Below, piece after piece: positions 1-64,000 of a stretch of DNA of 64,000 bases (positions within the stretch are counted from its first letter, which is position 1; every line of letters begins with the position of its first letter). A program made the position numbers and the translations under genes. This DNA is from an uncultured Erysipelotrichaceae bacterium (GTDB lineage Bacteria; Bacillota_I; Bacilli_A; RFN20; CAG-826), in contig OMWW01000002.1 in the NCBI GenBank assembly GCA_900314865.1, positions 66,136-130,135 of the forward strand, written 5' to 3'. The notes under the pieces are model-generated. The model worked only from the letters and a program-made list of their open reading frames with translations. It had not been told where the DNA came from and did no database searches.

Positions 1-420
1 CCTGACAGAGAATCCTTTTTCTCCAATTTGCATTCTTAATTGTTGTTGATGAACGCCATCACAGACATATTTACCATCAAACAACTTAGATTGAACACCA
101 TAATTAAACATATCGTCATAGTTACTTAAATGATGTGCGTTAGAGTAATCTCTTTGACTTAATGTATTTGGATCAGTAGTCGCATAATTTGGATCTAAAG
201 AACCGAGTTGTTTAAAGGAAGTAATTCTACTTTCAGCAACATTGGTCTCTTTTACGTGTTTAGCGTTAGTTAATTCACCATCCCAGTGTTCATAGAAATT
301 CTTCGTAAACACACTAGAAAGATATTTATCGCCTTCGACAATATAATCAAGAGAATAACCACCACAACTACTAAGAGCGGCAACAATTGGTAAAAGTAAT
401 AAGTATTTCTTTTTATGCAT
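1..420 (-). CDS. Lipoprotein, 3' end truncated by the window edge.
   Basis: Reverse-complement translation from the ATG at 418-420 gives MHKKKYLLLLPIVAALSSCGGYSL..., a signal peptide with an L-S-S-C lipobox. All 140 codons to position 1 are in frame. It overlaps the upstream membrane-protein gene by 8 nt, suggesting an operon. Confidence 0.6.
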   Translation of the reverse strand, partial: MHKKKYLLLLPIVAALSSCGGYSLDYIVEGDKYLSSVFTKNFYEHWDGELTNAKHVKETNVAESRITSFKQLGSLDPNYATTDPNTLSQRDYSNAHHLSNYDDMFNYGVQSKLFDGKYVCDGVHQQQLRMQIGEKGFSVR

Positions 421-1810
421 TGACACTTACCCCCTCAACTTGTGGGTTTTCTTTAATTATTGAAGCCTTTCCTTTAGCGATTACATAAGTAAAGATAAAT
501 AACACTAGGAAGAATGGACCAGTCATATAAATAGGACGAATGATGTTATAGAAAATACCAATCTCGCGATCCATAAAGAAAGCGGAGAAGATAATAAAGA
601 AGATAGTAAAGGCTAGTAACACTAGTTTTGCATATTTATCATCTTCACTATTAAGGATATATCTCTTAAAGCCTTTGAATCCCACAAAGAGCATAATCAC
701 AAAGCAAAGTGCACCGATAACACCACTGGTAACTATGTTATCAAAAATAAAGCTATTAGATAACTCGATTGGTGGAACTGGATCAAGAGTTGGATATAAC
801 GTGTAACTTCCTAAGAAATTATCGAAGAAGATATCTGTAACCGCTGGAACATAGTCTTTAGTAAATCTATTTGATCCAAAGATCTTTCCTAATAAATTAT
901 TGCTTAAAATCTTATTAGAAATGTTGTATTTGGTTTGATGGGCAAGGATAAAGATTAATAAACCAATCGCCATCATGATTAAAACGAAGTAAATGAAATA
1001 TTTTACGTATTTATAAGCCTTACCGTATCTATTAATTAAAAGAATACATAAATCAACAACTAAAATAATGATGATTGCGTATAACCCTAACATCGACGGA
1101 ATAAAGATTAGTGATAATAAACCGATAAGGGTGAAACCAGCGTAGGTAATGAATGTTTTCTTATGTTCTTTTGGTGACACGAACAATAAGGCAATAGAAG
1201 AAGTTAATAATAAAGCTGGATATATGACATATTGAGACATCTTAACTTCAACAAATTTAAGTCCTTGTAAGACATAAGCAAATTTATCAACAGTTACTGA
1301 GCTTGCTTCGCCAGCGTAATACATCCTATAGCCTTTATATAAAACCGTATAGAACGCTCCAAAGTTAACAAAGTTACAAATTAAATTAATAACTGAGATT
1401 AACGCTAAAGCGCCATAAATAACGATTAAGAATGTCTTAATGTTAAATGTCTTATCAATGGATAAAAGATATCCCGTAAAAGCTACAGGGATTAACCCCA
1501 AAGGAATGAATATGACTTCACCCAAGGAGAAATCACCCCAGAACATATGAGCGCGACTATAAATGCCTAAGGCAGTTAATAAAGTATATAGGAATAATGG
1601 GAAAATGAAGAAAGCAATTGAACTTATTCCATCAACGCTGATTTGTTTTATATTGAATAAGACCAATAAAACCATTAAAGCAATACTTAAAGCGCCATAA
1701 AGGATGTAATTATCGCCAAAAGAGAAAGCAATGAGTGCAAATATCTCCATCGCTAAAAAACTGATTGCAGCAGCGTATTTGTGAAGCTTTGATAATTTCT
1801 TAAATTCCAT
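413..1810 (-). CDS. Polytopic integral membrane protein with at least 12 predicted helices, possibly an oligosaccharide polymerase/ligase-like protein. Function unknown.
   Basis: A 465-aa ORF that is almost entirely hydrophobic helices. No catalytic motif was recognised. No clear Shine-Dalgarno sequence at the annotated start. Confidence 0.55.
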   Translation of the reverse strand: MEFKKLSKLHKYAAAISFLAMEIFALIAFSFGDNYILYGALSIALMVLLVLFNIKQISVDGISSIAFFIFPLFLYTLLTALGIYSRAHMFWGDFSLGEVIFIPLGLIPVAFTGYLLSIDKTFNIKTFLIVIYGALALISVINLICNFVNFGAFYTVLYKGYRMYYAGEASSVTVDKFAYVLQGLKFVEVKMSQYVIYPALLLTSSIALLFVSPKEHKKTFITYAGFTLIGLLSLIFIPSMLGLYAIIIILVVDLCILLINRYGKAYKYVKYFIYFVLIMMAIGLLIFILAHQTKYNISNKILSNNLLGKIFGSNRFTKDYVPAVTDIFFDNFLGSYTLYPTLDPVPPIELSNSFIFDNIVTSGVIGALCFVIMLFVGFKGFKRYILNSEDDKYAKLVLLAFTIFFIIFSAFFMDREIGIFYNIIRPIYMTGPFFLVLFIFTYVIAKGKASIIKENPQVEGVSVNA

Positions 1811-1882
1811 ACGCGTATATTATAAAGCAAAAAATAAAAACGAGTTAGCAAACTCGTTGATATTACAGATTTACAATTGACG

Positions 1883-2038
1883 TTAGATGATTTCTTCGAA
1901 GTCATATTCGTAAGTGGATGATTCATCACCTTCATCAAGATCAGAATAGTCATCACACTCTTCAATGATTTCAAGAATCTCTACTGTCTCTTCATCACTA
2001 GTTAATGTTTTAGATCTAGGATCAAATATTATGGCCAT
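1883..2038 (-). CDS. Small acidic protein of 51 aa (MAIIFDPRSKTLTSDEETVEILEIIEECDDYSDLDEGDESSTYEYDFEEII).
   Basis: Not in the ORF track because it is under 60 aa. A strong SD (GAGGGGGA) lies 8 nt upstream of the ATG. It overlaps the track ORF 1753..1974 in another frame, and that track ORF lacks an RBS. Confidence 0.45.
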   Translation of the reverse strand: MAIIFDPRSKTLTSDEETVEILEIIEECDDYSDLDEGDESSTYEYDFEEII

Positions 2039-2185
2039 TAACTTTTATCCCCCTCAATTTTCGCTTAACTAATGAAGCGTAAATCATTGTGAATAATGTA
2101 CCATCTTAGAATAAGTCGTTCAACAATAATTTTTATTATTTTAGACAGTGTCCAAAACGCCTATTTTAGTTTTTAAACTACAATA

Positions 2186-2211
2186 TGAAAAAAGGTGGTT
2201 TATCGACCACC
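2186..2211 (-). terminator. Intrinsic terminator of degV.
   Basis: The minus-strand RNA reads GGUGGUCGAUAAACCACC followed by UUUUUU. The hairpin overlaps the degV stop codon. Confidence 0.6.
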
Positions 2212-3045
2212 ATCATTCATATATAAGATACCAAGACATTTAGGTCCACAATGGGATGAAATTGTAGCTCCTGCAACAGTCTCAATAATACGTTTGAATC
2301 CTTTTTCTTCAAGTGCTTTTTTAGCGACTTCCACCATCTCTGGAGTAGCACCACTATGTGTCACAAATACTAGAGATAAGTCTGGATTGTTAAACTGCTC
2401 AAGTGTGTCCCTACAGTAATTAGCGACACATTCGACTTGTTTGCCCATATATTTCTTTCCTGGGCTCATCTTTCCATTTCCCATAATAATCTGTGGTCTA
2501 ATTCTAAATAACATTGCTCCTAGCTTAGCTAAGCCTGAACATCTACCACCTTTGTAAAGGTAATCAACTGTGGCTAAAACGAAGCTTGTTTGATCATTAG
2601 GAATTCTTTCGCTAACCTTCATTACGATATCTTCTGGTTTTAAGCCTTCTTTCACAAGTTTAGATGCATATATCGCTTGAAGGGCAATACCAGTAGATAA
2701 ACTTCTTGTATCAATAACAAAGACATTCTTAAGTTCACTAGCAGCGTTCATCGCGTTTTGGCAAGCACTAGAGATTTCACTAGATAACGCAAAATGGATA
2801 ACCGCGTCATATTTCTTTAATAAATCTTGGAAGTATTCAGAGTATTGAGCGTAATTAATCGCGCTTGTTTTAGGAAGTACACCTGTACGATCAACATAAT
2901 CGTAAATGATATCTGGAGTAATTTCTCCGTCTTTACCACTTTTATCGCCTAAAATAACTCCAAAAGGAATGGTGGAAATCTCGAATTCTTCTAAAAGCTC
3001 TTTTGGAAGATCGATTGTGCTTTCTGCAGAAATACAAATTTTCAT
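2200..3045 (-). CDS. degV: DegV family fatty-acid-binding protein.
   Basis: A 281-aa protein starting MKICISAESTIDLP... with the typical DegV/DAK2-like fold signature (EFEISTIPFGVILGDK..., C-terminal GGRCSG... region). Confidence 0.8.
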   Translation of the reverse strand: MKICISAESTIDLPKELLEEFEISTIPFGVILGDKSGKDGEITPDIIYDYVDRTGVLPKTSAINYAQYSEYFQDLLKKYDAVIHFALSSEISSACQNAMNAASELKNVFVIDTRSLSTGIALQAIYASKLVKEGLKPEDIVMKVSERIPNDQTSFVLATVDYLYKGGRCSGLAKLGAMLFRIRPQIIMGNGKMSPGKKYMGKQVECVANYCRDTLEQFNNPDLSLVFVTHSGATPEMVEVAKKALEEKGFKRIIETVAGATISSHCGPKCLGILYMNDGGR

Positions 3046-3084
3046 AAATATACCTCGTGTATCAAAGATACATAATTAACAGTT

Positions 3085-3474
3085 TGGTGGAGCCGGTGGT
3101 GTCGAAACCACGTCCGAAGATGGCCCAACAATATCGTCTACAGCTTAGACAATATTTGGTTTTAACATGACTTTGTATATTGACTCACTACATCATGCGA
3201 GACTAACCCTATTTCATGACTCATTAACTAGTCTACTATAAGCCACAATTCTTTTGTTATGACACTTACTTCAAGCGTGAAAGACTAAAACCTTGAAAAG
3301 CGCTCTGCCCCAACGATTGTCGGGACCCAAATATTAGGGTAAATTAAGCTAAGCAGAGGGATTGAGCTCTAGGAGCTCTCATATAACTGTTGTCAGTTAT
3401 TTTTGTTTTGGTTTAAGGTTACCAACCGCTGCAGATAAAGCCCTGCCAATCTCCGTCGAATCCAATACGACCCC
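3085..3474 (-). ncRNA. ssrA: tmRNA (SsrA), about 390 nt.
   Basis: The minus-strand RNA begins GGGGUCGUAUUGGAUUCGACGG, the canonical tmRNA 5' acceptor and D-like region. It ends GGACGUGGUUUCGACACCACCGGCUCCACCA, a T-arm and acceptor with encoded CCA. An internal tag-like reading frame, ...GAC AAC AGU UAU AUG AGA GCU CCU AGA GCU CAA UCC CUC UGC UUA GCU UAA, is followed by an ACCC...GGGU helix. An upstream TTTACT-N17-TAAAAT promoter-like sequence is present. Confidence 0.8.
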
Positions 3475-3532
3475 ATGAGATTTTGCCTATTTCTAGGCGT
3501 TTAGATTTTATCATTTATAGATAAAAAGTAAA

Positions 3533-6262
3533 CTATTTTGATGTCTTCTTTTTCTTAATTAAAAGTAAACATCCAATTGAAGCTGCTGAAATAACGCTTA
3601 CAAGAACGATAACAAAAACCATATTAGTATCTTCATTAAACAAGGAAAAATTCACGTTACTTGAAGAGATAGTTCTAGTTAAGAAGTTATTATAAGTAGC
3701 CGCTCCATATTTACTAATGATGTAATTATATCGATACATTGCTTGTTCAATCACGGTGCCATTTTCCACTAAATTAGCGGTTCTTAAGGCATCTTTATCT
3801 TGATCAAACAAATAACCTGCTCTAGTAGACATTGTGGACCAATTAGATGTAGAAGGTGCGTTATTTCCTGTTCCATCACACACTACAGTGGATAAGAAAT
3901 CAGTAGCATACATGGTTGCGTTGTAATAGTTGACTGTAATCGCAGCAATTCTTCTATGACCTTTTGATCCATCAATAGTGAAATCAACTGAATTAACATA
4001 GGTGTTAGAACCGGCAGACCATGTTTCATTTGTTAGTGTTCCGGTAGATGGGATAATATCATTACTATTGCCGCCACTTCCAAAAGTAAACACAATTGAA
4101 TAAATGTTTTGTTTTGAGCTAAAAACGTTAATTGTGTTTCCACCATAACATCTAATAGCAGAACCAGTTGTGTAATATTTAGGAGAAGTACTACCAGCGG
4201 CTTTATCAAAAGTCGCTGTAAATTCTTCATTATCAAAACTAACTGTGCCCATACCAGTTGCATCCGAATATCCTTGAGCTGTTGAATCAAAAGTCGCAGT
4301 TCCAGATGTTGGGTCAATAACCACTGGTGGTGCCTCATATGTTGCAGTCCATGAAATGGAAGATAAAGCAAAATTACCGCCACCTTTTGTTACATACGTA
4401 ATACGTATTCCGGTTGTTCCTTCTAAATCTTCAGATAAAGAGAACGTTACATCAGAATAACTTGTAGTAAAGACGCTTGATCCAGTTTTTTGTAATGATT
4501 TGATAACTTGTAAATTGTTTAGTGACGATCCTGAGACAGCTTCAACTTTATATGAATTAGCATCAGTTGGTGTTCCATATATTTTTGCATTTAACGTTAC
4601 TTCTAGGTCAGTCATATGTTCAGATACATCACCGCTAAAAATATCTAGCTTATAAACATTGTCTCCGCCTTCATCAAATTTAGCAGAACCATCGCTATAA
4701 GAACCCAAACTTACTCCTGTCCATCCTTCAAAAGATCCACTAGAAGCAGAAACGGTTCCATCTTCGGTCTCAATAGTTCCACTAGATGTTCCTGTTACAG
4801 TGATTTCACATGTAGCACTAAAACCACCATCTGTTGTAGTAGCAGTAATAGTAGCAGAACCTTCATTGATTGTTCTAACTAAGCCATTATGAACGGTGGC
4901 AACATTATCGTCACTACTGGTCCATAAAACTGATTGATCAGAAGCATTTGATGGGCTTACTGTCGCGTTAAGCTGCAATTCTTGATTGGTTTTTAATGTT
5001 TTAGAAGTAACATCTAATTGAACGCCAGTAACTGCAACTGGATCACTAGATCCGCCTTTATAACCATTAATTACGTCGCTATTCAAATCAACATATCCGG
5101 TTGGAGTAGAACTATAAGATTTGTATGTTGTTCCTTGATAAGTAACTGTACCCCAAATATAGTCAGCCCATTCTGGATAATCAATAAATGGATTTCTATT
5201 ATTTGTGTAGTTTCTATAAAGAAGGTTATTTCTATGAATCTCAAATTCATCAACAGGGTCTTCGTGATGCCAATTAAGTAAATCGGTCATTATTCCCATT
5301 TTGCCAGTATTAGAAGTGGTAGATGTATAACCTTGTTGGGACCAATCGTTTAACGATTGAGTAAGGGTCAAATTGGGGTTATTAGAATCAATACCATCAC
5401 TGTCACTACCTGATAGATAATTATATCTAGCAACCATATAAAAGATTGCTCTAGCAATATCTCCTCTATCAGATTTTTGTGGCTCAAAAACTTTGGTAGA
5501 ACCGCCAACAGTTTTAGAAGTTCCTCTAAGATTATTACTTAAATTAGTCCAATTATTATTATTTCCACAGTCAGTATAGGTTTTAGATGTATCAACATAA
5601 CCATAATAATAATTACTGTGAATTTGATTAACGTAGCCATTACCAGCCATTAAATGCATTGGATCGCCTCTAGCACCACCACTAGTGTCCAATGAATCAT
5701 CATCAAATCCTTCGGCTTTTGGCCAAACGTGTTCACGGTTAATACCCCATTGATTTTGGTTATGGTTACCCCAAGCTGTTACTTGATTATCAACATTTCT
5801 ATTCACATATAGAGCATGGAGGTATGGGTTGTTTTTACCATTTGAATTACTACCATATGTATAACCAGTAATAGTGTTATTTTGTGCATTATACGTACCA
5901 TATGTAGTTGAACTAGCTGGAGATTTTTCCCAATCTCTATCAGATATTTCATAAATCTGCCAAATTTTACTACCATCATCATAACTAAGATATTTTTGGT
6001 TGTTTTTTAAAATTGTTTTGAGATTCTTTAAAAGATTTGTACCTTGTCTTTGAGATGAGGCAAGAGAAGACAAGCTTGAATAATAGCTCTTTATTTCATT
6101 AGCGGTACAATCATCTAAATAAATTGTGGTTGGTAAAGAAGCGCTATCATAAGATTCAACTTCTTCAACTTTATTTGTTCCATTTAAGGACAACGCAAAA
6201 GCAAAGCTACCTGCGGATAACGCAAGAGCGGTAAATGATGTTAAAACAATTCTTTTTTTCAT
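3533..6262 (-). CDS. Surface-anchored secreted nuclease: endonuclease I-like (EndA/Vvn/Bsn-type) catalytic region, a Big_2 Ig-like domain and a C-terminal transmembrane anchor.
   Basis: Signal peptide MKKRIVLTSFTALALSAGSFAFA. The NREHVWPKAEGF...GNGYVNQ region resembles the Endonuclease I EH catalytic motif. A classic Big_2 segment is present (VTGVQLDVTSKTLKTNQELQLNATVSPSNASDQSVLWTSSDDNVATV...). The protein ends in a hydrophobic stretch followed by a KKKKTSK tail. Confidence 0.6.
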   Translation of the reverse strand: MKKRIVLTSFTALALSAGSFAFALSLNGTNKVEEVESYDSASLPTTIYLDDCTANEIKSYYSSLSSLASSQRQGTNLLKNLKTILKNNQKYLSYDDGSKIWQIYEISDRDWEKSPASSTTYGTYNAQNNTITGYTYGSNSNGKNNPYLHALYVNRNVDNQVTAWGNHNQNQWGINREHVWPKAEGFDDDSLDTSGGARGDPMHLMAGNGYVNQIHSNYYYGYVDTSKTYTDCGNNNNWTNLSNNLRGTSKTVGGSTKVFEPQKSDRGDIARAIFYMVARYNYLSGSDSDGIDSNNPNLTLTQSLNDWSQQGYTSTTSNTGKMGIMTDLLNWHHEDPVDEFEIHRNNLLYRNYTNNRNPFIDYPEWADYIWGTVTYQGTTYKSYSSTPTGYVDLNSDVINGYKGGSSDPVAVTGVQLDVTSKTLKTNQELQLNATVSPSNASDQSVLWTSSDDNVATVHNGLVRTINEGSATITATTTDGGFSATCEITVTGTSSGTIETEDGTVSASSGSFEGWTGVSLGSYSDGSAKFDEGGDNVYKLDIFSGDVSEHMTDLEVTLNAKIYGTPTDANSYKVEAVSGSSLNNLQVIKSLQKTGSSVFTTSYSDVTFSLSEDLEGTTGIRITYVTKGGGNFALSSISWTATYEAPPVVIDPTSGTATFDSTAQGYSDATGMGTVSFDNEEFTATFDKAAGSTSPKYYTTGSAIRCYGGNTINVFSSKQNIYSIVFTFGSGGNSNDIIPSTGTLTNETWSAGSNTYVNSVDFTIDGSKGHRRIAAITVNYYNATMYATDFLSTVVCDGTGNNAPSTSNWSTMSTRAGYLFDQDKDALRTANLVENGTVIEQAMYRYNYIISKYGAATYNNFLTRTISSSNVNFSLFNEDTNMVFVIVLVSVISAASIGCLLLIKKKKTSK

Positions 6263-6429
6263 ATAAACAAAACCCGTGTTTTCTTATTGTAATATAATAG
6301 ACATACTTTGAAAATAAATTTCAAAATTCATTATTAGTAAGAATTGTTATTTTGTATTTATCTTTACAATATGTTCAATAACATATAAACTTTACTTTGC
6401 TATTGTTAGAAATAGAATAGGAATTAGAT

Positions 6430-7584
6430 ATGGCAAAGAAACTCAAAAAAGCAAAAACAGGTATGTCCCCAAGGACAAAAAGTATAATTAGCAATTCCTT
6501 TAGAGGAATTATCTCCAACCAAGCATGTGTTGATAATGGTAGAGAAGCGCCATGGTGGCTCGCTATTATTTTCTTTTTGTTTGCAGTTATCATTCCTTTA
6601 GTTCCTAATCACGTTGCCATGAATAAAACCTATGGTGCCTCATTCTTAAATAATGGTACCTATGACTTTGCAGAACAAGTCACTAAAGCATCTGTCTTCT
6701 TAAAACAAGACGCGCTTAGATATGCGGACGGACAAGCTGGTGCTCATGATAAGCAATTAGTCGTTAATGGTTCAACACTCTACTATAAAGAAGACGGTGC
6801 TATCTTAACTGAAAATGATCAAACTAGAGAATTCTATAGCAATGTTAGCACTATCACCGGTGAATATGACTTCAGAATGATCTACACAACTTGTGAAGGA
6901 AGTACATTCGATGATGTCTGTAACATCTATAAATTAAGAAGATACTACAGTAACACTACAGATGAAGTTGATTGGACAGACTGGAATGCTAAACCAGCAG
7001 CCGAAAGAGAAACATATTATGTTCCAAATCTTATGATCTTTGGTAGATACACAATGAGATTATTCTTGTTTCAAAAATCTCAAAAGGGTACCGGAACATC
7101 AACATTAAAAAATGGTACTTCTTACGGCCTCACTTGGGAAAAGATTAGTGATGGCGACATCCTCTCTGCTTCCGTTTATAACTTAAAGAATTGGCAAACT
7201 ATTGATGTTAATCATATTAATCTTCAACAAGACACAGTTGTCTATGATTACTACAAAGAATTATTCAATAACTGCTATGTAGCTGAAAAGAACCGTATGA
7301 AATGGAACACTACATTAATTTACTTAGGTGTCTATGGCGGTCTCATGATCTTCCTTGGCTTAATGATCTTCTTACTCACGAGAGGACAAAAGAATCCATA
7401 CAGTTCACTCAACTTATGGCACGCTGAAAAGATTGCAGCTTTCTTAGGTTTCACCCCTGCATTACTTGCAATGATCTTCGGATTTATCTTCGGTGGAAAT
7501 ATGCTTGGTCAAATGGCGTTCATCATGCTCTTATCACTCAGAGTGATGTGGGCTAGTATGAGAACACTTAGACCAGTCGCTTAA
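6430..7584 (+). CDS. Membrane protein of unknown function, with an N-terminal TM helix and a C-terminal TM bundle.
   Basis: A 384-aa ORF with hydrophobic segments at residues ~40-60 and ~300-370. Divergent from the nuclease gene. Confidence 0.5.
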   Translation: MAKKLKKAKTGMSPRTKSIISNSFRGIISNQACVDNGREAPWWLAIIFFLFAVIIPLVPNHVAMNKTYGASFLNNGTYDFAEQVTKASVFLKQDALRYADGQAGAHDKQLVVNGSTLYYKEDGAILTENDQTREFYSNVSTITGEYDFRMIYTTCEGSTFDDVCNIYKLRRYYSNTTDEVDWTDWNAKPAAERETYYVPNLMIFGRYTMRLFLFQKSQKGTGTSTLKNGTSYGLTWEKISDGDILSASVYNLKNWQTIDVNHINLQQDTVVYDYYKELFNNCYVAEKNRMKWNTTLIYLGVYGGLMIFLGLMIFLLTRGQKNPYSSLNLWHAEKIAAFLGFTPALLAMIFGFIFGGNMLGQMAFIMLLSLRVMWASMRTLRPVA

Positions 7585-7587
7585 AAA

Positions 7588-7614
7588 AAATAAGAACCCT
7601 TAAGGGTTCTTTTT
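7588..7614. terminator. Bidirectional intrinsic terminator.
   Basis: AAAAAAAATAAGAACCCTTAAGGGTTCTTTTTT: a perfect hairpin flanked by A-run and T-run, lying between convergent genes. Confidence 0.7.
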
Positions 7615-7952
7615 TAATCACCGTAATCACTACCACGGCTTTTATCTTCAACAAATATTTTTAGCGAATCAGTAATATCAATTAATTCTAAATAGATGTA
7701 TCCATCTTTTTCCGTGAAGTAGTTTTCGAAATCACCAACGAAGATGACTTTCTTTAGTTTTTTAACTCTATTAATCATCTCTTCAATAATTAAGTGATAT
7801 TTATCAGGATGTCTTTCTTTAAAGCCACTTAATTGGGTAAAGACAACCGGTTCAACATAAAAGTCTTTCTCATCATCAATCACAAAGTGAGGGGTGAATG
7901 GATTAACGGGGTCTTTATCTAATTTGAATTCTTGAAAGTCTTCGTACATCAT
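7614..7952 (-). CDS. Hypothetical protein of 112 aa.
   Basis: Clean ORF whose start overlaps the rlmH stop, so translationally coupled. No family recognised. Confidence 0.45.
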   Translation of the reverse strand: MMYEDFQEFKLDKDPVNPFTPHFVIDDEKDFYVEPVVFTQLSGFKERHPDKYHLIIEEMINRVKKLKKVIFVGDFENYFTEKDGYIYLELIDITDSLKIFVEDKSRGSDYGD

Positions 7953-8425
7953 TTGTGGTAAGTCTCGTTATTAATAATTTTAAACGCGCGGAATATTTGT
8001 TCAACAAGAACTAATCTCGCAAGTTGATGAGGATATGTAAGTTTAGAGATGGAAATAGAGACATTTATTCTCTTTTTGAGTTCATCACTGAGGCCATAAC
8101 TACCACCGATGACAAAAGAAACACCACTACCGTTATTTACTAAACTATCTAATAAGAAAGATGCGAATTCTTCAGATGTCATTTCCTTCTTATTGAGGTC
8201 TAAACCAATCAGAAACTCATTATTTTTAAGTAAAGATAACACTCTTTTGCCTTCGTTGTCCTTGGATTTTTTGATCTCTGATTCACTTGGTTTATCGCTA
8301 AGAGAATCATCTTTTAATTCAATAACTTCGATTTTGGAATATCCACTTATTCTTTTTAAATATTCATCCACTCCAGCTTTATAGAAGTCTTTAATTTTTC
8401 CAATCGCATAAATTTTAATTGTCAT
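7949..8425 (-). CDS. rlmH: 23S rRNA (pseudouridine1915-N3)-methyltransferase RlmH (SPOUT, YbeA family).
   Basis: 158 aa, MTIKIYAIGKIKD...GSGVSFVIGGSYGLSDEL...LTYPHQLARLVLVEQIFRAFKI, the typical RlmH signature. Confidence 0.8.
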   Translation of the reverse strand: MTIKIYAIGKIKDFYKAGVDEYLKRISGYSKIEVIELKDDSLSDKPSESEIKKSKDNEGKRVLSLLKNNEFLIGLDLNKKEMTSEEFASFLLDSLVNNGSGVSFVIGGSYGLSDELKKRINVSISISKLTYPHQLARLVLVEQIFRAFKIINNETYHK

Positions 8426-9167
8426 AATTGCCTCCTATAAGTGGAGCCCACTGATTAGCGCATCTCACCTTATATCTGGATATATCAACATTCTTGTATT
8501 TGAACACTTTTTGATATGACTCTAACGCAACTTCTGGAGCATTAGCCTCTTCAGATAAATGAGCAAGAATAATCTCTTTCGTGTGCTCTCCAATAATCTC
8601 TAAAGTAGCGAACGCACTATCTTCATTACAAAGATGTCCGTAATCAGACATAATTCTTTGGATTAATTGCATTGGCCTATTCGTATGAAGGAGCATTTGA
8701 ATATCATGATTACTTTCAATTACTAAATAATCAGGATCTTTAACTAAATAGGTGTTCCTAGATAAATAAGTTCCAGTATCCGTCATATAGACAAGTTTTT
8801 CATCATCTACTTCTAGCATATATCCACAAGGATTAGTCGCGTCGTGACTTGTAGGAAAGGCGGTTATTTTAATATCTCCAATCACAAATGGTTCATATTC
8901 TTTAATCACATTGCTTAATGAACCTGGAATTGTTCCCTCTAGAGAGTACATCTTCTTTGGAGAGAACGCTTTTATACTACGATAATGATCAGCGTGATTA
9001 TGGGTGATTAAAATCCCATCCACATCCTTTATGGTTTTATCAAACTTTTCAAGTTCTTCTTTTACCCTTTCTAGAGGCAAACCCATATCTATTAAAAGAG
9101 TGGTTTTACTTGAAAACACAAGAGTTGCGTTTCCTTTTGAACCACTTCCAATAATATCAAAAAACAT
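8415..9167 (-). CDS. MBL-fold metallo-hydrolase (WalJ/YycJ/VicX-like).
   Basis: HNHADH metallo-beta-lactamase motif. 250 aa. It sits immediately downstream of dnaB and upstream of rlmH, as yycJ does relative to yydA in Bacillus. Confidence 0.75.
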   Translation of the reverse strand: MFFDIIGSGSKGNATLVFSSKTTLLIDMGLPLERVKEELEKFDKTIKDVDGILITHNHADHYRSIKAFSPKKMYSLEGTIPGSLSNVIKEYEPFVIGDIKITAFPTSHDATNPCGYMLEVDDEKLVYMTDTGTYLSRNTYLVKDPDYLVIESNHDIQMLLHTNRPMQLIQRIMSDYGHLCNEDSAFATLEIIGEHTKEIILAHLSEEANAPEVALESYQKVFKYKNVDISRYKVRCANQWAPLIGGNYDN

Positions 9168-9172
9168 TTTAA

Positions 9173-10684
9173 TTAATCTTCGTTAGCGATGGCCGCCATC
9201 GCGTCTTCCCATTCTTTACTTGGAGAATCAAATCTCACGTAGTCTTTATAGAAGAATAAACGCGCTACACCAGTTTGACCAGCACGGTTTTTAGCAACTA
9301 TTACTTCAGTATATGAAGCATTGCCAGGAATTTCCGCACCTAAGTCTTTTTCTTTTTGAGCCTTTGCTAATTCAAATTTATCATTAGCGGTTAATTGACC
9401 GCCCTTCTTATTAGCGGCATTACTGGTCTTCTTATCAGCGTAGTAATCTTCTCTGTAAAGAAGAATAACAATATCCGCGTCTTGTTCGATGTTACCAGAA
9501 TCACGTAAGTCAGACATCACAGGACGTTGAGAATCACGTTTTTCAACCGCTCTAGAAAGTTGGCTAACTGCAATAACAGGAATCTTTAAGTCTCTCGCTA
9601 ACGCTTTTAAGGCTAAAGAGATTTGACGAACTTCTTCTTGTCTACTATCTGGGGAACGACCATTCTTATTAGCGATTTGTACTAAACCTAAATAGTCGAC
9701 CACAATCAAAGCTAAATCAGGTTCATGAGCCTGTAATTTAGTGGATTTAGTAATAATATCGTTTAGTTTAATTGATGGAGTATCATCAATATAAATTTTG
9801 GAATTAGCGAGTGTCTTAATAGAATTAAGAACTTTAACTTTTTCAGTGGCGGAAGTTAATCTACCAGAATTAATTCTCTTCGCATCAACACAGCTATCCA
9901 TCGCCACTAAACGGTTAAAGAGTTGTTCTTTGGACATTTCCAAGGAGAAAATCGCGACTGCTTTTTTAGAGTGAGTAGCGATTTTGTGTGCAAAGTTTAA
10001 ACATAAAGCGGTCTTGCCAACAGCAGGACGAGCAGCAACAACAATCAATTCACCAGGTTTAAAGCCTTGGGTAATTTGATTTAAACGATCATAACCAGTA
10101 GAAACACCAATAACATCGCTATCATTGTCTGCGTCTTGGAGTTTTTCTAAGTCTTGTTGAATAATAGGAGCGATTTCACTAGTGGTCACAAACGAAGAGA
10201 TGTGACGTTTAGAGATGCTAGATTTAAATCTATTCTCACTATCAAGAATGAAGTCGTTGATGTTCTCAATTTCTTCATTACGGTATTCACTATCGATATC
10301 TCTAATGGTGATAAGCATATTTCTAAGAACTGAGTTGTCTTGAATAATACGCATATAAAAAGTTAAGGTTGATGGAGCAACCATGGTGTTTGTACATTCT
10401 GCTAAATATTTAGCGCCACCAACATTTTCAAGTTCTTTAAGATTGTCTAATTCTTCAGCAACAGTTAAAACATCAACATCAACACCTCTAACAGCGAGGG
10501 ATTGAATAGCTCTAAACATGATTTGATGCTTGCCAAGATAAAAATCAGATTCTTCAAGGGTATTTAAAATATCAAGACAATAGTCCTTTTTAAGCATTGC
10601 GCTTCCAAGAACCACTCTTTCAGCGTCCGCGTTAAATGGAAGATCAACAGCAACTTTTTTATTTGAAGATTTACTTGATGCCAT
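9173..10684 (-). CDS. dnaB: Replicative DNA helicase.
   Basis: 503 aa. Walker A motif AARPAVGKTALCLNFA, and the characteristic DnaB N- and C-terminal domains (LPFNADAERVVLGSAML...). Confidence 0.95.
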   Translation of the reverse strand: MASSKSSNKKVAVDLPFNADAERVVLGSAMLKKDYCLDILNTLEESDFYLGKHQIMFRAIQSLAVRGVDVDVLTVAEELDNLKELENVGGAKYLAECTNTMVAPSTLTFYMRIIQDNSVLRNMLITIRDIDSEYRNEEIENINDFILDSENRFKSSISKRHISSFVTTSEIAPIIQQDLEKLQDADNDSDVIGVSTGYDRLNQITQGFKPGELIVVAARPAVGKTALCLNFAHKIATHSKKAVAIFSLEMSKEQLFNRLVAMDSCVDAKRINSGRLTSATEKVKVLNSIKTLANSKIYIDDTPSIKLNDIITKSTKLQAHEPDLALIVVDYLGLVQIANKNGRSPDSRQEEVRQISLALKALARDLKIPVIAVSQLSRAVEKRDSQRPVMSDLRDSGNIEQDADIVILLYREDYYADKKTSNAANKKGGQLTANDKFELAKAQKEKDLGAEIPGNASYTEVIVAKNRAGQTGVARLFFYKDYVRFDSPSKEWEDAMAAIANED

Positions 10685-10686
10685 GT

Positions 10687-11136
10687 CTACTCCTTTCCGC
10701 TGATATGGACGTTAACTTCGCCTACCACACCTTTATATAATTCAATGCGTAAACGATAAGCTCCAAGCATATCAAGAGGTCCTTTATCAATGAATTTTCT
10801 TTTATCAATGACGATGTTATGTTTGGCCTTCATTTCCTCTTCAACTTGTTTTAAAGAGATAGAGCCAAATAACTTCGAATCTTTTCCAACTTTAGCTGAA
10901 AATTCAAGGGTAATTCCCTTTAAAGTTTCAACAAGCTTTAATGCGTCTTTTCTAGCGTTTTCTTCAGCAATTCTGGCATTTTCCTTTTGGTTTTCGAGGA
11001 TTTCGACGCTTTTTTTGCTCACTGGAACCGCTAAATGTTTCTTGAGTAAAAAGTTGTTCGCGTAACCATCACTAACATTGACAGTTTGGTTCTTTTTACC
11101 AACGTTTTTAACATCTGCTAATAAGATAACTTCCAT
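10687..11136 (-). CDS. rplI: 50S ribosomal protein L9.
   Basis: MEVILLADVKNVGKK... The start was moved to the internal ATG at 11134-11136, which has a strong SD (GGAGAGGAG). The track ORF start at 11169 would lie inside gdpP. Confidence 0.9.
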   Translation of the reverse strand: MEVILLADVKNVGKKNQTVNVSDGYANNFLLKKHLAVPVSKKSVEILENQKENARIAEENARKDALKLVETLKGITLEFSAKVGKDSKLFGSISLKQVEEEMKAKHNIVIDKRKFIDKGPLDMLGAYRLRIELYKGVVGEVNVHISGKE

Positions 11137-11137
11137 G

Positions 11138-13198
11138 TTAAATCTCCTCTCCACCTTTCTTAATGCCATCAGATTTTGCTTCTGATAAATATTTTCTAAT
11201 CGTACTAATTAAAATCTCCTCGACTTCATGAACGTTGCTCTTTAGGAATGTAGCAGCGGCACTTGTGAAGTGTCCGCCTCCACCCATACGCTCACATAAT
11301 TTGGAAACGTTAATGAGTCCATCACTACGAGCAGAGATTTTAATTTCTTTGCCACTAGTCTTTCCAATAACAAATGCAGCGTGAATTCCTTTCATTGATA
11401 AACAGGAATTAGCAGCTTTAGCAATGGAAGCGGTGTCATAAATTTTATCTTCACTAGCAATCGCATAGACAACACCATAATCGGCAGTCTTCAATTTGCT
11501 AACAATTGAGGTAATTTCAAGGTACTCTTCATAGTCATCCTTAAGGAGATCATCAGCAACACTATTATCAGCGCCATATTCTTTTAAGATTGTGGAAGCT
11601 TCGAATGTTCGAATACCAGTGTTCTTACTCTTAAAGAAGGAACTATCTAAGAAGATACCAGAGAGCATAATTGTTGCGTAAGTAGGATTGAGCTCAATAC
11701 GAGGAGAAATAGAAGCGAATCTAATAAATTCAGTAATGAGTTCGGAAGCACTACTCGCGGCAGGATCAATATAGTTAAAGACAGGAGATTCGATATATTC
11801 TTCTGCTCTTCTATGATGGTCGATAACGACAATCATATTAGTTTTATCTAACACATCTGGCGCCATAACCATGCTTGGAATATGGACATCACAAACTACA
11901 ACAAGAGTTTCACTCTTAATCAAGCCAAGAGCCTCTCTAGGAGTGACAGTTAAGTTTTCAAGTTCTTCACGGTTGAAACTGCTAGTTAAGGCTGCTCTAG
12001 TTTTAGATTCAGTGGCTTTTAAATCAACGATGAGTTTAGACTCAACGTTCATTCTTTCACAGATTGCTTTAACGCCTAAACAGCTTCCTAAAGCGTCCAT
12101 GTCCATATTAGTGTGGCCCATGATTAAGACGTTAGAAGCATTCTTAATTAAATTAATTAAGGAGTCAGCAAGAACACGAATTTTAACTCTAGAACGTTTT
12201 TCTTGAGCTTCGGTTTTACCACCATAGAATTCCATTTCTTTTCCGTAAACAGAAACAACAACTTGGTCACCACCACGGCTCATCGCAATATCTAAAGCCG
12301 CACTAGCGAGTTCGTTAAGTTTAACGACATCAGGGAAGTCTCTAGCAATACCAATAGAAAGAGTTAATGGAATATTTTCACCAAAAGAAACGGATCTAAC
12401 TTTATCAACAACCGAGAAATTATCCGCTCTCATTTTGGTGTAAGCATCATAGTTACATAACATTAAGTAAGTACTATCTTTAAATCTTCTAAGAAGAATG
12501 CCATATGTTTTAGCATAATCAAAGATTACATCTTTAGCTTTAGTGATGGTGTCGTTATAGTCATCATCACCTTTAATGACTTCTTCATAGTTATCAATAG
12601 ATAAAATGCCAACAACAGGAGCTTGTTGTCTGGAATATGTATAAACAGATTCATAATCAGTTGTATCTTTAAAGATCCATAAGCCAGCGTCACTTAAGAA
12701 CTTCACTTCATAGTTACGGTTATTGATAATAATTTTCTTAACAACCGTGCTATTACTCTTTTCTTTGAGCTCTCTTAATTCGGATTGCCATTCAAAAATA
12801 TTGAGGTCAATGATATCAAGATGACGTTCTTTAAATAAATCATTGGTCCAAATGACCGTGTCATTATCATCAGTGACCGCTAGACCAATCATCGCGAAGT
12901 TATATGCTTCTTGAACGTCACTACCAATAACTTCAGCGGCTTTTAAGTCAGTTCTATGTCGATAAGAAGAAATCCTAGCGCTAGAAATAGCAACAAACAA
13001 AGTGTTGACCGCCACTAAAGAGGCCGCTCCTATACAAACATATTCAGGAATACAAATCTCTTGAGTGTGGAAGAAGTTATTAAAATAAAAGACGATAAAG
13101 GTAGCAATACCAAGTACTTCTAATATAACGATTGAAAAGCCTAAAGCTTTAGTGCGACTAATTTTCTTTTTCATAGTAAATCTATTATACATACTCAC
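11138..13198 (-). CDS. gdpP: c-di-AMP phosphodiesterase GdpP: two N-terminal TM helices, a PAS/degenerate-GGDEF region, and DHH and DHHA1 domains.
   Basis: DHH motif (VIDHHRR) and GGGH motif. It keeps the conserved gdpP-rplI-dnaB synteny of Firmicutes. Confidence 0.85.
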   Translation of the reverse strand: MSMYNRFTMKKKISRTKALGFSIVILEVLGIATFIVFYFNNFFHTQEICIPEYVCIGAASLVAVNTLFVAISSARISSYRHRTDLKAAEVIGSDVQEAYNFAMIGLAVTDDNDTVIWTNDLFKERHLDIIDLNIFEWQSELRELKEKSNSTVVKKIIINNRNYEVKFLSDAGLWIFKDTTDYESVYTYSRQQAPVVGILSIDNYEEVIKGDDDYNDTITKAKDVIFDYAKTYGILLRRFKDSTYLMLCNYDAYTKMRADNFSVVDKVRSVSFGENIPLTLSIGIARDFPDVVKLNELASAALDIAMSRGGDQVVVSVYGKEMEFYGGKTEAQEKRSRVKIRVLADSLINLIKNASNVLIMGHTNMDMDALGSCLGVKAICERMNVESKLIVDLKATESKTRAALTSSFNREELENLTVTPREALGLIKSETLVVVCDVHIPSMVMAPDVLDKTNMIVVIDHHRRAEEYIESPVFNYIDPAASSASELITEFIRFASISPRIELNPTYATIMLSGIFLDSSFFKSKNTGIRTFEASTILKEYGADNSVADDLLKDDYEEYLEITSIVSKLKTADYGVVYAIASEDKIYDTASIAKAANSCLSMKGIHAAFVIGKTSGKEIKISARSDGLINVSKLCERMGGGGHFTSAAATFLKSNVHEVEEILISTIRKYLSEAKSDGIKKGGEEI

Positions 13199-13226
13199 GC
13201 GTACATTGGGAAGAGAAAAACAGGTA

Positions 13227-13251
13227 ATTCCTGTTTTGATTAGATGTAGTC
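13227..13251. terminator. Hairpin insulator between the divergent gdpP and GT2 promoters.
   Basis: AACAGGTAATTCCTGTT has T-rich flanks on both strands. Confidence 0.3.
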
Positions 13252-13320
13252 TTTTATCTGTTACTTTTCTACAAAAATTAATATAAGAAGCATGCTGATT
13301 TTTTATATAATTAGAGGGTA

Positions 13321-14325
13321 ATGAAAAAAGATGTTGTTATCTTAATACCTTCATATGAACCAGACGAATTATTCGTCGATATAATCAAGAATTTGATAGC
13401 TACTGGTTACCAAGTTTTAGTGGTTAACGATGGTTCTTCTGATGAATACGAAAAAGTGTTTGATCAAGTAAAAAAAGCGGTTTCTTATATCAAACAAACC
13501 CCAAATAATGGTAAAGGTGCAGCGTTAAAACTCGGATTTTCAAAAATTAAAGAATTCTTCCCTGACGCTAAATACGTGATTACTGCAGATGGAGATGGAC
13601 AACACTCCTTAAAAGATATCAATCGTGTTTATGAAAAGCTCCAAGAAACGGACAAATTAGTTTTTGGGGTTCGTAAATTTAAAGGCGTCCCATTTAGAAG
13701 TAAATTTGGCAATGACTTAAGTAGATTCACTCGTTCACTATTAACCAAGCAATATATTGAAGATGATCAATGCGGTCTTAGAGGCTTCCCAGTTAGATAT
13801 ATTGATGAACTAGTCACTATCGCTGGTAATCGATATGAATATGAAATGAATCAAATCGTTTTATTCCAAATTAAACAATATGACATCATTCCTCTTCCAA
13901 TTGAAACCATCTATTTAGAGAAGAACAGCAGAAGTCACTTTTCTCCTGTTATTGATACGATTAAAATTCAATCACGTATTTTATCTCACTCAATCATCGC
14001 GTTACTTTGTAACGTCTTACTCATTTTAGGTATTTATTTTGGAATTAAAAATGGTTACCACTCAGCGCTTGTGGTGTCGGTTTCTTATTTCGCCACGACT
14101 TTGATTTATCTAGCAGCGATAAGTGGCTTATATCCTTCTAAAGAACCATTTAGAAGAATGATCAAAGAATGTGGATATATGCTCATGAGGTTACTATTAA
14201 CCTGGGTTATCATCTTTGCGTTTGTCGACAATTTAAAAATGCCGATTGAAGTGTTCGCACCTCTAGGTGTCTTCTTCTCGGCATTCATGAATTTTGTTGT
14301 ATCCTTCTTTTTGAGAAAGAAATAA
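13321..14325 (+). CDS. Family 2 glycosyltransferase (DPM1-like) with a C-terminal membrane domain.
   Basis: VVILIPSYEPDELF...VVNDGSSDE... DxD-type N-terminal GT-A signature and C-terminal hydrophobic helices. Confidence 0.75.
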   Translation: MKKDVVILIPSYEPDELFVDIIKNLIATGYQVLVVNDGSSDEYEKVFDQVKKAVSYIKQTPNNGKGAALKLGFSKIKEFFPDAKYVITADGDGQHSLKDINRVYEKLQETDKLVFGVRKFKGVPFRSKFGNDLSRFTRSLLTKQYIEDDQCGLRGFPVRYIDELVTIAGNRYEYEMNQIVLFQIKQYDIIPLPIETIYLEKNSRSHFSPVIDTIKIQSRILSHSIIALLCNVLLILGIYFGIKNGYHSALVVSVSYFATTLIYLAAISGLYPSKEPFRRMIKECGYMLMRLLLTWVIIFAFVDNLKMPIEVFAPLGVFFSAFMNFVVSFFLRKK

Positions 14326-14985
14326 TTATTTGGGCCAGACAAAAGTTGAATTCAAATCTTGTTCCCCATTATCGATTAAAAGATCTTGGCCAGACATGGA
14401 TTTGTTTTTTATTAATAGGAAATACACCCACTCCGCAACTTCGTCTTCATTCATCCACTTTTTAAGTGGGGTAACTTCCATCACTTCTTTCCAAAGTTTA
14501 GGATCATCAGTTACAGGTTTATTTGATTCAGTCAACACTCCACCTAAAGATATTGAGTTACAAAGTACTCCTTGAGGCGCAACACGGATAGCGACATTTT
14601 TCATGTAACCGATAAGACCGCTTTTACTCGCTACATATTCTGGGAATTCTTGTCCACTTCTAGCAGAGGCTGAAGCATTAATCAACATCGCTTTCACATC
14701 TTTATCAAAGCCATATTTTTCAATCGTGTTTATAGTACCAACGAGGTTGTTATTTATATCATCACCGCTATTTTGTTTTCCCGCATTAGCAAAAACATAA
14801 TTGAGTCCAGAAATTGTAGGAAGTTCGCTCTTTTTAGAAATGTCGGCTTTATAGTGATGATAATTAGGATCGTCAATAGAAGCATCTAAAATATCAATTC
14901 CAAATACTTCGAAACCTTCTTTTAAAAACTTAATGGCAGTTGCTTTGCCTATCCCTTTAGAGGTACCAGTAATTAAAATCTTCAT
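14326..14985 (-). CDS. SDR-family short-chain dehydrogenase/reductase.
   Basis: N-terminal TGTSKGIGKA Rossmann motif. 219 aa. Confidence 0.8.
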   Translation of the reverse strand: MKILITGTSKGIGKATAIKFLKEGFEVFGIDILDASIDDPNYHHYKADISKKSELPTISGLNYVFANAGKQNSGDDINNNLVGTINTIEKYGFDKDVKAMLINASASARSGQEFPEYVASKSGLIGYMKNVAIRVAPQGVLCNSISLGGVLTESNKPVTDDPKLWKEVMEVTPLKKWMNEDEVAEWVYFLLIKNKSMSGQDLLIDNGEQDLNSTFVWPK

Positions 14986-15710
14986 AACGCTTCCTTTCTA
15001 CTTAAATAAGCTTCACCAACATTTTCTTGTTTCCATTTTTTGCATACCCAATAGCCAAACGGAGAAAAGACAACTTCCATGAAAAGCTCTAAGGACGCTC
15101 CTATAAGGGAACACGTTAAGCATTGAACAAATGTCCAAGAGAAACCATCCCAGAAAATAGGGGCGAATAACATAAAGGTTAAAAGTGAAAACACTAAGTT
15201 ATCAAAGAATTGACCAACAAAGGTAGAGACATAGGTTCTAGTGAAGAAGGCTAATTTACCATCAGGGTTCTTTTTGAATGATAAACCGATGATGAAATTA
15301 AGGAAGTTATTAAGTAACGCACTGCTGATAAAGGCAATCGTGCTACTTAAAAGGATGAACCATGTTCCTCCAAAGATACCATTAAAGGCACTATAGTCAT
15401 AATTGGTTGGGATAACACTTACAACATAGAAGATTAAACAGCATAACAAGTTCACACATATCGCAAAGATTGATAACTTGTTTGCAGCTTTAAGTCCAAA
15501 GTGCTTAACTGTGATATCCATACACAAGAAAGAAAGCCACGATACTAAAATACCGCCATCGAGGGCGACATATTGATTCTGGTATATGGTTTTATTTGCT
15601 AAGAGGTTCATCGTCACTACTGAGATGACAAATAACGCTGTTACAGTAGAGGGAATCGCTCTAAAGAGTGATTTGGTGTCAATCCACCAATCACGTATGA
15701 ATTTTTTCAT
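14982..15710 (-). CDS. Putative queuosine-precursor transporter (YhhQ/DUF165 family) membrane protein.
   Basis: Six-helix membrane protein. The CMDITVKHFG region is consistent with the YhhQ family, by pattern memory only. Confidence 0.45.
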   Translation of the reverse strand: MKKFIRDWWIDTKSLFRAIPSTVTALFVISVVTMNLLANKTIYQNQYVALDGGILVSWLSFLCMDITVKHFGLKAANKLSIFAICVNLLCCLIFYVVSVIPTNYDYSAFNGIFGGTWFILLSSTIAFISSALLNNFLNFIIGLSFKKNPDGKLAFFTRTYVSTFVGQFFDNLVFSLLTFMLFAPIFWDGFSWTFVQCLTCSLIGASLELFMEVVFSPFGYWVCKKWKQENVGEAYLSRKEAL

Positions 15711-15772
15711 AAAAAAATCTCCTTGGTTTTATTTTATATAGCGAAGGATTTAGAGGCCGAACTTCGCTCATC
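15711..15772 (-). promoter_or_regulatory. Candidate preQ1-I-like riboswitch / translational leader of the YhhQ-like gene.
   Basis: The minus-strand RNA forms a 7-bp stem (AGCGAAG/CUUCGCU) with a UUC-initiated loop containing CUCU. An A-rich tail, AUAUAAAAUAAAACCAAGGAG, ends in the SD. The loop CUCU could pair with the SD GGAG. YhhQ genes are classic preQ1-riboswitch targets. Confidence 0.3.
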
Positions 15773-15806
15773 AAATTATATATGATTTTTAATTGGACAC
15801 AATCAA

Positions 15807-16481
15807 TTATTTTGACTTATCAAAAAGTTTAAGAAGAAATACTCCTGGAATAGTGCCAATGGAGTTAAAGAAAATAACAAAGGCAAGGTTAACAAATGTA
15901 TAGCCATTAAAATGATTTCCAAATCCGAAATAGAACATATTAGCGATACAGTGTTGGAAACCAGCGTACACAAAAACAAATACGAATAAGACTAATAAAG
16001 AAATACCTATTGGTCTAAATCTATCTTTAGCGAATGCTTTAACCGCTAAATAGACACATAATCCACACAAGAATGATTTCACCATCATGGATAAATAATC
16101 GTTAAAAGTAATAAGTGAAGTTCTTGAAGCGCAAACACTATTAACGGTGGTCATAATCTCAGTGTTTTTAAAGATGACATAGCAAATTAAGCCTAAAGAA
16201 ACCGCTCCAATTGCGTTTCCCACCAACATAATTGGTAAAGAAATATAGAAGCTGTTTTCTTGTTTCTTTTCAAACACTAAACCAATCTTTCCGGTGTATA
16301 AAGCAAGATAAAAAGTACAAACAAGGAATAAACCAATAGAGAAAAGAAGCGAGCCCAAGACTTTGCCAAGTTCTCCATCAACATAATGGATCATGAGGAT
16401 ATATAAAAATCCACCAAGTCCAATCGCTAAACCTGCTAAGATGCCTTTTAATAATACAAATAAATAATTAAGTTGTTTCAT
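15807..16481 (-). CDS. Formate/nitrite transporter (FNT) family protein, short form.
   Basis: ILAGLAIGLGG and GFQHCIANMF match the FNT signature motifs (LAGAxIGxG; GFEHSIANM). Confidence 0.6.
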   Translation of the reverse strand: MKQLNYLFVLLKGILAGLAIGLGGFLYILMIHYVDGELGKVLGSLLFSIGLFLVCTFYLALYTGKIGLVFEKKQENSFYISLPIMLVGNAIGAVSLGLICYVIFKNTEIMTTVNSVCASRTSLITFNDYLSMMVKSFLCGLCVYLAVKAFAKDRFRPIGISLLVLFVFVFVYAGFQHCIANMFYFGFGNHFNGYTFVNLAFVIFFNSIGTIPGVFLLKLFDKSK

Positions 16482-16569
16482 TTTCTTTGAAAAACATAGT
16501 AAAACAAAGGCCAGTTAGTTTTCAATAGAAGTTCAAAAAAAGAACACGCTTAGCGTATTCTTCATTGGT

Positions 16570-17109
16570 TTAATAATTCTTGGCTTGTCTTTCGAAATAG
16601 CTCTTTGGATGTTTACAAGTTGGACATACCTCAGGAGCTTCTTTACCGACGTGGATATGACCGCAATTACGACATTTCCAAATCACAACATCTTCGCTAA
16701 CAAAGACTTTATCTTCTTTAACTCGTTTTAGTAAGGCTAAATATCTTTCTTCGTGTTCTTTTTCAATTTTAGCAACGAGTTCAAACTTTAGAGCGATTTC
16801 TAAAAATCCTTCTTCTCTAGCAACCTCAGCCATATGTTTGTACATATCTGTCCATTCAAAGTTTTCACCTTCCGCTGCATCTTTTAAATTAACTTCTGTA
16901 GTAGGAACAGCGCCACCATGGAGATATTTGAACCAAAGTTCAGCGTGTTCTTTTTCATTATCAGCGGTTTCTAAAAACAAGGCTGCAATTTGTTCATACC
17001 CTTCTTTTTTAGCTTTTGAAGCATAATAAGTATATTTGTTTCTTGCTTGACTTTCTCCAGCAAAAGCAATTTCCAAATTTTTTTCAGTTTTACTACCTTT
17101 TAATTCCAT
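16570..17109 (-). CDS. rbr: Rubrerythrin, with a C-terminal rubredoxin-like domain.
   Basis: Diiron E..H motifs ([16 protein letters not shown]) and a C-terminal CRNCG...CPTC domain. Confidence 0.9.
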
Positions 17110-17178
17110 ATGTCATTCTCCTTTATTATTATTTTAGCTGAGTTCTAGTGATATGAAAATTATTTGACTATATCATAT

Positions 17179-17856
17179 TTATCTAATCTTTAATTTCTTT
17201 AAATATTCTTTGTGTTCTTCACTCACTCTATATGATTCTATCGCTTTTTGAATAGCCTTGTTATGAGTAAAGGAATCAAATGATTTATCTTTGATAGGTT
17301 TGACAAATGAATCGTAGTTCTTCGCTAACCCAGTAGCAAGATACCACGCGATCATCATCTTAACGTAGTAATCATCAAGTTTAACTTCTTTCACTTTATC
17401 GATGTGTTCTTCTTTGAAATCTTCATCAAGGTAATAATTCATTAAGCACTTAACAGCGTATCTGACTCGATATAGTTCATCACTCTTAAGCCACTTATAT
17501 ATTTCCTTAATTAATTTATCTTTATATTTATTCAAATGCTTATTGCAGATTGCGTCAGACACACTCCAATTAGTGACATAAGGAAGAAAAGAGTCGACTT
17601 CCTTAATGAATTCATCATAATCTTTAATGTTTGAGAGAATAAAAGCGTGTAATAAATTCTCTTCATGATAAACGTGTGGAAGAGAAGATAAAAATTCTTT
17701 TCTTTCTACTTCAGTTAACTCCTTCGCATACTTTTTTATTAAAGGAAGACGAACCCCGATAAATGTCGTTTCATCAACGTTAGGAATTAGAGGCAAAGTA
17801 AAATCACGATACTTTTGATCTTGCAGTGACAAAAGGTGTTTTTGAATGTCCGTCAT
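17179..17856 (-). CDS. DNA alkylation repair enzyme-like (AlkD/AlkC HEAT-repeat family) protein.
   Basis: 225-aa alpha-helical protein starting MTDIQKHLLSLQDQKYRDF..., resembling DNA_alkylation repair family proteins. Confidence 0.5.
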   Translation of the reverse strand: MTDIQKHLLSLQDQKYRDFTLPLIPNVDETTFIGVRLPLIKKYAKELTEVERKEFLSSLPHVYHEENLLHAFILSNIKDYDEFIKEVDSFLPYVTNWSVSDAICNKHLNKYKDKLIKEIYKWLKSDELYRVRYAVKCLMNYYLDEDFKEEHIDKVKEVKLDDYYVKMMIAWYLATGLAKNYDSFVKPIKDKSFDSFTHNKAIQKAIESYRVSEEHKEYLKKLKIR

Positions 17857-17937
17857 AACTATGTTTTATTATAACTTATCCCCCCTACTTGCTTGAGCAA
17901 AAATCTTTATTGTTGACTTTAAATAATCATTTATACT

Positions 17938-17962
17938 AAAGTAATGATAGATAAAGTATCAT
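17938..17962. promoter_or_regulatory. Probable TetR operator: inverted repeat AATGATA-N7-TATCATT.
   Basis: A palindrome sits immediately upstream of, and overlapping, the TetR gene start. A second TATCATT half-site lies 15 nt downstream. Confidence 0.4.
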
Positions 17963-17963
17963 T

Positions 17964-18608
17964 TTGAAAGTGAGACTATCATTTATGGGATTTAAGGACC
18001 TTAAGACAGCTTTTATTGTCGAAGTCGCAAATAGGCTCTTTTTACAACGCGGAATTCGTGATGTCACAATTAAAGACATCGCTAATGAAGCCGGAATTGG
18101 AGAAGCGACTATTTATCGTCATTTTTCTAAGAAGCAAAATATCGTTTTAGCTTCCGCTCTTTCTCTTAAGGAAAAAGTTTTCAAAGGCTATTTTGATTTA
18201 TCTAAAGGGGTAACTGGTTTCGAAAAGTTATCCATCTTTTATAACTCTTACCTTACCATTTTTCGTCATTCACCTGAGTATTTTTATTTTATTAATGAAT
18301 TTGATGCATACATGTGCATGGAAGAGAATATTTCTCTAGATGAATATGAAGAAGAAATCGACTCCTTCAAATCAGAATATTTAGAGGCATATGAAGCAGG
18401 TTTAAAAGATCACTCTGTTCGTAAGATTGATTCCATTAAAACTTTCTATTTCGCCACTACACATTCTCTACTTGAGCTTTGTAAGAAACTCGCGGTTACT
18501 CGTGCTCTTCTTAAACAAGATCAAAATTCTGAAAAAGAGAAAGAAATCGAATGTTTGATTGAAATCATTCTTGCTTCTATTAAACAAAATGAATCAAATT
18601 CCAAATAA
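17964..18608 (+). CDS. TetR/AcrR family transcriptional regulator.
   Basis: HTH segment VTIKDIANEAGIGEATIYRHFSKKQNIV. The true start may be the internal ATG at 17985. Confidence 0.85.
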   Translation: MKVRLSFMGFKDLKTAFIVEVANRLFLQRGIRDVTIKDIANEAGIGEATIYRHFSKKQNIVLASALSLKEKVFKGYFDLSKGVTGFEKLSIFYNSYLTIFRHSPEYFYFINEFDAYMCMEENISLDEYEEEIDSFKSEYLEAYEAGLKDHSVRKIDSIKTFYFATTHSLLELCKKLAVTRALLKQDQNSEKEKEIECLIEIILASIKQNESNSK

Positions 18609-18629
18609 TTTCGAAAGGAAATTTTATTT

Positions 18630-20114
18630 ATGAAGAAAAGACTTACTAAAAAACAGATGATCATCTTCTCCTTGGGACAACTAGGCTGGTCATTACTCGG
18701 TGGTATTATCTCCGCTTGGTTAGTTACTTATTTCTTACCAACCAAAGAAGATGTCCTTGTAAATGGAGCTACCCAATATCTTATCCCAGGTTTGGCTATT
18801 GGCGGCTTCTTAACCATCATTGGATTAATTACCGCTGCTAGCCGTATCTTTGACGCAGTTACTGATCCACTTATCGCTTCTTTATCCGATAGATCAAAGA
18901 ATCCAAAAGGAAGAAGAATTCCATTTATGAAATTCGCCGCCATTCCATTCTCAGTTATTACTGTGTTAATGTTTGTGGTTGATTTCGGTGCTTATAATTC
19001 TTCCTTAGGTTGGCTTAACATCCTCTGGGTTTCCGTCATGATTGTTTTATTCTACTTATTCATGACAATGTACTGCACCCCATATAACGCTTTAATTTCC
19101 GAATTCGGTCAATGCCAAGAAGATAGAATGTTCATTTCTACCGCTATTTCATTCACCTACTTATTCGGTACTTTAATTGCTTACACTCCATTCGTCTTTG
19201 CACCATTACTCCGTGGTGGAGTTGGCTTTGCGTGGAGCTATCGTATTTGTTTCATCGTTTTAGCGGTTATCGCTTGTGTTGCAATGTTAATCCCAGCATT
19301 CGCGCTAAAAGAAACAGATTTCATCGATCCAAAACCATCGAGAGAAAATGTTTTCAAATCCTTAACTGCAACATTCAAAAACAAAGACTTCAGAGTCTTC
19401 TCTGGTAGTGACATCATGTACTGGGTTGGACTTACCATGTTCCAAACTGGTTTACCATATTTCGTCCGTGTGTCCATGGGCTTTGAACCAGGTATGGTTA
19501 TGCTCTTCATGGGTGGTATGACTATCTTAGCTGCTGTCTTCTATCCATTTGTTACTGGAATGGTTAAGAAGTTTGGTAAAAAGAAACTCGTTATTGCAGG
19601 TTTCTTAGGCTTAGCAATATGCTATGGAATCGCCGCTATTTCTTCTATTCCTGGCGTTTTACCAGAAGAAGGAACAGGTGGATCCGGATTAAGCTGGGTC
19701 TTTGGTATCGCTATTATGATTGTTTCTGCTCTTCCAATGGCACTTCTTGGTATCATTCCTCAATCAATCGTTGCTGACGTTGCCGAAGCTGAAGCTAAGA
19801 CAACAGGACAAAATAGAGAAGGTATGTTCTTCGCTGCTCGTACATTCGCGATGAAATTTGGACAATCCTTAGCAATGATCCTCTTCACTTCCTTAGCAGT
19901 TTCTATGGCCGCTAGCGGGGTTTCTGCTGATGAAGTTTATCCTTCTAAATCTGGCATGATCGTTGTTGCTGCTGTCGCGGTTGCCTTCTGTGTTTTAGGC
20001 GCTGTCATTCTCCTCTTCTTCAACGAGAAGAAAGTTATGAGAACCATTGCGAAAAAAGAAGACGAAGCCTTCTTAAAAGCCGCAGAAGAAAACGATAAAA
20101 AAGATAGAGAATAA
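18630..20114 (+). CDS. GPH-family (MelB-like) glycoside:cation symporter.
   Basis: 12 TM helices and the DRSKNPKGRRIPFM motif (GPH D..G.RRP). Confidence 0.8.
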   Translation: MKKRLTKKQMIIFSLGQLGWSLLGGIISAWLVTYFLPTKEDVLVNGATQYLIPGLAIGGFLTIIGLITAASRIFDAVTDPLIASLSDRSKNPKGRRIPFMKFAAIPFSVITVLMFVVDFGAYNSSLGWLNILWVSVMIVLFYLFMTMYCTPYNALISEFGQCQEDRMFISTAISFTYLFGTLIAYTPFVFAPLLRGGVGFAWSYRICFIVLAVIACVAMLIPAFALKETDFIDPKPSRENVFKSLTATFKNKDFRVFSGSDIMYWVGLTMFQTGLPYFVRVSMGFEPGMVMLFMGGMTILAAVFYPFVTGMVKKFGKKKLVIAGFLGLAICYGIAAISSIPGVLPEEGTGGSGLSWVFGIAIMIVSALPMALLGIIPQSIVADVAEAEAKTTGQNREGMFFAARTFAMKFGQSLAMILFTSLAVSMAASGVSADEVYPSKSGMIVVAAVAVAFCVLGAVILLFFNEKKVMRTIAKKEDEAFLKAAEENDKKDRE

Positions 20115-20116
20115 TA

Positions 20117-21739
20117 ATGAATATTAGATATCTCAAAAAAGGTAAAGAATATTCTAATTTCGATACCTGTAAAGATTTCGAAATTGAAGTGACGAAGAAA
20201 AACGGAAAAAATTCTGTCACTTTAATCGCGAAGACTGATATCGAACTTATTGACGCAGTGGAACTACTTCCAATTCCTACCAATCTCCATGATTTATATT
20301 TCTTAAATGGATATCAATCTTGGACAGACACTAAGGAATTTAAACTTGCTGATCGTCTTCGTAACATCAAGAAATCTCCACATATCATCTCGCATATGTT
20401 TGCAATGCAAGCCTATGGAGATAACCACTTCTACCACTACTCGATTATAAAATCCCATGGTTATGATCTCTTTTATAGTAAGGGAGAACATGAATCATTC
20501 ATCTTCAATGTTAACTTTGAAGTTGCTTACTTAATCATTGAAATCATCAAAAATAAAAGAACAACATTGAGATTAATCTCTGACTTAGAGGGCTGTAAGC
20601 TCAAAAAAGGTGAAAGCGTTCGTATCTTTGATTACTACTACTTCCCAGATTTCAAAGAAGGACTTGAATGTTTCTATAAACACGTCCCAATTGAAAAAAG
20701 AGAAAAAATCTTTGGTTACACCTCTTGGTATAACTACTATCAAAACATCAACGAAGAAATCATTCTTCGTGATTTAAAAGCCTTAGACAATAGATTCAAT
20801 CTCTTCCAAATCGACGATGGATATGAATCGTTCGTGGGAGATTGGCTTGAAGTTGATAAGAAGAAATTCCCTAATGGCTTAGAACCAATCGTCAAAGAAA
20901 TCCACTCTCGCGGATTTAAAGCAGGTATATGGCTTGCTCCATTTGTCGCAGAAACCAAATCTAAGTTATTTAAAGAACACAAAAATTGGATTGCTAAAGA
21001 CGAACACGGAAAGATGATAATCGCTGGAGGAAACTGGTCTAAACACTACGTCCTAGACTTAACCAAAGAAGAAGTGAGGAACTATATCGAAAAATGTTTA
21101 AAACATTATATGGATATGGGTTTTGATTTCTTTAAACTCGACTTCCTCTACGCAGCGGGATTAAGAAACTTTAAAGGAACCGGTAGAACACGTTGCCAAG
21201 GTCAAAAACAAGCCTATGACTTCTTAAGAAATATTCTTAAAGACAAACTAGTGCTTGGCTGTGGAGCAAACCTCCTCAATTCCTGGGGTAGTTTCGATTA
21301 TCTCCGTATTGGCCCAGACGTCTCTTTAACATTTGATGATGCCGCCTATATGAGAATGTTCCATAGAGAAAGACCATCCACAAAAGTGACTATTCAAAAC
21401 ACAATATATCGTTCAATATACGATCAAAGATTATTCGCTAACGACCCGGATGTCTTCTTATTAAGAGATGATAATATCGGACTAAGCTTTGAACAAAGAA
21501 AAGCCTTAACCACTATTAACGCTTTATTTGGCTCAGTACTAATGACTTCCGATAACATCGCTACTTATGATGACAAGAAGAAAAAGGTCCTTTCTGAAGC
21601 ATTAGATTTATTCGAAAACGCAACAGAAAAGCACTATGTCAAGCGTAAACACTATATCGATATTGAATATCAACTAAAGGGAAAGAAACATTCCTTTACC
21701 TATAACACTAAGAAAGGAGTTATGAGTAATGTTAGATAA
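20117..21739 (+). CDS. Alpha-galactosidase-like glycoside hydrolase (clan GH-D, GH36-like short form).
   Basis: FQIDDGYE and GFDFFKLDF motifs resemble the GH27/GH36 catalytic regions. The start is 2 nt after the symporter stop. Confidence 0.55.
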   Translation: MNIRYLKKGKEYSNFDTCKDFEIEVTKKNGKNSVTLIAKTDIELIDAVELLPIPTNLHDLYFLNGYQSWTDTKEFKLADRLRNIKKSPHIISHMFAMQAYGDNHFYHYSIIKSHGYDLFYSKGEHESFIFNVNFEVAYLIIEIIKNKRTTLRLISDLEGCKLKKGESVRIFDYYYFPDFKEGLECFYKHVPIEKREKIFGYTSWYNYYQNINEEIILRDLKALDNRFNLFQIDDGYESFVGDWLEVDKKKFPNGLEPIVKEIHSRGFKAGIWLAPFVAETKSKLFKEHKNWIAKDEHGKMIIAGGNWSKHYVLDLTKEEVRNYIEKCLKHYMDMGFDFFKLDFLYAAGLRNFKGTGRTRCQGQKQAYDFLRNILKDKLVLGCGANLLNSWGSFDYLRIGPDVSLTFDDAAYMRMFHRERPSTKVTIQNTIYRSIYDQRLFANDPDVFLLRDDNIGLSFEQRKALTTINALFGSVLMTSDNIATYDDKKKKVLSEALDLFENATEKHYVKRKHYIDIEYQLKGKKHSFTYNTKKGVMSNVR

Positions 21740-23165
21740 AAGTTCTGTAATATTTAATAACCCAATGGACAAAAAGACCGTTAAGGGTGCGAACAAATCC
21801 AAAAAGAAATACATCAAAAAATATGGTGATGATTCTAAAAAGGATTACAAGATTAGCTTTAAAGACATCGATACCTTAGACTATATCAAGGCTAGTAACA
21901 TCGTCTTTGGAGAAAGTAATCAAAAATTTGAAGATAACGCTCTTATCGTTGGTAATATCCGTATGGGTTTTGGCCACTACCGCATTTCCATTGCTATGGC
22001 CTCTGCCGCTAGAGCGTTAGGTTTCAAACCATATTGGTTAGACTTAGCGTCTTTTGATGCGACTGGTTCAAAAATGATCCGTGAACAAAATGATATGTAC
22101 TCATTAGCATCACGTATCTCTCAAAAATCAAAGCTCTTTAATAAACTTGTTTGGGAACCACTCAACTCCGAAGGATTTAAGAAGATTACCTATAACGCGA
22201 AAGATCAAAAAAATAGCGAGCTTCTCGTCCCTATCTTCAAAAACATCGATAAAGAAATCCCTTATATCGCCACTCACGTGTGGCCAAGCCAAGCCGCGAT
22301 TCATGCGGGTATGAAGAATGTTGTTAACGCCATTCCTGATAACTGGCCAATGGGATTACACCTTTCTGAAGGCGCAATCCATACTGTTCAAACTCCATTT
22401 GCTTACTTTGGTTATAAGACCTTAAATGGTTTTGCTAAAAAACCACTCAACGGTATCCCTGAAAGTGATTTAAAAATGGTTGGTTGCTACATTGACCACG
22501 AATTACTTGTTAACCTTGAAGAAGATAACAAACTTCGTAAAGAAAGAATCGCTAATGGTAAACCACTCAGAATCCTTATGACAGTAGGAGGAGCGGGAGC
22601 AGGATTTGATATGTTCCTCGCTATGGTAAAACACTTAATCCCATACGTCAAAGAAAACAAAGTCGCTCTCTTCATCAACTTTGGTGACCATCTTGATGTT
22701 TATGAAAAACTTTGTAAGAAAATTAGCGGTATTAAAACCACCAATTACTTCAATCAATATGGGGAATTGAAAGAATTCGTTAAAAATATTAGACATGGCG
22801 AAGCTACTGGAATCTACGCGATTTATAACAAAGACATCTTTGAAGCTGTATATTCCACTAACTTATTAATGCCTGTCACTGACTTATTAGTCACAAAACC
22901 AAGCGAATTAGCGTATTACCCAATTCCAAAGCTCTTCATGAGACATATTGGTGGTCATGAAGTATATGGAGGAATTAACGGAAGAGAATATGGTGATTCT
23001 ATTCCAGAATGTCCTACTAAAAAAGAAATCAATGCGATGTTAGATAAGATTATCTCTGACAAAGAATTAATCCCACACATCTGTGATCGTATCGATTATT
23101 TAAAGAAAGTTGGTCATTATGATGGAGCGTACGAATGTGTTAAACTCGCCGCTCACATGAAATAA
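21729..23165 (+). CDS. Putative GT-B fold glycosyltransferase (MGDG-synthase/UgtP-like), or an uncharacterised sugar-cluster protein.
   Basis: N-terminal glycine-rich IRMGFGHYRI and C-terminal VTKPSELAYYPIPKLFM...GHE resemble GT28-type signatures. This assignment is uncertain. Confidence 0.35.
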   Translation: MLDKSSVIFNNPMDKKTVKGANKSKKKYIKKYGDDSKKDYKISFKDIDTLDYIKASNIVFGESNQKFEDNALIVGNIRMGFGHYRISIAMASAARALGFKPYWLDLASFDATGSKMIREQNDMYSLASRISQKSKLFNKLVWEPLNSEGFKKITYNAKDQKNSELLVPIFKNIDKEIPYIATHVWPSQAAIHAGMKNVVNAIPDNWPMGLHLSEGAIHTVQTPFAYFGYKTLNGFAKKPLNGIPESDLKMVGCYIDHELLVNLEEDNKLRKERIANGKPLRILMTVGGAGAGFDMFLAMVKHLIPYVKENKVALFINFGDHLDVYEKLCKKISGIKTTNYFNQYGELKEFVKNIRHGEATGIYAIYNKDIFEAVYSTNLLMPVTDLLVTKPSELAYYPIPKLFMRHIGGHEVYGGINGREYGDSIPECPTKKEINAMLDKIISDKELIPHICDRIDYLKKVGHYDGAYECVKLAAHMK

Positions 23166-23289
23166 TTTGACATTTACATCATCAAAAAGGTGGCTCGTCC
23201 ACTTTTTTGTAGTCCGAAACTTTTTTCTAGGATTAATCATTAAAATGTCTTTTTAAGATAGTAAAATATTTTAGATGAGGTATAATAAA

Positions 23290-23400
23290 AACTACATATC
23301 GGCAAACCCGGAGTAATCCGGCGACGCAAAGCTAAAGGGTCCAGTGAAAATTGGATAGCCAGTTGCACTTATAACAAAACCATTTTTGTGCACGTTTGCG
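23290..23400 (+). promoter_or_regulatory. c-di-GMP-I (GEMM) riboswitch with an expression platform.
   Basis: GGCAAACC is followed by a GNRA hairpin (CCGGAGUAAUCCGG), then GACGCAAAGC, then a UCCAGU-GAAA-AUUGGA hairpin. These are hallmark GEMM-I elements. A TATAAT at 23281 precedes it. A downstream hairpin with a U-run (CGUUUGCGGUUUUUUGU) lies before the GGDEF start. Confidence 0.7.
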
Positions 23401-23432
23401 GTTTTTTGTCGGTATTAATTACCGATTTTTTT

Positions 23433-24980
23433 ATGGAACAAGTAAAGAAAAAAAGAAAATTTAAGTTCCCTCTTTGGGCTAAAACACTTATCGTGCTTCT
23501 ATTAAGCGTTACTGCTGTAAGCGTGGTTGCGGTTGTTTATTCATCTCGTTATTTGAAAAAAACAACCATGCAAAGTTATGTTGATAAATCCGTTCATCTC
23601 GCAGATACATTAGGTGTTTATCTTAACTATGACGAAGTACTTGCAGTTAGAGATAAGACAAAAGAAATCTATGAAACCGTTGTTCCTGCTGATGCATTTG
23701 TGTCAAATGATAGTTGGGGCGAAGATATTTGGTTAACATATCTCCACTACTTTGATGAAGTGGTCAATATGGTGGAATACCAAAACATCTTAAAAGATAT
23801 CGAAGCTTTCCATAAAGTTAATGAGGCTAAATATACATATGTTGCTTATGTTGATTGGACTAACGAAAGATTAATCTACCTCATTGATGATTCTCCTCTA
23901 GGAGAAGAAGATCCTGATGTTCCTGACGCTCCGATCATAGATGGAGAAAGATGCTTACCAGGTACTTTCGATGATTTTACCGAGCAAGATAAAACTATAT
24001 ATTCACATATAGCAGAAGGTTTCTATTCTGAAGTCACTAATATGGAACAATACGGTTACCTTGTCAGTGTTGGTCGTCCAGTCTTCAAAAAAGGAGAAGG
24101 AATTGATAAAAACGATAAGAACAACGTTGAATTCTTTACTCTTGTAGACTTATCAATGGATGCGATTATTGCCGAACAATCAAGAAGTGTTCAAACTTTA
24201 GCGTGGATTCTTGTTATTTTAGGTGTTGCCGCGGTTATCGTTGGTTATTTTTTGGTCGTCCTATTCATTCTTAGACCAGTTAGAAAATTAACCAAAGCCG
24301 CGAATGAATACACAGAAGGTTCTGGAGAAGAGTTAGATAAATTCGCAAAAGTGAAGATTCGTACAAGAGACGAGATTGAGGACTTGTCCAATTCTATGAA
24401 GAAAATGGAAGGTGATATTAATAAATATATTGCGGATTTATTATCAACCTCCAGTAAACTAGAAGGCGCAAAACGTAAAGCGGATGAAATGAAATCTCTC
24501 GCTGATAAAGATGCCTTGACTGGTATAGCCAATAAACGTGCCTATTTTGAAACTGAAGAAAGATTGAACAAAGAAATCAAACAAGGAAAAGCAAGATTCG
24601 CTATTTCGATGATTGACTTGAACGATCTAAAACTCACTAATGATACATTAGGCCATGAAAAAGGTGATGAGCTCATCATCGGATTAAGTAACATTATCAG
24701 AGAAACATTCACCTCCTCTAGCTTATATCGTATTGGTGGAGATGAATTCGCTGTTATATCTGAAAACGGAGACTTAAAAGACATTGATGTTCTTCAAAAG
24801 AAATTCGTTGATGCAATTAATAAATCTATCAAAGCGAAAGACGTTGATGGAATGGGTGTTTCCGCTGCTATAGGTTTTGCAATCTTTGATCCTAAGATTG
24901 ACAACAACGTTGAAGATACATTCAAACGTGCAGACAAAAAGATGTACGAAAACAAAAAGATGATGAAGGGAAGTAACTAA
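23433..24980 (+). CDS. Diguanylate cyclase (GGDEF) with two TM helices flanking a periplasmic-type sensor domain.
   Basis: RIGGDEF active site and an upstream coiled-coil. The start was moved to MEQVKKKRK, because the track start overlaps the riboswitch terminator. Confidence 0.8.
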   Translation: MEQVKKKRKFKFPLWAKTLIVLLLSVTAVSVVAVVYSSRYLKKTTMQSYVDKSVHLADTLGVYLNYDEVLAVRDKTKEIYETVVPADAFVSNDSWGEDIWLTYLHYFDEVVNMVEYQNILKDIEAFHKVNEAKYTYVAYVDWTNERLIYLIDDSPLGEEDPDVPDAPIIDGERCLPGTFDDFTEQDKTIYSHIAEGFYSEVTNMEQYGYLVSVGRPVFKKGEGIDKNDKNNVEFFTLVDLSMDAIIAEQSRSVQTLAWILVILGVAAVIVGYFLVVLFILRPVRKLTKAANEYTEGSGEELDKFAKVKIRTRDEIEDLSNSMKKMEGDINKYIADLLSTSSKLEGAKRKADEMKSLADKDALTGIANKRAYFETEERLNKEIKQGKARFAISMIDLNDLKLTNDTLGHEKGDELIIGLSNIIRETFTSSSLYRIGGDEFAVISENGDLKDIDVLQKKFVDAINKSIKAKDVDGMGVSAAIGFAIFDPKIDNNVEDTFKRADKKMYENKKMMKGSN

Positions 24981-24995
24981 TACTTCCTTTTATTT

Positions 24996-25026
24996 TAAAA
25001 GTCGCCCTTTCGGACGACTTATTTTA
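24996..25026. terminator. Intrinsic terminator between the convergent GGDEF genes.
   Basis: AAAAGTCGCCCTTTCGGACGACTTATTTT, a member of the recurring hairpin family. Confidence 0.6.
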
Positions 25027-26700
25027 TTTATCAATATTTTTCTTTCTTGAACGCTTATTCTCATACATCAAGTGATCAGCGTGAATAAGAACATCATTAG
25101 CGGTTCGATCGATTTCGTGATCATATGTAGCAACACCAACAGAAACTTTGATTTGTTCCCAAGGCTCCTTAGATAACGCACATATGTCTTTACTCTTTTC
25201 AAGGAAGATCTTCTTCAATTTTTCTCTATTCTTATAATCTTCACCTTGAAGAATAATCGCGAATTCGTCGCCTCCTAAACGATAAATAATACTATTTTGG
25301 AAAACACGTGTCATAAGAACGCTTGAGTTCTTTAAATAGACATTGCCTTTATCGTGTCCATATTTATCATTAATATCTTTGAGATTGTCACAGTCAAACA
25401 TCGCAATTGCAAACTCAATTGGTTTATCTGATTTATCGATGGTTTCTTGTAATTCCAATAACGCTTCATCAAAAGCAGATTTGTTTTTAGTTGATGTTAA
25501 TGCATCGGCGTAGGCCATAGAGTTAAGATCATCAATATAATCGCCTAGATGAGAAACAAGTTTATTTGTCGCTGCGGTAAGCTCACCAATCTCATCGTTA
25601 CCGCGATAATTGAGTTCAAAACTGTAATTACCATCATTAATCTTTTCGGCGGCCTCGGTTAATTCTTTAAGTGGTTTAGTAATTTTTCTAGTATAAAGAA
25701 TCGTTACTAGTATAGTTAAACCAATTAAAAATAAAGACACAGAGGCGATAATAATAACAGTGTTTATCCAAGTTTCATTGACTTCTTTTAAAGGAACAGC
25801 AACAACGATGTTCATATCATTACTAAGTCTTAGCCAATAACCATGTTTTTTCACACCACCAAAGGTGTATTCGATATGATGTTTTTCGCTTTTAATGCTG
25901 TTATAAAATTCTTCTGGGATACTTGGCCTTTCACTTGGGTCCATGCCTAAAATATCAAGGTGAGGATGATAAATGATTGAGCCATCTTTATTATCAACAA
26001 TGAAGGCAAAACCAGTTTTATGGACAACGATGTCTTTAATTTGCTCACCCAAGGTGCTGTAATTGATTTCAATTCCTACTACACCAATAAAGGTCTCGTT
26101 TTCTCCAGATTTTCTATATACAGGAGCGTTATATGATATAACGGTTACTTGTTCAAGACTATCAGTGTCATATGGTGTTAACCACACCGGTGCTTTGGTT
26201 TCTTTAGGAATCCAAAACCATGGACATTTATTTTTGCTATCAGAAATATCGGTGACTGGAGTATCGACAAAACCTTTTCCATCTAAATCTGTGTACCAGA
26301 ATCCTTTTTCGTTAGTAACATCAGTTATATCTGGATCCATACGGTAATAGAAAGTTAACACTCCATTAGTGTGAGTAGCAGCTTCTAAAAAGATGTTTCT
26401 TGCTTGATAGACATGATCAGCAAACTTAGTATTAAATTCGCTATCGTCAATTGCATCAAGATTATCATCAATCAATCTCGAAACAGTTTTCACTGATTGC
26501 TCAACACTCTTAAAATAATAGTTAAGATTGCTTTTACCAGTTTCACATAACAAGTAAAGAGCCTGTTCAGAACTCTTGTGGCCCGAGCTAGCAATCGAAA
26601 TCGAACCAATTGATGAGGTGATGAGAATTGAAACTGAGACCGCAATAGCGTTAAGAACCGCAATTCTAATCCTCAATGTTTTTCTTCTTTTTGCTGCCAT
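25024..26700 (-). CDS. Diguanylate cyclase (GGDEF) with an N-terminal TM helix, an extracellular Cache-like sensor and a second TM helix.
   Basis: RLGGDEF motif, with TM helices at residues ~10-35 and ~300-325. Confidence 0.8.
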   Translation of the reverse strand: MAAKRRKTLRIRIAVLNAIAVSVSILITSSIGSISIASSGHKSSEQALYLLCETGKSNLNYYFKSVEQSVKTVSRLIDDNLDAIDDSEFNTKFADHVYQARNIFLEAATHTNGVLTFYYRMDPDITDVTNEKGFWYTDLDGKGFVDTPVTDISDSKNKCPWFWIPKETKAPVWLTPYDTDSLEQVTVISYNAPVYRKSGENETFIGVVGIEINYSTLGEQIKDIVVHKTGFAFIVDNKDGSIIYHPHLDILGMDPSERPSIPEEFYNSIKSEKHHIEYTFGGVKKHGYWLRLSNDMNIVVAVPLKEVNETWINTVIIIASVSLFLIGLTILVTILYTRKITKPLKELTEAAEKINDGNYSFELNYRGNDEIGELTAATNKLVSHLGDYIDDLNSMAYADALTSTKNKSAFDEALLELQETIDKSDKPIEFAIAMFDCDNLKDINDKYGHDKGNVYLKNSSVLMTRVFQNSIIYRLGGDEFAIILQGEDYKNREKLKKIFLEKSKDICALSKEPWEQIKVSVGVATYDHEIDRTANDVLIHADHLMYENKRSRKKNIDK

Positions 26701-26907
26701 GTTTGATATTATACTACAAAATGACCCCCTCTATTAGAGAAATCTAATAAAGTACTGATGATATCGATGTTTTTTAACACTACGCTCGCTTTTTCATAGA
26801 TAAGACTCTAGTGTTTGTATGTCGAATTTGTTTTTAGAATATGAGCGTATTAGATTTGAACGAATTATTCAATTATTATAATATTGAATTAACGAGGAAT
26901 TATACCT

Positions 26908-27942
26908 ATGAAGATAGCGTTCTTTGACACCAAAAACTATGACATAGAATCTTTTGATTCTTATATTAAAGAAAGAAATATTGAAGTTAAGTATTTCGAG
27001 CCAAAGTTGAATATTGACACTGTTGAACTCGCAAAGGGATTTGATGGGGTTTGTGTCTTTGTTAATGATTATTTAAATAAAGACGTAATCAATCGTTTAT
27101 ATGAATTGGGTATCAAAGCCATATTCCTAAGATGTGCTGGTTTTAATAATGTTGATTTAACCGCAGCGTTTGGAAAGATTCATGTCTACCGTGTTCCTGC
27201 TTATTCTCCTTACGCAGTAGCAGAACACGCAATGGCCTTATATCTCACTAGTAATAGAAGAATCCATAAAGCCTATAACCGTGTTAAAGAATATAACTTT
27301 TCTCTTTCTGGATTAGCAGGGAATGACTTATACGGCAAGACCGTTGGTGTCATTGGAACCGGTAAGATAGGAAGAATCTTCATCAATATCTGTCGTGGTT
27401 TTGGAATGAAAGTTATCGCCTATGACTTATTCCCGATCAAAGATAGTGATATTGAATATGTCTCTTTAGAAGAGTTATTTAAACAAAGTGATATTATCTC
27501 ACTTCACTGCCCATTAACTCCAGAAACCACTCATATTATTAATAAAGATAGCATTGCCTTAATGAAGAAAGGTGTAGCAATCATTAATACCTCTAGAGGT
27601 GGCTTAATCAATTCTGAAGATTTGCTTCAAGGAATTAAAGATAGAAAAATTGGCACTGTTTGTTTAGATGTCTATGAGGAAGAAAGTGATGTCTTCTTTG
27701 AAGATAAATCTGGTCATATTATGAATGATGAAACATTACTTCAACTCATCGCAATGCCTAATGTGATTATCACCTCACATCAAGCCTTCTTAACTAAAGA
27801 AGCCTTAAATAACATCGCTGACACCACAACAAGAAATATAGTGGACTTCTTTAGTGATAAACTACTTAGTGATACAGAAGTTTGTTACCACTGTGGTAAC
27901 CAAGCAAACTGCAAACGCGAAAGAAAAGCAAAGTGTTTCTAA
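26908..27942 (+). CDS. D-isomer-specific 2-hydroxyacid dehydrogenase (D-lactate dehydrogenase-like).
   Basis: MKIAFFDTKNYDIESF...GxGxxG NAD motif (GVIGTGKIGR). An unusual C-terminal tail contains CYHCGNQANC. Confidence 0.8.
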   Translation: MKIAFFDTKNYDIESFDSYIKERNIEVKYFEPKLNIDTVELAKGFDGVCVFVNDYLNKDVINRLYELGIKAIFLRCAGFNNVDLTAAFGKIHVYRVPAYSPYAVAEHAMALYLTSNRRIHKAYNRVKEYNFSLSGLAGNDLYGKTVGVIGTGKIGRIFINICRGFGMKVIAYDLFPIKDSDIEYVSLEELFKQSDIISLHCPLTPETTHIINKDSIALMKKGVAIINTSRGGLINSEDLLQGIKDRKIGTVCLDVYEEESDVFFEDKSGHIMNDETLLQLIAMPNVIITSHQAFLTKEALNNIADTTTRNIVDFFSDKLLSDTEVCYHCGNQANCKRERKAKCF

Positions 27943-28382
27943 ATATGAAAACCGCTATTGTCTATTATTCAAAACATCATAACAATACAAAAAAGATTTT
28001 AGATGTTCTTAAGAAAGAGTATCCTTCACTTGATTTATTTGACGTCACTTCAAAAGAAGATATTGATTTATCTACCTACGATAGAATCGGATTGGCCTCA
28101 GGCATTTACTTCAGTTCCTACGCAAAACAGGTGCTTTCTTTCGCGTTAAATAATCTTCCTGAGGGTAAAGATGTATTTTTCATTTACACTCATGGAGCTC
28201 CTATTGGTGGCTTTACTAGAAGTATCAAAAAGATAGTTAAAAAGAAAAAGTGTAAGGTAATAGGTAAGTTCCACTGCCGTGGATATGATACCTATGTTTT
28301 TAAACGCTTTGGTGGAATAGCAAAAGGAAGACCAAATAGCAAAGACATTGCCAATGCTATAAAATTTTACAAATCTTTGTAG
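27933..28382 (+). CDS. Flavodoxin-like protein.
   Basis: MKTAIVYYSKHHNNTKK, the flavodoxin N-terminal motif. 149 aa. Confidence 0.6.
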   Translation: MFLNMKTAIVYYSKHHNNTKKILDVLKKEYPSLDLFDVTSKEDIDLSTYDRIGLASGIYFSSYAKQVLSFALNNLPEGKDVFFIYTHGAPIGGFTRSIKKIVKKKKCKVIGKFHCRGYDTYVFKRFGGIAKGRPNSKDIANAIKFYKSL

Positions 28383-28385
28383 CAA

Positions 28386-28420
28386 AAAAGTCGCCCATCT
28401 TGGACGACTTATTTTTTATA
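28386..28420. terminator. Intrinsic terminator, bidirectional.
   Basis: AAAAAAGTCGCCCATCTTGGACGACTTATTTTTT. Confidence 0.6.
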
Positions 28421-28432
28421 ACAATCTTCAGA

Positions 28433-28708
28433 TCAGATGGTCAAATTTTCTTCAATTAGTTTGTTTATTAAATTTCTAGATTTGTCTAAAGAGTAGCCTT
28501 CTTCACCAGTAAGTCTTGCTGCAAAGGCTTCTAGCACTAGTTGCTGAGCCTGTAGCTCTTGTTCTCTCTTTTCAAAAGAGGAAATATCCATAACTACTAA
28601 TTCACTTTTTCCGTTTTTAGTTATGTAAATAGGTTTCCCGCTTCCTTTGCATTTTTTAACAGCTTCTTCGTATTTTAACTGGATACCATCAGATGTTGTG
28701 ATTCTCAT
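28433..28708 (-). CDS. Orphan Phd/YefM-like type II antitoxin.
   Basis: PIYITKNGKSELVVMDISSF matches the YefM/Phd pattern. No cognate toxin ORF is adjacent. Confidence 0.45.
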   Translation of the reverse strand: MRITTSDGIQLKYEEAVKKCKGSGKPIYITKNGKSELVVMDISSFEKREQELQAQQLVLEAFAARLTGEEGYSLDKSRNLINKLIEENLTI

Positions 28709-29024
28709 ACAAAACCCCTTTAAATAAATTTAGTAGATTTTTTAATGTTTTACAATTTGTCTCAAAAAAACATTTTATCAATGTCTCAGCGACAATTAAG
28801 CGAAGTAAAAAACATTACTGTATAGTTTTTCATACTACTTTATGAAATTTGATAAATCTTAGAGGTACAGATTATGAAGAAAAACGCAATCTTAAATGCG
28901 CTTAATCTAAATTAGTTAAATGAAATAAAATCCGAAATTTAGATTCGAACTTTTTTAAACTTAACGATACAAAATTTATAAACACTGCAACAAAACTAGA
29001 AAGGATCGGCCAAACCGATCTTTT

Positions 29025-29300
29025 CTAATTATCTCCGTAGTGTGACCACATTGAATGAACAACAATTGTGTTAATATCTTCGTGAACTTTGTAAACGAGC
29101 CTATGTTGAAGATTAATTCTTCTAGAATAATAGCCTTGTAAATCGCCAACAAGTTTTTCATAACTTGGTGGGTTTTGAAAAGGGTTTTTAGCGATAAGGT
29201 TTAATAATTTCTTTACTTTATCTTCCAATCCAGCGCTTTTAAGTAGTTTTTTATCTTTCTCAGCGTTTTTAGTGAATTTAATAATCCACATAACTACCAC
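29025..29300 (-). CDS. yoeB: YoeB/Txe family type II toxin (mRNA interferase).
   Basis: YYSRRINLQHRLVYKV...IVVHSMWSHY matches the YoeB signature. The probable start is the internal Met (MWIIKF...). Confidence 0.85.
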   Translation of the reverse strand: MVVMWIIKFTKNAEKDKKLLKSAGLEDKVKKLLNLIAKNPFQNPPSYEKLVGDLQGYYSRRINLQHRLVYKVHEDINTIVVHSMWSHYGDN

Positions 29301-29545
29301 TCTTCATTTGGATTATAAGTAGACATTTTAGAAATATCTTCTTTTTCGCCTTCTTTAATCTTTTCAACAAGACCTTTCTGAGAAACTAAATAAATAGTTT
29401 CCAACATAGCGTTGTATTCAGCTTCAGAGATAATAACTGCGTTTCCATTTTTTGTGTTCACAGTGATGGAGTCATTAAACTCAATGACGTTATCAATAGA
29501 ACTAAAGAGATTTTTTCTCAAAACAGAAATATTTGTAACTGCCAT
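29294..29545 (-). CDS. yefM: YefM/Phd family antitoxin.
   Basis: MAVTNISVLRKNLFSSIDNV...AVIISEAEYNAMLETIYL, the canonical YefM sequence. It overlaps the yoeB start. Confidence 0.85.
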   Translation of the reverse strand: MAVTNISVLRKNLFSSIDNVIEFNDSITVNTKNGNAVIISEAEYNAMLETIYLVSQKGLVEKIKEGEKEDISKMSTYNPNEEW

Positions 29546-29740
29546 AAGCTTTTCCTCCTGATTTCATTATACATAATTTATGTACGTAATCAAGTACAAT
29601 TGTTCTCTTTTATGTACATATAATTATCCAGTGGAGGACGTCAACTTAGCTAGTTTTACTATGGCTTCTTAACTATCTCGTACCAATTAACCTAAATGGT
29701 TCAGGCTTAGGTTTAGTGTAAATATATTCAATGAACATCA

Positions 29741-29770
29741 AAAAAGCGCCGGATTTATTCCGGCGTTTCT
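29741..29770. terminator. Intrinsic terminator of the ABC exporter operon.
   Basis: AAAAAGCGCCGGATTTATTCCGGCGTTTCTTTCTTTTT. Confidence 0.6.
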
Positions 29771-29793
29771 TTCTTTTTGGGTTTAAAACTCTA

Positions 29794-31581
29794 TTAATTG
29801 AATTGAGAGTTATAGATTTCGCTATATAGACCACCAAGTTTCATTAAGGAATCATGGGTTCCGGTTTCAACGATGTTACCATCTTTCATGACAAAGATGA
29901 GATCAGCGTTTTTAATGGTGGAAAGTCTATGAGCAATAACAAAGCTTGTTCTTCCTTTGGTCAAGGAGTCCATTGCTTTTTGAATCAAGATTTCGGTTCT
30001 AGTATCAACGTTACTAGTCGCTTCATCTAAGATAAGCATTGGAGCGTTTTCAGTCATCGCTCTTGCAATAGTCACTAATTGTTTTTGACCAGCGGATAAG
30101 GCACTTTCTTTTTGAATAATGGTGTCTAATCCTTGTGGTAAGGTCTCAACATAGTGGGCTAAGTTAGTCTCTTCAAGAATTTCTTTGAGTCGATTTTCAT
30201 CAACGTTCTTCAAGTTATAGACAATGTTTTCTCTTAATGAACCATTGATAACCCAAGTTTCTTGTAAGATCATTCCGAAGACGTCACGGAGTTCCGCTCT
30301 CGACATCTCTTTGATTGATTTACCATCCACTAAGATATCACCACTAGTGAGTTCATAGAATCTCATTAATAAGTTCACTAATGTGGTTTTACCAGCGCCG
30401 GTAGGACCAATAATTGCCACTTTCATACCAGGTTGAATCTTACCAGAGAAGTGTTTGATGGTAAGTTTACTTGGATCATAACCAAAGCACACATCTTTGA
30501 ATTCAACTTCACCACGGATATGAGAGTGATCAAGTAAGACTGGTTTATAACTATCATCATCAAGTTCTGGTTGTTCTAAGAGGTTGAAGACACGGTTACA
30601 AGCAGCGGTACCAAGTTGAATGGTTGAGCTGGCTTGGCCGATTTGCGCGAGTGGTTCTTGGAACAAGGAAACATAGATAATAAATCCAGTAATAATACCG
30701 ATATCGGAAATTTTGCCATTGGCGAATAATAAACCACCAGTAATCAAAACTGCCGCGTAAGTTAAGTAAGAAACAAAGGACATTGCAGGTTCAATTAATC
30801 CACCGATAGCTTGAGATTTGTATAAAACTGAACCAAGGACATTGTTCTTTTCTTTGAATTCTTCAATCTTCATATTTTCAGCATTGAAGGCTTTAATAAC
30901 GAGTTGTCCAGAATAGTTCTCTTCAACCGCAGCGTTAACATCACCAAGGACCTGTTGAGTCTTATCAAATAATGGTAAGGCTTTCTTAAAGGTCAATAAG
31001 ATGATAACTAACATAATTGGTAAGGAGCAAAGGACCACAAACGCCATTTGCCAGCAAGCGATGAACATGGCGATTAAAACACCAATTAACATGACGCCAG
31101 ATTGAACTAACATACTGACTGAGTTTTGTAAGGATGTTGATAAGGTATCAACGTCGTTAGTCATAACAGAGAGGATGTCACCGGTTTGAGTGGTGTCAAA
31201 GAAGTTAAGTGGCATCTTGTTGATTTTTTGAGAAATATCTCTTCTTAAATCCTTAGAGAATTTTTGAATAATAGTGTTAAGGATAAAGGCAGAAGCAAAT
31301 CCACCGATGAAGGATATAGCAATATAAATAATTAATATAGTTGCGTAATGGAGAACGCCATCTAAATTAACATAGAAACGTCCATCAAATATCGCAGCAG
31401 GATTTGGAACTAATTGGTTAGTTAAATTACGGACTGTTCCTGGAGTCAAAATTGTGAATACTACGGAAGTAATAAGTAAGATGATAGAAATAGCAAAAGG
31501 AATGTAGTATTTACGGAAAGCTTTTACGAGGCTGCCAAGTTTATTTTTTTCTTTACGAGCAGCTTTTAATTTTTCACTCAT
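29794..31581 (-). CDS. ABC exporter permease/ATPase fusion, heterodimeric multidrug-type, subunit B.
   Basis: Six TM helices plus an NBD with Walker A (GPTGAGKTT), signature (LSAGQKQ) and Walker B (ILDEATS). Confidence 0.85.
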   Translation of the reverse strand: MSEKLKAARKEKNKLGSLVKAFRKYYIPFAISIILLITSVVFTILTPGTVRNLTNQLVPNPAAIFDGRFYVNLDGVLHYATILIIYIAISFIGGFASAFILNTIIQKFSKDLRRDISQKINKMPLNFFDTTQTGDILSVMTNDVDTLSTSLQNSVSMLVQSGVMLIGVLIAMFIACWQMAFVVLCSLPIMLVIILLTFKKALPLFDKTQQVLGDVNAAVEENYSGQLVIKAFNAENMKIEEFKEKNNVLGSVLYKSQAIGGLIEPAMSFVSYLTYAAVLITGGLLFANGKISDIGIITGFIIYVSLFQEPLAQIGQASSTIQLGTAACNRVFNLLEQPELDDDSYKPVLLDHSHIRGEVEFKDVCFGYDPSKLTIKHFSGKIQPGMKVAIIGPTGAGKTTLVNLLMRFYELTSGDILVDGKSIKEMSRAELRDVFGMILQETWVINGSLRENIVYNLKNVDENRLKEILEETNLAHYVETLPQGLDTIIQKESALSAGQKQLVTIARAMTENAPMLILDEATSNVDTRTEILIQKAMDSLTKGRTSFVIAHRLSTIKNADLIFVMKDGNIVETGTHDSLMKLGGLYSEIYNSQFN

Positions 31582-33326
31582 AATCCTAATTCCTCCTTAC
31601 TTAATTGAGATAACGCAATTTCTTGGTAAACTGGGCAATTTCTCACTAAATCATAGTGTTTGCCAATACCAACCATCTTGCCGTGATCTAAAACGACGAT
31701 TTGGTCTGCGTCCATAATCGTACCAACACGTTGAGCAATAATAACACGGGTGGTGTTTGGAAGTTTTTCAGCAATACGACCTCTGACAACTTTATCAGTC
31801 TTATAGTCAAGAGCAGAGAAAGAATCATCAAAGATTAAGATTTCTGGTTTGGTAGCTACTGCTCTAGCGATACATAATCTTTGTTTTTGTCCACCAGAGA
31901 AGTTCATACCACCTTGAGCGACTTCAGAATCATAGCCATTACGTTTATTCATGACGAAGCCGTCCGCATCGGCGATTTCGGCTGCCCATCTGACATCTGC
32001 TAAAGTCATATCTGGATTCTTAAAGGCGATATTGTCTTTGATAATACCTTTAAAGAGGAAGCCTCTTTGTGGAGCGTAACCAATACGATCTCTTAAATCT
32101 TTTTGAAGAACGTCTTTAACGTTAACCCCATCCACTAAAACTTCTCCACTTGTGGCGTCTGCCATACGTGGAATCATATTAATAATTGTGGTTTTACCAC
32201 TACCAGTTGCACCGATAAAGGCAATGGTCTCGCCTTGTTTCACTTTAAAGGAAATATTAGAGACCGCTTCTTTTTCACTGCCAGGATAAGCAAAACCAAC
32301 GTTTTTAAATTCAATTGTACCTTTTTCTTTGAATTCCACTGGATGATCGGTATCTAAAATTGAGACATCGTGGTCGATAACTTCTTGAATACGTTTCGCA
32401 CAGACAGAAGCTCTTGGCCAGATAACGATAAGAGTGATAATAAGAATGAAGGACATAACGATTTGGCTAGCAAGCATAACGAAGGCATTAGTAGAACTAA
32501 AGGCCGCGGCTGCAGGTGCTACTTCCATACCGTTAATTGTATAAGCACTAACCCATAAGATACATAGTGTTAAGCCCATCATAACCATCATTACGAATGG
32601 TGTGAAGAATGCTAAAACACGACCTGTAAAGATTTGCACTTTTGTAAATTGAGCGTTAACTTCTTCAAATTTACCTTCTTGGTATTTCTCGGCATTGAAC
32701 GCTCTAACGACTCTAACACCAGTTAAGTTTTCTCTTGAAGAGATGTTGAGGTAATCAGTTAATTTTTGAACAATCTTATATTTTGGTGTCACCATCATTA
32801 ATAGAATGGCAACAACCGCCACTAATAAGAAAACCCAAATAGCGGTAACAATGGTTAATGAAGAATTAGCCTTTTGCACCAAAAGAACGATTGACCACAC
32901 CAAAGTAATTGGAGCGACAAACGCTGTCTTTAAGAATGTTAACCAAGCAAGGTGAACATTTTGGATATCGTTAGTGGTTCTAGTAATTAAGGACTCTGTT
33001 GAAAAAGAAGCGAAATCAGAAAGAGCAAATTCATTAGCTCTCTCATAGAGCTTCTCTCTTAAAGAAGTGACTGTACTACTAGCTGCCGCACTAGCGACAA
33101 AACGAATAATAACTTCGACTACTGCCATACATACTGCACAAATAACCATGTATAAGCCATAACGCCAAATCGCATCGACGTTTTGCTCACCCACTGATTT
33201 TGTAAGCAGTTCGATGTTCTGAACAATCGTCATCATGAAGAAAACCTGGCCAAAGGTCAAAATAAAAATCACTACGACCGCGATCCAGTTCTTTGCCTTC
33301 ATGTTTTTGAAAAGTAACTTGAACAT
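31578..33326 (-). CDS. ABC exporter permease/ATPase fusion, subunit A. No C39 peptidase domain.
   Basis: GATGSGKTT, FSGGQKQR, ILIFDDSFSALD. It overlaps the partner gene by 4 nt. Confidence 0.85.
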   Translation of the reverse strand: MFKLLFKNMKAKNWIAVVVIFILTFGQVFFMMTIVQNIELLTKSVGEQNVDAIWRYGLYMVICAVCMAVVEVIIRFVASAAASSTVTSLREKLYERANEFALSDFASFSTESLITRTTNDIQNVHLAWLTFLKTAFVAPITLVWSIVLLVQKANSSLTIVTAIWVFLLVAVVAILLMMVTPKYKIVQKLTDYLNISSRENLTGVRVVRAFNAEKYQEGKFEEVNAQFTKVQIFTGRVLAFFTPFVMMVMMGLTLCILWVSAYTINGMEVAPAAAAFSSTNAFVMLASQIVMSFILIITLIVIWPRASVCAKRIQEVIDHDVSILDTDHPVEFKEKGTIEFKNVGFAYPGSEKEAVSNISFKVKQGETIAFIGATGSGKTTIINMIPRMADATSGEVLVDGVNVKDVLQKDLRDRIGYAPQRGFLFKGIIKDNIAFKNPDMTLADVRWAAEIADADGFVMNKRNGYDSEVAQGGMNFSGGQKQRLCIARAVATKPEILIFDDSFSALDYKTDKVVRGRIAEKLPNTTRVIIAQRVGTIMDADQIVVLDHGKMVGIGKHYDLVRNCPVYQEIALSQLSKEELGL

Positions 33327-33587
33327 AACTTCTCCTTTTTAAAAAAATGTAGGTATTATTTTAGAAGAAAGAAAGATTATTCATAATCTCTTTTATTCTT
33401 CTACAAACTAAAAAAATTATATAGAGATATAAGGTGTTTTTCAATTTAATAAATTACAAAAACAAAAAGTCGTCCTCAAGGACGAGTTATTAAACGCGCA
33501 CAAATTCTTTGTATATCATACAAAATCTAAGAAAATGCCTCCTCAAAGGAAAGGACAAACAATATGTTTCGATTAGTGCAACAAAAA

Positions 33588-33612
33588 ACCGAGTTCGACT
33601 CGGTAATTTTTT
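33588..33612. terminator. Bidirectional terminator hairpin after the peptide gene.
   Basis: AAAAAACCGAGTTCGACTCGGTAATTTTTTT. Confidence 0.5.
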
Positions 33613-33615
33613 TAA

Positions 33616-33912
33616 TTAATTTTCAAGATTTTTGTTCACTGTGATTTTGTTGCAGTACTTGCATCTATACCATGCGTCTGACACTTTTTCCATACAGTGT
33701 CTATTGAGACATTCTGGACATTGCATATTGTCAATTTCATACCATTCTTTTGATTTACCACATCCACCATTAATAGCGGATAGTTGCTCGTCGGTGAGTT
33801 CAACACCTTCATCTTTGGCAAGTTTAAATAGTTCTTCTTGACCATTACACGCTTTGACTTTTGCGATTTGTTCTTCAGTTAAACCTTTTAATAATTCTTG
33901 TTTCATATTCAA
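33616..33912 (-). CDS. Nif11/NHLP-like-leader peptide precursor with a Cys-rich C-terminal core (putative RiPP, bacteriocin or zinc-ribbon peptide).
   Basis: The leader LTEEQIAKVKACNGQEELFKLAKDEGVELTDEQLSAINGG resembles the Nif11-type leader family (LAKEAGFEFTAEEL...ELEAVAGG) and ends in a double-Gly. The core after GG contains 7 Cys: CGKSKEWYEIDNMQCPECLNRHCMEKVSDAWYRCKYCNKI. Confidence 0.5.
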   Translation of the reverse strand: MNMKQELLKGLTEEQIAKVKACNGQEELFKLAKDEGVELTDEQLSAINGGCGKSKEWYEIDNMQCPECLNRHCMEKVSDAWYRCKYCNKITVNKNLEN

Positions 33913-33946
33913 AGTTCTCCGTTATTAATTGTATGTTACCATAGTG

Positions 33947-33968
33947 GTTGCCACAGAAGTGCCACACA
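33947..33968 (-). promoter_or_regulatory. Tandem direct-repeat promoter motif (minus strand TGTGTGGCAC-TTC-TGTGGCAAC-N8-TAACAT).
   Basis: The same architecture (two ~8-bp TGTGRYRC repeats 11 bp apart, then 8 nt, then a -10 hexamer) recurs upstream of the genes starting at 36353 and 43822. Confidence 0.45.
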
Positions 33969-33996
33969 AAAAAGCCGCCCGCTAGGACGACTTAAT
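33967..33996 (-). terminator. Intrinsic terminator for the minus-strand gene 34025..34696.
   Basis: AAAAAAGCCGCCCGCTAGGACGACTTAAT. The plus-strand C/A mismatches become G-U pairs in the minus-strand RNA. Confidence 0.5.
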
Positions 33997-34024
33997 ATGC
34001 ATTCAATTTTAAGAATGAAAATAA

Positions 34025-34696
34025 TTAGATATTAAACACATCTCCTGGAGAAACGATTGCTAATACAGGTTCATTTCTTAAACCGTGTTCAGTAATGAAT
34101 ATTAAAGCGCATCTTTTGTGATCTTTGTTATAGCCAATAAAATATTGTTTGGCGTCAAAAGCAAAGGTGTCTCTCGCCAAGAAAAGATAATATAAATCTT
34201 TACTGTTATTAATATCGAACTTATCTTTAAAATCTTCAATAATGTATGTTTTATCTTCGTCGTATTCTTCGTTAGCTAGAATGGAGAATATTGTTCGCAT
34301 AGAAACAACATACCTTACACATCCTTTGTCATCAAAGATTGGAACATTGGTGATGTGATGATGATCCATAAAACGCATAGCGTGTGATACATCAGTGTCA
34401 GGCGATAGTGTTTTAATATTATCTTTTTTAATTCCTACATCGTACGCTTTTACAACCAATTTATTTATTATTTCTTCTAGTGTTTCTAGTACATAATCAG
34501 CGACGTGAAAAGGAAAATCACCATTAACTTTTGGGGTGTGTGTCAAACAATTACGGATATGTCTTAAAGCATTGAATTCGACAAAGTGTTGTTTTTTGAT
34601 CATCTCAAAGCGATGAGGATCATTTTCTTCGATATATTCAAATGTCTTATACTCATCTAGGAATTTTTGCGTTATTTCAGCGTTATATGTAGCCAT
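34025..34696 (-). CDS. Putative HEPN-like (RNxxxH) domain protein fused to a CBS domain. Function unknown, possibly a ligand-gated RNase or Abi-like protein.
   Basis: FNALRHIRNCLTHTP contains an R-N-x3-H motif typical of HEPN nucleases. The C-terminal IKTLSPDTDVSHAMRFMDHHHITNVPIFDDKGCVRYVVSMRTIF matches the CBS domain pattern. Confidence 0.35.
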   Translation of the reverse strand: MATYNAEITQKFLDEYKTFEYIEENDPHRFEMIKKQHFVEFNALRHIRNCLTHTPKVNGDFPFHVADYVLETLEEIINKLVVKAYDVGIKKDNIKTLSPDTDVSHAMRFMDHHHITNVPIFDDKGCVRYVVSMRTIFSILANEEYDEDKTYIIEDFKDKFDINNSKDLYYLFLARDTFAFDAKQYFIGYNKDHKRCALIFITEHGLRNEPVLAIVSPGDVFNI

Positions 34697-34800
34697 AAAT
34701 CAACATATCCCTTCTATAAATAAATTTTAATCTTTTTTTAAAAGAAAAGCGCACAAATTCTTCTACAACATAAACTTTAAAGGCCAAGTAATTCATCAAA

Positions 34801-34830
34801 AAAAGCCGCCACTGTGGGCGACTTAATTTG
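34801..34830 (-). terminator. Intrinsic terminator for the gene at 34863..36353.
   Basis: AAAAGCCGCCACTGTGGGCGACTTAATTT. Confidence 0.5.
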
Positions 34831-34862
34831 TACAACTAGACATCGTCTAGCTATTTTGCATT

Positions 34863-36353
34863 TTATTGTTCGAGCTGAGGAATTTCAACTTTGTAGTGAA
34901 CCACTAACCTTTTGACCTTAAAGAAGTTAACGTTACTAATATTATCAGGAATACTGATTTTGATTTCGTCTTTTGTAAAGCTATCGATATAGAATTTAGA
35001 AATCTTTTCGTTGTCAGTATCATCGATATTTAATTTGGTATGGGCAAAATTGCCACCAGTAATTGAAAGATCATCTCTTGCGCCCACTTCACTCATATCG
35101 AGCACTAATTCAATGCAGCTAACTTTATCAGGATCGAAGTCTTTGACATCAACCTTATCTTGGTTGCCTTTTCCGTCCGCTTTATAGTATTTACTATAAT
35201 TTTTGTTTAAGCGTAAATAAGGAGTTAGGGCAGATGTGCCTCTAGCGTGTTGATGCCATAAATCATCTTCATCATAGCTTTGAGTTTCACAATGGCCTTT
35301 TCCACTAATGGTGTCAACATAACTTTCGAGATCATAATATGCGCCATCATAAGATTTAACGAATGTATCAGTTTCTTCTTCACGCCACACCATATTATCA
35401 AGCCATTTTTCTTGATAGCATAGTCTAACACCTTGTCTAAAAGTTTCACTTGGTGCTTCGATAAATTCTGCAACAAACTTATAAACACCGTCTTGTTCAG
35501 TTACGAACGTGTAATCAGCATCGGTGCTAATGATTTGTTCGCTGCCATTTAAATGCCATCCCTTAAAGAGACAGAAATTATCATTTTGATAATTATAGAA
35601 TGGGTAAGCATGAATTGTGACAGAAGTTCCATTAGCGACAACTTTATAGCCTTTATTATTCGCTACCGCATTATCGATAGCAACATTGCCTTTTGAGGAA
35701 TCAGAACTCGTTACACTGACATAGGTTTTCGTGCTTTCGCAACTAAAATAATATTTAACAGAATCGATTACCCATGTATTGCCACTATAGAAATAGTCTT
35801 TGTTACCAATATAATAATAAGCACTACCTTCTCTATCAAAACCACTACCTGTGTTTATAACATAAGTGTAATCATATTCTTTTACAGAATGAATACTACT
35901 TGTAGCATTTGTCAGAGTGTCCTTATCTAAATTAGCCATATCAGGATCGGCAAGATAATAGACATATAATGCATAGTAATACCCTAAACTTGTGCCACTC
36001 AGATAATGGCCAGTGATATCCATTCTTGTGACACCTCTAAGTGGGGTTTCGTTGATTAAATAATCATTAGCGCTTGTCATTTCTAGAGCAACACCCTCTT
36101 TAGTGGAAGGAGCTGATTTCGTTTTAAAAACTATATCATTGCCAAGACCAGTTTTAAACGTACCTCTATACACATCTCCATCTTGCACAAAGTTAGATTT
36201 ATTTGATGCGTCGATAGTTAATGTGTAATCATTCTCTGCACGAGTTCGAAGACTAATAAAGTCATTAGTACTCATAAAAGTAGCAATACCAATACATATT
36301 GATAAAGTTACTGTAGTAATAGTAGTAAGAGTGAATAAATCTTTCTTTTTCAT
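34863..36353 (-). CDS. Secreted or surface protein of unknown function.
   Basis: Start reassigned to ATG 36351-36353 (MKKKDLFTLTTITTVTLSICIGIATF..., a signal/anchor sequence) with SD GAGGT. The track's GTG-initiated N-terminal extension contains the promoter -10 TATAAT. Confidence 0.6.
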   Translation of the reverse strand: MKKKDLFTLTTITTVTLSICIGIATFMSTNDFISLRTRAENDYTLTIDASNKSNFVQDGDVYRGTFKTGLGNDIVFKTKSAPSTKEGVALEMTSANDYLINETPLRGVTRMDITGHYLSGTSLGYYYALYVYYLADPDMANLDKDTLTNATSSIHSVKEYDYTYVINTGSGFDREGSAYYYIGNKDYFYSGNTWVIDSVKYYFSCESTKTYVSVTSSDSSKGNVAIDNAVANNKGYKVVANGTSVTIHAYPFYNYQNDNFCLFKGWHLNGSEQIISTDADYTFVTEQDGVYKFVAEFIEAPSETFRQGVRLCYQEKWLDNMVWREEETDTFVKSYDGAYYDLESYVDTISGKGHCETQSYDEDDLWHQHARGTSALTPYLRLNKNYSKYYKADGKGNQDKVDVKDFDPDKVSCIELVLDMSEVGARDDLSITGGNFAHTKLNIDDTDNEKISKFYIDSFTKDEIKISIPDNISNVNFFKVKRLVVHYKVEIPQLEQ

Positions 36354-36383
36354 ATTATTTACCTCACACATATTATACGCGTG

Positions 36384-36404
36384 CTGTGTCACAAAAGTGT
36401 CACA
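36384..36404 (-). promoter_or_regulatory. Tandem direct-repeat promoter motif (TGTGACAC-TTT-TGTGACAC-N8-TATAAT).
   Basis: Seen directly in the minus-strand sequence. See the shared motif at 33947 and 43862. Confidence 0.45.
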
Positions 36405-36744
36405 AAAAAGGACGCCACTGTGGGCGACTTAATTTTTATTGATTTAGCCTAAATTTAGAGCCTTACCATATGTGTCGAATGATTCCTGTGAAAGGAGAGA
36501 AAGTATGAAAAATGATCAAGTGTTAGTAGATCTTAATTTGTGTTTTGTGTTTTGATTAATTAATTATTTGTGAGTAAGTTATCTATGTCAATTGTTGAAT
36601 AGAGATTTTTCGCGCTAGAAAAATGCGTTTTTATTATTTCTTTTCTCATTTTTTTACACTGAATCATACTAAATAAATAATTCCTTGAATTACGAAGTTA
36701 AAAGTTATATAACTTTAGATACTTTGTTTAGGAGAGTGAATACT

Positions 36745-38019
36745 ATGAAAATTAGAAATATCATTGCTACTTCGTTATTAGGGCTCATATCTATTGCTGG
36801 ATTATCTTCTTTATTAATCAATAAGACTAATAAACCAGTTATCGCTAAAGCAGAAGATGAAGTAACCATGAAAAGAACCTATGTCGGAATTGATCGAGAT
36901 GGAAAAATGGAGAACGCTGATCAATATTTAAATGCTGAAGGAGTTAAGGCGGTTGTTTGGTGTTTTACTGGAGATTTTAGTCTTACTGAATCAAACGGAG
37001 AATTATTTGATATCACTGTGATTGGTCCTCGACTTGGAATTACTGAATTACCAGTTAATCTTCCAAAAAGTAGAATCTTTAGAACTCCTATTTCCACTCC
37101 AGCAGGAATTACATCTCTAAAAGATGTCACTATTTATAATATGTCTAAAGAAGATATTATTAGATATGACTCTCCAAACACTATTACAGTAGGCGATTGG
37201 GATTATGCTACTTATACCCTCGGCATGAGAGATGAAAAATTTAAATTTATGCCATCAGGCACTACTGTTACTTTAGATCTCACTGAATGCGATATCAATT
37301 GGTTAGATGCTTACGCGACACATTATTTTGTAAGCTATTGTTATTTTGATTACATGTTTAGCTATACATCTATTTTTGTGAAAATGGAATTTGACACTAC
37401 ATTAAATAAATTAGTCGCAACTACCACTCAAGATATTTGGTGTACAGGTATTATCTTTACTAGAAACGATCCAAATGGAACTCCATATAGCTGGGAGTCA
37501 AAATGGAATCAAACCACTAATCAAGATGATGTAGAAAGTTCATGCAACTTCAAAATGTTAGAAGGCAAATTTGGAGATAATTATAACTGTGCCTCAGTAG
37601 ATGATATTGAACGTACTGAAATATACGCACAAAAGATATTAGATAAATTTACTTGTACCGGAGAAACTAGAAGCTTCTCTAACGATGATTGGGTTTATTT
37701 CTTCTTTGATTTACAATATGAATCTTATTCATTTAAAGATTTGCTTAAAACCTCAGTGGCTAAAGAAAGTTCTACTTATCTTAGAGAAGTAGCCTTATAT
37801 AGATATGACTATGTAGTTTTCTATAAAGATTATGGCTTATATGATTATATGGATAGAGGTAGCTCTCCAAATAAAGCCTTCTCAGCAAAGAACACATCCA
37901 CTAGTGGCGTCTTAAATGATTTGAGCTCTGATAGCACTCCAATATTAATTGTTGTTGCCGCTACTGCTACTTTATCATTAACCGCTTTACTTATTATCAA
38001 AAAGAAAAAAAGTAGATAA
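36745..38019 (+). CDS. Surface-anchored protein of unknown function.
   Basis: Start moved to MKIRNIIATSLLGLISIAGL (signal peptide; SD AGGAGAG). A C-terminal hydrophobic segment is followed by a KKKKSR tail, as in the nuclease. Confidence 0.6.
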   Translation: MKIRNIIATSLLGLISIAGLSSLLINKTNKPVIAKAEDEVTMKRTYVGIDRDGKMENADQYLNAEGVKAVVWCFTGDFSLTESNGELFDITVIGPRLGITELPVNLPKSRIFRTPISTPAGITSLKDVTIYNMSKEDIIRYDSPNTITVGDWDYATYTLGMRDEKFKFMPSGTTVTLDLTECDINWLDAYATHYFVSYCYFDYMFSYTSIFVKMEFDTTLNKLVATTTQDIWCTGIIFTRNDPNGTPYSWESKWNQTTNQDDVESSCNFKMLEGKFGDNYNCASVDDIERTEIYAQKILDKFTCTGETRSFSNDDWVYFFFDLQYESYSFKDLLKTSVAKESSTYLREVALYRYDYVVFYKDYGLYDYMDRGSSPNKAFSAKNTSTSGVLNDLSSDSTPILIVVAATATLSLTALLIIKKKKSR

Positions 38020-38027
38020 TACAAATT

Positions 38028-38058
38028 AGAAATAAAACGCGCGGACATCCGTGCGTTT
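38028..38058 (+). terminator. Intrinsic terminator.
   Basis: AAAACGCGCGGACATCCGTGCGTTTTTTTATT. Confidence 0.55.
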
Positions 38059-38393
38059 TTTTATTGCAATAGATATCCACCAGACAGTCCGGTGATTTTT
38101 CATAGTCGGGCAGATATTAGCCCTCTTTGATACACATTTCTCTATTTAAATAGTCACTATACCAAGATACTTCTTCGTATTCCAAAGTGCAATTCCAAAG
38201 TGCAATTACTCAATTTTGCCCTTTGGGATAAAGTGTTTTTGTTATAAAAAGCCGCCCATTATAGACGACTTAATTTACATTGATTTACAGTTTTGTATAA
38301 AATCACTTTTCGTATTATGCCGCACTTTCATCCCTTCGCGAGCCCCTGAAATGTACAAAAAAGATCTACCCTTCGATAGATCCTTTAATGTAA

Positions 38394-39824
38394 TTAATCT
38401 TGGTAGTGTTTTATCGCATCATAGATGGTCTTTTCTTTTGATTCATGACCATATTTATCGACGTCTAATTTATTTCTCACTTCGTGGGTCAAAGAGCACG
38501 GTCCTCCAATGCATCCAGTAAGACATCCCATACCTTCAATGAAGTTAAAGTCAACAGTGCCAGTTTTAGCTTTCATAAGTGCTAAACGACAATTATCTAA
38601 ACCATCAACTGAGATTGGTTTAACTTCAAATGAACTTCCTTGTTCTTTAAGAGCTTCTTTAACTGCATCGGTAAGTCCGCCGCTACGAGCGAAGATTCTG
38701 CCATAGTATGAAGCATTATCTAGTGGCGATTCTTCTAAAGAAGCAAAATCAATTTCTTTAGCATCGATCATCGCTTGAAGTTCTTCAAATGTTAAAGCAA
38801 CATCAACATATGGAGCGACTCTTTCATCTTTGATTTCTTGTTTCTTAGAAATACATGGTCCAATAAACATAATCTTACAATTTGGATTATGCTCTTTGAT
38901 CCATTTCGCAATGGTTGCCATAGGCGATAAATTATGAGAAATCTTATCTGCTAAAGTTGGGAAATATTTCTTAATGAAAGTTACGAATGTTGGACAGCAA
39001 CTAGAAGTTAAGAATCCTTTTTCTTCGAGTTCTTTAGCCTCAGCGTAGCTAACCATATCTGCTCCTAAAGCAGCTTCAATTACACTTCGATAGCCAAGTT
39101 TTTGAATAGCGGTCACAACTTGTCCTAAGGTAACACCTTTAAATTGTGATGAGATTGAAGGAGCGACAATCGCATAGACCGGATATTTATTTGAATAATC
39201 AGAATCTTTCAAAATATCGATTGCATCTTTGATGAAACTTTTATCCATGATTGCACCAAATGGGCATTGATAGACGCAAGCTCCACATTGGACACACTTT
39301 TCATCATCGATTTTGGCAGAGTGATCGTCATTTGTAGAAATAGCTTTAACCTTACAAGCTTGTTCACATGGTCTAAGATAGTTTTGAATCGCGTTATATT
39401 GACATGCTTTCGCACACATTCCGCAGTTGATACATTTAGTTTTATCGATGATTGCAGTTCTATTTACTTCGTCAAATCTAATCGCATCTTTACGACAAGC
39501 TTTTTGACAACGATGGGCAATGCAACCGCGACATCTATTCGTGACTTCATATCCACCTAAAGGACATTCATCACAAGCAATCTTGACGACTTCAACAATA
39601 TTTTTAATATTCTTATTGCCGCCTAAAGCTAATTTCATTCTTTCTAAAACGATAGCTCTTTCTTTATAAATACAGCATCTCATCGTGGATTTTGGTCCCG
39701 GTGATATTCTTAAAGGAATCTCGTTATATTCTTCTAAAAGAGTATCATTAAATAATCCTCTAGCGATTTCTTTGAGAATCTTATACTTGAGTTCTTGAAC
39801 ACTTGTATCAAATCTTGTATCCAT
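38394..39824 (-). CDS. hydA: [FeFe] hydrogenase catalytic subunit with N-terminal ferredoxin-like [4Fe-4S] domains.
   Basis: H-cluster motifs L1 (TSSCCP), L2 (GPCISKKQE) and L3 (EGMGCLTGCIGGP), plus three CxxCxxCxxxCP clusters at the N-terminus. Confidence 0.8.
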   Translation of the reverse strand: MDTRFDTSVQELKYKILKEIARGLFNDTLLEEYNEIPLRISPGPKSTMRCCIYKERAIVLERMKLALGGNKNIKNIVEVVKIACDECPLGGYEVTNRCRGCIAHRCQKACRKDAIRFDEVNRTAIIDKTKCINCGMCAKACQYNAIQNYLRPCEQACKVKAISTNDDHSAKIDDEKCVQCGACVYQCPFGAIMDKSFIKDAIDILKDSDYSNKYPVYAIVAPSISSQFKGVTLGQVVTAIQKLGYRSVIEAALGADMVSYAEAKELEEKGFLTSSCCPTFVTFIKKYFPTLADKISHNLSPMATIAKWIKEHNPNCKIMFIGPCISKKQEIKDERVAPYVDVALTFEELQAMIDAKEIDFASLEESPLDNASYYGRIFARSGGLTDAVKEALKEQGSSFEVKPISVDGLDNCRLALMKAKTGTVDFNFIEGMGCLTGCIGGPCSLTHEVRNKLDVDKYGHESKEKTIYDAIKHYQD

Positions 39825-39836
39825 AGTATCTGCTCC

Positions 39837-41015
39837 TTAAAAGTAAGTTACTTTGACGTTTTTACCCATCAATTTTAGCTTTTTAGCTAATTTGTCAATT
39901 AAATGCATTTTGGTCGTAAAGTTGATGCCGGTATCTTCTCCTTGATGAGCGTTGTTAATCGCGCAGCCTACAAAGAAATTAATATCGGTAGCTTGTTCAA
40001 ATAAACATTTAGCAATTTGACTCGCTCCATCGATCTTATAAAACCAGGTGACGAACAAGTCGTTTTGTTTTAAATAGTTATCAGCATATTCTAAAACTTT
40101 ATTAATCGTAATGATCCCTTCGGTAACTAAATCAACTCCTTCGATTGAAGCAGTTGGAGGTACTTCTTTATCTAAATATTCAGTTTGTAAAACCAAAGGT
40201 TGATTTAAATATCTAGAAACGAGATTACCAGTTGTTCCTCCTGAGACGATATGAATACCTTCTTTAGCAAAAAATAATGAAAGTATTTCTTCATCATCCT
40301 CTTTGTTAGTTGGAGGACCAATTAATAAATTAACTTGTTGTCTTTCTCTGATTCTTACCACTGCGACAGTGGTGTCATCACCTGGTCGGCCATTATATAG
40401 TTCATTACATTGACTTGCTAATAGAGTGGCTAACGCCTTAGAAGAATAGTCATTTCTATAGAAAATAGACATAAACTCTTTAATCTGAGGCATATCCCAT
40501 CCAAAATTCAATGTTTCACCCACTCCTGCATATTTAACACCATCGCTCATTAAGATAAATGTGTCATATAATGAGGCTTCAATTTTCGCATGATAAATAG
40601 TCTTACCATCGATAACCATTGATGAATAAGATAAATCCATTACTTTGCCATTGCGAATCATAAATGGTTCGGGATTATCAAAGTTATAAATATCAACATA
40701 TTTGTTGTCTTGAATTTTGATGATAGTGAAAGTTGAATAAGCAACTTTTCTCACTTTACATACTGGCAATGTATTAGCGATACATCTAATGCATTCCTTG
40801 ATGGAAATATCTCCTGCAATCATTGAGGAAAGCATCTTGCTAGTGAGAGTGGATAAAATATTGGCTTTCACTCCACTACCAAGACCATCCGCCAAAACCA
40901 AAATCTTTGTTGATTCATCTTTAGAAGTGACTTCTACATGGTCACCACAAAGCTCTTCACCAAAATGATTAAAGGAAAGATATCCAATTTCCGTCATGTA
41001 ACGATTATTTATCAT
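39837..41015 (-). CDS. PP2C-type (SpoIIE/RsbU-like) serine phosphatase.
   Basis: LADGLGSG and MSDGV metal-binding motifs. It sits between hydS and hydA, as in group C sensory hydrogenase loci. Confidence 0.65.
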   Translation of the reverse strand: MINNRYMTEIGYLSFNHFGEELCGDHVEVTSKDESTKILVLADGLGSGVKANILSTLTSKMLSSMIAGDISIKECIRCIANTLPVCKVRKVAYSTFTIIKIQDNKYVDIYNFDNPEPFMIRNGKVMDLSYSSMVIDGKTIYHAKIEASLYDTFILMSDGVKYAGVGETLNFGWDMPQIKEFMSIFYRNDYSSKALATLLASQCNELYNGRPGDDTTVAVVRIRERQQVNLLIGPPTNKEDDEEILSLFFAKEGIHIVSGGTTGNLVSRYLNQPLVLQTEYLDKEVPPTASIEGVDLVTEGIITINKVLEYADNYLKQNDLFVTWFYKIDGASQIAKCLFEQATDINFFVGCAINNAHQGEDTGINFTTKMHLIDKLAKKLKLMGKNVKVTYF

Positions 41016-42684
41016 CTTTAATTGTGTCCTTTAATGAAGTTAAGGCGACCTTTGTCTCCGCGGTAGTCTCACCTAAAAGTGAAGCGATTTCTTGTACCGC
41101 TCTCATATTCTTTTCGACAACTTTATCGGTGATTTCGAGAGATTTTCTCACAACCTCTTCATGTTTTTGTCTACTGAGTTCTTCGTTAGTAATGTCTTTC
41201 ATAATTGAAAGAAGAACATGGAATTTTTCATCATAGACAATCGTATTTTCAATGTATTTGTTATATTCACTTAAATATGATTTGCGGCGGAAAACCATCT
41301 CCCCACCTAAGGCGTTACAGAAAACGGTAGGATCTAAAATTGAGGAAACGTTTTTATGAATAACAATACTTGGCTTTTCAATATTGATGATACGGCACAT
41401 CGTTTTGTTTAATGATTGAATATTGAGTGATTCATCGAGCACTAAAATGCCATTTGGTGAATTGCTGACTATGTTATCAGAGAACGATTCTGCTTTTTCC
41501 ATCAAATAGGGAAGGCACATTTCTAAAGCGGCCTTGCCTTGAATGATGGCAATAGCTTTTTCTCGACATGTATCATATCCACAAGAACCACAGTTAAGAA
41601 TCTTTGATTTTTCGGTCTTACCCATCTCGATGAGTTTGGCTTCGATTTCTTCTTCACTTGGTGTGGCTTCTTTAGCACCGATTGAATAATAGTTTTTAGA
41701 AATATCTTTGTAACCAATCTTACCTTCAGTGAAATCTAGATCACCTGCACTCTTATTGATATCAATGTAGCTAGCGATAACGCTCTTTTCTTTATTGGAA
41801 ACTGGGCCATTGATGCAGCTACCTTCACAGCTGGACATTTCGATGAAACATTTATGAATCTTACCAGCTAAGATATCTTCAATGACTCGACGTGAATTCT
41901 CAACTCCATCGACTGCTAAATATTGATAATCTTTGTTGGAGCATTCCATCGTACGAAGAATGCCACCAGTGGTTGGGAATAGGCGGGCTTTACTTTCTTT
42001 CTTTTTCCAATCATATTTGACTTCCTTAAGGGTGATATTCTCACTCTTGAGCCAGTCTTCTAATTCTTTAAAAGTTAAGGCTACATCAATGATATCAAAA
42101 TTTAAATCTGCTTCATTCTTTTTAGCGATACATGGTCCAACAAAGACAACCTTTGCTTCTGGATCACGGCTTTTAATATCTTTTCCATGCGCGAGCATAG
42201 GCGAAAGAATATTTGCCAAATATTTTCGAGCTTCTGGATAATGCTTTTGAATTAGTAAATTGATTGAATGACAGCAAGAAGAGATGATAACGTCTCGATC
42301 CTTTTCTTGAAGCATTTCATCGTAGGCTTTTTTAACGATGGTCGCGCCAATCGCGGTTTCTTCAACTGCATAGAAGCCTAATTTCTTTAAAGCATTTACA
42401 ATCTCATCCATTGAAGTGTATGAGAAATAGCTGATGAAGCTTGGAGCTAAAGAAACATATACTTTCTTATTGTTCTTGAAAAGATTCTTAACAACATCAA
42501 CATCATTACGAATCACTTTAACTTCTTGAGGACACACTAAAAAGCAACGTCCACATAAAATACAACTATCTTGAATAATCTGAGCTTTATTTGAGGCGAA
42601 AGAAATCGATTTAATCGGGCAGTGACGAATGCATTTATAACAGTTCTTACAGTTTGTTGTTTTACTTTGTAAACAGTATTCCAT
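41005..42684 (-). CDS. hydS: Sensory [FeFe] hydrogenase HydS (group C) with a C-terminal PAS domain.
   Basis: N-terminal [4Fe-4S] motifs and degenerate H-cluster motifs (ISSCCHS, VGPCIAKK, EMSSCEGSCINGP), plus an extra CGSCGYDTC cluster and a PAS-like C-terminal ~120 aa. Confidence 0.75.
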   Translation of the reverse strand: MEYCLQSKTTNCKNCYKCIRHCPIKSISFASNKAQIIQDSCILCGRCFLVCPQEVKVIRNDVDVVKNLFKNNKKVYVSLAPSFISYFSYTSMDEIVNALKKLGFYAVEETAIGATIVKKAYDEMLQEKDRDVIISSCCHSINLLIQKHYPEARKYLANILSPMLAHGKDIKSRDPEAKVVFVGPCIAKKNEADLNFDIIDVALTFKELEDWLKSENITLKEVKYDWKKKESKARLFPTTGGILRTMECSNKDYQYLAVDGVENSRRVIEDILAGKIHKCFIEMSSCEGSCINGPVSNKEKSVIASYIDINKSAGDLDFTEGKIGYKDISKNYYSIGAKEATPSEEEIEAKLIEMGKTEKSKILNCGSCGYDTCREKAIAIIQGKAALEMCLPYLMEKAESFSDNIVSNSPNGILVLDESLNIQSLNKTMCRIINIEKPSIVIHKNVSSILDPTVFCNALGGEMVFRRKSYLSEYNKYIENTIVYDEKFHVLLSIMKDITNEELSRQKHEEVVRKSLEITDKVVEKNMRAVQEIASLLGETTAETKVALTSLKDTIKDDK

Positions 42685-42686
42685 AG

Positions 42687-42950
42687 TTAGCCCTCAACAC
42701 GAGAAAGAACATATTTTTCAAAGACATCATCAAAATTCTTTGGAGTGACACCAGTGATGATTTCATCATCAACTTGAATAGATACACCAGCGATACCGCA
42801 CTTGCCTAAACAGAAAGTACCTTTTAAAACAACTTTGTCTTCGAGTTTTTCTTTAGCAAGTCTCGCTTTGAATAATTCGATGATTTCATAGCTTCCTTTT
42901 AAGTGGCATGAAGAGCCAACACATACAAGAACTGTCATATTACACCTCAA
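42687..42950 (-). CDS. Thioredoxin-like [2Fe-2S] ferredoxin (HydC/NuoE-like small subunit).
   Basis: VLVCVGSSCHLKGS...CLGKCGIAG has the four Cys of the thioredoxin-like 2Fe-2S fold. SD GAGGTG. Confidence 0.65.
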   Translation of the reverse strand: MRCNMTVLVCVGSSCHLKGSYEIIELFKARLAKEKLEDKVVLKGTFCLGKCGIAGVSIQVDDEIITGVTPKNFDDVFEKYVLSRVEG

Positions 42951-43126
42951 GATTTTGTAACAAAATCAATATATCAATAGTCTACTAAAAATATCGATTA
43001 TCTTCCATAACAAATATTGAACATTAGAAAACAAAAAATCGTCAATATAATGACGATTTAATGTTAAAAGGGGGCTTATTCGCCAACCGGTTTCAAAGCC
43101 CCCATTAAATCTTATTGATTAATATG

Positions 43127-43822
43127 TTAACAATCCCAAGTTACAGTTATGCTGTCAAGAAATAAAGCGCAATATCCGCCACCAGAAACAACCGCTGTAC
43201 TAAAAATTTTAATTTCGAATAAAGCATATCTAATCACATGATTTTGATCTGGCTTTGTCCATGTATGAGTGTAGTGATGATCATTTATGACAGTGTTGCT
43301 GGAAAATTCCCCTTGTTGATAGAGTTCGTCTTCACTAATAGGATTATTTATACATTTATTAACATCATAATCTTCGCCAAAAAACCTAACTGTCGCACTA
43401 TAACTGGTACTATTTTGATTGTCAGCGCCTGGAAGCAAATGGAACGAGAATGAGAATGATTGCAAGTTATTGACACCAACTGCAAACGTAGTTTTTAAGT
43501 CATGGGAGTTGTCATTGACTGGATAATCGGTCCAATAGAAACAATCGTTTTGAACACCAAATCCATGTTGATTACCCCAGGTTACGGTATTTGTTCTTGC
43601 AGAAATTGCACTACGATTCACGGTAGGAGCAATAGTTTTTTCGTCGTCTATGTCGCTGCTCCAATAGGTATTTCCCACACCCTGATCAAATGTAAAACTC
43701 TTTTCGCTTGCTAACACTTTATTGAATGAAGGTAATACTTTACCTGTTTGAGTTGTAATGATTGTCAATGCTGTTAATGTTGCTGCCGTTATAGACGCTA
43801 ATAATAATCCTTTATTTTTCAT
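43127..43822 (-). CDS. Secreted protein of unknown function.
   Basis: Signal peptide MKNKGLLLASITAATLTALT. Its promoter carries the tandem TGTG repeat motif. Confidence 0.55.
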   Translation of the reverse strand: MKNKGLLLASITAATLTALTIITTQTGKVLPSFNKVLASEKSFTFDQGVGNTYWSSDIDDEKTIAPTVNRSAISARTNTVTWGNQHGFGVQNDCFYWTDYPVNDNSHDLKTTFAVGVNNLQSFSFSFHLLPGADNQNSTSYSATVRFFGEDYDVNKCINNPISEDELYQQGEFSSNTVINDHHYTHTWTKPDQNHVIRYALFEIKIFSTAVVSGGGYCALFLDSITVTWDC

Positions 43823-43861
43823 ATTTTCGCACCCTCAAAATGCTTATAGATATTATCATTT

Positions 43862-43883
43862 TTGTGTAACAAAAGCACCACAA
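43862..43883 (-). promoter_or_regulatory. Tandem direct-repeat promoter motif (TGTGGTGC-TTT-TGTTACAC-N8-TAATAT).
   Basis: Same spacing and architecture as the motifs at 33947 and 36384. Confidence 0.4.
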
Positions 43884-43977
43884 AACTAAAAATCGCTGAA
43901 AATATTTGATAGTGTCTATAAATATTAATATATTGACTAAATTTTGCTTTCCCCGAAAAGAGCCTCCGCCAACTGTC

Positions 43978-44850
43978 TCACTGATACAGAGAATTAATAA
44001 TCCAGTTCTTAATAAACTCTTTTTCTTCTTCGGTGTGCATATAGTGTTCCGCACCTTGTTTTATCGTTAATTTAGAGTTTGGGTGTTTAGCAAGAAAATC
44101 AGCGATGTTTTCAATATAAATAACATTGTCTCTTTCTCCATATAGAATTTCGGTTGGAACTGTCCAATTATCAGGATGATTTTCTAAGCTTTTGTAAAAG
44201 TTGTAAGAAATCGATGTCTTATCATCTATTTTAATCACTCTTTCTTGTTTGAGTGTTTCTAGGTATATGTCTTTTGACATCATAATTCCAATAATTAATT
44301 GATGCATGTCTGCAACTGGAGAAATAAAGAATGCTTGTTTGATGTTGAAATTGCTTAAATATTCATAAGCATAAAAAGCACCAATGGAGTTAGCAATTAC
44401 TATGATCTCTTTATAATTCTTTGTGATTTTTTCAAACTCGTTTATTATCGTGTCTTTTAATTCCCAAGGATTCCCATCTTCATAATCGAGCCCAACAACA
44501 TCATATTCATCTTTTAAATAAGAGTAGTCTTTGGCTTCTTCAGCAGATCCATATAACCCATGAATATACACCGCTACTTTCTTAGTTTTTCTTTGCTCCA
44601 TTCTCCAATCGTCTAATTGTTTATCAATCCTTTCAACTTCAAAAAGTTCATTAGCGTCTAACATGTATGTTCTTAAAAGAAGAAGAATCTTCTCATAAGT
44701 CATATCAGCGTCGCCTTTCTCAATATGAGAAATAACTGATTTCCCAGAGTACCCTAAAGATTCCGCCAATTCATCTTGAGTTAGTTTTCTTTTTTTTCGA
44801 AATTGTTTGATTTTTGGTCCAATAGTTTCTTTAGACATATGTATATTCAC
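43978..44850 (-). CDS. XRE-family HTH domain fused to an alpha/beta-hydrolase domain.
   Basis: The N-terminus (IKQFRKKRKLTQDELAESLGYSGKSVISHIEKG) is an HTH_3 domain. The C-terminal ~200 aa has an esterase-like nucleophile elbow (IANSIGAFYAYEY) and an alpha/beta-hydrolase layout. Confidence 0.55.
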   Translation of the reverse strand: MNIHMSKETIGPKIKQFRKKRKLTQDELAESLGYSGKSVISHIEKGDADMTYEKILLLLRTYMLDANELFEVERIDKQLDDWRMEQRKTKKVAVYIHGLYGSAEEAKDYSYLKDEYDVVGLDYEDGNPWELKDTIINEFEKITKNYKEIIVIANSIGAFYAYEYLSNFNIKQAFFISPVADMHQLIIGIMMSKDIYLETLKQERVIKIDDKTSISYNFYKSLENHPDNWTVPTEILYGERDNVIYIENIADFLAKHPNSKLTIKQGAEHYMHTEEEKEFIKNWIINSLYQ

Positions 44851-45151
44851 TTTTCATGAGAATTTGCTATAATAAATTTGCAAGAACGGAAGCCCATTGA
44901 ACTACTGCTGCAAATCAAGTGTTAAATGGCTTCTTTTTTATTTGAAGATTAAGATCAGCAAACAAAGCAACAAGCAGAGAACTATTAGAGAAATCACTTT
45001 CTTTAAAGGTTCCATGGCATTACCCCCCTTTCTATATTTCTATAGTTCAAGAGGCGTATCCGTTCCGAGTTTTAATGACTTTTCTTTGTCTTAATTATCA
45101 TATCAAAAAAGTTGTTAATTTTACAACTGATATATAAAAGGATTTATATAG

Positions 45152-45182
45152 AAAAAGCCGCCCTTCATGGACGACTTATTGT
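45152..45182 (-). terminator. Intrinsic terminator.
   Basis: AAAAAGCCGCCCTTCATGGACGACTTATT, a hairpin-family member. Confidence 0.5.
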
Positions 45183-45255
45183 CAAATGCATTGAATAGTT
45201 TTTCGAAAAAAGAAAGAGCTGTATATTTAACAGCCCAATTAGTAATTGAATTATA

Positions 45256-46125
45256 TTACTCAACAAATCTACCAGCGAAGTCGACCAATCCTAATGATTC
45301 GTGATATCTATTGTAGACCCAGTCATATCTCGCCATTCTATCAAGAGAGGTTTCTTCGGGTGTAACGTCGTCGTCATTTTCAACTCCATCAGTACGTTTG
45401 AAGTACTCTTTGACATCAGCACCAGGAATTGAATTATATGTGGTTATTGTATATTCCCAAGAATCTTTAAGTTCGTTTTTGTTGGTGTCGCTTCCTTTAC
45501 TACTATCATGACAAACAGAATAATCATTCCATTGAGCACTATTAGCGCACCATTTAGCAATACGGGTGAAAGCTTCATACTTACCAAAAGAAGCATCGTT
45601 GTTTTCATTTTCATCTTTTGATTCTTGAATTGTAACTCTATTAACACCAGAACTGTTAACAGTAACGTTAATAGTTTTATTTAAGATGTTGGACAATGTC
45701 TCATCAGCTTGTCCACCTTTGGAACGGTAAACAACGACATTTGTCCAATAATTACTATCTGTATAGCCACTTGGAACTGCTACTTCCAAAACATATTTAT
45801 CATTTGGAACAATTTGCTCAAGGTGAGCCCAAGCTTTTTCTTCGTTATTGTTGAAGAAACACGCCCATGTTTCTGTGTTTTTTTGCACGCCTGCATCTTC
45901 ATATGTGTACCACCAATTTTTGACATTGATGAGGTTTACATAAAATGCATTACCTGCTATAGCAGCGCCTTCATGAATAGTAATTGTGTTATCCACTCTT
46001 GTATAAGCTTTTGCTTGATATGCTAGTTTTAATTCGATATTACCATTTGTTGTAGCGGCCAAACCAATAACCACGCCACAGGATAATATAGAAGTGATAC
46101 CAGCGATTAATAAACTCTTTTTCAT
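45256..46125 (-). CDS. Lipoprotein of unknown function.
   Basis: MKKSLLIAGITSILSCG lipobox. Canonical TTGACA-N17-TAACAT promoter upstream. Confidence 0.6.
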   Translation of the reverse strand: MKKSLLIAGITSILSCGVVIGLAATTNGNIELKLAYQAKAYTRVDNTITIHEGAAIAGNAFYVNLINVKNWWYTYEDAGVQKNTETWACFFNNNEEKAWAHLEQIVPNDKYVLEVAVPSGYTDSNYWTNVVVYRSKGGQADETLSNILNKTINVTVNSSGVNRVTIQESKDENENNDASFGKYEAFTRIAKWCANSAQWNDYSVCHDSSKGSDTNKNELKDSWEYTITTYNSIPGADVKEYFKRTDGVENDDDVTPEETSLDRMARYDWVYNRYHESLGLVDFAGRFVE

Positions 46126-46310
46126 AGTTTTACAATTTCCTTTCTTAGTTTTTCATATACATTCAGTGAATGTAGAATCACCAAGGAAAAATGTTACGCT
46201 TACGTACGCGAGTTGTCAAACAAAAAAGCCGCCCTTTGAAGGGTGTCCATTTCCTAATGTCTAGGATTTGGGGCACCTTTCAGACAGACCGCCCAGACAT
46301 CACAAAAAAA

Positions 46311-48122
46311 GGGGCTGTTAAGAAACCTAAAAGGTGATTAAGCCCCTTTTAGTTTGCGCTTAAGACTTAACAGATAAACTGTTAAGAAACCTTTTTCTTC
46401 TTTCGGTGTTCTAATCTCAGCGACTCATTAATATCTTTTTTGCGTATCTTTTTCTTGAAAGTTTTTGCGTCAACAATTGGCAGTTCCTCATCTTTTAAAT
46501 CAGATGGAGCGATCCAATATTCAAATTTTGCTTTTCCATCATAGAACGTGAATAATTTTCTAAGGAGATGACCGATTAGAATTAGACAAATTTCAACATG
46601 CACCTTGTCTAATCCTCTTCTTCTGAAACGATCATATTGCATATCTTGTTTAACTATACCAAATACACCTTCGACCTGAGAGCTTCTATTAACTCTCATC
46701 TCTATTCCTTTGGCGGTTAATAGGTTTTCTCTTGCGACCGTTTTTCCTTTCCAAAATTCATATGAAACATCAAAACACCTAAATATCGCTTTTTTATCTT
46801 TAACGCCTTCTTTACAGACTTTTTGATATTTACACCTTTTACAATTTGCGATCACATATAAATATCCATGGCTCTTAGGATGGCGACCATTATACTCTGA
46901 ATATTTTGTAGCGGTTTTGCCGTTTAAACAAACAAGTTCCTCCTTATCATTAAATGAATATAAATCTATTGCGTTCCCTTTTCTTAATTGTTCCCAATCT
47001 TGAAATTTAACATAGTTGCCAATATTGTTTACAATCATGTAGACATAGTTTTTCCATGAACCATATCCTGCATCGGCACATAAGTTTTTGGGATAAAATC
47101 CATAATCTATATGAAATTGTTCAACAGTTGGTATAAAAGCGTAAAAATCTGTTCTTTCTTGCCCGACGTAATAAGTCAAAGCAATTCCTTTAGAAACAAT
47201 AATTTGTATATTGTATGCGGCATGCATATTGCTCCCTACTCCGGAATAAAAGTCTTCTTTTAATGTCATCGCGGTTGCATCCTTATCGGTTTTAAAATAG
47301 GAATTCCTATTTAGGCCACATATCTCTTCTTTTTCTTCATATTCAAGTAACTTAAGAAGATATTTTTCAAGTTGCTTATAATCCTTTTTGCCGTCTTTAT
47401 TTAAAGTGAAATCACCTAATTTTGTAATATATTCAGCAACTTCAATTGACTTCAAAAGTTCGATTTTGTTAATAGTGAAATACTTATTCAAAAGTGCTTT
47501 GATATTCTCATCTAACTTTTTATGAAATGTCGTGGGTTTCCAAACAAACTTATACTTATTTGCATTAGCCTCAATCTTGGTTCCATCAAGAAAACAATCA
47601 TCAACGTTTATTCCTGTTTCTTTAATGAATTGAGAGACTAAAAGCGAATATATTTTATGATGAAACTTAACAAATAAATTGTTAAGAAACTCTCCAATCT
47701 TTGCATATGAGGGATTTTCGTTATCCATTAAATACATAAATCTAACATCATATGTAAAACTATCTTCAATTTTCCTTAATGTTCCTGGATGTTTAGAAAA
47801 AGCATATATGGAAGCAGCAAATAAATTGTAATAGTTATATGGAGGTCTTCCTCCTTTGGAATAATCTTTATAACATTCTCGATGTATCAATTCTCCAACT
47901 CCAGAATTTTCAAGAAAAACTAAAAACTTATTCAATTTTTCTTCTTCCTTCTTGTTAAGTTGGTAGGAAGAAAACAAAAAAATTGTTTTATGGTAAAATA
48001 AGGCATATCAATACCTCCCTCGACAAGAGATATTGTAACAAAAGAGGCGATTTCTTACGATTTCACCTCTTTTTTGTAAACTAAAAGGGGCCTAGTCACC
48101 TTTTAGGTTTCTTAACAGCCCC
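46311..48122 (-). mobile_element. IS1182-family insertion sequence, 1812 bp.
   Basis: Perfect 26-bp terminal inverted repeats, GGGGCTGTTAAGAAACCTAAAAGGTG at 46311-46336 and its reverse complement at 48097-48122, flank a single transposase ORF. No obvious target-site duplication. Confidence 0.75.
46382..47977 (-). CDS. DDE transposase, IS1182 family (IS5 superfamily).
   Basis: N-terminal GGRPPYNYYNLF matches the IS1182 GRPxY motif. 531 aa with a C-terminal basic tail. Confidence 0.7.
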   Translation of the reverse strand: MFSSYQLNKKEEEKLNKFLVFLENSGVGELIHRECYKDYSKGGRPPYNYYNLFAASIYAFSKHPGTLRKIEDSFTYDVRFMYLMDNENPSYAKIGEFLNNLFVKFHHKIYSLLVSQFIKETGINVDDCFLDGTKIEANANKYKFVWKPTTFHKKLDENIKALLNKYFTINKIELLKSIEVAEYITKLGDFTLNKDGKKDYKQLEKYLLKLLEYEEKEEICGLNRNSYFKTDKDATAMTLKEDFYSGVGSNMHAAYNIQIIVSKGIALTYYVGQERTDFYAFIPTVEQFHIDYGFYPKNLCADAGYGSWKNYVYMIVNNIGNYVKFQDWEQLRKGNAIDLYSFNDKEELVCLNGKTATKYSEYNGRHPKSHGYLYVIANCKRCKYQKVCKEGVKDKKAIFRCFDVSYEFWKGKTVARENLLTAKGIEMRVNRSSQVEGVFGIVKQDMQYDRFRRRGLDKVHVEICLILIGHLLRKLFTFYDGKAKFEYWIAPSDLKDEELPIVDAKTFKKKIRKKDINESLRLEHRKKKKVS

Positions 48123-48246
48123 TTAATTTACATTGATCTTAGCCTTAATTCAGGCCTTGTCATATGTATCGACTAATTGTCGTGCTAGGAGAGTGACTTT
48201 TGTCTCATTGAAGAGAACGGGCTTCGTCCTGCGACAACATATTCAA

Positions 48247-48474
48247 TTAGTCAGCAACGTATGGGAGAAGAGCCATGAATCTTGCGTTTTTAATCGCAAC
48301 AGCTAATTCTCTTTGATGCTTTGCACATGTACCAGTGGTTCTACGTGGAGAAATCTTTCCATTAGAAGCAATAAACATTTTTAATGTTTCAACATCTTTA
48401 TAGTCGATGTGGGTAATGTTATTTTTCTTGAAGTAACAGACCTTCTTGTGTGGTCTAACTTTCTTAAATGCCAT
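48247..48474 (-). CDS. rpsR: 30S ribosomal protein S18.
   Basis: 75 aa, ...[34 protein letters not shown]. Confidence 0.95.
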
Positions 48475-48491
48475 TTTTTAAATCTTCCTTT

Positions 48492-48929
48492 CTAGAATGG
48501 GAGATCGTCATCAGTGAGCTCAATGCCCTCTAAGTTTTTATTATCTTCGTTTACGACTTGGTTCATATCATCATAAGGTGGGATGTCCATTTCTTCGTTT
48601 GGAACTTCCTCTCTTCTTTCTAAGAATTGAACTGAGTCACAAATGATTTCAATAACGCTTCCTTTGGAACCATCTTGTCTAATAAAACTTCTTTGGTTTA
48701 GACGACCTTCGACTCCTACTAATAAACCTTTTCTGGCGTATTTTGAGACTGTGTCCGCTCCTTGGGCAAATACTGTACAAGGAATAAAACTTGTACCTTT
48801 AGAGCCATCAGGATTCTTCATTCTGTTATCAACTGCTACAGTGAAGGAACAAACAGAATTGCCAGAGTTGGTTCTTCTTAATTCTGGATCACGGGTTAAT
48901 CTACCGACCAAAACTACACGATTAATCAT
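48492..48929 (-). CDS. ssb: Single-stranded DNA-binding protein.
   Basis: MINRVVLVGRLTRDPELR... OB fold with an acidic C-terminal DDLPF tail. Confidence 0.95.
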   Translation of the reverse strand: MINRVVLVGRLTRDPELRRTNSGNSVCSFTVAVDNRMKNPDGSKGTSFIPCTVFAQGADTVSKYARKGLLVGVEGRLNQRSFIRQDGSKGSVIEIICDSVQFLERREEVPNEEMDIPPYDDMNQVVNEDNKNLEGIELTDDDLPF

Positions 48930-48942
48930 AAATGATTACCTC

Positions 48943-49233
48943 CTATTTGTGTTCTACAACAATTAAATGACGTAAGACACTTTGGTTATGACGGACCTTA
49001 CGATTGAATTCACTAATCGCTTGGTTGCCCATGGTAACCTTGAGTACAACATAGTAGCCTTTGGTTTGATCCTTGATAGGATATGCGAGTTCACGTAATC
49101 CCATGGATTCATCAGTCTTTTCAACTTTGCCACCGTTATCGTGAATGATACCGGCAAGCTTGTCCATGACTGCTTTACGTGTTTCTTCGTCTAAATCGGC
49201 TTTCAAAATGTACATAATTTCGTAATTGCGCAT
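48943..49233 (-). CDS. rpsF: 30S ribosomal protein S6.
   Basis: MRNYEIMYILKADLDEE..., within the rpsF-ssb-rpsR operon. Confidence 0.95.
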   Translation of the reverse strand: MRNYEIMYILKADLDEETRKAVMDKLAGIIHDNGGKVEKTDESMGLRELAYPIKDQTKGYYVVLKVTMGNQAISEFNRKVRHNQSVLRHLIVVEHK

Positions 49234-49475
49234 TTCTTTTACCTCCTCTTTGGTCTAATGGCTGTTATCATAGTAACAGCAGAGTTCGCTAAGTTTTTAG
49301 CAATATGTATTATACATATCGACCATAATGTTGTAAAGAAGTACTTACGTCTATATTTCAAGTAGATAATGGCGAACTACTTGTTAGCAATTTACGAGGC
49401 TTATAAAAATAACCCTCACAAATATATAAGGGGCGTTTTTCATTTTTTTTGGTAAAAATTTTTGTTTTTTGTTCT

Positions 49476-49504
49476 GTAAAAGAAAAAAGACCATAAGGTC
49501 TTAA
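49476..49504 (-). terminator. Intrinsic terminator of the MscS gene.
   Basis: The minus-strand RNA reads AAGACCUUAUGGUCUU followed by UUUUCUUUU. Confidence 0.55.
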
Positions 49505-50394
49505 TTTTCTAAATTTTTCACTCTTATATCTGTACTTGAAGCGAGTTGAATTCCGCTATTTCTACAAGCGAGAATGATTTTTTCACCTAAGTCATTATAA
49601 ACTGGCCAGTAATCATCGAAGCTAGTCCAGCATCGCATACGCATTTGAATTGCGAAACTATCAAGTTGATTAACAAAGACATCAATGACTTCATCTTTAA
49701 GCACTCTTTCGTCTTCAGTTAAAACTTTGAGTAATGCTTCCTTAGCAACAGCGAGATCACTATGATAATCGATACCGAAATCGTAATCGATTCTTCTTTT
49801 TCCTAAACGAGAATAGTTAGTGATAACTGCACTAGTCATGTTCTTGTTTGGAATAGTAACAACTTGACCTTGTGGAGTAATGAGATGTGTGAAGAAAAGA
49901 TGGATATTTTTTACAGTACCTTCACAACTTCCAAAGGCATTAGTGACTTTGATATATTCTCCAGCCAAAATGTTTTTTTGGTGAAGAATGAGAACACCAG
50001 AGAATAAAGATCCTATAAGATCTTGTAACGCTAAACCGAGAGCGACCGCAATAGCACTTGTAATACCAGCAATCGCACTTAAGTCAATCTTTAAGATGCT
50101 ACAAATTATAAAGGCTGAAGCAATCCATAATGCACTCTTAATAACAGTGATGATGAAATATTTCGCAGAGATGTCGATATCAGGTCCACGCTTCTTTAAG
50201 CCCATTGCCTTTCTTAATATCCAACCAACCAATCTGATTACAAAATAAGAAACAAAGACAAACAAAACCGCGAAAACGATACGTGTTAAGTAAGAAATAC
50301 CTGCTCCATCAGGGGTAAGGAAAAAGTTTCCAACTCTAGTCCAGAAATCAGTCCATCCATTTAAAGTAAGAATTTGACCACCATTAACTGCCAT
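49501..50394 (-). CDS. Small-conductance mechanosensitive channel (MscS family).
   Basis: Three TM helices plus the conserved MscS beta-domain (VTNAFGSCEGTVKNIHLFFTHLITPQGQVVTIPN). Confidence 0.75.
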   Translation of the reverse strand: MAVNGGQILTLNGWTDFWTRVGNFFLTPDGAGISYLTRIVFAVLFVFVSYFVIRLVGWILRKAMGLKKRGPDIDISAKYFIITVIKSALWIASAFIICSILKIDLSAIAGITSAIAVALGLALQDLIGSLFSGVLILHQKNILAGEYIKVTNAFGSCEGTVKNIHLFFTHLITPQGQVVTIPNKNMTSAVITNYSRLGKRRIDYDFGIDYHSDLAVAKEALLKVLTEDERVLKDEVIDVFVNQLDSFAIQMRMRCWTSFDDYWPVYNDLGEKIILACRNSGIQLASSTDIRVKNLEN

Positions 50395-50473
50395 ATTTAG
50401 TATTATAACAAAAGCAAAGAAGATATCTAATTGTAAATTGTTTGCACTATAATTATTAATGAGGTTTAACTAA

Positions 50474-51781
50474 ATGAATGTAACAAAGTTAGGTTTAAGA
50501 AAATGGCTTTCTTTTATCTTGGCAGGTCTCATTGGTCAACTTGCATGGGCCATTGAAAACAATTATCTGAATGTTTTCGTTTTTGATTGTACAGGTGATA
50601 CAAGATTTATTACCTATATGACCGCTTTTAGTGCGGTAGCCGCTACTATAACAACTCTATTTATGGGAGCGCTAAGCGATCGATTAGGCAAAAGGAAACT
50701 ATTTGTTTCATCCGGATATATTATTTGGGGTATTTCAATCATCCTATTTGCGTTTTTAGATCCACGAAAACCATATAGCTTTGTTGCCCATTCCGCTTTA
50801 GCAAGTGGAACAATGATTGTTGTCATGGACTGTGTCATGACTTTCTTTGGTAGCACAGCAAATGACGCTGCATTTAACGCTTTTGTTACCGATAATACAA
50901 ACTCTTCTAATAGAGGAAAGGTTGAAAGTGTTCTTTCTATTCTTCCACTTGTGGCAATGATAGCGGTCGTCCTACTTCAAGGGATTTTAGTAGGTGATAG
51001 AACGAAAGTTGCAGAATGTAATTGGATGCCATTCTTTGCAATCTTTGGTGGTATAACTACCGCTAGTGGTATTGCCCTTATCTTTATCCTTCCTAAAGAT
51101 GTTAAAGCACCTAATAGAGAAGAACCATATTTAAGAAACATTGTTCATGGTTTTAGACCTAGTGTTATTAAAAGTAGACCCAAATTATATTTAGCTTTGT
51201 TATCATTCATGATTTTCAGCATTGCCATTCAAATATTCATGCCTTATTTCATGGTTTATATAAATATCAATAAATTTGAATTAGTATCCACGGCTGGTCC
51301 AATTTTAGGAGCAGCATGTGTTTTAACAGTTTTATTTGGATTCTTCATGGATAGAATTGGTAAATATAAGCTTGCTTATTCCGCGATTGCGGCATCTGTT
51401 ATTGGTGGATTGTTGCTCTTCTTCTTTAAAGACCAAGTTGGAGTCATTATTGGCGGTATCGTTTTAATGACTGGATACTTAGTCGCTACAGCAGTATTAG
51501 GTGCAAAAATTAGAGACTACACTCCTGAAAATGAAACAGGATTATTTCAAGGTGTCAGAATGGTGTTTGTAGTTATGATACCGATGGTAACTGGCCCATT
51601 TATTGGACAAGGTGTATCAAATATTAACCCAGTAATTGGTTTAAATGATTATCAAGAATTGGTGGTTCTTCCAAATGAATATATTTTCTTATTTGCAGCG
51701 ATTGCAATAGTCTTTGCGGTTATACCACTATTATTCTTAATGAAGAAAGAAAAAGAAGATGGAAAAGTTACCGCTGAGTGA
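50474..51781 (+). CDS. MFS transporter, probably for glycosides.
   Basis: 12 TM helices with the GALSDRLGKRK motif. Confidence 0.75.
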   Translation: MNVTKLGLRKWLSFILAGLIGQLAWAIENNYLNVFVFDCTGDTRFITYMTAFSAVAATITTLFMGALSDRLGKRKLFVSSGYIIWGISIILFAFLDPRKPYSFVAHSALASGTMIVVMDCVMTFFGSTANDAAFNAFVTDNTNSSNRGKVESVLSILPLVAMIAVVLLQGILVGDRTKVAECNWMPFFAIFGGITTASGIALIFILPKDVKAPNREEPYLRNIVHGFRPSVIKSRPKLYLALLSFMIFSIAIQIFMPYFMVYININKFELVSTAGPILGAACVLTVLFGFFMDRIGKYKLAYSAIAASVIGGLLLFFFKDQVGVIIGGIVLMTGYLVATAVLGAKIRDYTPENETGLFQGVRMVFVVMIPMVTGPFIGQGVSNINPVIGLNDYQELVVLPNEYIFLFAAIAIVFAVIPLLFLMKKEKEDGKVTAE

Positions 51782-53441
51782 ATATCCTAGACCTCAACTA
51801 TATCGTGATTCATATAAATCACTTAATGGTTATTGGGATTATAAAATAAGTAAAGATAGCGAACTTCCTACAAGTTATGATGGAAAAATACTTGTTCCTT
51901 TTTCTCCTGAAAGTCCATTGAGTGGAGTTAATCATATTCTTCAACCAGATGAATATCTTTTCTATCATTTAGAATTTTCTCTAAGTGATTTTGTAGTCCT
52001 AGATAAACTACTTCTTCACTTTTTGGCGGTAGATCAAATCGCAGAAGTATATATTAATGGTCATTTTCTAGGAAAACATATAGGTGGATTCTTACCATTT
52101 AGTTTCGATATTAGGCCATATATTAACGCTGATAAGAACGACCTAGTGGTTAAGGTAATCGATTTAACTGATACAAGTTATCATTCAAGAGGAAAACAAA
52201 AACTTGAACATGGAGGAATATGGTACACTCCTCAAAGTGGTATATATTTCCCTGCTTTTCTAGAAAGCGTATCTTTTGACTATATTGAAAGTATCAAAAT
52301 AACTCCTGATATCGATAAGAAAGAAGTTGTTTTAAATATTAAAAGCTCCTCCAAGATTGCTAATATACATATTTTTGGAATGGATCGTCCAATAGACACA
52401 AATAAAGATATCCATTTAAAAGTAAAAGATATACATTTATGGTCACCTGAAGATCCTTATTTATATTTCTTTAAAGTGTGGACTGATAATGATGAAGTTA
52501 GTTCATATTTCGCAATGCGTAAATTCTCCTTGGTTGTTGATGACAAAGGAATTATTAGATTGGGTTTAAATAACAAACCTTATTTTATGAAAGGCGTATT
52601 AGACCAAGGTTATTATAAAGATGGACTCCTTACCCCACCTAGTTATGAAAACTATATTAACGATATTAAATTAATAAAAGCACTAGGCTTTAACACGGTT
52701 AGAAAACATATCAAGATCGAAATCCCAAGATGGTATTTTGAATGTGATAAAGAAGGCCTAATTGTCTGGCAAGACTTTGTAAATGGAGGAGAAGAATATA
52801 AATTTTCCACCATTGCTTTCCCTTTAATCACAAATAGACATAAAAACGACCGTAATTATCAAAGGTTTAGTAGGTTAGTTATAGATGGTAGAAAAGAATC
52901 TCTAGATGAGTATAAAGAAACAATAAAATATTTGTATAATGTACCATCAATTGGACTATGGACAATCTTTAACGAAGGGTGGGGACAATTTGACTCAAAA
53001 GACATTTATAATGAACTAATTGGACTTGATCCAACAAGACTATATGACCACGCATCAGGATGGCATGATCAAGGAATAAGTGATGTAAAATCATATCACG
53101 TCTATTTTAAGCATTTTAAGCTAAAAAATACGTCAAAAGTCGGTCAAAGAGCAGTAGTTTTATCAGAATTTGGTGGTTTTGTTTATCCAATCGATGGCCA
53201 TAAAATAGAAGGAAAAAAGACTTATCGAAGCTATAAAACATTAAGGTCATGGTTCAAGAAATTTATTTCCACTATAAATAAAGATGTTATAGCAAATATA
53301 CCTAATGGATTGAGCGCAATGATATACACTCAACTATCAGATGTAGAAGAAGAATTAAATGGCTTTATAACATATGATAGAGAAGTTATTAAATTAGAAA
53401 CAAAAGAGGTTAAAAAAATACTTGATAAAGTTCATTATTAA
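51759..53441 (+). CDS. Glycoside hydrolase family 2-like (beta-galactosidase/beta-glucuronidase-type) protein.
   Basis: N-terminal SEYPRPQLYRDSYKSLNGYWDY, the GH2 sugar-binding domain signature. It overlaps the MFS gene. Confidence 0.6.
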   Translation: MEKLPLSEYPRPQLYRDSYKSLNGYWDYKISKDSELPTSYDGKILVPFSPESPLSGVNHILQPDEYLFYHLEFSLSDFVVLDKLLLHFLAVDQIAEVYINGHFLGKHIGGFLPFSFDIRPYINADKNDLVVKVIDLTDTSYHSRGKQKLEHGGIWYTPQSGIYFPAFLESVSFDYIESIKITPDIDKKEVVLNIKSSSKIANIHIFGMDRPIDTNKDIHLKVKDIHLWSPEDPYLYFFKVWTDNDEVSSYFAMRKFSLVVDDKGIIRLGLNNKPYFMKGVLDQGYYKDGLLTPPSYENYINDIKLIKALGFNTVRKHIKIEIPRWYFECDKEGLIVWQDFVNGGEEYKFSTIAFPLITNRHKNDRNYQRFSRLVIDGRKESLDEYKETIKYLYNVPSIGLWTIFNEGWGQFDSKDIYNELIGLDPTRLYDHASGWHDQGISDVKSYHVYFKHFKLKNTSKVGQRAVVLSEFGGFVYPIDGHKIEGKKTYRSYKTLRSWFKKFISTINKDVIANIPNGLSAMIYTQLSDVEEELNGFITYDREVIKLETKEVKKILDKVHY

Positions 53442-53487
53442 AACAAATTAAAACTGACACTTTCGAATGATTGTGTCAGTTTTTGTT

Positions 53488-54660
53488 TTATAGTTGTTTG
53501 ATAATTTTTGGTCCGTCTTCTCTTATGAAGATTTCCTTAACATTGTCTTTTCCGTATTTCTTACTTAGAGCGGTTAATACTGTTTTAAGGTTTTTGGTTG
53601 GAACGAAGGCAATAACACTACCAGCAAATCCGCCACCATTAATTTTACATGCACCTTCTTTATTGGTGGCTTCCATGATTAAATCGCAAGCTTCAAGTGG
53701 ACTACCTTCATATTTTTTGTCTACCATCATGTTCTTTAAGTTTATAGTTGAACTAATTCTTGATTCGTTAATTTGTTTTAAGAAAGAGACTTCATCATTT
53801 TCTTTTAAAGCCTTAATAGCAAGCTCGACTCTCTCATTTTCAGTATAGAAATGCTTGGCTCTTAAATATTCATTCTCTGGTAAAAGATGTTTAACTTCTT
53901 CTAATTTAGCTAGTGTCGCATCAGCAAGGAAATGAACTCTCATTTGGTTTGCTGCAGCGTACATATCGACGGGAATTGATGAATATAAATCGCTTAAGGA
54001 TGAGTGGTCACCACCAGTATTCACTAATACGAAATGTAAATCGGTAAATGGATATTCGACTTGTTCAACAACAGGGTTATCAATATTCTTGAAATCAATC
54101 TTAACAATGCCGCCATAAGCAACACCAATTTGATCTAACAATCCACTCTTCTTGCCAAAGTATTCATTTTCAGCAAATTGACCGGCTTTACAAAGAGTAA
54201 GTTTATCAATTTTTCCATCGTTATAAAGAATGTTAAAAATGAAACCGACTAATAATTCAAAAGCGGCAGAACTTGAAACACCAGCACCTTTAAAAATAGT
54301 AGAGGTTGTATAAGCATTAAACCCACCAATCTTATAACCGTGTGAAGATAAATACTTTGCAACACCTCTAATTAATCCGGCAGAGGTTTCTTTTTCGTTT
54401 GGTTGAATGGATAAGTCATTAAGTTCAACTTCATCGGCTTGGAAGCCTAAAGATTTAAGATTAACCAAGTTATTTTTGTTTGGTTTAATGGTAGCAACAA
54501 TTTGTAAATCACACGCACTAGCGATACATAAACCATGGTTATGATCAGTGTGGTTTCCTAAAATTTCAAAGCGGCCACCACAGCTAACAACCAAATCGGG
54601 TTTTTCTTCATGATATACTTCGTGTAAGTGTATTAAATTCTTAAGATCTAAATCATTCAT
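53488..54660 (-). CDS. galK: Galactokinase.
   Basis: GGRFEILGNHTDHNHG is the galactokinase signature. GHMP kinase motif GAGVSSSAAFE. Confidence 0.85.
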   Translation of the reverse strand: MNDLDLKNLIHLHEVYHEEKPDLVVSCGGRFEILGNHTDHNHGLCIASACDLQIVATIKPNKNNLVNLKSLGFQADEVELNDLSIQPNEKETSAGLIRGVAKYLSSHGYKIGGFNAYTTSTIFKGAGVSSSAAFELLVGFIFNILYNDGKIDKLTLCKAGQFAENEYFGKKSGLLDQIGVAYGGIVKIDFKNIDNPVVEQVEYPFTDLHFVLVNTGGDHSSLSDLYSSIPVDMYAAANQMRVHFLADATLAKLEEVKHLLPENEYLRAKHFYTENERVELAIKALKENDEVSFLKQINESRISSTINLKNMMVDKKYEGSPLEACDLIMEATNKEGACKINGGGFAGSVIAFVPTKNLKTVLTALSKKYGKDNVKEIFIREDGPKIIKQL

Positions 54661-54698
54661 AATTCTTTATTCCTACAATAAATAAAGCAAATTCGATT

Positions 54699-55262
54699 TT
54701 ACTTCATTAATTTTTTGCCATCAGAAAAGGCTTGTCCAACTTTCTCTTTGACAACATAATAACCGTGATTGAATGGATCATACGCAATGATGTTAAGTTT
54801 TGAAACATCAACCTTACCATTCTCATCCAAATATTTTTCATCAACAGTTAAACGAATGATATCGGCGATAACACCATAATCTTCTGGATTAATTTCACTA
54901 GCGCGACATTCCATACAAATAGCAAAGTCATCTAAAATAGGAGCGTCAATAATATCAGATTTATGAGCTTTTAAGCCTGTTCTTTCAAACTTGTCTTTAA
55001 CTTTGTTCCCAGAGACCATACCAACATAATCAGCCTCTTTGATGTGAGAGGCATCCGCAACTGTAACAGTGAAGCATCCTGTTCTTCTAATGTTTTTTGT
55101 TGTTTTATGTTCTTCAGAGATATTCAACTTTAATTGTTTATAGTCATAAGCACAGCCCCACGCTGCATTCATAACATCAATTGAACCATCCTCGTTATAT
55201 GTCGCAATAAGAATTACTGGCATTGGAAACAAGCCAGGAACGATAGGTAATTCTTTTCTCAT
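54699..55262 (-). CDS. Flavin reductase-like FMN-binding split-barrel protein.
   Basis: PMPVILIATYNEDGSIDVMNAAW matches the Flavin_Reduct family pattern. Confidence 0.65.
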   Translation of the reverse strand: MRKELPIVPGLFPMPVILIATYNEDGSIDVMNAAWGCAYDYKQLKLNISEEHKTTKNIRRTGCFTVTVADASHIKEADYVGMVSGNKVKDKFERTGLKAHKSDIIDAPILDDFAICMECRASEINPEDYGVIADIIRLTVDEKYLDENGKVDVSKLNIIAYDPFNHGYYVVKEKVGQAFSDGKKLMK

Positions 55263-56419
55263 AATAAGTTCTCCTTCTTTAAAAAAACTAAAAGTAAGTC
55301 ACAAAATTTCTTTATATTTTCTCTATTAGTAGCAATGTTCAAACGAATAAAACTAGAGTAATGTTCATGGTATATTTTACCACTACAAACAAGTATTCTT
55401 CCCTTCTTCAAAAGCAAGTTAGTGAATGCCTCTGAATCATGGGAATATTGCGAGATATCTATCCATAATAAATACGTAGCAGAACTATCAATAATTTTCA
55501 TTTTTATGCCATTTTTGACGAAAAAATCATTCAAAAACGCTTTGTTTTCACTTATATAGTTGTTTAATTCATTCACATATTCTTCGCACTTATTGTAGGC
55601 CGCTATTACTGGTCTAATTGAGAAGAAAGTTGGTTCACCTACATCGTCTTCCTCAAGACCTTTTTTTATCATATTTCTAAGTGATTCATTTGGTATAACA
55701 ACAACCGAAGAATGTAGGCCGGCAAGATTAAATGTTTTCCCAGGAGAAAGCATTACTATGAGCTTATCAAAATTGGAGGTTTTTAAAACCGGTACATACC
55801 TATGTTTGTTATAGTCAAGATCAGAATGAATTTCATCACTTATAAAGTAGACGTCGTATTTTTTACATAATCCAACAAGACGAATAATTTCTTCTTCACT
55901 AAATTGTTTTCCGATTGGATTATGAGGATTGCAGAAAATAAAAATCTTTGATTTTGAAATTATCTCTTCTGTTATTTTCCAATCGATTGAGTACTTATAA
56001 TCTTTATAGATAAAAGGAATCTCTAAAATCTTTCTATGATTATTGATAATGCAGTTATAGAACACATTATAGTTAGGCGAGAATAAAGAGATTGAATCGT
56101 TAATATTGCTCACTCTTTTTATTGCTGAATCAATAGATGCTACTATCGAAGTAGAAAACATAAACCATTCAAGTTTAAGTTCGGTGTTATATCTATGCTT
56201 CCACCAGTAAATATAAGCTTCATAATATTCATCAGAAACAAAAGTATAGCCATATGTAGGAATATCAGCCTGCTCTTTAATTGCTTCTTTAATTTCATTA
56301 GCGACATCAAAATCCATATCAGCAATTGAATATGAATATTCATCATCTTTGATATTCCATTTATAAGAATTGATGTGTCGTCTATTTATGAATTTGTCGA
56401 AGTTATATTTATTTCCCAT
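55259..56419 (-). CDS. PLP-dependent class I/II aminotransferase / C-S lyase (MalY/PatB-like).
   Basis: 386 aa starting MGNKYNFDKFINRRHINSYKWNI..., the typical PatB-type N-terminus. Confidence 0.7.
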   Translation of the reverse strand: MGNKYNFDKFINRRHINSYKWNIKDDEYSYSIADMDFDVANEIKEAIKEQADIPTYGYTFVSDEYYEAYIYWWKHRYNTELKLEWFMFSTSIVASIDSAIKRVSNINDSISLFSPNYNVFYNCIINNHRKILEIPFIYKDYKYSIDWKITEEIISKSKIFIFCNPHNPIGKQFSEEEIIRLVGLCKKYDVYFISDEIHSDLDYNKHRYVPVLKTSNFDKLIVMLSPGKTFNLAGLHSSVVVIPNESLRNMIKKGLEEDDVGEPTFFSIRPVIAAYNKCEEYVNELNNYISENKAFLNDFFVKNGIKMKIIDSSATYLLWIDISQYSHDSEAFTNLLLKKGRILVCSGKIYHEHYSSFIRLNIATNRENIKKFCDLLLVFLKKENLL

Positions 56420-57254
56420 AAATTTCTATTGTGATTAGGTTTCTATTTACGAATTCATCATCAAGGATTAATTCTTTAACACCTTTGACTCTAATCTTTC
56501 CTGAAGTTGGGTTCTTAATAGAATCAACAACATTAATAATGTCTGCATCTATATCTTTACAGAACTCAAAACACAAATCAGTATCAATTAGTTCACAGTT
56601 TACTAATTTAACGTTTTCCATATAGCAAAGACCTTGATGAGAAGTGATTTTACAGTTGATAAATGTTACATTCTTACTGTTCCACGCTAAATACTCACCT
56701 TTAATGGTAGAGTTAATGATTGTGACGTTTTCAGAGTTCCAAAAGCTATCTTTGCTGTTTAGAACTGAATCATGGATAATGATATTTTTACCACCATCAA
56801 AGCAATAATTACCATCTAAGTGTAATCCACTTATTTCAATATCTTCAGAATTAAGTCCAAAGTAATCCCCTTTAGCGTTAACCCCTTTAATATTTATCTT
56901 TTTACATTTCCAGAACGTTTCTGAGGCATTAGGAAGATTAACGTTCACTATTTTGATATTGCTGCTACGTCTAAATGTTTTAGGAGCGTCAATTAAAGAA
57001 TCAATTATTTCAATATTATTTGTATACCAAATTCCACTTCTAGCGGTTTCTAAAAAATGAGATTGAATAACCTTAACATCATTGCAATACCATAAAGGAT
57101 ATTTCCACCTAAATTCTGAGAAAGTGATAAGCAGTTTGCTACTTTCCTTTAAAGGAGATTCACCATCTTCAAAAACACAATGATCAAATTGTTTATCATT
57201 GCTATGAAAACAAGCACGTTCTCCAGTAAAAATACGATTATTAAAATAATTCAT
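56409..57254 (-). CDS. Right-handed beta-helix repeat protein (DUF3737-like).
   Basis: Repetitive N.N..I.NS.I / VNC beta-helix rungs. 281 aa. Confidence 0.45.
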   Translation of the reverse strand: MNYFNNRIFTGERACFHSNDKQFDHCVFEDGESPLKESSKLLITFSEFRWKYPLWYCNDVKVIQSHFLETARSGIWYTNNIEIIDSLIDAPKTFRRSSNIKIVNVNLPNASETFWKCKKINIKGVNAKGDYFGLNSEDIEISGLHLDGNYCFDGGKNIIIHDSVLNSKDSFWNSENVTIINSTIKGEYLAWNSKNVTFINCKITSHQGLCYMENVKLVNCELIDTDLCFEFCKDIDADIINVVDSIKNPTSGKIRVKGVKELILDDEFVNRNLITIEIYGK

Positions 57255-57315
57255 GATAATGATATTATCATTATTTATTTATGGTATCAAGAAAAGTAAA
57301 AGAAAATCCTTATTT

Positions 57316-58770
57316 CTAAGGATTAACTTCTTTATTGATTGGATTTCTTCTAACCTTTGTCCATTTTGGTTTGGAGAATACTCCAATAGTAATGGTAATA
57401 ACATAGATGATTGAGAAGAATGGAAATAAGATAACTCCACTAATGAGATCACGTTTACGTTTAGCGCCCATCTTCTTATAGTCACTAAATACCATAAGTA
57501 CGCCTTGAAGAATGCCACAGAAGGCGAATAGAACGCCAATACAGAATAGGATAACGTAAGCGTATGTTACGCACCATTGATTAGGTGTATAGACAGGGAA
57601 CATGCCTGCAATCGGTTCGTATCCTTTTCCAGCCGCTAAGTTACCAGCAATAATTTCTGCTGGTCCCATATGTCCCATGAAGTGATAAATATAGGCGTAA
57701 ATATAATAACCTGGTAACCATAAGCAAAGGATTGGACAAATAGGAATAAACAAATAATTTAAGAAAGCTTCAATATAAGAAGGATTATGGTTTTTAATTG
57801 AATAGAAGAACATTTTAGGAGCGTATCTTCCAAGCATTCTAACATTACCAGCACCAAGTCTTTTATTTCTTGCAAGGGTGTCTTTCATAGTGGATGGAAG
57901 GTCTTCATAAACTACAGCGTCTTCAACGAAATGTGGTTTAATTTTTTCAAACATTCTCTTGAAGTTAAATTCTGTATCTTCACACATTGTAACGGTGTCG
58001 TAGCCACCAATACGGCGTATAATATCCATCTCAATTAAACTTCCTGGGCCATTAACGTGAGCGTCAATATGTAATCTTTCTCTAACACGTGATCCACATC
58101 TACTATCAAAGATGTAGTATAAGCCACAAGCTTTAGTGTAAGCGCTTTGAGTCATGTTAAGAGCACTTTCATAAGGACGGGCAATTTTCGCTCCATTATT
58201 ATAAGCATCATTCATTAAAGAGAAGAATTCAGGATTAATGTGATTATCCGCGTCTAATCTAATAATAAAGTCATAATATTTATTACATTTAACTGTTTCT
58301 GGTTTTTGACCTTTCTTTACCCTCTTCCAAGGTCTAAGAATATATTCGCCAGGTGCACCTTTTTCAGAATCAATTTTCAATAATTCCTTAAATCCATATT
58401 CAAGCGCAAAACCCACCATATGGTGTCTTGGGTCTGGATCGGTGTGGACAAATACTGTCGCACCAGCTTTCTTTGCTAATTCTTCAGTTTTATCATTACA
58501 GTTATCAGCGATAACATAGACATCAAACATATCGCGTGGATATTTTTGATTCTCGATGACATCTTTAACTGTGTCATAAATGACATCTTCTTCATTATGA
58601 GCTGGGATAACTAAGGCAATGCGATTAATCTTTTCTGTTTTCTTAAATTTCTTTTTTGGAAGCCAGAATAAAAGCATGTAAATCATTTGCAAAGCAAATG
58701 GAATACCAATGAAAATCAATATACCAACATTAATTTGAGTTAAATAATAATATACCCAATCGTACCACAT
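57316..58770 (-). CDS. Membrane-embedded family 2 glycosyltransferase (processive/synthase-type).
   Basis: N-terminal TM helices, VIPAHNEEDVI, RLDADN (DxD) and a C-terminal TM bundle. Confidence 0.7.
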   Translation of the reverse strand: MWYDWVYYYLTQINVGILIFIGIPFALQMIYMLLFWLPKKKFKKTEKINRIALVIPAHNEEDVIYDTVKDVIENQKYPRDMFDVYVIADNCNDKTEELAKKAGATVFVHTDPDPRHHMVGFALEYGFKELLKIDSEKGAPGEYILRPWKRVKKGQKPETVKCNKYYDFIIRLDADNHINPEFFSLMNDAYNNGAKIARPYESALNMTQSAYTKACGLYYIFDSRCGSRVRERLHIDAHVNGPGSLIEMDIIRRIGGYDTVTMCEDTEFNFKRMFEKIKPHFVEDAVVYEDLPSTMKDTLARNKRLGAGNVRMLGRYAPKMFFYSIKNHNPSYIEAFLNYLFIPICPILCLWLPGYYIYAYIYHFMGHMGPAEIIAGNLAAGKGYEPIAGMFPVYTPNQWCVTYAYVILFCIGVLFAFCGILQGVLMVFSDYKKMGAKRKRDLISGVILFPFFSIIYVITITIGVFSKPKWTKVRRNPINKEVNP

Positions 58771-58808
58771 AGAGTTTTAACACCTCTCTTTATAAGTCTA
58801 CAAAAATA

Positions 58809-59477
58809 TTAAGATATAGTCATGGAAATCTTTTTATCTAAATAATCCGCTAAATCATCAACACCAATGTCTTTAAGCGCGCTAACCCGAAATACTTTTG
58901 CATTCGGATTTCTTTTAAGAATATACTCTTTACATTTATCAAAATCAAAATCAAAAACAGGAAGAGTGTCGATTTTTGTTATTACCGCAATCTCGCTTAC
59001 CTCAAACATAAGTGGATATTTGAGTGGTTTGTCTTCCCCTTCTGGAACCGATAAAAGCATCATATTTAAGTTACTGCCAGTATCAAATTCTGCCGGACAA
59101 ACTAAGTTTCCGATATTCTCCAAAATCACCACATCTAAATCGGTTAAATCAAAGGACTTAAAAGCATCGTTTACCATCTGAGCAGTTAAGTGACACGCTC
59201 CGGAAGTATGAACTTGAATTGAGCGGGTTTCTGTCGTGTTAACGATTGTTTTTGCGTCTTCTTCTCCATCAATATCAGCCTCTAAAACACCAATACGATA
59301 TTTCTTCTTAAGACGATTGATAAGGTTAACTAAAAGAGTAGTCTTTCCTGCTCCTGGAGAAGCCATAACATTAATAAAATAAATATTCTTGGATTTTAAA
59401 AAATCTCGAACATCTTGAGCTTTCTTGTTATTTTCAACCAAAATATCTTCTTTAACTTTGACAACACGATAGTCCAT
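58809..59477 (-). CDS. hypB: Hydrogenase/urease nickel-incorporation GTPase HypB (G3E family), paralog 1.
   Basis: SPGAGKTT Walker A, SGACH metal-site motif and ENIGNLVCPAEFDTG. Confidence 0.8.
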   Translation of the reverse strand: MDYRVVKVKEDILVENNKKAQDVRDFLKSKNIYFINVMASPGAGKTTLLVNLINRLKKKYRIGVLEADIDGEEDAKTIVNTTETRSIQVHTSGACHLTAQMVNDAFKSFDLTDLDVVILENIGNLVCPAEFDTGSNLNMMLLSVPEGEDKPLKYPLMFEVSEIAVITKIDTLPVFDFDFDKCKEYILKRNPNAKVFRVSALKDIGVDDLADYLDKKISMTIS

Positions 59478-59579
59478 AGTCGTAAATATTGTAACATATC
59501 ATCGAGTATAATAAACCTAGAGTAAAATAAAAGTTCACAAAATTTCCATATTAGAATAATATAGAAATACAGATATTTT

Positions 59580-60254
59580 ATGGGTGAAGTCAAAATAATC
59601 GCTGTAAATCGTTCCGCTTACGCTGATAATGATCTCGAAGCAGAAGCTTTAAGAGGTTATTTAAAAGACAAAGGGACTTTTTTAGTGAATGTAATGTCTT
59701 CTCCAGGTGCGGGAAAGACCACCACTCTTACAAAATTAATAAATTTATTAAAAAATGAATTAAGGATTGGAGTGATGGAAGCAGATATAGATAGTGATGT
59801 TGATGCGTTGTCTATCGCTAAGAATACCGGAGTTAGATCAATTCAGATTCATACCTCTGGAATGTGCCATCTCGATGCCGGAATGACTAAGTCGGGATTA
59901 GATGAAATTGATATAAGCGATTTAGACCTCGTCTTCCTAGAAAACGTTGGTAATCTAGTCTGTCCTGCTGAATTTGATACAGGAGCGTCTATGGATATGG
60001 TAATCCTATCAATTCCAGAAGGAGACGATAAGCCGTTAAAGTATCCACTCATCTTTGAAAAGTGCGACCTCGTACTAATCAACAAAATTGATACAATTGA
60101 TTACTTCGATTTCAACTTTGAAAGATGTGAAAAAGATATTAGGTGGAGAAATAAAAACGCCACCATTATTAAAATAAGTGCGAAAACAGGTGAAGGCATT
60201 GAGGATGTCAAAACCTATTTCATAAATAAAATTCAAAACTGGAGGAAAGAATAA
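59580..60254 (+). CDS. hypB: HypB GTPase, paralog 2. It is the first gene of the hypB-X-hypA operon.
   Basis: SPGAGKTT, SGMCH, ENVGNLVCPAEFDTG. About half of its residues are identical to the divergently transcribed paralog. Confidence 0.8.
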   Translation: MGEVKIIAVNRSAYADNDLEAEALRGYLKDKGTFLVNVMSSPGAGKTTTLTKLINLLKNELRIGVMEADIDSDVDALSIAKNTGVRSIQIHTSGMCHLDAGMTKSGLDEIDISDLDLVFLENVGNLVCPAEFDTGASMDMVILSIPEGDDKPLKYPLIFEKCDLVLINKIDTIDYFDFNFERCEKDIRWRNKNATIIKISAKTGEGIEDVKTYFINKIQNWRKE

Positions 60255-60255
60255 T

Positions 60256-63150
60256 ATGCCAGAGAAAAACACAAAGATTGTCTCAAAGTACGAAGGAGAA
60301 AAAGGCTACAGTTATGAGCAAAAACTCATCAAGCTTTGTAGAAAAATCACAGACGTTGTTCCACATAAGTTAATAGGAATGACAACAGAAGATCCAGAAT
60401 ACTGGGGATTAAGAGAAGTCTTAACTGAACCGATGATTGACGTTCTTTTAAAGATGAAACAAAGAAAACACTATCTCTTTGAAGATTTAGTGAAAATAAA
60501 CAAAGAGCTCAATCCTGCCGAACTACAAAAATTACTCGATGAAATGTCAGTTATCGGTATTATTGAATACGATTATGGTGATAACTATGCTTGGGATCAT
60601 CCTCTTGAGGACAAACCAAAAGTGAAGAGATATATGCTCTCTTACTTTGTTCCAGGAAGTGCAGAGCTTATGAACTCCTCGGTTGATCGTATTGCAAAGA
60701 ATCCTGCGGTTGCCTCTTTCTTTGAAAGAATGACATTTATTCCTCTAGCAGGTGTTACAGAAATGCTTCCTCCTGGAGGTGGCGGTGTTGGTATGCACGT
60801 CATTCCTGTAGAAAAAGCTATTGAAAGCGAACAAACATCCATCGATGTCGAGCATATCTCCCACTGGATGAAAAAATATGAAGGTCATATCTCTGCTGGT
60901 ATTTGTTCTTGTAGAGCAAGTAGAACAATGTTAGGAGATGGCTGTATCGACGATGTCGATGATTGGTGTATCCAATTCGGTGATATGGCAGACTACACAG
61001 TCGAAACTGGTAGAGCCCACTACATCACTAAAGAAAGAGCGTTAGAAATTTTTGAATTATCTGAAAAGAACGGCTTTGTTCACCAAATCACCAATATCGA
61101 TGGTGAAAACAAAATCTTTGATATTTGTAACTGTGACGTCAAGATTTGTAACGCCTTAAGAACAGCATTATTATTCAACACTCCATATCTAGAAAGAAGT
61201 GCGTATACTGCAAAAGTTAATCCAACCAACTGTGTTGCGTGTGGTCAATGTGTTACAAATTGTCCTGCAGGCGCTGTTAAACTTGGTCAAAAACTTTGTA
61301 AGAAAGATGGAAGTGAACAAAAATATCCTGAAGCACCACTCCCAGACAAAATTAAATGGGGCAAATATGCTTGGGACGAAAATTATAGAGACACAATGAG
61401 AAAACACGATACCTACGAAACAGGTACCGCTCCTTGTAAAGTTGCTTGTCCAGCTCACGTACCAGTTCAAGGCTATCTTAAGATGGCAAATGAAGGAAGA
61501 TACAGAGAAGCTCTTGCATTAATCAAAACACAAAATCCATTCCCTGCTGTTTGTGGTCGTGTTTGTAACAAGAAATGTGAAGAAGCATGTACTAGAGGTG
61601 ATGTTGATCGCCCAGTCTCTATTGACGCAGTTAAAAAATTCCTCGCTGATTTAGAAAGAAATTCTAAAGATAGATATATTCCAGAAAAGATCGTTGCATC
61701 AGTGCATGGAAAATTTGATGAAAAGATCGCTATTATCGGTGCTGGTCCAGCTGGTTTAAGTGCAGCCTATTACTTATGTGAAATGGGCTTCAAACCTACC
61801 GTCTTTGAAAAAGAAAAAAAACCAGGCGGTATGATGATGTATGGAATTCCAAGTTATAAACTTGAAAAAGATGTTATTGAATCGGAAATCGATATTATTA
61901 GAGCTTTAGGCGCAGAAATCAAATGTGGCGTTGAAGTTGGTAAGGATGTCACTATTGAAGAACTCAAAAAACAAGGATATAAAGCTTTCTATGTTGCTAT
62001 TGGCTGCCAAGGCGGAAAACGCCCGGGCGTTCCAAATGACAACGCTAAAGGAACAGACATCGCTGTAAATTACTTAAAGAGTGTCTTTGATAAGAAAGAA
62101 GACTTCAAAGGTGATGTTGTCGTCGTTGGTGGCGGTAACGTTGCTATTGACTGTGTGAGAACCGCTCATAGATTAAAGGCTAAATCCGTCTCTATGTTCT
62201 GTTTAGAAGATAAAGACCATATGCCTGCTACAAACGAAGAAGTAAAAGAAGCTCTTGAAGAAGATATCACCATTAATAATGGTTGGGGTCCAAAAGAAGT
62301 TAAGGTTAACGACAAAGGTGAAGTTACTGGTATCGTCTTTAAAAAATGTGTTTCCGTCTTTGATGAAGCTGGAAAATTCAATCCTAAATATGATGAAAAC
62401 GAAGTCTTAGAAGTCAAAGCTGATAAGATTATCTTCGCTATCGGACAAGATATCGTTTGGGGTGACTTACTTAAAGGTAGTAAAGTTACTTTCTGGCATG
62501 GAAATTATCCACTTGCGGATAAAGTCACATATCAAACCGCTGATGAAGATATCTTCGTTGGTGGCGACGTCTTCACTGGTCCTAAGTTCGTTATTAATGC
62601 GATTGCAGCAGGACATGAAGTTGCTGACGCCTTAGCAAGACACGTTAGACCAAACGCTCACCCAACTATCGCCTTTAACCATCGTGGATTTACACCTCTT
62701 AACAAGGAAGATATCACACTTCCTGGTTATGATGACGCAGGTAGACAAGAAGAAAAGATGGATGAATCCATTGACCATAAGAATTCATTTAAGGACGCTC
62801 ACGGAACATTAACTGAAGAACAAGTTAAGATTGAAACTGGACGTTGCTTAAGTTGTGGTGCTGCTCACGTTGATCCTCATAAGTGTATCGGCTGTGGTAT
62901 TTGTACAACAAAGTGTCATTTCGACGCCATCCACTTAGTAAGAGATCATCCAGAATGTTCTAAGATGAGAAGAGCAGAAAAGAAAGTCTCTGGCTTACTT
63001 GGTTACGCTCTTAAACGTGAATTCAAGATTCTCTTCCATTCTTGTAGTAAAGAAGCACGCGTAATGAGAAAGAAACGTAAAGCGTGGAATAAATACTACA
63101 AAGAAGCAAAGAAAACCGCTCCAAATACAGGAAACGCAGTCGATGCATGA
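60256..63150 (+). CDS. Large YgfK-like flavo-iron-sulfur oxidoreductase with a GltD-like FAD/NAD(P) domain, [4Fe-4S] clusters and an N-terminal domain of unknown function.
   Basis: GltD N-terminal signature (CPAHVPVQGYLKMANEGRYREALALIKTQNPFPAVCGRVCNKKCEEACTR). FAD motif IAIIGAGPAGL and second Rossmann motif VVVGGGNVAIDC. Ferredoxin motifs CVACGQCVTNCP and CLSCG...CIGCGICTTKC. The start is 2 nt after the hypB stop and the end overlaps hypA by 8 nt. Confidence 0.6.
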   Translation: MPEKNTKIVSKYEGEKGYSYEQKLIKLCRKITDVVPHKLIGMTTEDPEYWGLREVLTEPMIDVLLKMKQRKHYLFEDLVKINKELNPAELQKLLDEMSVIGIIEYDYGDNYAWDHPLEDKPKVKRYMLSYFVPGSAELMNSSVDRIAKNPAVASFFERMTFIPLAGVTEMLPPGGGGVGMHVIPVEKAIESEQTSIDVEHISHWMKKYEGHISAGICSCRASRTMLGDGCIDDVDDWCIQFGDMADYTVETGRAHYITKERALEIFELSEKNGFVHQITNIDGENKIFDICNCDVKICNALRTALLFNTPYLERSAYTAKVNPTNCVACGQCVTNCPAGAVKLGQKLCKKDGSEQKYPEAPLPDKIKWGKYAWDENYRDTMRKHDTYETGTAPCKVACPAHVPVQGYLKMANEGRYREALALIKTQNPFPAVCGRVCNKKCEEACTRGDVDRPVSIDAVKKFLADLERNSKDRYIPEKIVASVHGKFDEKIAIIGAGPAGLSAAYYLCEMGFKPTVFEKEKKPGGMMMYGIPSYKLEKDVIESEIDIIRALGAEIKCGVEVGKDVTIEELKKQGYKAFYVAIGCQGGKRPGVPNDNAKGTDIAVNYLKSVFDKKEDFKGDVVVVGGGNVAIDCVRTAHRLKAKSVSMFCLEDKDHMPATNEEVKEALEEDITINNGWGPKEVKVNDKGEVTGIVFKKCVSVFDEAGKFNPKYDENEVLEVKADKIIFAIGQDIVWGDLLKGSKVTFWHGNYPLADKVTYQTADEDIFVGGDVFTGPKFVINAIAAGHEVADALARHVRPNAHPTIAFNHRGFTPLNKEDITLPGYDDAGRQEEKMDESIDHKNSFKDAHGTLTEEQVKIETGRCLSCGAAHVDPHKCIGCGICTTKCHFDAIHLVRDHPECSKMRRAEKKVSGLLGYALKREFKILFHSCSKEARVMRKKRKAWNKYYKEAKKTAPNTGNAVDA

Positions 63151-63487
63151 GTTAGGGATTGTCGTTCACGTAATTAAACAAATCGAAGATTTAGCAGCTA
63201 AGCAACAAGTTAAAGAAGTTGTTGAACTCACCTTAGAAGTTGGAGAAGTTTCTGGAGTAGTTAAAGAATATTTCTACGACGCCTTTGAATGGGCGAAGAA
63301 ACGTACTGAATATATGAAGAATTGTAAACTCAATCTCATCATTATTCAGGGAATCACTTATTGTGAGAGCTGCGGAAAAACTTATTCCACAACTGAGTAT
63401 GGGAAAGAATGTCCATATTGTCATTCGACAAAAACCTATTTAGTTACTGGAAAAGACGTGATGATTAAAAACGTCAAAGTAATATAA
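63143..63487 (+). CDS. hypA: Hydrogenase nickel-incorporation protein HypA.
   Basis: MHELGIV... (N-terminal MHE Ni-binding motif) and a C-terminal zinc site CESCG...CPYCHS. 114 aa. Confidence 0.85.
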   Translation: MHELGIVVHVIKQIEDLAAKQQVKEVVELTLEVGEVSGVVKEYFYDAFEWAKKRTEYMKNCKLNLIIIQGITYCESCGKTYSTTEYGKECPYCHSTKTYLVTGKDVMIKNVKVI

Positions 63488-63502
63488 AAAATAAGGAACC
63501 GA

Positions 63503-64000
63503 TTATTTTTTATTCGGTTCCTTTTCATCATATTCATCTAAGAAAGAATGAAGCTCTCCATATTTTCGATATCCTAAAATCATATCAAGGGTCACATTAC
63601 TTGCAGATTTAAAGATGTTTTGTTCTACTTGTGGGATTTCTTTTTTAAGTGATTTAATAAGGTTCTTTGTGTATAAACGCATACTTTTTGATTCATCTTC
63701 ACTTGCGGCTTCAGAGAATTTACAAGCACATTGGATGAATTCTAAGTTATGGTGTTTACTCCAGGCGATGATATCTTTTTCTCTTACAAAATACATAGGT
63801 CTAATAAGTTCCATCCCTTCAAAGTTGGTGCTATGGAGTTTTGGTAACATTGTTTGGAAAGAACCACTGTTGAGCATGTTCATTAAGGTTGTTTCAATAA
63901 CGTCGTCATAATGATGACCTAACGCTATTTTGTTACATCCTAATTGTTTGGCAGCGGTATATAAGGCACCTCTTCGCATTCTTGCGCACATGAAACATGG
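63503..64000 (-). CDS. ttcA: TtcA-family PP-loop ATPase (tRNA 2-thiocytidine synthase-like). The 5' end lies outside the window.
   Basis: ...PCFMCARMRRGALY...GHHYDDVIETTLMNMLNSGSFQTMLP matches TtcA conserved blocks. The ORF is open to the window edge. Confidence 0.65.
   Translation of the reverse strand, partial: PCFMCARMRRGALYTAAKQLGCNKIALGHHYDDVIETTLMNMLNSGSFQTMLPKLHSTNFEGMELIRPMYFVREKDIIAWSKHHNLEFIQCACKFSEAASEDESKSMRLYTKNLIKSLKKEIPQVEQNIFKSASNVTLDMILGYRKYGELHSFLDEYDEKEPNKK

Follow-up and report, generated by a model that had tools for sequence, protein, structure and literature searches.

A predicted c-di-GMP-I riboswitch, likely to act as a transcriptional OFF switch, forms the leader of a membrane sensor diguanylate cyclase gene in an uncultured member of the Bacillota

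Riboswitches that respond to c-di-GMP mostly control outputs such as motility, adhesins, and pili; control of the enzymes that synthesise or degrade c-di-GMP is rare (PMC6366702). The list of GEMM-associated genes (Weinberg et al. 2007; PMC1950547) includes GGDEF, HAMP, and Cache domains, and the GEMM riboswitches found upstream of GGDEF, HD-GYP, HAMP, and Cache genes belong to the same RNA family, and precede the same class of gene, as the locus described here. In the literature, we found no experimentally characterised case of feedback from a riboswitch onto a cyclase. Among described systems, Cd1 (Cdi-1-3), located before the flgB operon of Clostridioides difficile, resembles our locus in being a class I aptamer in a low-GC Firmicute that works as a termination OFF switch (predicted in our case), and in that species, each of the seven class I riboswitches that are functional is an OFF switch working by termination (PMC6366702). 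In Cd1, the antiterminator is made by the 3' strand of the aptamer (A) and a switching strand (T), and the non-terminating fold sequesters the ligand-pairing C via G147-C87 and C148-G86 (PMC9262584). Cd1 has been validated by experiment and controls flagellar genes, whereas the switch described here is known from sequence prediction and precedes the gene of a c-di-GMP enzyme. A second point of reference is Vc2 of Vibrio cholerae, which has a P1 closing helix and no termination mechanism (PMC6366702). Finally, a comparable logic exists at the protein level in PleD, WspR, and GacA, where c-di-GMP limits its own synthesis by binding to the I-site (RxxD) (PMC6456294); there, the control is allosteric and targets the protein, whereas the feedback proposed below is predicted to act on the mRNA.

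We compared the entire window (i.e. the whole stretch of 64 kb that was analysed), on both strands, with 4227 Rfam families using cmscan. RF01051 (c-di-GMP-I) was matched at positions 23291-23370 of the plus strand, on which all features lie unless stated otherwise, with 58.0 bits against a gathering score of 35 (E = 9.8e-9); the alignment spanned model positions 1-87 of 87 without truncation, and RF01051 was the top family of clan CL00126 at this site. No second riboswitch was found at E <= 1 on either strand of the window. The initial annotation had staked its claim of a GEMM-I riboswitch on a significant score against this model, and the score obtained lies far above the gathering score. 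All of the leader motifs that it named were found as well, namely GGCAAACC (23301-23308), a GUAA hairpin, GACGCAAAGC (23323-23332), a GAAA hairpin, and a hairpin followed by a U-tract, and the P1/P2 architecture that it described is borne out by the alignment to the RF01051 model, in which the G, A, and C ligand-contact positions are in place.

The anatomy of the aptamer was read from this alignment. The strand AUAUCGGCAAA (23296-23306; P strand), which would supply the 5' side of the antiterminator proposed below, contains G23301 and the first halves of two P1a pairs (G23302-C23327 and C23303-G23326) and is unchanged in nine of the 10 aligned leaders of related loci described below. It is followed by the P1b hairpin (23307-23322), which carries a GUAA tetraloop of the GNRA type on a 6-bp stem made of five Watson-Crick pairs and a closing C.C mismatch; across the 10 leaders, five of the six pairs are standard in all, and the closing C.C is paired in none. 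The AAA linker from P1 to P2 (23328-23330) is followed by the P2 hairpin (23330-23364; inner stem 23342-23353, GAAA loop 23346-23349), and the P2 stem holds the sole compensatory change seen in the pair counts among the aligned leaders. The strand UGCAC (23364-23368; A strand) is invariant in these leaders and contains C23366, the equivalent of the C that forms Watson-Crick pairs with one guanine of the ligand. The contacts equivalent to G20, A47, and C92 of Vc2 are thus G23301, A23328, and C23366. The numbering of A47 and C92 follows the Vc2 structure, in which A47, the counterpart of A23328, intercalates between the ligand bases.

These contacts, the GNRA loop of P1, and the AAA linker all align between Vc2 and the window RNA. 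The two differ in that Vc2 has a GAAA loop docking into a receptor of 11 nt within its second hairpin, whereas the window RNA has a GUAA loop and no such receptor in P2, the receptor columns (CUAA/AUG) being gaps in the RF01051 alignment. Because the receptor is an optional feature, which about half of GEMMs lack and which members with a GYRA loop almost never have (PMC1950547), we did not count its absence against membership in GEMM-I. The P1 region, which reads GC/AAA/CCCGGA-GUAA-UCCGGC/GAC/GC and is followed by AAA, agrees with the published definition of GEMM features, in which the AAA linker is "virtually always" found (PMC1950547). A canonical P1 closing helix was considered and rejected, as only 3-5 A/U pairs with a 4-nt bulge offset could be drawn and these were inconsistent between leaders; in this respect, the window RNA is like Cd1. 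We conclude that 23291-23370 is a predicted functional c-di-GMP-I aptamer, full-length and above the threshold of its family.

The gene behind the aptamer (23433..24980) encodes a protein of 515 aa that is a predicted membrane sensor diguanylate cyclase, its activity being assumed from motifs. The protein consists of a transmembrane segment, an extracytoplasmic alpha/beta domain (residues ~38-245), a second transmembrane segment, a HAMP-like linker, for which the Pfam match is sub-threshold, and a GGDEF domain (PF00990; 92.9 bits against a cut-off of 23.8). RIGGDEF, the D..N D..GHxxGD block, and the C-terminal RAD..MY all occur in the 515-aa protein and do not vary in 43 family members; the protein also has the N and D residues that contact guanine. 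The PDB sequence matches are diguanylate cyclases, with 30% identity to the Thermotoga maritima enzyme 4urs. The AlphaFold model has a pLDDT of 85, and Foldseek searches of the PDB with the full model returned mostly GGDEF domains, the sensor domain being resolved to its topology and a WalK-like whole-chain match. The protein belongs to a family of 95 protein clusters. In both this protein and the convergent paralog described below, the translations and the family consensus show no RxxD I-site five residues before GGDEF, the cyclase reading FTSS-SLYRI-GGDEF and the paralog FQNS-IIYRL-GGDEF; the I-site is an optional, not a defining, feature of GGDEF cyclases. Further, the cyclase has the canonical Asp and not the Ser of the cGAMP-making Hypr enzymes (PMC6456294).

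The start of the gene deserves comment. The longest open reading frame begins at GTG 23388, i.e. within the riboswitch leader, and the conserved N terminus begins at ATG 23433, before which there is no Shine-Dalgarno sequence. Public gene models of the family start inside the leader (530, 528, and 544 aa), and an exact-sequence look-up of the 515-aa protein returned no match, the public models using the upstream start; a close public protein of 530 aa with this start is 97% identical to it.

As the initial annotation stated, a second membrane GGDEF gene with a Cache-like sensor is convergent to the first: 25024..26700 on the minus strand encodes a 558-aa protein in which Pfam identifies dCache_1, HAMP, and GGDEF domains and which is 31% identical to the riboswitch-controlled protein across the second transmembrane segment, HAMP, and GGDEF. 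The Rfam search with cmscan found no riboswitch before this paralog, and with a TATAAT only 7 nt before its ATG, the gene looks leaderless. Between the two genes, a hairpin AGUCGCCC-UUUC-GGACGACU (25000..25019) with one internal mismatch was found by eye; it is flanked by T-rich runs on both strands, is absent from the list of the consensus terminator scan, and is probably a bidirectional terminator. The 64-kb window contains no EAL, HD-GYP, or PilZ genes.

The riboswitch and the cyclase gene appear to form a transcription unit of their own. The preceding sugar operon stops at 23165 and is followed by a hairpin and U-run (23189-23208; by eye), which, together with a perfect -10 hexamer TATAAT at 23281-23286, suggests independent transcription. 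This hexamer, upstream of which no good -35 element could be read, implies a transcription start at ~23293-23294, and the P strand would thus lie at the extreme 5' end of the mRNA. In every riboswitch-bearing leader of an orthologous gene, a -10-like hexamer is located 8-14 nt 5' of the P strand. At the other end of the leader, the terminator scan listed an intrinsic terminator at 23408-23432, which corresponds to the hairpin with U-tract that the initial annotation had placed before the GGDEF start codon. It has a 7-bp stem with three G-C pairs and a 5-nt loop (GUCGGUA-UUAAU-UACCGAU), and its U7 directly adjoins ATG 23433. The stem and U-tract are invariant in eight leaders, the loop differs in length and sequence, and the pair counts over the aligned leaders contain no compensatory change in the stem. 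Two other elements were dropped as core parts of the leader because the segment UUUGCGG is missing in the related loci L002 and L003: an earlier terminator candidate, AAAACC...GGUUUUUU (23376-23407), and a long-range GCAAAC/GUUUGC helix of the unconstrained minimum free energy (MFE) fold. The stretch GUUUGCG (23394..23400), which is the complement of CGCAAA(C) in the junction of the aptamer, is found in the window and its closest relatives and not in L002 or L003, and is at best an accessory element.

We next consider how widely the arrangement is conserved. RF01051 is located directly upstream of the cyclase ortholog in 11 of the 14 related loci retrieved (L001-L003, L015-L019, and L022-L024; 49.8-57 bits), the proteins being 42-76% identical. 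The other three (L020, L021, and L025) have the ortholog without a riboswitch, which indicates that the gene family can do without riboswitch control. The two GGDEF genes do not show conserved synteny, and the 566-aa divergent neighbour in L001 is unrelated. An independent example is provided by Marasmitruncus massiliensis, in which RF01051 (67.8 bits) directly precedes a dCache-PAS-GGDEF gene; its leader has a different expression platform.

The leader holds an alternative partner for the 5' arm of the terminator. The strand UUUGUCGGUAU (23405-23415; T strand) contains this arm and can pair either with 23420-23426, to make the terminator, or with the P strand AUAUCGGCAAA (23296-23306), to which it is complementary over 11 bp including two G.U pairs. 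Further, the strand GUGCA (23388-23392; X strand) is complementary to the A strand and would form a 5-bp anti-aptamer helix (A.X). Over the 10 aligned leaders, P.T was paired in 96.3% of cells, compared with 28-57% in slid controls, A.X in 91.8%, with one-sided C-to-U changes that retain G.U, and the two helices together in 94.9%, compared with 28-57% when the partners were slid. The P and T strands hardly vary, no P.T pair has changed on both sides, and the covariation tests on the 10 leaders, with 0-1 compensatory changes and uninformative shuffles, lend no support beyond conservation; since the leaders are phylogenetically related, conserved pairing counts for less here than covariation would. 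RNAduplex, applied in 11 leaders to a 15-nt P strand against everything downstream, returned the terminator 5' arm as the top partner (-10.9 to -15.1 kcal/mol), with an energy matched by 0-15 of 500 dinucleotide shuffles in nine leaders; in L022 and L024, where 62-66 of 500 shuffles were as good, the duplex was not significant.

The predicted folds are consistent with a choice between these structures. When leaders were cut before the 3' arm of the terminator, the MFE fold (ViennaRNA) contained P.T in the window, L001, L002, L003, L017, L022, and L023, and the MFE fold of the full leader also contained it in L001, L017, L022, and L023. The unconstrained MFE fold of the window's own full leader retains the terminator, and the two alternative folds are near-isoenergetic (-35.5 and -34.4 kcal/mol, prior to any ligand energy). 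In L017 and L023, which have another terminator, the complement of P sits in the terminator loop, and in L024, which has yet a different one, the 5' arm is covered by an aptamer-complementary stretch; these leader types would thus rebuild the same switching logic using different terminators. An antiterminator of the Cd1 type, in which the 3' strand of the aptamer pairs with the terminator 5' arm, was rejected for lack of complementarity, the A strand having only its short helix to GUGCA. We note that the P.T helix, which encloses ~100 nt and uses the extreme 5' strand, may be kinetically unfavourable.

The likeliest reading, which we regard as probable, is that the c-di-GMP-I riboswitch constitutes the entire 5' leader of a monocistronic membrane sensor diguanylate cyclase gene and works as an OFF switch of transcription. 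When c-di-GMP is low, the strand AUAUCGGCAAA at the 5' end would pair with UUUGUCGGUAU, and UGCAC, with its ligand-pairing C, would pair with GUGCA, so that the ligand pocket is taken apart, the terminator 5' arm is occupied, and RNA polymerase reads into the gene. When c-di-GMP is high, it would lock G23301, the G-C and C-G pairs, and C23366 into the aptamer; UUUGUCGGUAU, once freed, would pair with UACCGAU, and transcription would halt at U7 before the ATG. The outcome would be negative feedback by c-di-GMP on one of its own synthases, and, because the cyclase is without the RxxD product-inhibition site, the leader RNA may provide the feedback that is missing in the protein. The initial annotation had taken the hairpin as consistent with an OFF-type platform; the conserved 11-bp alternative partner of the terminator 5' arm, located in the 5' core strand of the aptamer, agrees with this, the direction and the ligand response being computational predictions. 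Further, because the hairpin ends 7 nt 5' of a start codon without a Shine-Dalgarno sequence, we speculate that it may also hamper translation of read-through transcripts.

A more specific reading, which we put forward tentatively and with rather less than even confidence, is that the wiring is a variant of the known one (a "mirror-image anti-aptamer") and that, combined with a terminator fused to a start codon without a Shine-Dalgarno sequence, it gives two-level, RNA-based product feedback on a cyclase that lost its I-site, in a rumen or gut lineage of Bacilli close to the Mollicutes. As part of this tentative reading, the leader at 23388-23415 would carry complements of the aptamer core strands in reverse order, and the extreme 5' strand, instead of the 3' strand, would make the antiterminator with the terminator 5' arm. 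The pairing of UGCAC with GUGCA would be the counterpart of the pairs that sequester the ligand-pairing C in Cd1. Unlike in Cd1, the main partner of the T strand would be the 5' strand of the aptamer, in a helix that encloses the whole aptamer, and we found no description of such P-strand-based antiterminator wiring for the c-di-GMP-I class in the literature.

Control might instead be mainly translational, with the hairpin gating access of the ribosome to the AUG and the U-tract serving as a ribosome standby or enhancer site rather than as a termination signal. The position of the hairpin, 7 nt before ATG 23433 with the Shine-Dalgarno sequence missing, is kept in eight leaders, ~40% of the window genes are without a Shine-Dalgarno sequence, so that non-canonical initiation is common here, and the class I riboswitches of V. 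cholerae work without a termination mechanism (PMC6366702). We nevertheless consider this unlikely, as a G+C-containing stem immediately followed by seven U is the canonical signature of an intrinsic terminator, and riboswitches of low-GC Firmicutes usually work by termination (PMC6366702). Further, L024 has a separate terminator and then, downstream, a normal AGGAGGA Shine-Dalgarno sequence, which indicates that termination is the conserved output in the ortholog leaders. Termination and translational control are not mutually exclusive.

It is very unlikely that the leader is an ON switch, in which c-di-GMP would block the terminator and raise cyclase expression, giving positive feedback and a bistable commitment switch. 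Class I ON switches are known, e.g. Bc2 in Bacillus thuringiensis (PMC6366702), the first survey of GEMM RNAs most often found terminators in competition with the 3' side of P2, which predicts one (PMC1950547), and, as noted above, the MFE fold of the window leader contains the terminator even without ligand. However, the terminator at 23408-23432 starts 38 nt past the aptamer, and the two have no nucleotide in common, so that the folded aptamer would be unable to occlude it. The sole strong alternative partner of the terminator 5' arm is the very core strand that the ligand would sequester, which argues for OFF and not ON.

That the ligand is another cyclic dinucleotide (3',3'-cGAMP, as in GEMM-Ib) or that the aptamer is a decayed, non-functional relic is highly improbable: although GEMM-Ib RNAs match the same Rfam model and were for a long time classed as c-di-GMP-I (PMC9262584, PMC6456294), and some C. 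difficile copies are non-functional (PMC6366702), position 20 is the determinant of selectivity, with A specifying the cGAMP-specific GEMM-Ib (PMC9262584), and is here the G that separates binders of c-di-GMP from those of cGAMP, the A and C contacts are intact, the downstream enzyme has the canonical Asp of c-di-GMP synthases (PMC6456294), and the aptamer core is essentially invariant while the proteins are 42-76% identical and the loops and spacers have diverged. We thus retain the c-di-GMP-responsive OFF switch as the preferred reading.

The identity of the host bears on how the locus is to be viewed, because the initial annotation left open whether the organism is a Firmicute or a Mollicute with an unusual signalling repertoire. 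Code 4, in which UGA encodes Trp, is used by Mycoplasma and Spiroplasma, and acholeplasmas use the standard genetic code. In the window, TGA is a stop codon: seven of 49 open reading frames end in TGA, one of which encodes a SPOUT methyltransferase with a Pfam match that has reached its end by that codon. Given the standard code of acholeplasmas, only Mollicutes with code 4 are thereby excluded. Orthologs are found in metagenome-assembled genomes (MAGs) that bear the titles uncultured Erysipelotrichaceae or Bacillales, DnaB shares 88% identity with a protein of a "Bacilli bacterium" MAG, and no named Mollicute was among the ortholog and DnaB matches. The window also has [FeFe]-hydrogenase-like genes, a rubrerythrin gene, and a SpoIIE-type phosphatase gene. 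Taken together, the TGA stop codons, the gene content, and the relatives favour the Firmicute alternative, and we assign the organism to the Bacillota (its closest relatives being MAGs labelled uncultured Erysipelotrichaceae or Bacilli), not to the code-4 Mollicutes. The premise that Mollicutes lack c-di-GMP signalling was too strong, since Acholeplasma laidlawii has 14 GGDEF/EAL proteins (PMC2408644); on c-di-GMP in Erysipelotrichia, we found nothing in the literature. The window also encodes several Ser/Thr/Asn-rich secreted proteins or lipoproteins without a Pfam family, which are not diagnostic of Mollicutes.

Overall, the window RNA is a well-conserved further copy of a known arrangement, as the list of GEMM-associated genes has included GGDEF since 2007, and knowledge of the riboswitch class itself is unchanged by it. 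The gene-model starts of the cyclase family, set inside the riboswitch leader, need correction. What the locus offers is a clean, conserved, and monocistronic case in which c-di-GMP appears to throttle transcription of one of its own synthases, and, because the controlled synthase lacks the usual allosteric site for product inhibition, it would be convenient for testing c-di-GMP homeostasis at the level of RNA. It also yields a specific and mutable prediction, i.e. an OFF switch wired via the 5' strand of the aptamer. For the biology of the organism, it means that a Mollicute-related branch of the Bacillota, known from MAGs alone, carries, at a minimum, predicted components for making and for sensing c-di-GMP.

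We scanned the entire 64-kb window with the covariance models of Rfam 15 and repeated the scan permissively at E <= 1. Two RNAs scored above the gathering score, a tmRNA and, at 23291-23370 (+), a full-model match to RF01051 (58.0 bits against a gathering score of 35, E = 9.8e-9), which bears out the c-di-GMP-I (GEMM) riboswitch proposed in the initial annotation. RF01051 was the best clan member at this position in the permissive scan, which revealed no further credible RNA across the whole window. The elements on which the proposal was based could all be read from the sequence on the + strand, namely GGCAAACC (23301-08), a hairpin with a GUAA cap (23307-22), GACGCAAAGC (23323-32), a second hairpin with a GAAA loop (23346-49), and a 7-bp hairpin followed by U7 (23408-23432), the last also detected in a terminator scan. 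Alignment to the RF01051 model placed the ligand-contact positions at G23301, A23328, and C23366; judged by these bases, the aptamer matches the c-di-GMP pattern and not that of cGAMP-selective relatives, which have A in place of this G (PMC9262584). The same alignment showed that the second hairpin lacks the 11-nt receptor, consistent, given the GUAA loop, with the rule from motif discovery that a GYRA loop goes with a missing receptor (PMC1950547). We conclude from its sequence and predicted structure that the window RNA is a c-di-GMP-I family member, with all testable defining features present and the receptor being optional.

The genes upstream of the riboswitch (encoding an MFS_2 transporter, a GH31-like hydrolase, and a DUF6937/DUF6938 protein) end at 23165 and are followed by a hairpin with a T-run (23189-23208) and, before the aptamer, a perfect TATAAT (23281-86). 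This indicates that the riboswitch and cyclase gene form a separate transcription unit, and the position of the TATAAT puts the aptamer 5' strand at the extreme start of the predicted mRNA. The 478-aa DUF6937 + DUF6938 protein (368 and 284 bits; 21729-23165 (+)), an uncharacterised, strongly conserved sugar-pathway component, closes an operon that lies downstream of a TetR regulator and contains the MFS_2 sugar transporter and GH31/melibiase-like hydrolase genes.

As proposed, the gene following the riboswitch encodes a GGDEF protein (domain score 92.9 bits in a Pfam scan). The ORF list entry spans 23388-24980, and its GTG at 23388 falls within the leader; translation from ATG 23433, which abuts the U-tract, gives the conserved N-terminus M-x-x-x-KKK-R-F-R-F-P-L-W-A-K. 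Public models P0003, P0007, and P0002 from the cyclase family (530, 528, and 544 aa) start at a GTG or ATG inside the riboswitch leader (compare window positions 23388-23432), and their N-termini are probably mis-annotated because the conserved protein begins at the ATG after the U-tract. The 515-aa product has an intact RIGGDEF motif, the usual substrate residues, and a sub-threshold HAMP match in the Pfam scan; its sequence contains no RxxD I-site. By all sequence criteria, it qualifies as a GGDEF-family cyclase. In an AlphaFold model (mean pLDDT 85) for which 43 family members were used, a TM helix runs into a long helix and is followed by an extracytoplasmic domain of helices and beta-sheet (approximately residues 38-245); a further TM helix and a helical linker then lead to the GGDEF fold. 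Foldseek returned mostly GGDEF-domain matches, with similarity to the overall layout seen only for a WalK whole-chain model; the topology of the sensor domain looks PDC/Cache-like, which we leave as an inference.

The leader alignment revealed an invariant aptamer core, block UUUGUCGGUAU, partner UACCGAU, and U-tract, separated by loops and spacers of variable length and sequence. UUUGUCGGUAU (23405-15; T, the terminator 5' arm) is complementary to UACCGAU (H, the 3' arm) and also, over 11 bp including two G.U pairs, to AUAUCGGCAAA (23296-23306; P, the aptamer 5' core strand), a strand that includes the AAA internal loop and both P1a base pairs as well as the G20-equivalent. An additional short helix can form between UGCAC (23364-68; A, the 3' core strand, with the ligand-pairing C) and GUGCA (23388-92; X). 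When P was searched for duplexes against all downstream sequence, the terminator 5' arm was picked, and in nine of the eleven leaders 0-15 of 500 dinucleotide shuffles reached the same energy. When leaders were cut before the terminator 3' arm, the P.T helix appeared in the minimum free energy (MFE) fold of seven variants, four of which kept it in the full-leader MFE. In the window, the two states are nearly isoenergetic before ligand energy is added (antiterminator, -35.5 kcal/mol; aptamer + terminator, -34.4), in keeping with the antiterminator fold; against it, the full-length MFE retains the terminator. The P.T and A.X cells were paired in 94.9% of cases over ten leaders, compared with 28-57% with slid partners; among these ten leaders, all mutually related, we found no compensatory substitutions for the antiterminator or terminator helices. 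Taken together, the alternative pairing, folds, duplex energies, and conservation point most likely to a transcriptional OFF switch, in which c-di-GMP would keep both P and A in the aptamer, leaving T to pair with H, and transcription would halt just before the ATG. The predicted direction is that of the functional class I riboswitches of C. difficile, which are all OFF (PMC6366702), but in Cd1 the antiterminator is formed by the 3' aptamer strand (PMC9262584), whereas here it is predicted to come from the 5' strand.

Two diverged leader types appear to keep this logic with different parts. In relatives L017 (735-800) and L023 (615-685), the P-complement GUUUGUGUCGAUAUU carries a G-to-A change (U.G to U-A) and lies not in an arm but in the 16-nt loop of another terminator (UCAGUGC...GCACUGA + U6), an unusual antiterminator geometry. 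L024 has a third terminator, whose 5' arm is covered by an aptamer-complementary stretch, with a normal Shine-Dalgarno sequence downstream. In the window, ATG 23433 has no Shine-Dalgarno sequence and the preceding 25 nt are terminator and U-tract, so the hairpin may, speculatively, additionally limit initiation on read-through RNAs; the antiterminator fold would free a U-rich single strand ahead of the AUG. Approximately 40% of window ORFs lack a recognisable Shine-Dalgarno sequence, and four such genes have a TATAAT 6-11 nt before the ATG (413-1810, 17179-17856, 25024-26700, and 49501-50394, all (-)), which suggests that their mRNAs may be leaderless. One of these is the convergent GGDEF gene with a Cache domain noted in the initial annotation, which a Pfam scan confirmed as dCache_1-HAMP-GGDEF (25024-26700 (-)); its product is 31% identical to the riboswitch-preceded cyclase over TM2-HAMP-GGDEF, and the Rfam scan at E <= 1 found no riboswitch at this gene.

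A profile search for the cyclase yielded 95 clusters (42-97% identity). Species-representative genomes contained three clear orthologs (67%, 53%, and 51% identity; two in uncultured Erysipelotrichaceae and one in uncultured Bacillales MAGs), all three with RF01051 immediately upstream. Eleven further loci came from a metagenome scan and from looking up eight proteins of the profile search; in all, Rfam scans detected the aptamer before the ortholog in 11 of the 14 loci fetched. The remainder, L020, L021, and L025 (29-53% identity), lack a riboswitch and each have just a short promoter-like intergenic region (626-700, 637-700, and 202-403, respectively), indicating that RNA control was gained or lost within the family. 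Further, in the cultured, Clostridium-class Marasmitruncus massiliensis, RF01051 (67.8 bits) directly precedes a dCache-PAS-GGDEF gene; this independent case indicates that the pairing is recurrent, as did the 2007 list of riboswitch-associated genes, which includes cyclase-type genes (PMC1950547).

The evidence points to an anaerobic Bacillota member, of a lineage known from MAGs alone, and not a code-4 Mollicute, in line with the Firmicute alternative offered initially. TGA is a stop in 7 of 49 window ORFs, and one of these, for a SPOUT methyltransferase, has its whole domain by the time the TGA is reached; rubrerythrin, [FeFe]-hydrogenase-like proteins, a SpoIIE-type phosphatase, and a DnaB/L9/GdpP cluster are also encoded in the window; DnaB is 88-99% identical to MAG proteins, the named MAGs being 'Bacilli bacterium'; and cyclase orthologs occur in rumen MAGs labelled Erysipelotrichaceae, a Bacillota family. 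The premise that Mollicutes lack c-di-GMP signalling was itself too broad because Acholeplasma laidlawii has 14 GGDEF/EAL proteins (PMC2408644). Pfam scans found no EAL, HD-GYP, or PilZ domain among 56 window ORFs. The 'Mollicutes-like surface proteins' are presumably several secreted-type Ser/Thr/Asn/Asp-rich proteins without a Pfam family (34863-38019 and 43127-46125), which carry signal peptides or lipobox-like N-termini (e.g. MKKSLLIAGITSILSC at 45256-46125); they are present, but not diagnostic of Mollicutes.

Elsewhere in the window, a GdpP-type phosphodiesterase (GGDEF_GdpP + DHH + DHHA1; 11138-13198 (-)) in a conserved rplI-dnaB neighbourhood (9173-11169) indicates that the organism also has c-di-AMP turnover. 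The full-length tmRNA gene (RF00023, 3085-3474 (-), 111.4 bits) adjoins that of a 909-aa secreted Endonuclease_1 + Big_2 protein (3533-6262 (-)). At 38394-42684 (-), a SpoIIE/PP2C-type phosphatase gene lies between two [FeFe]-hydrogenase large-subunit-like genes, one with an extra PF04060 Fe-S domain, an arrangement more suggestive of a regulatory cluster around a sensory hydrogenase than of a catalytic one. A DDE transposase (DDE_Tnp_1_6, DUF772; 46382-47977 (-); local G+C slightly lower, 0.33) is probably an insertion sequence, and a 91-aa Phd/YefM-type antitoxin ORF (28433-28708 (-)) and a small unannotated neighbour, in an otherwise gene-poor stretch (28400-29790), are a possible type II toxin-antitoxin pair.

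Riboswitch control of c-di-GMP enzymes has been called rare (PMC6366702), and our literature search found no characterised case. Cyclase genes have been listed among those associated with this riboswitch class since 2007; the window locus adds a well-conserved example, in which the predicted wiring of the expression platform is possibly unusual.

What the first reader, a model, noticed from the sequence alone, without database searches (positions are those of the whole stretch)
29794..33990. Nif11/NHLP-like-leader, Cys-rich peptide gene directly upstream of a heterodimeric ABC exporter pair
The 98-aa ORF at 33616..33912 has an N-terminal ~50 aa that strongly resembles Nif11-type RiPP/bacteriocin leaders (LAKDEGVELTDEQLSAINGG versus the family's LAKEAGFEFTAEEL...ELEAVAGG) and ends in a double glycine. 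The 48-aa core has 7 Cys in CPxC/CxxC arrangements. The next genes on the same strand encode two half-size ABC exporter subunits that lack a C39 peptidase domain. Neither an obvious modification enzyme nor a PCAT is present, so this may be an unmodified disulfide or zinc-binding bacteriocin-like peptide exported by a non-canonical route, or a RiPP whose tailoring genes lie elsewhere. The promoter carries an unusual tandem-repeat motif shared with two secreted-protein genes. A hairpin after the peptide gene could attenuate read-through into the exporter genes.
Basis: partly seen in the sequence, partly recalled or inferred. Interest (0 to 1): 0.65.

Follow-up and report, generated by a model that had tools for sequence, protein, structure and literature searches.

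The report
Stand-alone exported zinc-ribbon peptide precursor gene
A small gene encodes a leader-plus-cysteine-rich peptide from a large family of apparently exported peptides in uncultured rumen bacteria, for which I found no published description; in related genomes its processing and export genes sit in a dedicated cluster that is absent from this window, and the two transporter genes next to it are unrelated neighbours.

Summary
The ORF is real (ATG 33906 to stop 33616, minus strand, 96 aa). It has a 48-aa Nif11-like leader ending in GG and a 48-aa core with a CPxC...CxxC zinc-ribbon pattern. The core holds 6 Cys, not 7; the seventh is in the leader. The window copy scores below threshold on Nif11 models, but 69-71 of 82 homologues match them.

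The family has at least 893 homologue clusters, mostly from rumen MAGs labelled Erysipelotrichaceae or Bacilli, with at least 7-15 copies per genome. Leaders are about 80% identical between paralogues and cores about 30%. This particular core is 96% conserved across 16 distinct orthologue sequences from related MAGs and metagenome contigs.

In related genomes the same orthologue sits in or beside a cluster that encodes:
- a radical-SAM/SPASM enzyme
- an NHLP-type C39 peptidase-ABC transporter and a second ABC subunit
- a histidine kinase and response regulator
- partner-switching regulators.

None of these is in the window. The adjacent ABC pair is a TM287/288-type exporter with its own promoter behind two terminators. 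Its adjacency to the peptide is not conserved.

A conserved direct-repeat promoter drives the peptide gene, two secreted-protein genes in the window and, in related loci, the maturation operon.

Verdict: a stand-alone precursor most likely processed in trans. It is a new variant of Nif11-leader peptides.

The parts
33949..33966 (-). Promoter element: two 7-bp direct repeats 11 bp apart (TGTGGCA-CTTC-TGTGGCA), lying where a -35 element would be
   Evidence: Exact match to the pattern. The same element occurs 40-43 nt before the ATG in 82 of the 84 distinct precursor upstream regions (of 196 examined) that carry it.
33933..33941 (-). Extended -10 element TGGTAACAT, 7 nt after the second repeat
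   Evidence: Position-specific counts in the 84 motif-bearing promoters give T(78) G(79) n T(83) A(83) n n A(67) T(83) at this fixed distance. Sequence read.
33616..33906 (-). Precursor peptide CDS: 96 aa plus stop. Leader residues 1-48 are 33763-33906; core residues 49-96 are 33619-33762.
   Evidence: At least 893 homologue clusters were found. The leader is nearly invariant, and the core keeps GG-C...CPxC...CxxC.
33588..33604 (-). Intrinsic terminator of the peptide gene (7-bp stem, 3-nt loop, T-run)
33972..33993 (-). Terminator of the upstream CBS-domain gene. It isolates the peptide gene on its 5' side.
33470..33485 (-). Second terminator-like hairpin between the peptide gene and the ABC operon
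33416..33444 (-). Sigma-70-type promoter of the ABC operon itself (TTGAAA-17-TATAAT, 11/12). Not part of the peptide system.
31578..33326 (-). Neighbour, judged unrelated: ABC half-transporter of the TM287 / EfrC type. Its Walker B is ...IFDD, i.e. a degenerate site.
29794..31581 (-). Neighbour, judged unrelated: ABC half-transporter of the TM288 / EfrD / BmrD(YheH) type
36387..36404 (-). Second exact copy of the direct-repeat promoter element. It lies before the 496-aa PKD-like membrane-anchored or secreted protein gene (ATG 36353, end 34863).
43865..43882 (-). Degenerate copy of the promoter element (TGTGGTGC-TTT-TGTTACA, then TGATAATAT). It lies about 42 nt before a 231-aa signal-peptide protein gene (43127..43822).

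Best explanation
The ORF is a stand-alone, monocistronic precursor gene of a large family of Nif11-leader peptides found in uncultured rumen Bacilli, labelled Erysipelotrichaceae or Bacilli in the source records.

Shown:
- It has its own family-specific promoter and its own terminator.
- Its leader is the conserved family leader, ending in GG.
- Its core is one conserved type of a zinc-ribbon-like module (C-x13-CPxC-x15-CxxC).
- In related genomes the same orthologue sits in or beside a cluster. That cluster encodes a LytS-type histidine kinase, a response regulator, a 398-aa unknown protein, a short single-Cys precursor, an rSAM/SPASM enzyme, a 130-aa HlyD-N-terminal-like protein, a C39 peptidase-ABC transporter close to TIGR03796, a second ABC subunit close to TIGR03797, and STAS / RsbW-like / SpoIIE partner-switching proteins.

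Inferred:
- The window's copy is handled in trans by such a cluster elsewhere in its genome, as dispersed prochlorosin precursors are handled by one ProcM.
- The C39 domain cuts after G47-G48, and the PCAT/ABC2 pair exports a 48-aa peptide that folds as a zinc ribbon or is otherwise cross-linked.
- The rSAM enzyme probably acts on the one element shared by all cores, the Cys 0-4 residues after GG followed by a Ser/Thr-rich stretch.
- The response regulator, whose C-terminal domain weakly resembles SARP winged-helix domains, probably binds the 7-bp direct repeats and switches on the whole regulon. The short-core peptide is a candidate autoinducer.

The adjacent ABC pair is an independent multidrug-type exporter.
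For: Family and anatomy:
- At least 893 homologue clusters.
- Leader nearly invariant, core variable but keeping GG-C...CPxC...CxxC.
- 174 of 190 cores have CxxC...CxxC, and all 190 have a Cys 0-4 residues after GG.
- 69 and 71 of 82 members hit the Nif11 models, and cores hit many zinc-ribbon models.
- The AF2 core has pLDDT 76-88. Top Foldseek hits are all the eL43/L37ae zinc ribbon, though with E>=0.1.

Context:
- Tandem arrays flank the rSAM - p130 - PCAT - ABC2 - STAS genes.
- PCAT scores 819.5 bits on TIGR03796 and ABC2 655 bits on TIGR03797.
- The orthologue of the window peptide lies next to this operon in L003, L012, L013 and L018 and next to its kinase/regulator pair in L016.
- The window lacks all of these genes.

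Selection on the core:
- Across 16 distinct orthologue sequences the core is 96% identical and the leader 74%.
- Synonymous to non-synonymous codon differences are 7.0 in the core and 1.06 in the leader, with 31% third-position divergence in the core.

Regulon:
- The motif lies at a fixed 40-43 nt before the ATG in 82 of the 84 distinct upstream regions (of 196) that carry it.
- It also precedes the maturation operon (with gene positions).
- The kinase/regulator pair lies beside the operon in L013 and L042 and near precursors in four further loci. The regulator's C-terminal domain best matches EmbR and AfsR.

Independence of the ABC pair.

Precedent: Nif11-derived peptides occur in paralogous families and use the TIGR03794/96/97 export cassette (PMC2887384). 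Nine Nif11-type LahA precursors are cut by one PCAT (PMC6363468).
Against: - The window copy is below threshold on every leader model.
- The source genome outside the window could not be examined, so a cognate rSAM/PCAT cluster is assumed, not shown.
- PCAT and ABC2 in relatives score just under the NCBIfam equivalog cutoffs.
- The rSAM enzyme belongs to no curated maturase family. Because it always follows the short-core precursor, it may modify only that peptide.
- No structural match reaches significance.
- The match of the regulator to SARP domains is weak (E=0.068 and 0.5).
- No experimental evidence exists for cleavage, export, metal binding or activity.
- Three genomes do have the ABC pair adjacent to the orthologue, which I read as a shared neighbourhood.
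Confidence: 0.68

Rival explanations
1. Same trans export by a PCAT, but the zinc-ribbon cores are not modified. The rSAM enzyme matures only the short single-Cys peptide encoded directly upstream of it. The window's product would then be an unmodified, GG-leader, zinc-binding or disulfide-bonded mini-protein, i.e. a class-II-bacteriocin-like cargo rather than a RiPP. This differs from the best explanation only in the modification step.
For: - The short-core precursor lies immediately upstream of the rSAM gene in 6 of the 7 rSAM loci; in L068 the short-core copy lies about 3 kb upstream.
- The zinc-ribbon cores have canonical CPxCG / CxxCG knuckles that hit ordinary zinc-ribbon models, and AF2 predicts a folded core.
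- Core sequence is under strong purifying selection, as for a folded protein.
Against: - Every zinc-ribbon core keeps an extra Cys 0-4 residues after GG, and 174 of 190 cores have Ser/Thr within the next 4 residues. This is the same feature as in the short cores. A fifth conserved Cys is not needed for a four-Cys zinc site.
- All precursors share the same 48-aa leader, far longer than a C39 site needs. LahT needs only about 13 residues (PMC6363468). That suggests the leader is also read by the maturase.
Confidence: 0.3
2. One reading: the peptide is exported by the adjacent heterodimeric ABC exporter without a C39 peptidase, with the hairpin tuning read-through into the exporter genes.
For: - Same strand, with 289 bp between the genes.
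- Orthologues of the ABC pair are also next to precursors in L017 and L040.
Against: - Two terminators plus an 11/12 sigma-70 promoter lie between the genes.
- The three adjacent cases have three different gene orders or orientations.
- The pair and the orthologue are about 44 kb apart in UBA7278.
- None of 7 close ABC orthologues from metagenomes has a precursor or the motif nearby.
- The pair is only 26-29% identical to the family's PCAT and ABC2 and best matches TM287/288, EfrCD and BmrCD multidrug-type exporters.
- Nothing in this reading would remove the leader.
Confidence: 0.05
3. An intracellular small zinc-ribbon protein with an N-terminal Nif11 domain, for example a regulator or nucleic-acid binder. 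It would be neither cleaved nor exported.
For: - Zinc ribbons are typically intracellular.
- Cores hit TFIIB, IS1595, Lar and L37ae-type models.
- One source annotates a homologue as a 'predicted RNA-binding Zn-ribbon protein'.
- The core is more conserved than the leader among orthologues.
Against: - GG is invariant at the domain junction and the junction is predicted disordered.
- The family is physically clustered with a C39-PCAT, ABC2 and an HlyD-like protein.
- There are 7-15 or more hypervariable paralogues per genome in tandem arrays.
- The genes are co-regulated with signal-peptide proteins.
Confidence: 0.08
4. A decaying orphan copy with no function in this genome.
For: - It is the only copy in 64 kb, and no processing genes are nearby.
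- Its leader is among the weakest scorers on Nif11 models.
Against: - The ORF is intact, with an RBS, an exact promoter motif at the canonical spacing and a terminator.
- The core is 96-100% identical to orthologues despite substantial synonymous divergence.
Confidence: 0.05

Closest known systems
Nif11-derived RiPP precursors (N11P, TIGR03798) with the NHLP/N11P export cassette TIGR03794/03796/03797 (Haft, Basu & Mitchell 2010, PMC2887384). Examples: prochlorosins, and LahA1-9 with LahT (PMC6363468).
   Same: - A long helical leader ending in an ELxDEQLxAVxGG-type motif.
- Large paralogous families with a conserved leader and variable core.
- Precursors dispersed in the genome and served by one processing system.
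- A C39-ABC plus a C39-less ABC plus an HlyD-like protein.
   Different: - The tailoring enzyme is an uncurated rSAM/SPASM protein, not LanM or a cyclodehydratase.
- Cores are 40-50-aa zinc-ribbon-like modules with 5 conserved Cys, rather than short Ser/Thr/Cys-rich peptides.
- Orthologous cores are more conserved than leaders.
- The HlyD-like partner is only 130 aa.
- The hosts are rumen Bacilli and a few Lachnospiraceae.
- Scores fall just under the curated cutoffs.
Sactipeptides and ranthipeptides (rSAM/SPASM thioether RiPPs; maturases SkfB, AlbA, CteB, PapB)
   Same: - An rSAM/SPASM maturase with an N-terminal extension encoded beside Cys-containing precursors.
- The closest solved relatives of the maturase are SkfB (E=2.4e-9) and CteB.
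   Different: - No curated maturase model is met; the best are AhbD 115 bits, StsB 78, PapB 70 and AlbA 64, all far below their cutoffs.
- The Cys pattern is that of a zinc ribbon, not the sactipeptide hairpin or the SCIFF motif.
- The chemistry is unknown.
Three-component regulated class II bacteriocin loci: inducing peptide with GG leader plus histidine kinase plus response regulator that binds direct repeats (for example the plantaricin, sakacin and Blp/Com systems). This comparison rests on my own knowledge.
   Same: - A GG-leader short peptide, a kinase/regulator pair and a PCAT in one cluster.
- Multiple effector peptide genes, each behind a promoter with direct repeats.
- The promoter also precedes the export operon, giving an autoinduction layout.
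   Different: - The regulator is not LytTR-type. Its C-terminal domain weakly resembles SARP winged-helix domains.
- The repeats are 7 bp at an 11-bp period and overlap the -35 position.
- An rSAM enzyme and a partner-switching module are added.
- The pheromone role of the short peptide is only inferred.
SARP-type activators (AfsR, EmbR, DnrI), which bind heptameric direct repeats at 11-bp periodicity just upstream of the -10 element. This comparison rests on my own knowledge; PDB 8hvr and 2fez appear as hits.
   Same: - Two heptamers separated by 4 bp, the proximal one ending 10 nt before the -10 hexamer.
- No recognisable -35 element.
   Different: - Here the domain is fused to a receiver domain in a Firmicute.
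- Sequence similarity is marginal, and binding has not been tested.
Heterodimeric type IV ABC exporters with one degenerate ATP site (TM287/288, EfrCD, BmrCD, LmrCD). This describes the neighbouring genes only.
   Same: - Two overlapping half-transporter genes.
- The first subunit matches TM287 and EfrC chains; the second matches TM288, EfrD and YheH.
- Walker B is DD in one subunit and the signature motif is LSAGQ in the other (read).
   Different: Nothing notable. It is an ordinary member of the kind with an unknown substrate.

Membership tests
N11P: Nif11-like leader RiPP precursor (TIGR03798 / PF07862) | Score at or above the curated cutoff on the leader model | tested here: not met
   Window copy: TIGR03798 13.5 bits against 32.3, and PF07862 14.8 against 23.8. 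At family level, 69 and 71 of 82 members match at E<=0.01, with best E-values of 6e-6 and 1.2e-5. One homologue, P0099, is named 'Nif11-like leader peptide family natural product precursor' by NCBI. It is therefore a divergent relative, not a model-passing member.
N11P: Nif11-like leader RiPP precursor (TIGR03798 / PF07862) | Leader ends in the ELSDEELEAVAGG-type motif with a double glycine | tested here: met
   The leader ends ELTDEQLSAINGG at residues 36-48. G47 and G48 are invariant in 82 sequences. The consensus motif is taken from PMC2887384, Table 3.
N11P: Nif11-like leader RiPP precursor (TIGR03798 / PF07862) | Paralogous expansion with a conserved leader and variable core | tested here: met
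   Up to 10 copies per locus and at least 7-15 per MAG. Leaders are 77-83% and cores 29-32% identical among paralogues. The window itself holds one copy.
N11P: Nif11-like leader RiPP precursor (TIGR03798 / PF07862) | Association with the TIGR03794/03796/03797 export cassette | tested here: inconclusive
   Present in related loci, but just under the equivalog cutoffs: 819.5 against 853.3 and 655 against 709.4 bits. The HlyD-like partner is a 130-aa fragment-like protein scoring 24 bits.
Sactipeptide / ranthipeptide | Cognate rSAM/SPASM maturase of a recognised maturase family | tested here: not met
   Radical_SAM and SPASM domains are present, but no curated maturase model comes near its cutoff. 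The closest solved proteins are SkfB and CteB, and only at E of about 1e-9 to 1e-7.
Sactipeptide / ranthipeptide | Cys-to-carbon thioether cross-links in the mature peptide | not testable with these tools
   Needs co-expression and MS/MS or NMR.
Class II (unmodified) double-glycine-leader bacteriocin | Short (15-30 aa) GG leader recognised by the bacteriocin leader models | tested here: not met
   The leader is 48 aa. TIGR01847 scores 14.5 against 15.7, PF10439 12.5 against 27.1 and TIGR03949 18.7 against 21.5.
Zinc ribbon fold | Two CxxC knuckles 10-30 residues apart on a beta-hairpin scaffold | tested here: met
   C63-P-E-C66 and C82-K-Y-C85 form the knuckles. 174 of 190 family cores have CxxC...CxxC. 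AF2 predicts three strands with pLDDT 76-88. Family members hit Zn_Ribbon_TF, IS1595, Lar, FmdB and L37ae models. The top Foldseek hits are eL43/L37ae, but none is significant (E>=0.1).
Zinc ribbon fold | Metal binding | not testable with these tools
   Needs ICP-MS or cobalt-substitution spectroscopy on the purified core.
Heterodimeric TM287/288-type ABC exporter (the neighbouring genes) | Two half-transporters (TMD-NBD) encoded in tandem, with one degenerate nucleotide-binding site and no peptidase domain | tested here: met
   Each has ABC_membrane plus ABC_tran only. The genes overlap by 4 nt, with Walker B ...FDD in the 582-aa protein and LSAGQ in the 595-aa protein. The chain-specific best bacterial matches are TM287, EfrC and 8wcw_A for the first subunit, and TM288, EfrD, YheH and 8wcw_B for the second.

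The most novel reading that the evidence does not exclude
Uncultured rumen Bacilli run a quorum-sensing-like circuit with these components:
- a short single-Cys, rSAM-modified peptide as the signal
- a LytS-type kinase
- a receiver-SARP-like regulator that binds heptamer repeats.

The circuit would switch on a regulon of 10-15 or more exported zinc-ribbon mini-proteins plus several secreted proteins. Exported zinc-ribbon peptides with a Nif11 leader and a modified N-terminal Cys would be a new RiPP or bacteriocin class. They would also be the first case known to me of a zinc ribbon used as an extracellular effector, which is plausible in the reducing, anoxic rumen. Each paralogue is conserved across species, which suggests specific targets rather than an arms race.
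Probability: 0.3. Interest if true: 0.78.

Novelty: new variant of a known kind. Interest (0 to 1): 0.55.

Why it matters
If the reading is right, this gene marks a large and so far uncharacterised family, with at least 893 sequence clusters, that combines known RiPP logistics with an unusual cargo. The logistics are a Nif11 leader, a C39-PCAT and an rSAM/SPASM enzyme. The cargo is a family of folded, zinc-ribbon-like 45-aa modules, present in 7-15 or more paralogues per genome.

Possible payoffs:
- New radical-SAM chemistry on an N-terminal Cys motif.
- A new scaffold class for exported peptides in anaerobes.
- A defined, easily recognisable regulon in abundant but uncultured rumen Bacilli. 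Its parts are the promoter TGTGRCAC-WTT-TGTGRCA-N7-TGnTAnnAT, a kinase/regulator pair and a partner-switching module.

For annotation, it shows that a precursor next to an ABC exporter need not be its substrate. Orphan precursors should be linked to their processing cluster by leader identity and shared promoter, not by adjacency.

Tried and rejected
1. Sigma-54 promoter. The window's TGGCAC-N5-TGGCA resembles TGGCAC-N5-TTGCA. Across the family, however, the second element is mostly TGTGACA, with no GC at -12, and a conserved extended -10 follows. Rejected.

2. Rfam scan of 28000-37000 at E<=1 found no RNA family, so no riboswitch or attenuator lies between the peptide gene and the ABC genes.

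3. Aligning the upstream regions of ABC orthologues to test promoter conservation. The regions are too diverged to align, so this was uninformative.

4. Assigning the 398-aa first gene of the maturation operon. It has no Pfam, NCBIfam or PDB sequence hit. Its 'DLHFDN' kinase-like motif is only my reading of the sequence.

5. Literature. Seven full-text searches and a term search inside the Hungate1000 bacteriocin survey found no description of Nif11-leader zinc-ribbon precursors. One query was poorly chosen and returned noise. The library lacks most subscription papers, so absence is not proof.

6. Walking out of the window to find the source genome's own rSAM/PCAT cluster. This was not possible.

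7. Fold search of the whole model against the PDB gave no significant hit. The consistent L37ae matches are suggestive only.

Full report
**1. What is in the sequence**

The ORF listed at 33616..33912 on the minus strand is present. A GGAG lies 10 nt before the ATG at 33906, and all homologues begin M-K/R-x-E-L-L. The product is therefore most likely 96 aa:

MKQELLKGLTEEQIAKVKACNGQEELFKLAKDEGVELTDEQLSAINGG | CGKSKEWYEIDNMQCPECLNRHCMEKVSDAWYRCKYCNKITVNKNLEN

The core has six Cys (49, 63, 66, 71, 82, 85). The unmodified core mass is 5819.6 Da.

The gene is boxed in by the terminator of the upstream CBS-domain gene (33972-33993) and its own terminator (33588-33604). A second terminator-like hairpin (33470-33485) and an 11/12 sigma-70 promoter (TTGAAA-17-TATAAT, 33444-33416) lie before the first ABC gene. 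The scan found 4 terminator-like sites against 0.4 expected. Rfam finds nothing in 28000-37000.

**2. Leader**

This copy alone is below threshold on every leader model:
- TIGR03798: 13.5 bits against 32.3.
- PF07862: 14.8 against 23.8.
- TIGR01847: 14.5 against 15.7.
- TIGR03949: 18.7 against 21.5.

At family level the assignment holds. The protein search returned 893 homologue clusters. Of 82 aligned members, 69 match TIGR03798 and 71 match PF07862 at E<=0.01. NCBI names one member a Nif11-like leader peptide precursor.

The leader ends in ELTDEQLSAINGG, which matches the N11P/NHLP motif ELSDEELEAVAGG (PMC2887384). Residues -4, -7 and -12 are hydrophobic.

**3. Core**

In alignments the leader is nearly invariant. 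The core is variable but keeps GG-(0-4 residues)-C ... CPxC ... CxxC. Among 196 unique precursor ORFs in the fetched loci, 190 had an identifiable GG site. Of these:
- 174 have CxxC...CxxC.
- All 190 have a Cys within 4 residues of GG.
- 174 have Ser/Thr within the next four residues after that Cys.
- Most cores are 40-49 aa with 5-6 Cys.

Cores hit many zinc-ribbon models, including Zn_Ribbon_TF, IS1595, Lar, FmdB and L37ae. The AlphaFold model (mean pLDDT 71) gives:
- a helical leader (pLDDT 62-68)
- a disordered GG junction (below 50)
- a three-stranded core (76-88).

Foldseek against the PDB has no significant hit. Its top matches are uniformly the zinc-ribbon ribosomal protein eL43/L37ae, with local rmsd of 1.2-2 Å over 33-38 columns. 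I read the core as a zinc-ribbon-like module. Metal binding is untested.

**4. Where the family lives and what it sits next to**

The genome scan places the family in rumen MAGs labelled Erysipelotrichaceae, Bacilli or Bacillales. Sample names include goat, yak, deer and sheep rumen or omasum. A few hits are in Lachnospiraceae and Pseudobutyrivibrio MAGs.

Loci carry 1-10 copies, and MAGs carry at least 7-15. Two metagenome loci first showed the context: tandem precursor arrays flanking an rSAM/SPASM gene (465 aa), a 130-aa protein, a C39-ABC transporter (723 aa), a second ABC subunit (727 aa), and STAS, HATPase_c_2 and STAS-APH genes.

Scores on curated models:
- The PCAT scores 819.5 bits on TIGR03796 (cutoff 853.3).
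- ABC2 scores 655 bits on TIGR03797 (cutoff 709.4).
- The 130-aa protein matches the N-terminus of TIGR03794.
- The rSAM enzyme has Radical_SAM and SPASM domains but fits no curated maturase family.
- Its nearest solved relatives are SkfB (E=2.4e-9) and CteB.

A short precursor with a single-Cys core lies directly upstream of the rSAM gene in 6 of 7 rSAM loci. An example core is GCGDSTKPQKRKIES. Upstream of that lie a 398-aa protein with no detectable family and, in L013 and L042, a LytS-type histidine kinase plus a response regulator. The same pair occurs near precursors in L016, L029, L049 (kinase only) and L079 (regulator only). Downstream, SpoIIE-HATPase_c_2 proteins complete a partner-switching set.

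**5. The window's peptide is an orthologue of a cluster-resident peptide**

Twenty-five loci, the window included, carry the same core type, at 80-100% core identity. In L013 it lies between the 398-aa gene and the short precursor, immediately before the rSAM gene. In L012, L018 and L003 it is within a few kb of that operon, and in L016 it follows the kinase/regulator pair.

Among 16 distinct orthologue sequences from related MAGs and metagenome contigs (120 pairs), the core is 96% identical and the leader 74%. Codon differences are 1860 synonymous to 266 non-synonymous in the core, against 1649 to 1554 in the leader. Third positions differ at 31% in the core. The conservation therefore reflects purifying selection on the mature peptide, not recent transfer. 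Paralogues within a locus show the reverse pattern: leader 77-83%, core 29-32%.

**6. The ABC pair is a neighbour, not a partner**

Both proteins have only ABC_membrane and ABC_tran domains, and the genes overlap by 4 nt. One subunit has a degenerate Walker B (FDD) and the other a deviant signature (LSAGQ). Chain by chain they match TM287/TM288, EfrC/EfrD and BmrD (YheH). They are only 26-29% identical to the family's PCAT and ABC2.

From the peptide side:
- Among 21 orthologue-bearing loci beside the window, two (L017, L040) have the pair adjacent.
- The three adjacent cases differ in layout. In the window the peptide gene is upstream on the same strand, in L017 it is downstream on the same strand, and in L040 the genes are convergent.
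- In UBA7278 the closest ABC orthologue (86%) and the peptide orthologue are on one contig about 44 kb apart.

From the ABC side, a metagenome scan gave 7 orthologues at 80-82% identity. None has a precursor or the promoter motif in its flanks. A tblastn positive control on the window worked.

With the terminators and separate promoter, co-transcription and dedicated export are not supported.

**7. Promoter and regulon**

Of 196 distinct precursor upstream regions, 84 carry TGTGRCA-N4-TGTGRCA. In 82 of those 84 it ends 40-43 nt before the ATG. A conserved extended -10 (TGnTAnnAT) follows 7 nt after the second repeat. The 4-nt spacer (C-W-T-T) is itself conserved. The remaining regions include internal genes of tandem arrays.

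In the window the exact motif occurs twice: at 33949-33966 and at 36387-36404. The second precedes a 496-aa protein with an N-terminal hydrophobic anchor and a weak PKD-like hit, whose true start is ATG 36353. A degenerate copy with a perfect TGATAATAT lies about 42 nt before a 231-aa signal-peptide protein gene. Within 2 mismatches there are 4 matches in the window against 0.77 expected.

In related loci the motif also precedes:
- the 398-aa gene (L003 16698)
- the short precursor - rSAM operon (L012 1994, L042 9941)
- a homologue of the 496-aa protein (L015 3715).

I first considered a sigma-54 promoter and rejected it on the family consensus. Two heptamers at an 11-bp period that replace the -35 element are what SARP/OmpR-type winged-helix activators use (my own knowledge). 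The cluster's response regulator has a C-terminal domain whose best PDB matches are the SARP proteins EmbR (E=0.068) and AfsR (E=0.5). This is a lead, not a demonstration.

**8. Mechanism proposed**

Shown:
- The gene is a monocistronic unit with the family promoter.
- It has the family leader with GG and a conserved zinc-ribbon-type core.
- Its orthologues are embedded in rSAM/PCAT clusters elsewhere.

Inferred:
- The peptide is recognised through its leader by a maturase and a C39-PCAT encoded elsewhere in the genome, cut after G48 and exported.
- The rSAM enzyme targets the Cys-x-x-Ser/Thr element shared by short and long cores.
- The kinase/regulator pair, perhaps sensing the short peptide, activates all motif promoters.

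The main open alternative is that the zinc-ribbon peptides are exported unmodified.

**9. Comparison and novelty**

The logistics match N11P/NHLP systems (PMC2887384) and the LahA/LahT precedent of many Nif11-type precursors served by one PCAT (PMC6363468). rSAM enzymes acting on Nif11/NHLP-leader peptides are also known (PMC11002830).

What differs:
- a folded zinc-ribbon-like core with a fifth conserved Cys
- an rSAM enzyme outside curated families
- core conservation exceeding leader conservation among orthologues
- the dedicated direct-repeat promoter regulon with a kinase/regulator pair and a partner-switching module.

Seven full-text searches and a look inside the Hungate1000 bacteriocin survey found no description of this family. 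The library is incomplete.

I classify it as a new variant of a known kind. The specific claim that made the finding look unusual, export by a non-canonical adjacent transporter, does not hold.

**10. Limits**

- The rest of the source genome could not be read.
- All functional steps are inferred from context.
- Several assignments rest on sub-threshold or weak matches, as marked above: the window leader, the fold of the core and the SARP-like domain.

Noticed in passing
window 34863-36404 (-) and 43127-43882 (-): Two genes for secreted or anchored proteins sit behind the same direct-repeat promoter as the peptide gene. One is 496 aa, with an N-terminal hydrophobic segment and a weak PKD-like hit. 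The other is 231 aa, with a signal-peptide-like N-terminus and no Pfam hit. Homologues of the 496-aa protein recur near precursors in L015 (with the motif), L041, L074 and L077.
   Followed up: partly
window 33486-33587 (-): About 100 nt lie between two terminator-like hairpins, between the peptide gene and the ABC promoter. The stretch contains GAGGAGG followed by a 9-codon ORF (MIYKEFVRV). It has no Rfam hit and no homology to a precursor. It could be a small orphan transcript or a remnant.
   Followed up: partly
window 34025-34696 (-); L072:9244-10285; L077:3100-4108: The CBS-domain gene is 93-94% conserved in two related MAGs and is followed there, at the same short distance, by a precursor with a different core type (GGGACSVISDIGDYINPNDCPRCG...). 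The same slot thus holds different cassettes, which suggests core swapping by recombination between the conserved leaders and promoters.
   Followed up: partly
window 33847-33849 (codon for C20 of the peptide); alignments A1 and A2: A Cys in the leader (KAC, residue 20) is invariant in 82 aligned family members. It is replaced (REF) in some short-core precursors next to the rSAM gene (L003, L018). Its role is unknown.
   Followed up: no
L003:16738-17934 and orthologues in L012, L013, L018: A 398-aa protein is the conserved first gene of the maturation operon and sits behind the motif promoter. It has no Pfam, NCBIfam or PDB sequence match. It contains a 'DLHFDN' stretch reminiscent of kinase catalytic loops, which is my reading and is unverified.
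   Followed up: partly
L013:5526-7543; also L016, L029, L042, L049, L079: A LytS-type histidine kinase and a response regulator lie beside the maturation operon (L013, L042) or near precursors. The regulator's C-terminal 130 aa has no Pfam hit, but its best PDB matches are the SARP proteins EmbR and AfsR (E=0.068 and 0.5). A receiver-SARP fusion in Firmicutes would be unusual.
   Followed up: partly
window 28433-29545 (-): Type II toxin-antitoxin genes lie just downstream of the ABC pair: a Phd/YefM antitoxin (29294-29545) with a YoeB/ParE-like toxin (29025-29300), plus a second Phd/YefM-like gene (28433-28708). A similar TA pair lies near precursors in L006.
   Followed up: partly
window 38394-42684 (-): Two [FeFe]-hydrogenase-like genes (Fe_hyd_lg_C with ferredoxin domains) flank a SpoIIE/PP2C phosphatase gene. 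The layout resembles sensory hydrogenase regulatory modules.
   Followed up: no
L026, L030, L052, L068, L076, L087, L088: Family members also occur in MAGs labelled Lachnospiraceae, Pseudobutyrivibrio and even Candidatus Saccharibacteria. L068 (Pseudobutyrivibrio) has the rSAM and PCAT genes as well. This points to horizontal spread among rumen Firmicutes, or to binning errors for the odd labels.
   Followed up: no

Follow-up and report, generated by a model that had tools for sequence, protein, structure and literature searches.

Several described promoter systems place direct repeats close upstream of the -10 element. Sites of LytTR-type regulators (ComE, PlnC, AgrA) consist of 9-10-bp direct repeats about 12 bp apart, with a period of about 21-22 bp, and the WalR (YycF/VicR) box, TGTWAH-N5-TGTWAH, serves secreted and cell-surface targets in Firmicutes. 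PHO boxes comprise two 11-nt direct-repeat units bound in tandem, head-to-tail, by a receiver and winged-helix regulator that contacts sigma and activates through it (PMC4415409), and Mtb PhoP binds 7-bp repeats with a 4-bp spacer (PMC4832192). In SARP boxes the repeats are spaced by 11 or 22 bp, and 8 bp separate the 3' repeat from the -10; these boxes span about -40 to -20, accompany a poor -35 and have secondary-metabolite or antibiotic-type targets (PMC10936776). Here we describe a box of 11-bp period upstream of three genes in the window, the whole 64-kb stretch of DNA analysed, from an uncultured Erysipelotrichaceae bacterium, and compare it with these systems.

Three promoters in the window share a tandem-repeat box

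The genes, boxes, -10 elements and adjoining hairpins of the three sites are as follows.

33616..33912, minus strand: target 1, a peptide of 96-98 aa whose Nif11-like leader ends in NGG and whose core is Cys-rich and zinc-ribbon-like
33933..33941, minus strand: site 1 extended -10, TGG plus TAACAT (33938-33933), the hexamer following CCACTATGG and lying 9 nt past repeat 2
33948..33966, minus strand: site 1 box, repeat 1 TGTGGCAC (33966-33959), TTC, repeat 2 TGTGGCAA (33955-33948)
33972..33993, minus strand: terminator-like hairpin AAGTCGTCCTAGCGGGCGGCTT with a T-run, immediately abutting repeat 1 of site 1
34863..36353, minus strand: target 2, a 496-aa signal-peptide protein with a weak PKD-like match
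36372..36377, minus strand: site 2 -10, TATAAT, 8 nt past repeat 2, spacer AGCACGCG
36386..36404, minus strand: site 2 box, identical repeats TGTGACAC (36404-36397) and TGTGACAC (36393-36386) separated by TTT
36414..36428, minus strand: terminator-like hairpin with a T-run, directly 5' of site 2
43127..43822, minus strand: target 3, a 231-aa signal-peptide protein without known domain
43850..43858, minus strand: site 3 extended -10, TGA plus TAATAT (43855-43850), the hexamer following AAAAATGA (8 nt) after repeat 2
43864..43882, minus strand: site 3 box, repeat 1 TGTGGTGC (43882-43875), TTT, repeat 2 TGTTACAC (43871-43864)

All three sites conform to TGTKRCAC-N3-TGTKRCAM on the minus strand, followed after 8-9 nt by a -10 hexamer, and the repeats are 11 bp apart, start to start, at every site; the site 2 sequence TTTTGTGACAC duplicates 11 bp in tandem without a mismatch. 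The start codons lie downstream, at 33912 or 33906 (site 1), 36353 (site 2) and 43822 (site 3), and TGn lies directly 5' of the -10 at sites 1 and 3. The original prediction of a common promoter layout at three minus-strand genes was therefore correct in place and repeat spacing; its 8-nt gap between repeat and -10 holds at sites 2 and 3 but is 9 nt at site 1. The predicted occupation of the -35 position is also borne out: a scan for consensus -35/-10 promoters called none of the three sites, so a -35 element is missing at each. The degenerate pattern proposed at the outset, which was derived from the three sites themselves, occurs only at these places in the 64 kb (0 in 100 shuffles). The original statement that nearby genes do not have the motif is correct. 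When the consensus is instead refined on genomes other than this one (TGTKRCACWTYTGTKRCA, ≤2 mismatches), it returns exactly the same three matches (mean of 20 shuffles, 0.35).

The hairpin at 33993-33972 has 9 pairs, 5 of them G-C, with G-U pairs possible on the minus strand only; hairpins of this type also stand 5' of the box in L012, L013-L015 and L088. The site 2 hairpin sequence recurs at 34824-34803, after the 496-aa gene, which thus has the same hairpin on both sides. The target 1 peptide gene is monocistronic with a hairpin downstream (33604-33588).

Two other site classes were considered and rejected. A sigma-54 promoter (TGGCAC-N5-TTGCW, GG and GC 10 nt apart, no TATAAT) does not match: the boxes keep a canonical -10, the TGGCAC present at site 1 has a partner, TGGCAA, that is displaced by one base, and sites 2 and 3 lack the GG. 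A CRP/FNR-type site is an inverted repeat (TGTGA-N6-TCACA), whereas the box copies are direct.

The box recurs upstream of exported proteins in other genomes

A strict form of the box pattern matched 98 stretches in GTDB reference genomes (596 Gb), for an estimated chance expectation of about 0.4-2, and had 0 matches in IMG/VR. Record names of the strict matches are mostly ruminant-gut metagenome-assembled genomes (MAGs) or isolates. The box is kept before target 2 orthologues at 34-87% identity (L013-L017, L020, L051, L100, L103, L113) and before target 3 orthologues at 51-79% identity (L010, L011, L012). Among orthologues with 34-55% protein identity, the box is conserved and the flanking DNA is not.

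A position profile of 158 non-redundant external instances retains the 11-bp repeat period, with the half-site consensus TGTG[G/A]C. The gap from repeat 2 to the -10 is 9 nt in 136 instances and 8 nt in 13, and TG plus TAnnAT stand at the same offset as in the extended -10 of site 1. Conserved features outside the search pattern include TG at -15/-14 (about 70% of instances) and a T-tract 5' of repeat 1. A ribosome-binding site and start codon follow about 20-30 nt past the -10, and all external instances face the downstream gene. In the consensus, the -35 region agrees with TTGACA at 0/6 positions because CACTTT occupies it. Judged by these sequence comparisons, the box is a genuine shared cis-element in the -35 position, above chance.

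In a census of 165 non-redundant instances, the target is a GG-leader (Nif11-like) peptide in 74 cases and a signal-peptide protein or lipoprotein in 55, and the description as a regulon of exported proteins therefore holds. Its description as small does not: with 98 strict matches in reference genomes, and many boxes in related genomes (up to 5 within 8 kb), the regulon is large. Genes for peptides homologous to target 1 carry the same box in dozens of loci. Family assignment of the peptide is marginal: target 1 has a leader ending in GG and no match to Pfam Nif11 (PF07862), and NCBIfam matches to GG-leader bacteriocin families are weak only; its homologue in L013 scores 23.4 bits against PF07862 (gathering cut-off 23.8).

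A response-regulator family is linked to the box

The best regulator candidate combines a receiver domain with a divergent winged helix of the OmpR/PhoB type, and its usual partner is a seven-transmembrane (7TM) PF06580 histidine kinase. Homologues of this protein end 6-250 nt upstream of the box in 15 of the 98 motif-selected loci. Conversely, 37 metagenome loci were selected only by the regulator C-terminal domain (≥67% identity); in 20 of these the box lies 4-113 nt past the regulator stop codon on the same strand, and the 37 loci hold 28 box matches in total versus about 0.6 in shuffles. The remaining 17 of these close-homologue loci have no box match at ≤2 mismatches. By inspection, L128 and L134 carry a related repeat pair (TGTTGCAG/TGTTGCGT) and L121 a weak pair. 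In L116, fetched by regulator identity, a box lies 9 nt past the regulator stop. Linkage therefore holds in both directions, from motif to regulator and from regulator to motif, and across Bacilli and Clostridia.

More distant regulator homologues have other 11-bp tandem repeats with a -10 downstream: L170, for instance, carries GGTGCGGT-TTT-GGTGCGGT-N8-TATAAT, and L157 has four GGGGCTnTTTG units. Such divergence of repeats with regulators is the pattern expected if regulator and operator evolve as pairs. Regulators of L026 and L097 (40-47% identity) adjoin the same box despite differing putative recognition helices, and a subgroup of the family beside an APH-like kinase (L198-L200) has no box downstream. 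Neither the 64-kb window nor the closest MAG loci fetched contain a gene for the candidate regulator.

Pfam detects a PF00072 receiver domain in the candidate. Evidence for the winged helix from sequence is marginal: Pfam gives no winged-helix match for the reference regulator, and Trans_reg_C matches 4/9 regulator C-terminal domains (best E 1.4e-5). Profile matches of the DNA-binding domain in the PDB include SaeR, DrrD, DrrB, KdpE, EmbR, AfsR and ToxR, those to EmbR and AfsR being marginal (E 0.13-1.9). The AF2 model has winged-helix topology (mean pLDDT 72.9), and Foldseek ranks full-length regulators of the OmpR/PhoB family first among its matches (E about 1e-10). In NCBIfam, the BtsR and LytR models cover the receiver domain only (residues 1-121), and Pfam detects no LytTR domain. 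A tail of about 45 residues past the wing is modelled at pLDDT <50. We note that its motif ...YRGEYM.QYSW resembles, by eye, the start of a BTAD domain; Pfam gives no BTAD match. The partner kinase combines PF06580 with HATPase_c.

Proposed mechanism

Taken together, the three sites are probably -35-less promoters with a tandem-repeat operator for a two-component response regulator encoded outside the window. Each site would be a sigma-A-type promoter without a -35 element, in which a 19-22-bp operator, built from two direct copies of the consensus TTT-TGTKRCAC at an 11-bp period, would span about -40 to -22, with the -10 hexamer, often preceded by an extended TGn, 8-9 nt downstream. A response-regulator dimer is predicted to bind the operator head-to-tail. 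This regulator would join a receiver domain to a divergent winged helix of the OmpR/PhoB type, end in a short SARP-like tail and usually be phosphorylated by a 7TM PF06580-type histidine kinase in response to a putative signal. Once bound, it may recruit RNA polymerase in the fashion of PhoB and SARPs. The regulon would comprise genes that are transcribed independently and insulated by terminators, encoding GG-leader peptides with Cys-rich cores as well as Sec-signal or lipoprotein surface proteins, and the regulator gene serving the window boxes presumably lies elsewhere in the genome.

A broader proposal, which we put forward tentatively, is that these genes belong to an undescribed signalling system in which a LytS-type 7TM kinase and a 'mini-SARP' regulator with a LytR-like receiver, horizontally spread among ruminant-gut bacteria, drive a peptide arsenal. 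If so, dozens of individually promoted, zinc-ribbon-like GG-leader mini-proteins, possibly a new bacteriocin or signal class, would be controlled together with surface proteins. The regulator would then be the first SARP-like activator under phosphorylation control from outside the actinomycetes, and the system would have spread over Bacilli, Lachnospiraceae and Oscillospiraceae via conjugative elements, for example one in L010.

Alternative explanations

Extended -10 promoters can work independently of a -35 element. With TG at -15/-14 in about 70% of instances and -10 hexamers near consensus, the promoters could be self-sufficient, and a protein bound at -40 to -22, within the RNA polymerase footprint, could therefore repress instead. 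The box would then be a repressor operator, at which the same regulator or another protein blocks RNA polymerase until a signal arrives. We regard this as unlikely. The 8-9-nt register to the -10 is that of PhoB and SARP activators (PMC10936776, PMC4415409), a register held so strictly over hundreds of promoters is not usual for repressor sites, and the -35 region lacks any agreement with TTGACA.

Assigning the box to another DNA-binding protein (WalR-like, another OmpR-family member or the XRE-HTH/hydrolase protein encoded at 43978-44850) is a rather unlikely alternative, under which the receiver and winged-helix family would be a mere regulon member or frequent neighbour. The half-site does resemble the WalR box, genes of the XRE type are found close to some boxes (43978-44850 in the window; L012 451-816; L013 11548-12132) and some loci of the regulator family lack a box. 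Against WalR, TGTGRC breaks positions 4-5 of its box, and one of the six window half-sites fits. The XRE-HTH/hydrolase protein had been named as a candidate regulator, but its homologue occurs in 1 of the 98 motif-selected loci, compared with 15/98 and 20/37 for the receiver and winged-helix family; XRE proteins, moreover, typically bind inverted repeats. The two-way linkage across Bacilli and Clostridia, and the change in repeat sequence with distant regulators, argue for the receiver and winged-helix family over any other binder.

Bacteriocin and toxin genes are sometimes under dedicated sigma factors, and TGTNAC resembles some ECF -35 elements, which would suit a reading of the repeats as an element recognised by an alternative, ECF-like or TcdR/UviA-like sigma factor. 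This is very unlikely: the -10 is of the housekeeping type TGnTAtAAT rather than the ECF CGTC type, two copies of one 8-mer stand a helical turn apart with neither of them 16-18 bp from the -10, and no sigma-factor gene is found in the neighbourhood of the 15 boxes adjacent to a regulator gene. Least probable of all is chance similarity or a MITE-like small mobile repeat without regulatory role: although the similar hairpins upstream of sites 1 and 2, and the same hairpin on both sides of the 496-aa gene, hint at module duplication, there are 98 strict matches against 1-2 expected, the instances keep a fixed orientation and a fixed distance to the start codon, the target genes are mutually unrelated, and the box is kept before diverged orthologues amid unconserved flanks and many different hairpins.

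Comparison with known systems

The preferred reading, a two-component response regulator acting at -35-less promoters, has a close counterpart in the PHO-box promoters of PhoB and PhoP, which likewise have two repeats of 11-bp period replacing the -35 at a short fixed distance from the -10; the OmpR/PhoB family is also the best match to the fold of the candidate regulator. Unlike the PHO box (CTGTCAT), the half-site here is TGTKRCAC, and the targets are exported peptides and surface proteins rather than phosphate genes. The candidate also differs from PhoB in being mostly too diverged for Pfam Trans_reg_C, in its additional C-terminal tail of about 45 residues, and in a receiver and kinase of LytS/BtsS-LytR/BtsR type (PF06580).

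Similarity to WalR lies in TGT-initial hexamer direct repeats, an 11-bp period and secreted or surface targets. In the present box, however, positions 4-5 read G/T and R (TGTGRC), and only TGTTAC of site 3 fits. Nor is the linked regulator an orthologue of WalR, because Pfam Trans_reg_C barely detects it.

LytTR-type peptide-pheromone regulons of class II bacteriocins (ComE, PlnC/D, BlpR, AgrA) share two-component control, many separately promoted GG-leader genes and direct repeats replacing the -35, and the candidate's receiver is closest to the LytR/BtsR type. Its DNA-binding domain is nevertheless a winged helix, and the partner kinase has PF06580 and 7 TM helices, unlike the HPK10 kinases of AgrC/ComD type. 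Of the OmpR- and LytTR-type response regulators originally suggested, the OmpR type, as a class II-like activator, fits best (pho/SARP geometry, winged helix), whereas the LytTR type conflicts with the 11-bp period, which is about 21 bp at LytTR sites, and with the lack of a LytTR domain.

SARPs (AfsR, ActII-ORF4, DnrI) share the 11-bp repeats and, at sites 2 and 3, the 8-nt gap to the -10; the gap is 9 nt at site 1 and, unlike that of SARPs, in most boxes of this type. The candidate has an N-terminal receiver domain and no detected BTAD domain, and its hosts are low-GC rumen Firmicutes, not actinomycetes, yet its DNA-binding domain has EmbR and AfsR among its best sequence matches in the PDB.

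Tandem-repeat boxes in the window

Three minus-strand genes in the window (G+C ~35%) are each preceded by a box of two direct repeats at the -35 position, followed by a -10 hexamer:

33966-33933, minus: site 1, box and -10, TGTGGCAC-TTC-TGTGGCAA-CCACTATGG-TAACAT
33616-33906 (start 33912/33906), minus: target 1, gene for a 96-aa peptide (NGG-terminated leader, Cys-rich core)
36404-36372, minus: site 2, box and -10, TGTGACAC-TTT-TGTGACAC-AGCACGCG-TATAAT
start 36353, minus: target 2, gene for a 496-aa signal-peptide protein
43882-43850, minus: site 3, box and -10, TGTGGTGC-TTT-TGTTACAC-AAAAATGA-TAATAT
start 43822, minus: target 3, gene for a 231-aa signal-peptide protein

The 11-bp repeat period is common to all three sites. 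The original prediction placed repeat 2 a uniform 8 nt from the -10, which is correct for sites 2 and 3 but not for site 1 (9 nt); its repeat pattern does match the window at these three places only. A consensus refined on other genomes, allowing <=2 mismatches, finds exactly sites 1-3 against 0.35 expected, and a -35/-10 promoter scan made a call at none of them. A 2-mismatch match to the earlier pattern at 61240-61258 (+) (TGTGGTCAATGTGTTACAA) lies inside a 964-aa oxidoreductase gene, lacks both a -10 and a gene context, and probably arose by chance.

Terminator-like hairpins immediately precede sites 1 and 2. Nearly identical copies of one hairpin (AAGTCGCCCACAGTGGCG...) lie on both sides of the 496-aa gene, at 36428-36414 (-) and 34824-34803 (-), and a sequence-related hairpin (AAGTCGYCC...GGCGGC) is found upstream of boxes in loci fetched from other genomes and metagenomes (L012, L013-L015, L088, L091, L096 and L110), which suggests duplication of hairpin-promoter-gene cassettes.

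The window DNA has near-identical counterparts among rumen metagenome contigs, parts of it are 95-97% identical to the NCBI MAG 'Bacilli bacterium C4 bin12', and GCA_034185265.1 is its nearest relative. Other features in the window are:

3085-3474, minus: tmRNA gene (Rfam)
23291-23370, plus: c-di-GMP-I riboswitch (Rfam), immediately 5' of the gene for a GGDEF/HAMP protein (23388-24980)
29794-33326: ABC pair adjoining the peptide gene, with its own canonical promoter
~36497-36547, plus: small ORF, MKNDQVLVDLNLCFVF*; strong RBS, GGAGAG
38394-42950, minus: cluster encoding a 2Fe-2S thioredoxin-like protein, a sensory-type [FeFe] hydrogenase (559 aa; Fe_hyd_lg_C, FeS and PAS), a SpoIIE/PP2C phosphatase and a 476-aa [FeFe] hydrogenase
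46382-47977, minus: IS-type DDE transposase (DDE_Tnp_1_6), between an unknown 289-aa gene (45256-46125) and rpsF-ssb-rpsR

The tmRNA and the riboswitch are the only Rfam elements in the window and both lie away from the boxes, so the box was rejected as a known RNA element. No C39-peptidase transporter is encoded in the window, and the ABC pair has no peptidase domain. The small ORF, which could encode a leader peptide, a signalling peptide or nothing, sits in the intergenic stretch that separates site 2 from a divergent surface-protein gene. The latter, considered as a kinase or regulator when read as a 444-aa ORF, in fact encodes a 424-aa protein that has a signal peptide and, at its C terminus, a membrane anchor; its orthologue in L012 has a box 122 nt upstream, and the window copy has none. 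In the related MAG locus L088, the window genes that border the 38394-42950 stretch lie close together, so that both the 231-aa gene and the hydrogenase cluster seem to be absent from it.

Anatomy, conservation and spread of the box

Features outside the search pattern were profiled in 158 non-redundant instances. A T-tract ahead of repeat 1 makes the true repeat unit look like the 11-mer TTTTGTGRCAC, present twice; half-site variants are TGTG, TGTT, TGTA and GGTG. The gap from repeat 2 to the -10 is 9 nt in 136/158 instances and 8 nt in 13/158, and TG at -15/-14, an extended -10, occurs in ~70%. A conserved A ~7 nt downstream of the -10 is the likely transcription start, which predicts starts at about 33926, 36365 and 43843 (minus strand) for the three window sites; 20-30 nt beyond the -10 come an RBS and a start codon. 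Relative to this inferred start the repeats span ~-40 to -22, with CACTTT, a 0/6 match to TTGACA, occupying the position of the -35 hexamer.

All three orthologues of the 231-aa protein (79, 55 and 51% identity) have a box upstream of TATAAT:

L012: TGTGGCAC-TTT-TGTGACAC
L010: TGTTGCAC-TTT-TGTTGCAC
L011: TGTTGCAC-TTT-TGTTATAC

Boxes also lie upstream of orthologues and paralogues of the 496-aa protein with identities down to 34%. Each consecutive gene in L013-L015 has a separate box, usually with a hairpin ahead, in runs of three genes in L014 and L015 and of four in L013, where a homologue of the peptide gene is included.

The strict pattern TGTGRCACTTTTGTKRCA-N9-10-TAWHAT occurs in 98 stretches of the GTDB reference set (596 Gb), compared with an estimated 0.4-2 by chance from base composition. 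By record name, most are ruminant-gut MAGs or Hungate isolates, predominantly 'Bacilli', 'Bacillales' and 'Erysipelotrichaceae', with several matches per genome and <=5 in 8 kb. Other carriers are Lachnospiraceae (AC2029, Oribacterium P6A1 and Pseudobutyrivibrio ruminis), Oscillospiraceae and other Clostridia, and the remainder are a few single contigs binned elsewhere. A phage origin was rejected, the strict pattern having 0 matches in IMG/VR. In L010 (1-14374), a conjugative type IV secretion cluster with a T4SS pilin and a VirB4-like ATPase ends with the 231-aa homologue (55% identical), a setting consistent with horizontal spread. Two further boxes follow this homologue, one before an operon (TetR-like, 254-aa receiver-domain protein, HipA_C-like) and the other before a 68-aa GG-leader peptide.

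Genes downstream of the box

Among 165 non-redundant instances in loci fetched by orthologue or motif, 74 precede GG-leader peptides, mostly of 90-104 aa, and 55 precede signal-peptide proteins or lipoproteins; other genes, a few also secretory-looking, follow 18, and no ORF was called after the final 18. The targets are thus largely exported, as originally predicted, but the regulon is large rather than small. The peptides share the leader M(N)MKxELLKGLTEEQIAKVKACK...DEQLxAVSGG, and their Cys-rich cores (in target 1, L035, L085, L110, L115 and others; median 47 aa, median 6 Cys) have at least two CxxC motifs in 60/69 cases and weak zinc-ribbon matches in Pfam. They occur in tandem arrays of <=5, each with its own box. 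L029 has one box ahead of a radical-SAM/SPASM maturase gene and another ahead of a GG peptide gene.

A candidate response regulator

Pfam scans of ~40 window proteins detected no response regulator in the 64-kb window. The XRE-HTH/hydrolase gene at 43978-44850, proposed earlier as the regulator, does not fit this role: among 98 motif-selected loci, just one contains a homologue. Homologues of the 254-aa receiver-domain protein (tblastn, 40-76% identity) are instead encoded in 14 further motif-selected loci, and all 14 genes end 6-250 nt upstream of a same-strand box. The preceding gene usually encodes a 423-660-aa membrane histidine kinase (PF06580 and HATPase_c). In the cultured carrier Lachnospiraceae AC2029 (L026), the kinase is at 741-2723, the regulator at 2763-3545 and the box at 3771. 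tblastn with this candidate regulator and with the neighbouring proteins of its loci, kinases included, found no window homologue of either.

In an independent test, 80 metagenome loci were fetched by the regulator C-terminal domain alone. A box (<=2 mismatches) lies 4-113 nt past the stop codon of 20/37 close homologues (>=67% identity), and the regulator-selected loci contain 28 box matches in 163 kb, compared with ~0.6 in shuffles. This box is not present at distant homologues (43-54% identity), several of which have different 11-bp tandem repeats and a -10 downstream:

L170: GGTGCGGT-TTT-GGTGCGGT-N8-TATAAT
L175: box similar to that of L170
L157: four GGGGCTnTTTG units

The architecture is therefore retained while the repeat sequence shifts, as co-evolving regulator-operator pairs would be expected to look. 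The next gene in L170 and L157 encodes a receiver-only protein. In Clostridia (L025, L040, L050, L052, L157 and L170), the order kinase, regulator, 11-bp tandem repeats with -10, small receiver-only protein is conserved and the repeat sequence varies by lineage.

L116, fetched by regulator identity, has the order PEPCK, kinase, regulator, box and STAS and SpoIIE partner-switching genes, with the box 9 nt past the regulator stop codon. Autoregulation of this chromosomal kinase-regulator operon was rejected because the kinase gene lacks a box upstream; the TetR-like/regulator operon of L010, by contrast, does have one. The regulator family often adjoins partner-switching genes (STAS, SpoIIE-HATPase_c_2 and STAS-APH; L116 8717-14252, L198-L200 and L072). 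In some genomes the regulator follows an APH/choline-kinase-like protein rather than a histidine kinase, and the box is absent downstream in this subgroup (L198-L200).

Pfam did not recognize the output domain of the reference regulator, and Trans_reg_C matched 4/9 diverse members (best E 1.4e-5). When PDB sequences were searched with a profile of this domain, the matches included SaeR, DrrD, DrrB, KdpE, EmbR, AfsR and ToxR (E 0.02-2), nearly all matches being OmpR/PhoB-type winged helices and SARPs; no BTAD domain was detected. In the AF2 model (mean pLDDT 72.9), three short strands, three helices and a C-terminal hairpin follow winged-helix order, and the best Foldseek matches are full-length OmpR/PhoB regulators (~1e-10, ~220 aligned columns). 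The receiver domain is nearest to the BtsR/LytR type, in agreement with a PF06580 kinase partner. The 45-residue tail is conserved (...CD.Y...GEYM.QYSW) and poorly modelled.

Proposed mechanism and comparison with known systems

PHO boxes consist of two 11-nt direct-repeat units at which PhoB binds head-to-tail and then contacts sigma (PMC4415409). In SARP boxes the direct repeats are spaced by 11 or 22 bp and 8 bp separate the 3' repeat from the -10; the afs box extends over ~-40 to -19 (PMC10936776). The boxes described here have identical geometry, which makes an activator mechanism most likely: the kinase would phosphorylate the regulator, a regulator dimer would bind both repeats in tandem, and the bound dimer would stand in for the absent -35 contact. 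The main rival is that the box is a repression site, given that extended -10 promoters can function without a -35 element; the geometry shared with PHO and SARP boxes argues for activation. Much less likely readings are a different regulator, an alternative sigma factor, a mobile repeat and chance, and Sigma-54, CRP/FNR, ECF, WalR and LytTR readings were ruled out by sequence, spacing or domain.

If kinase-regulator activation holds, TGTKRCAC-TTT-TGTKRCAC plus 8-9 nt and a -10 is a signature from which an entire regulon of secreted peptides and surface proteins can be predicted in abundant uncultured rumen Bacilli and several rumen Clostridia, and its likely sensor kinase and regulator pair is named. 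The box would then provide an in-silico route to new bacteriocin-like peptides (74 here, most with CxxC...CxxC cores) and a testable case of SARP-/PhoB-like activation geometry in low-GC Firmicutes; the cultured carriers Lachnospiraceae AC2029, Oribacterium P6A1 and Pseudobutyrivibrio ruminis make direct testing possible.

Curated Pfam and NCBIfam models cover only the receiver domain of the regulator subfamily, and neither the box sequence nor the regulator architecture nor these peptides appeared in the limited literature collection searched, which does not in itself prove novelty. The box sequence, the regulator subfamily and its pairing with a LytS-type kinase appear to be undescribed, as does a rumen-bacterial regulon of surface proteins and zinc-ribbon-like peptides with GG leaders. 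Because the mechanism class is classical, no new principle is involved, and what is of value is the regulon, the regulator subfamily and the ecology.
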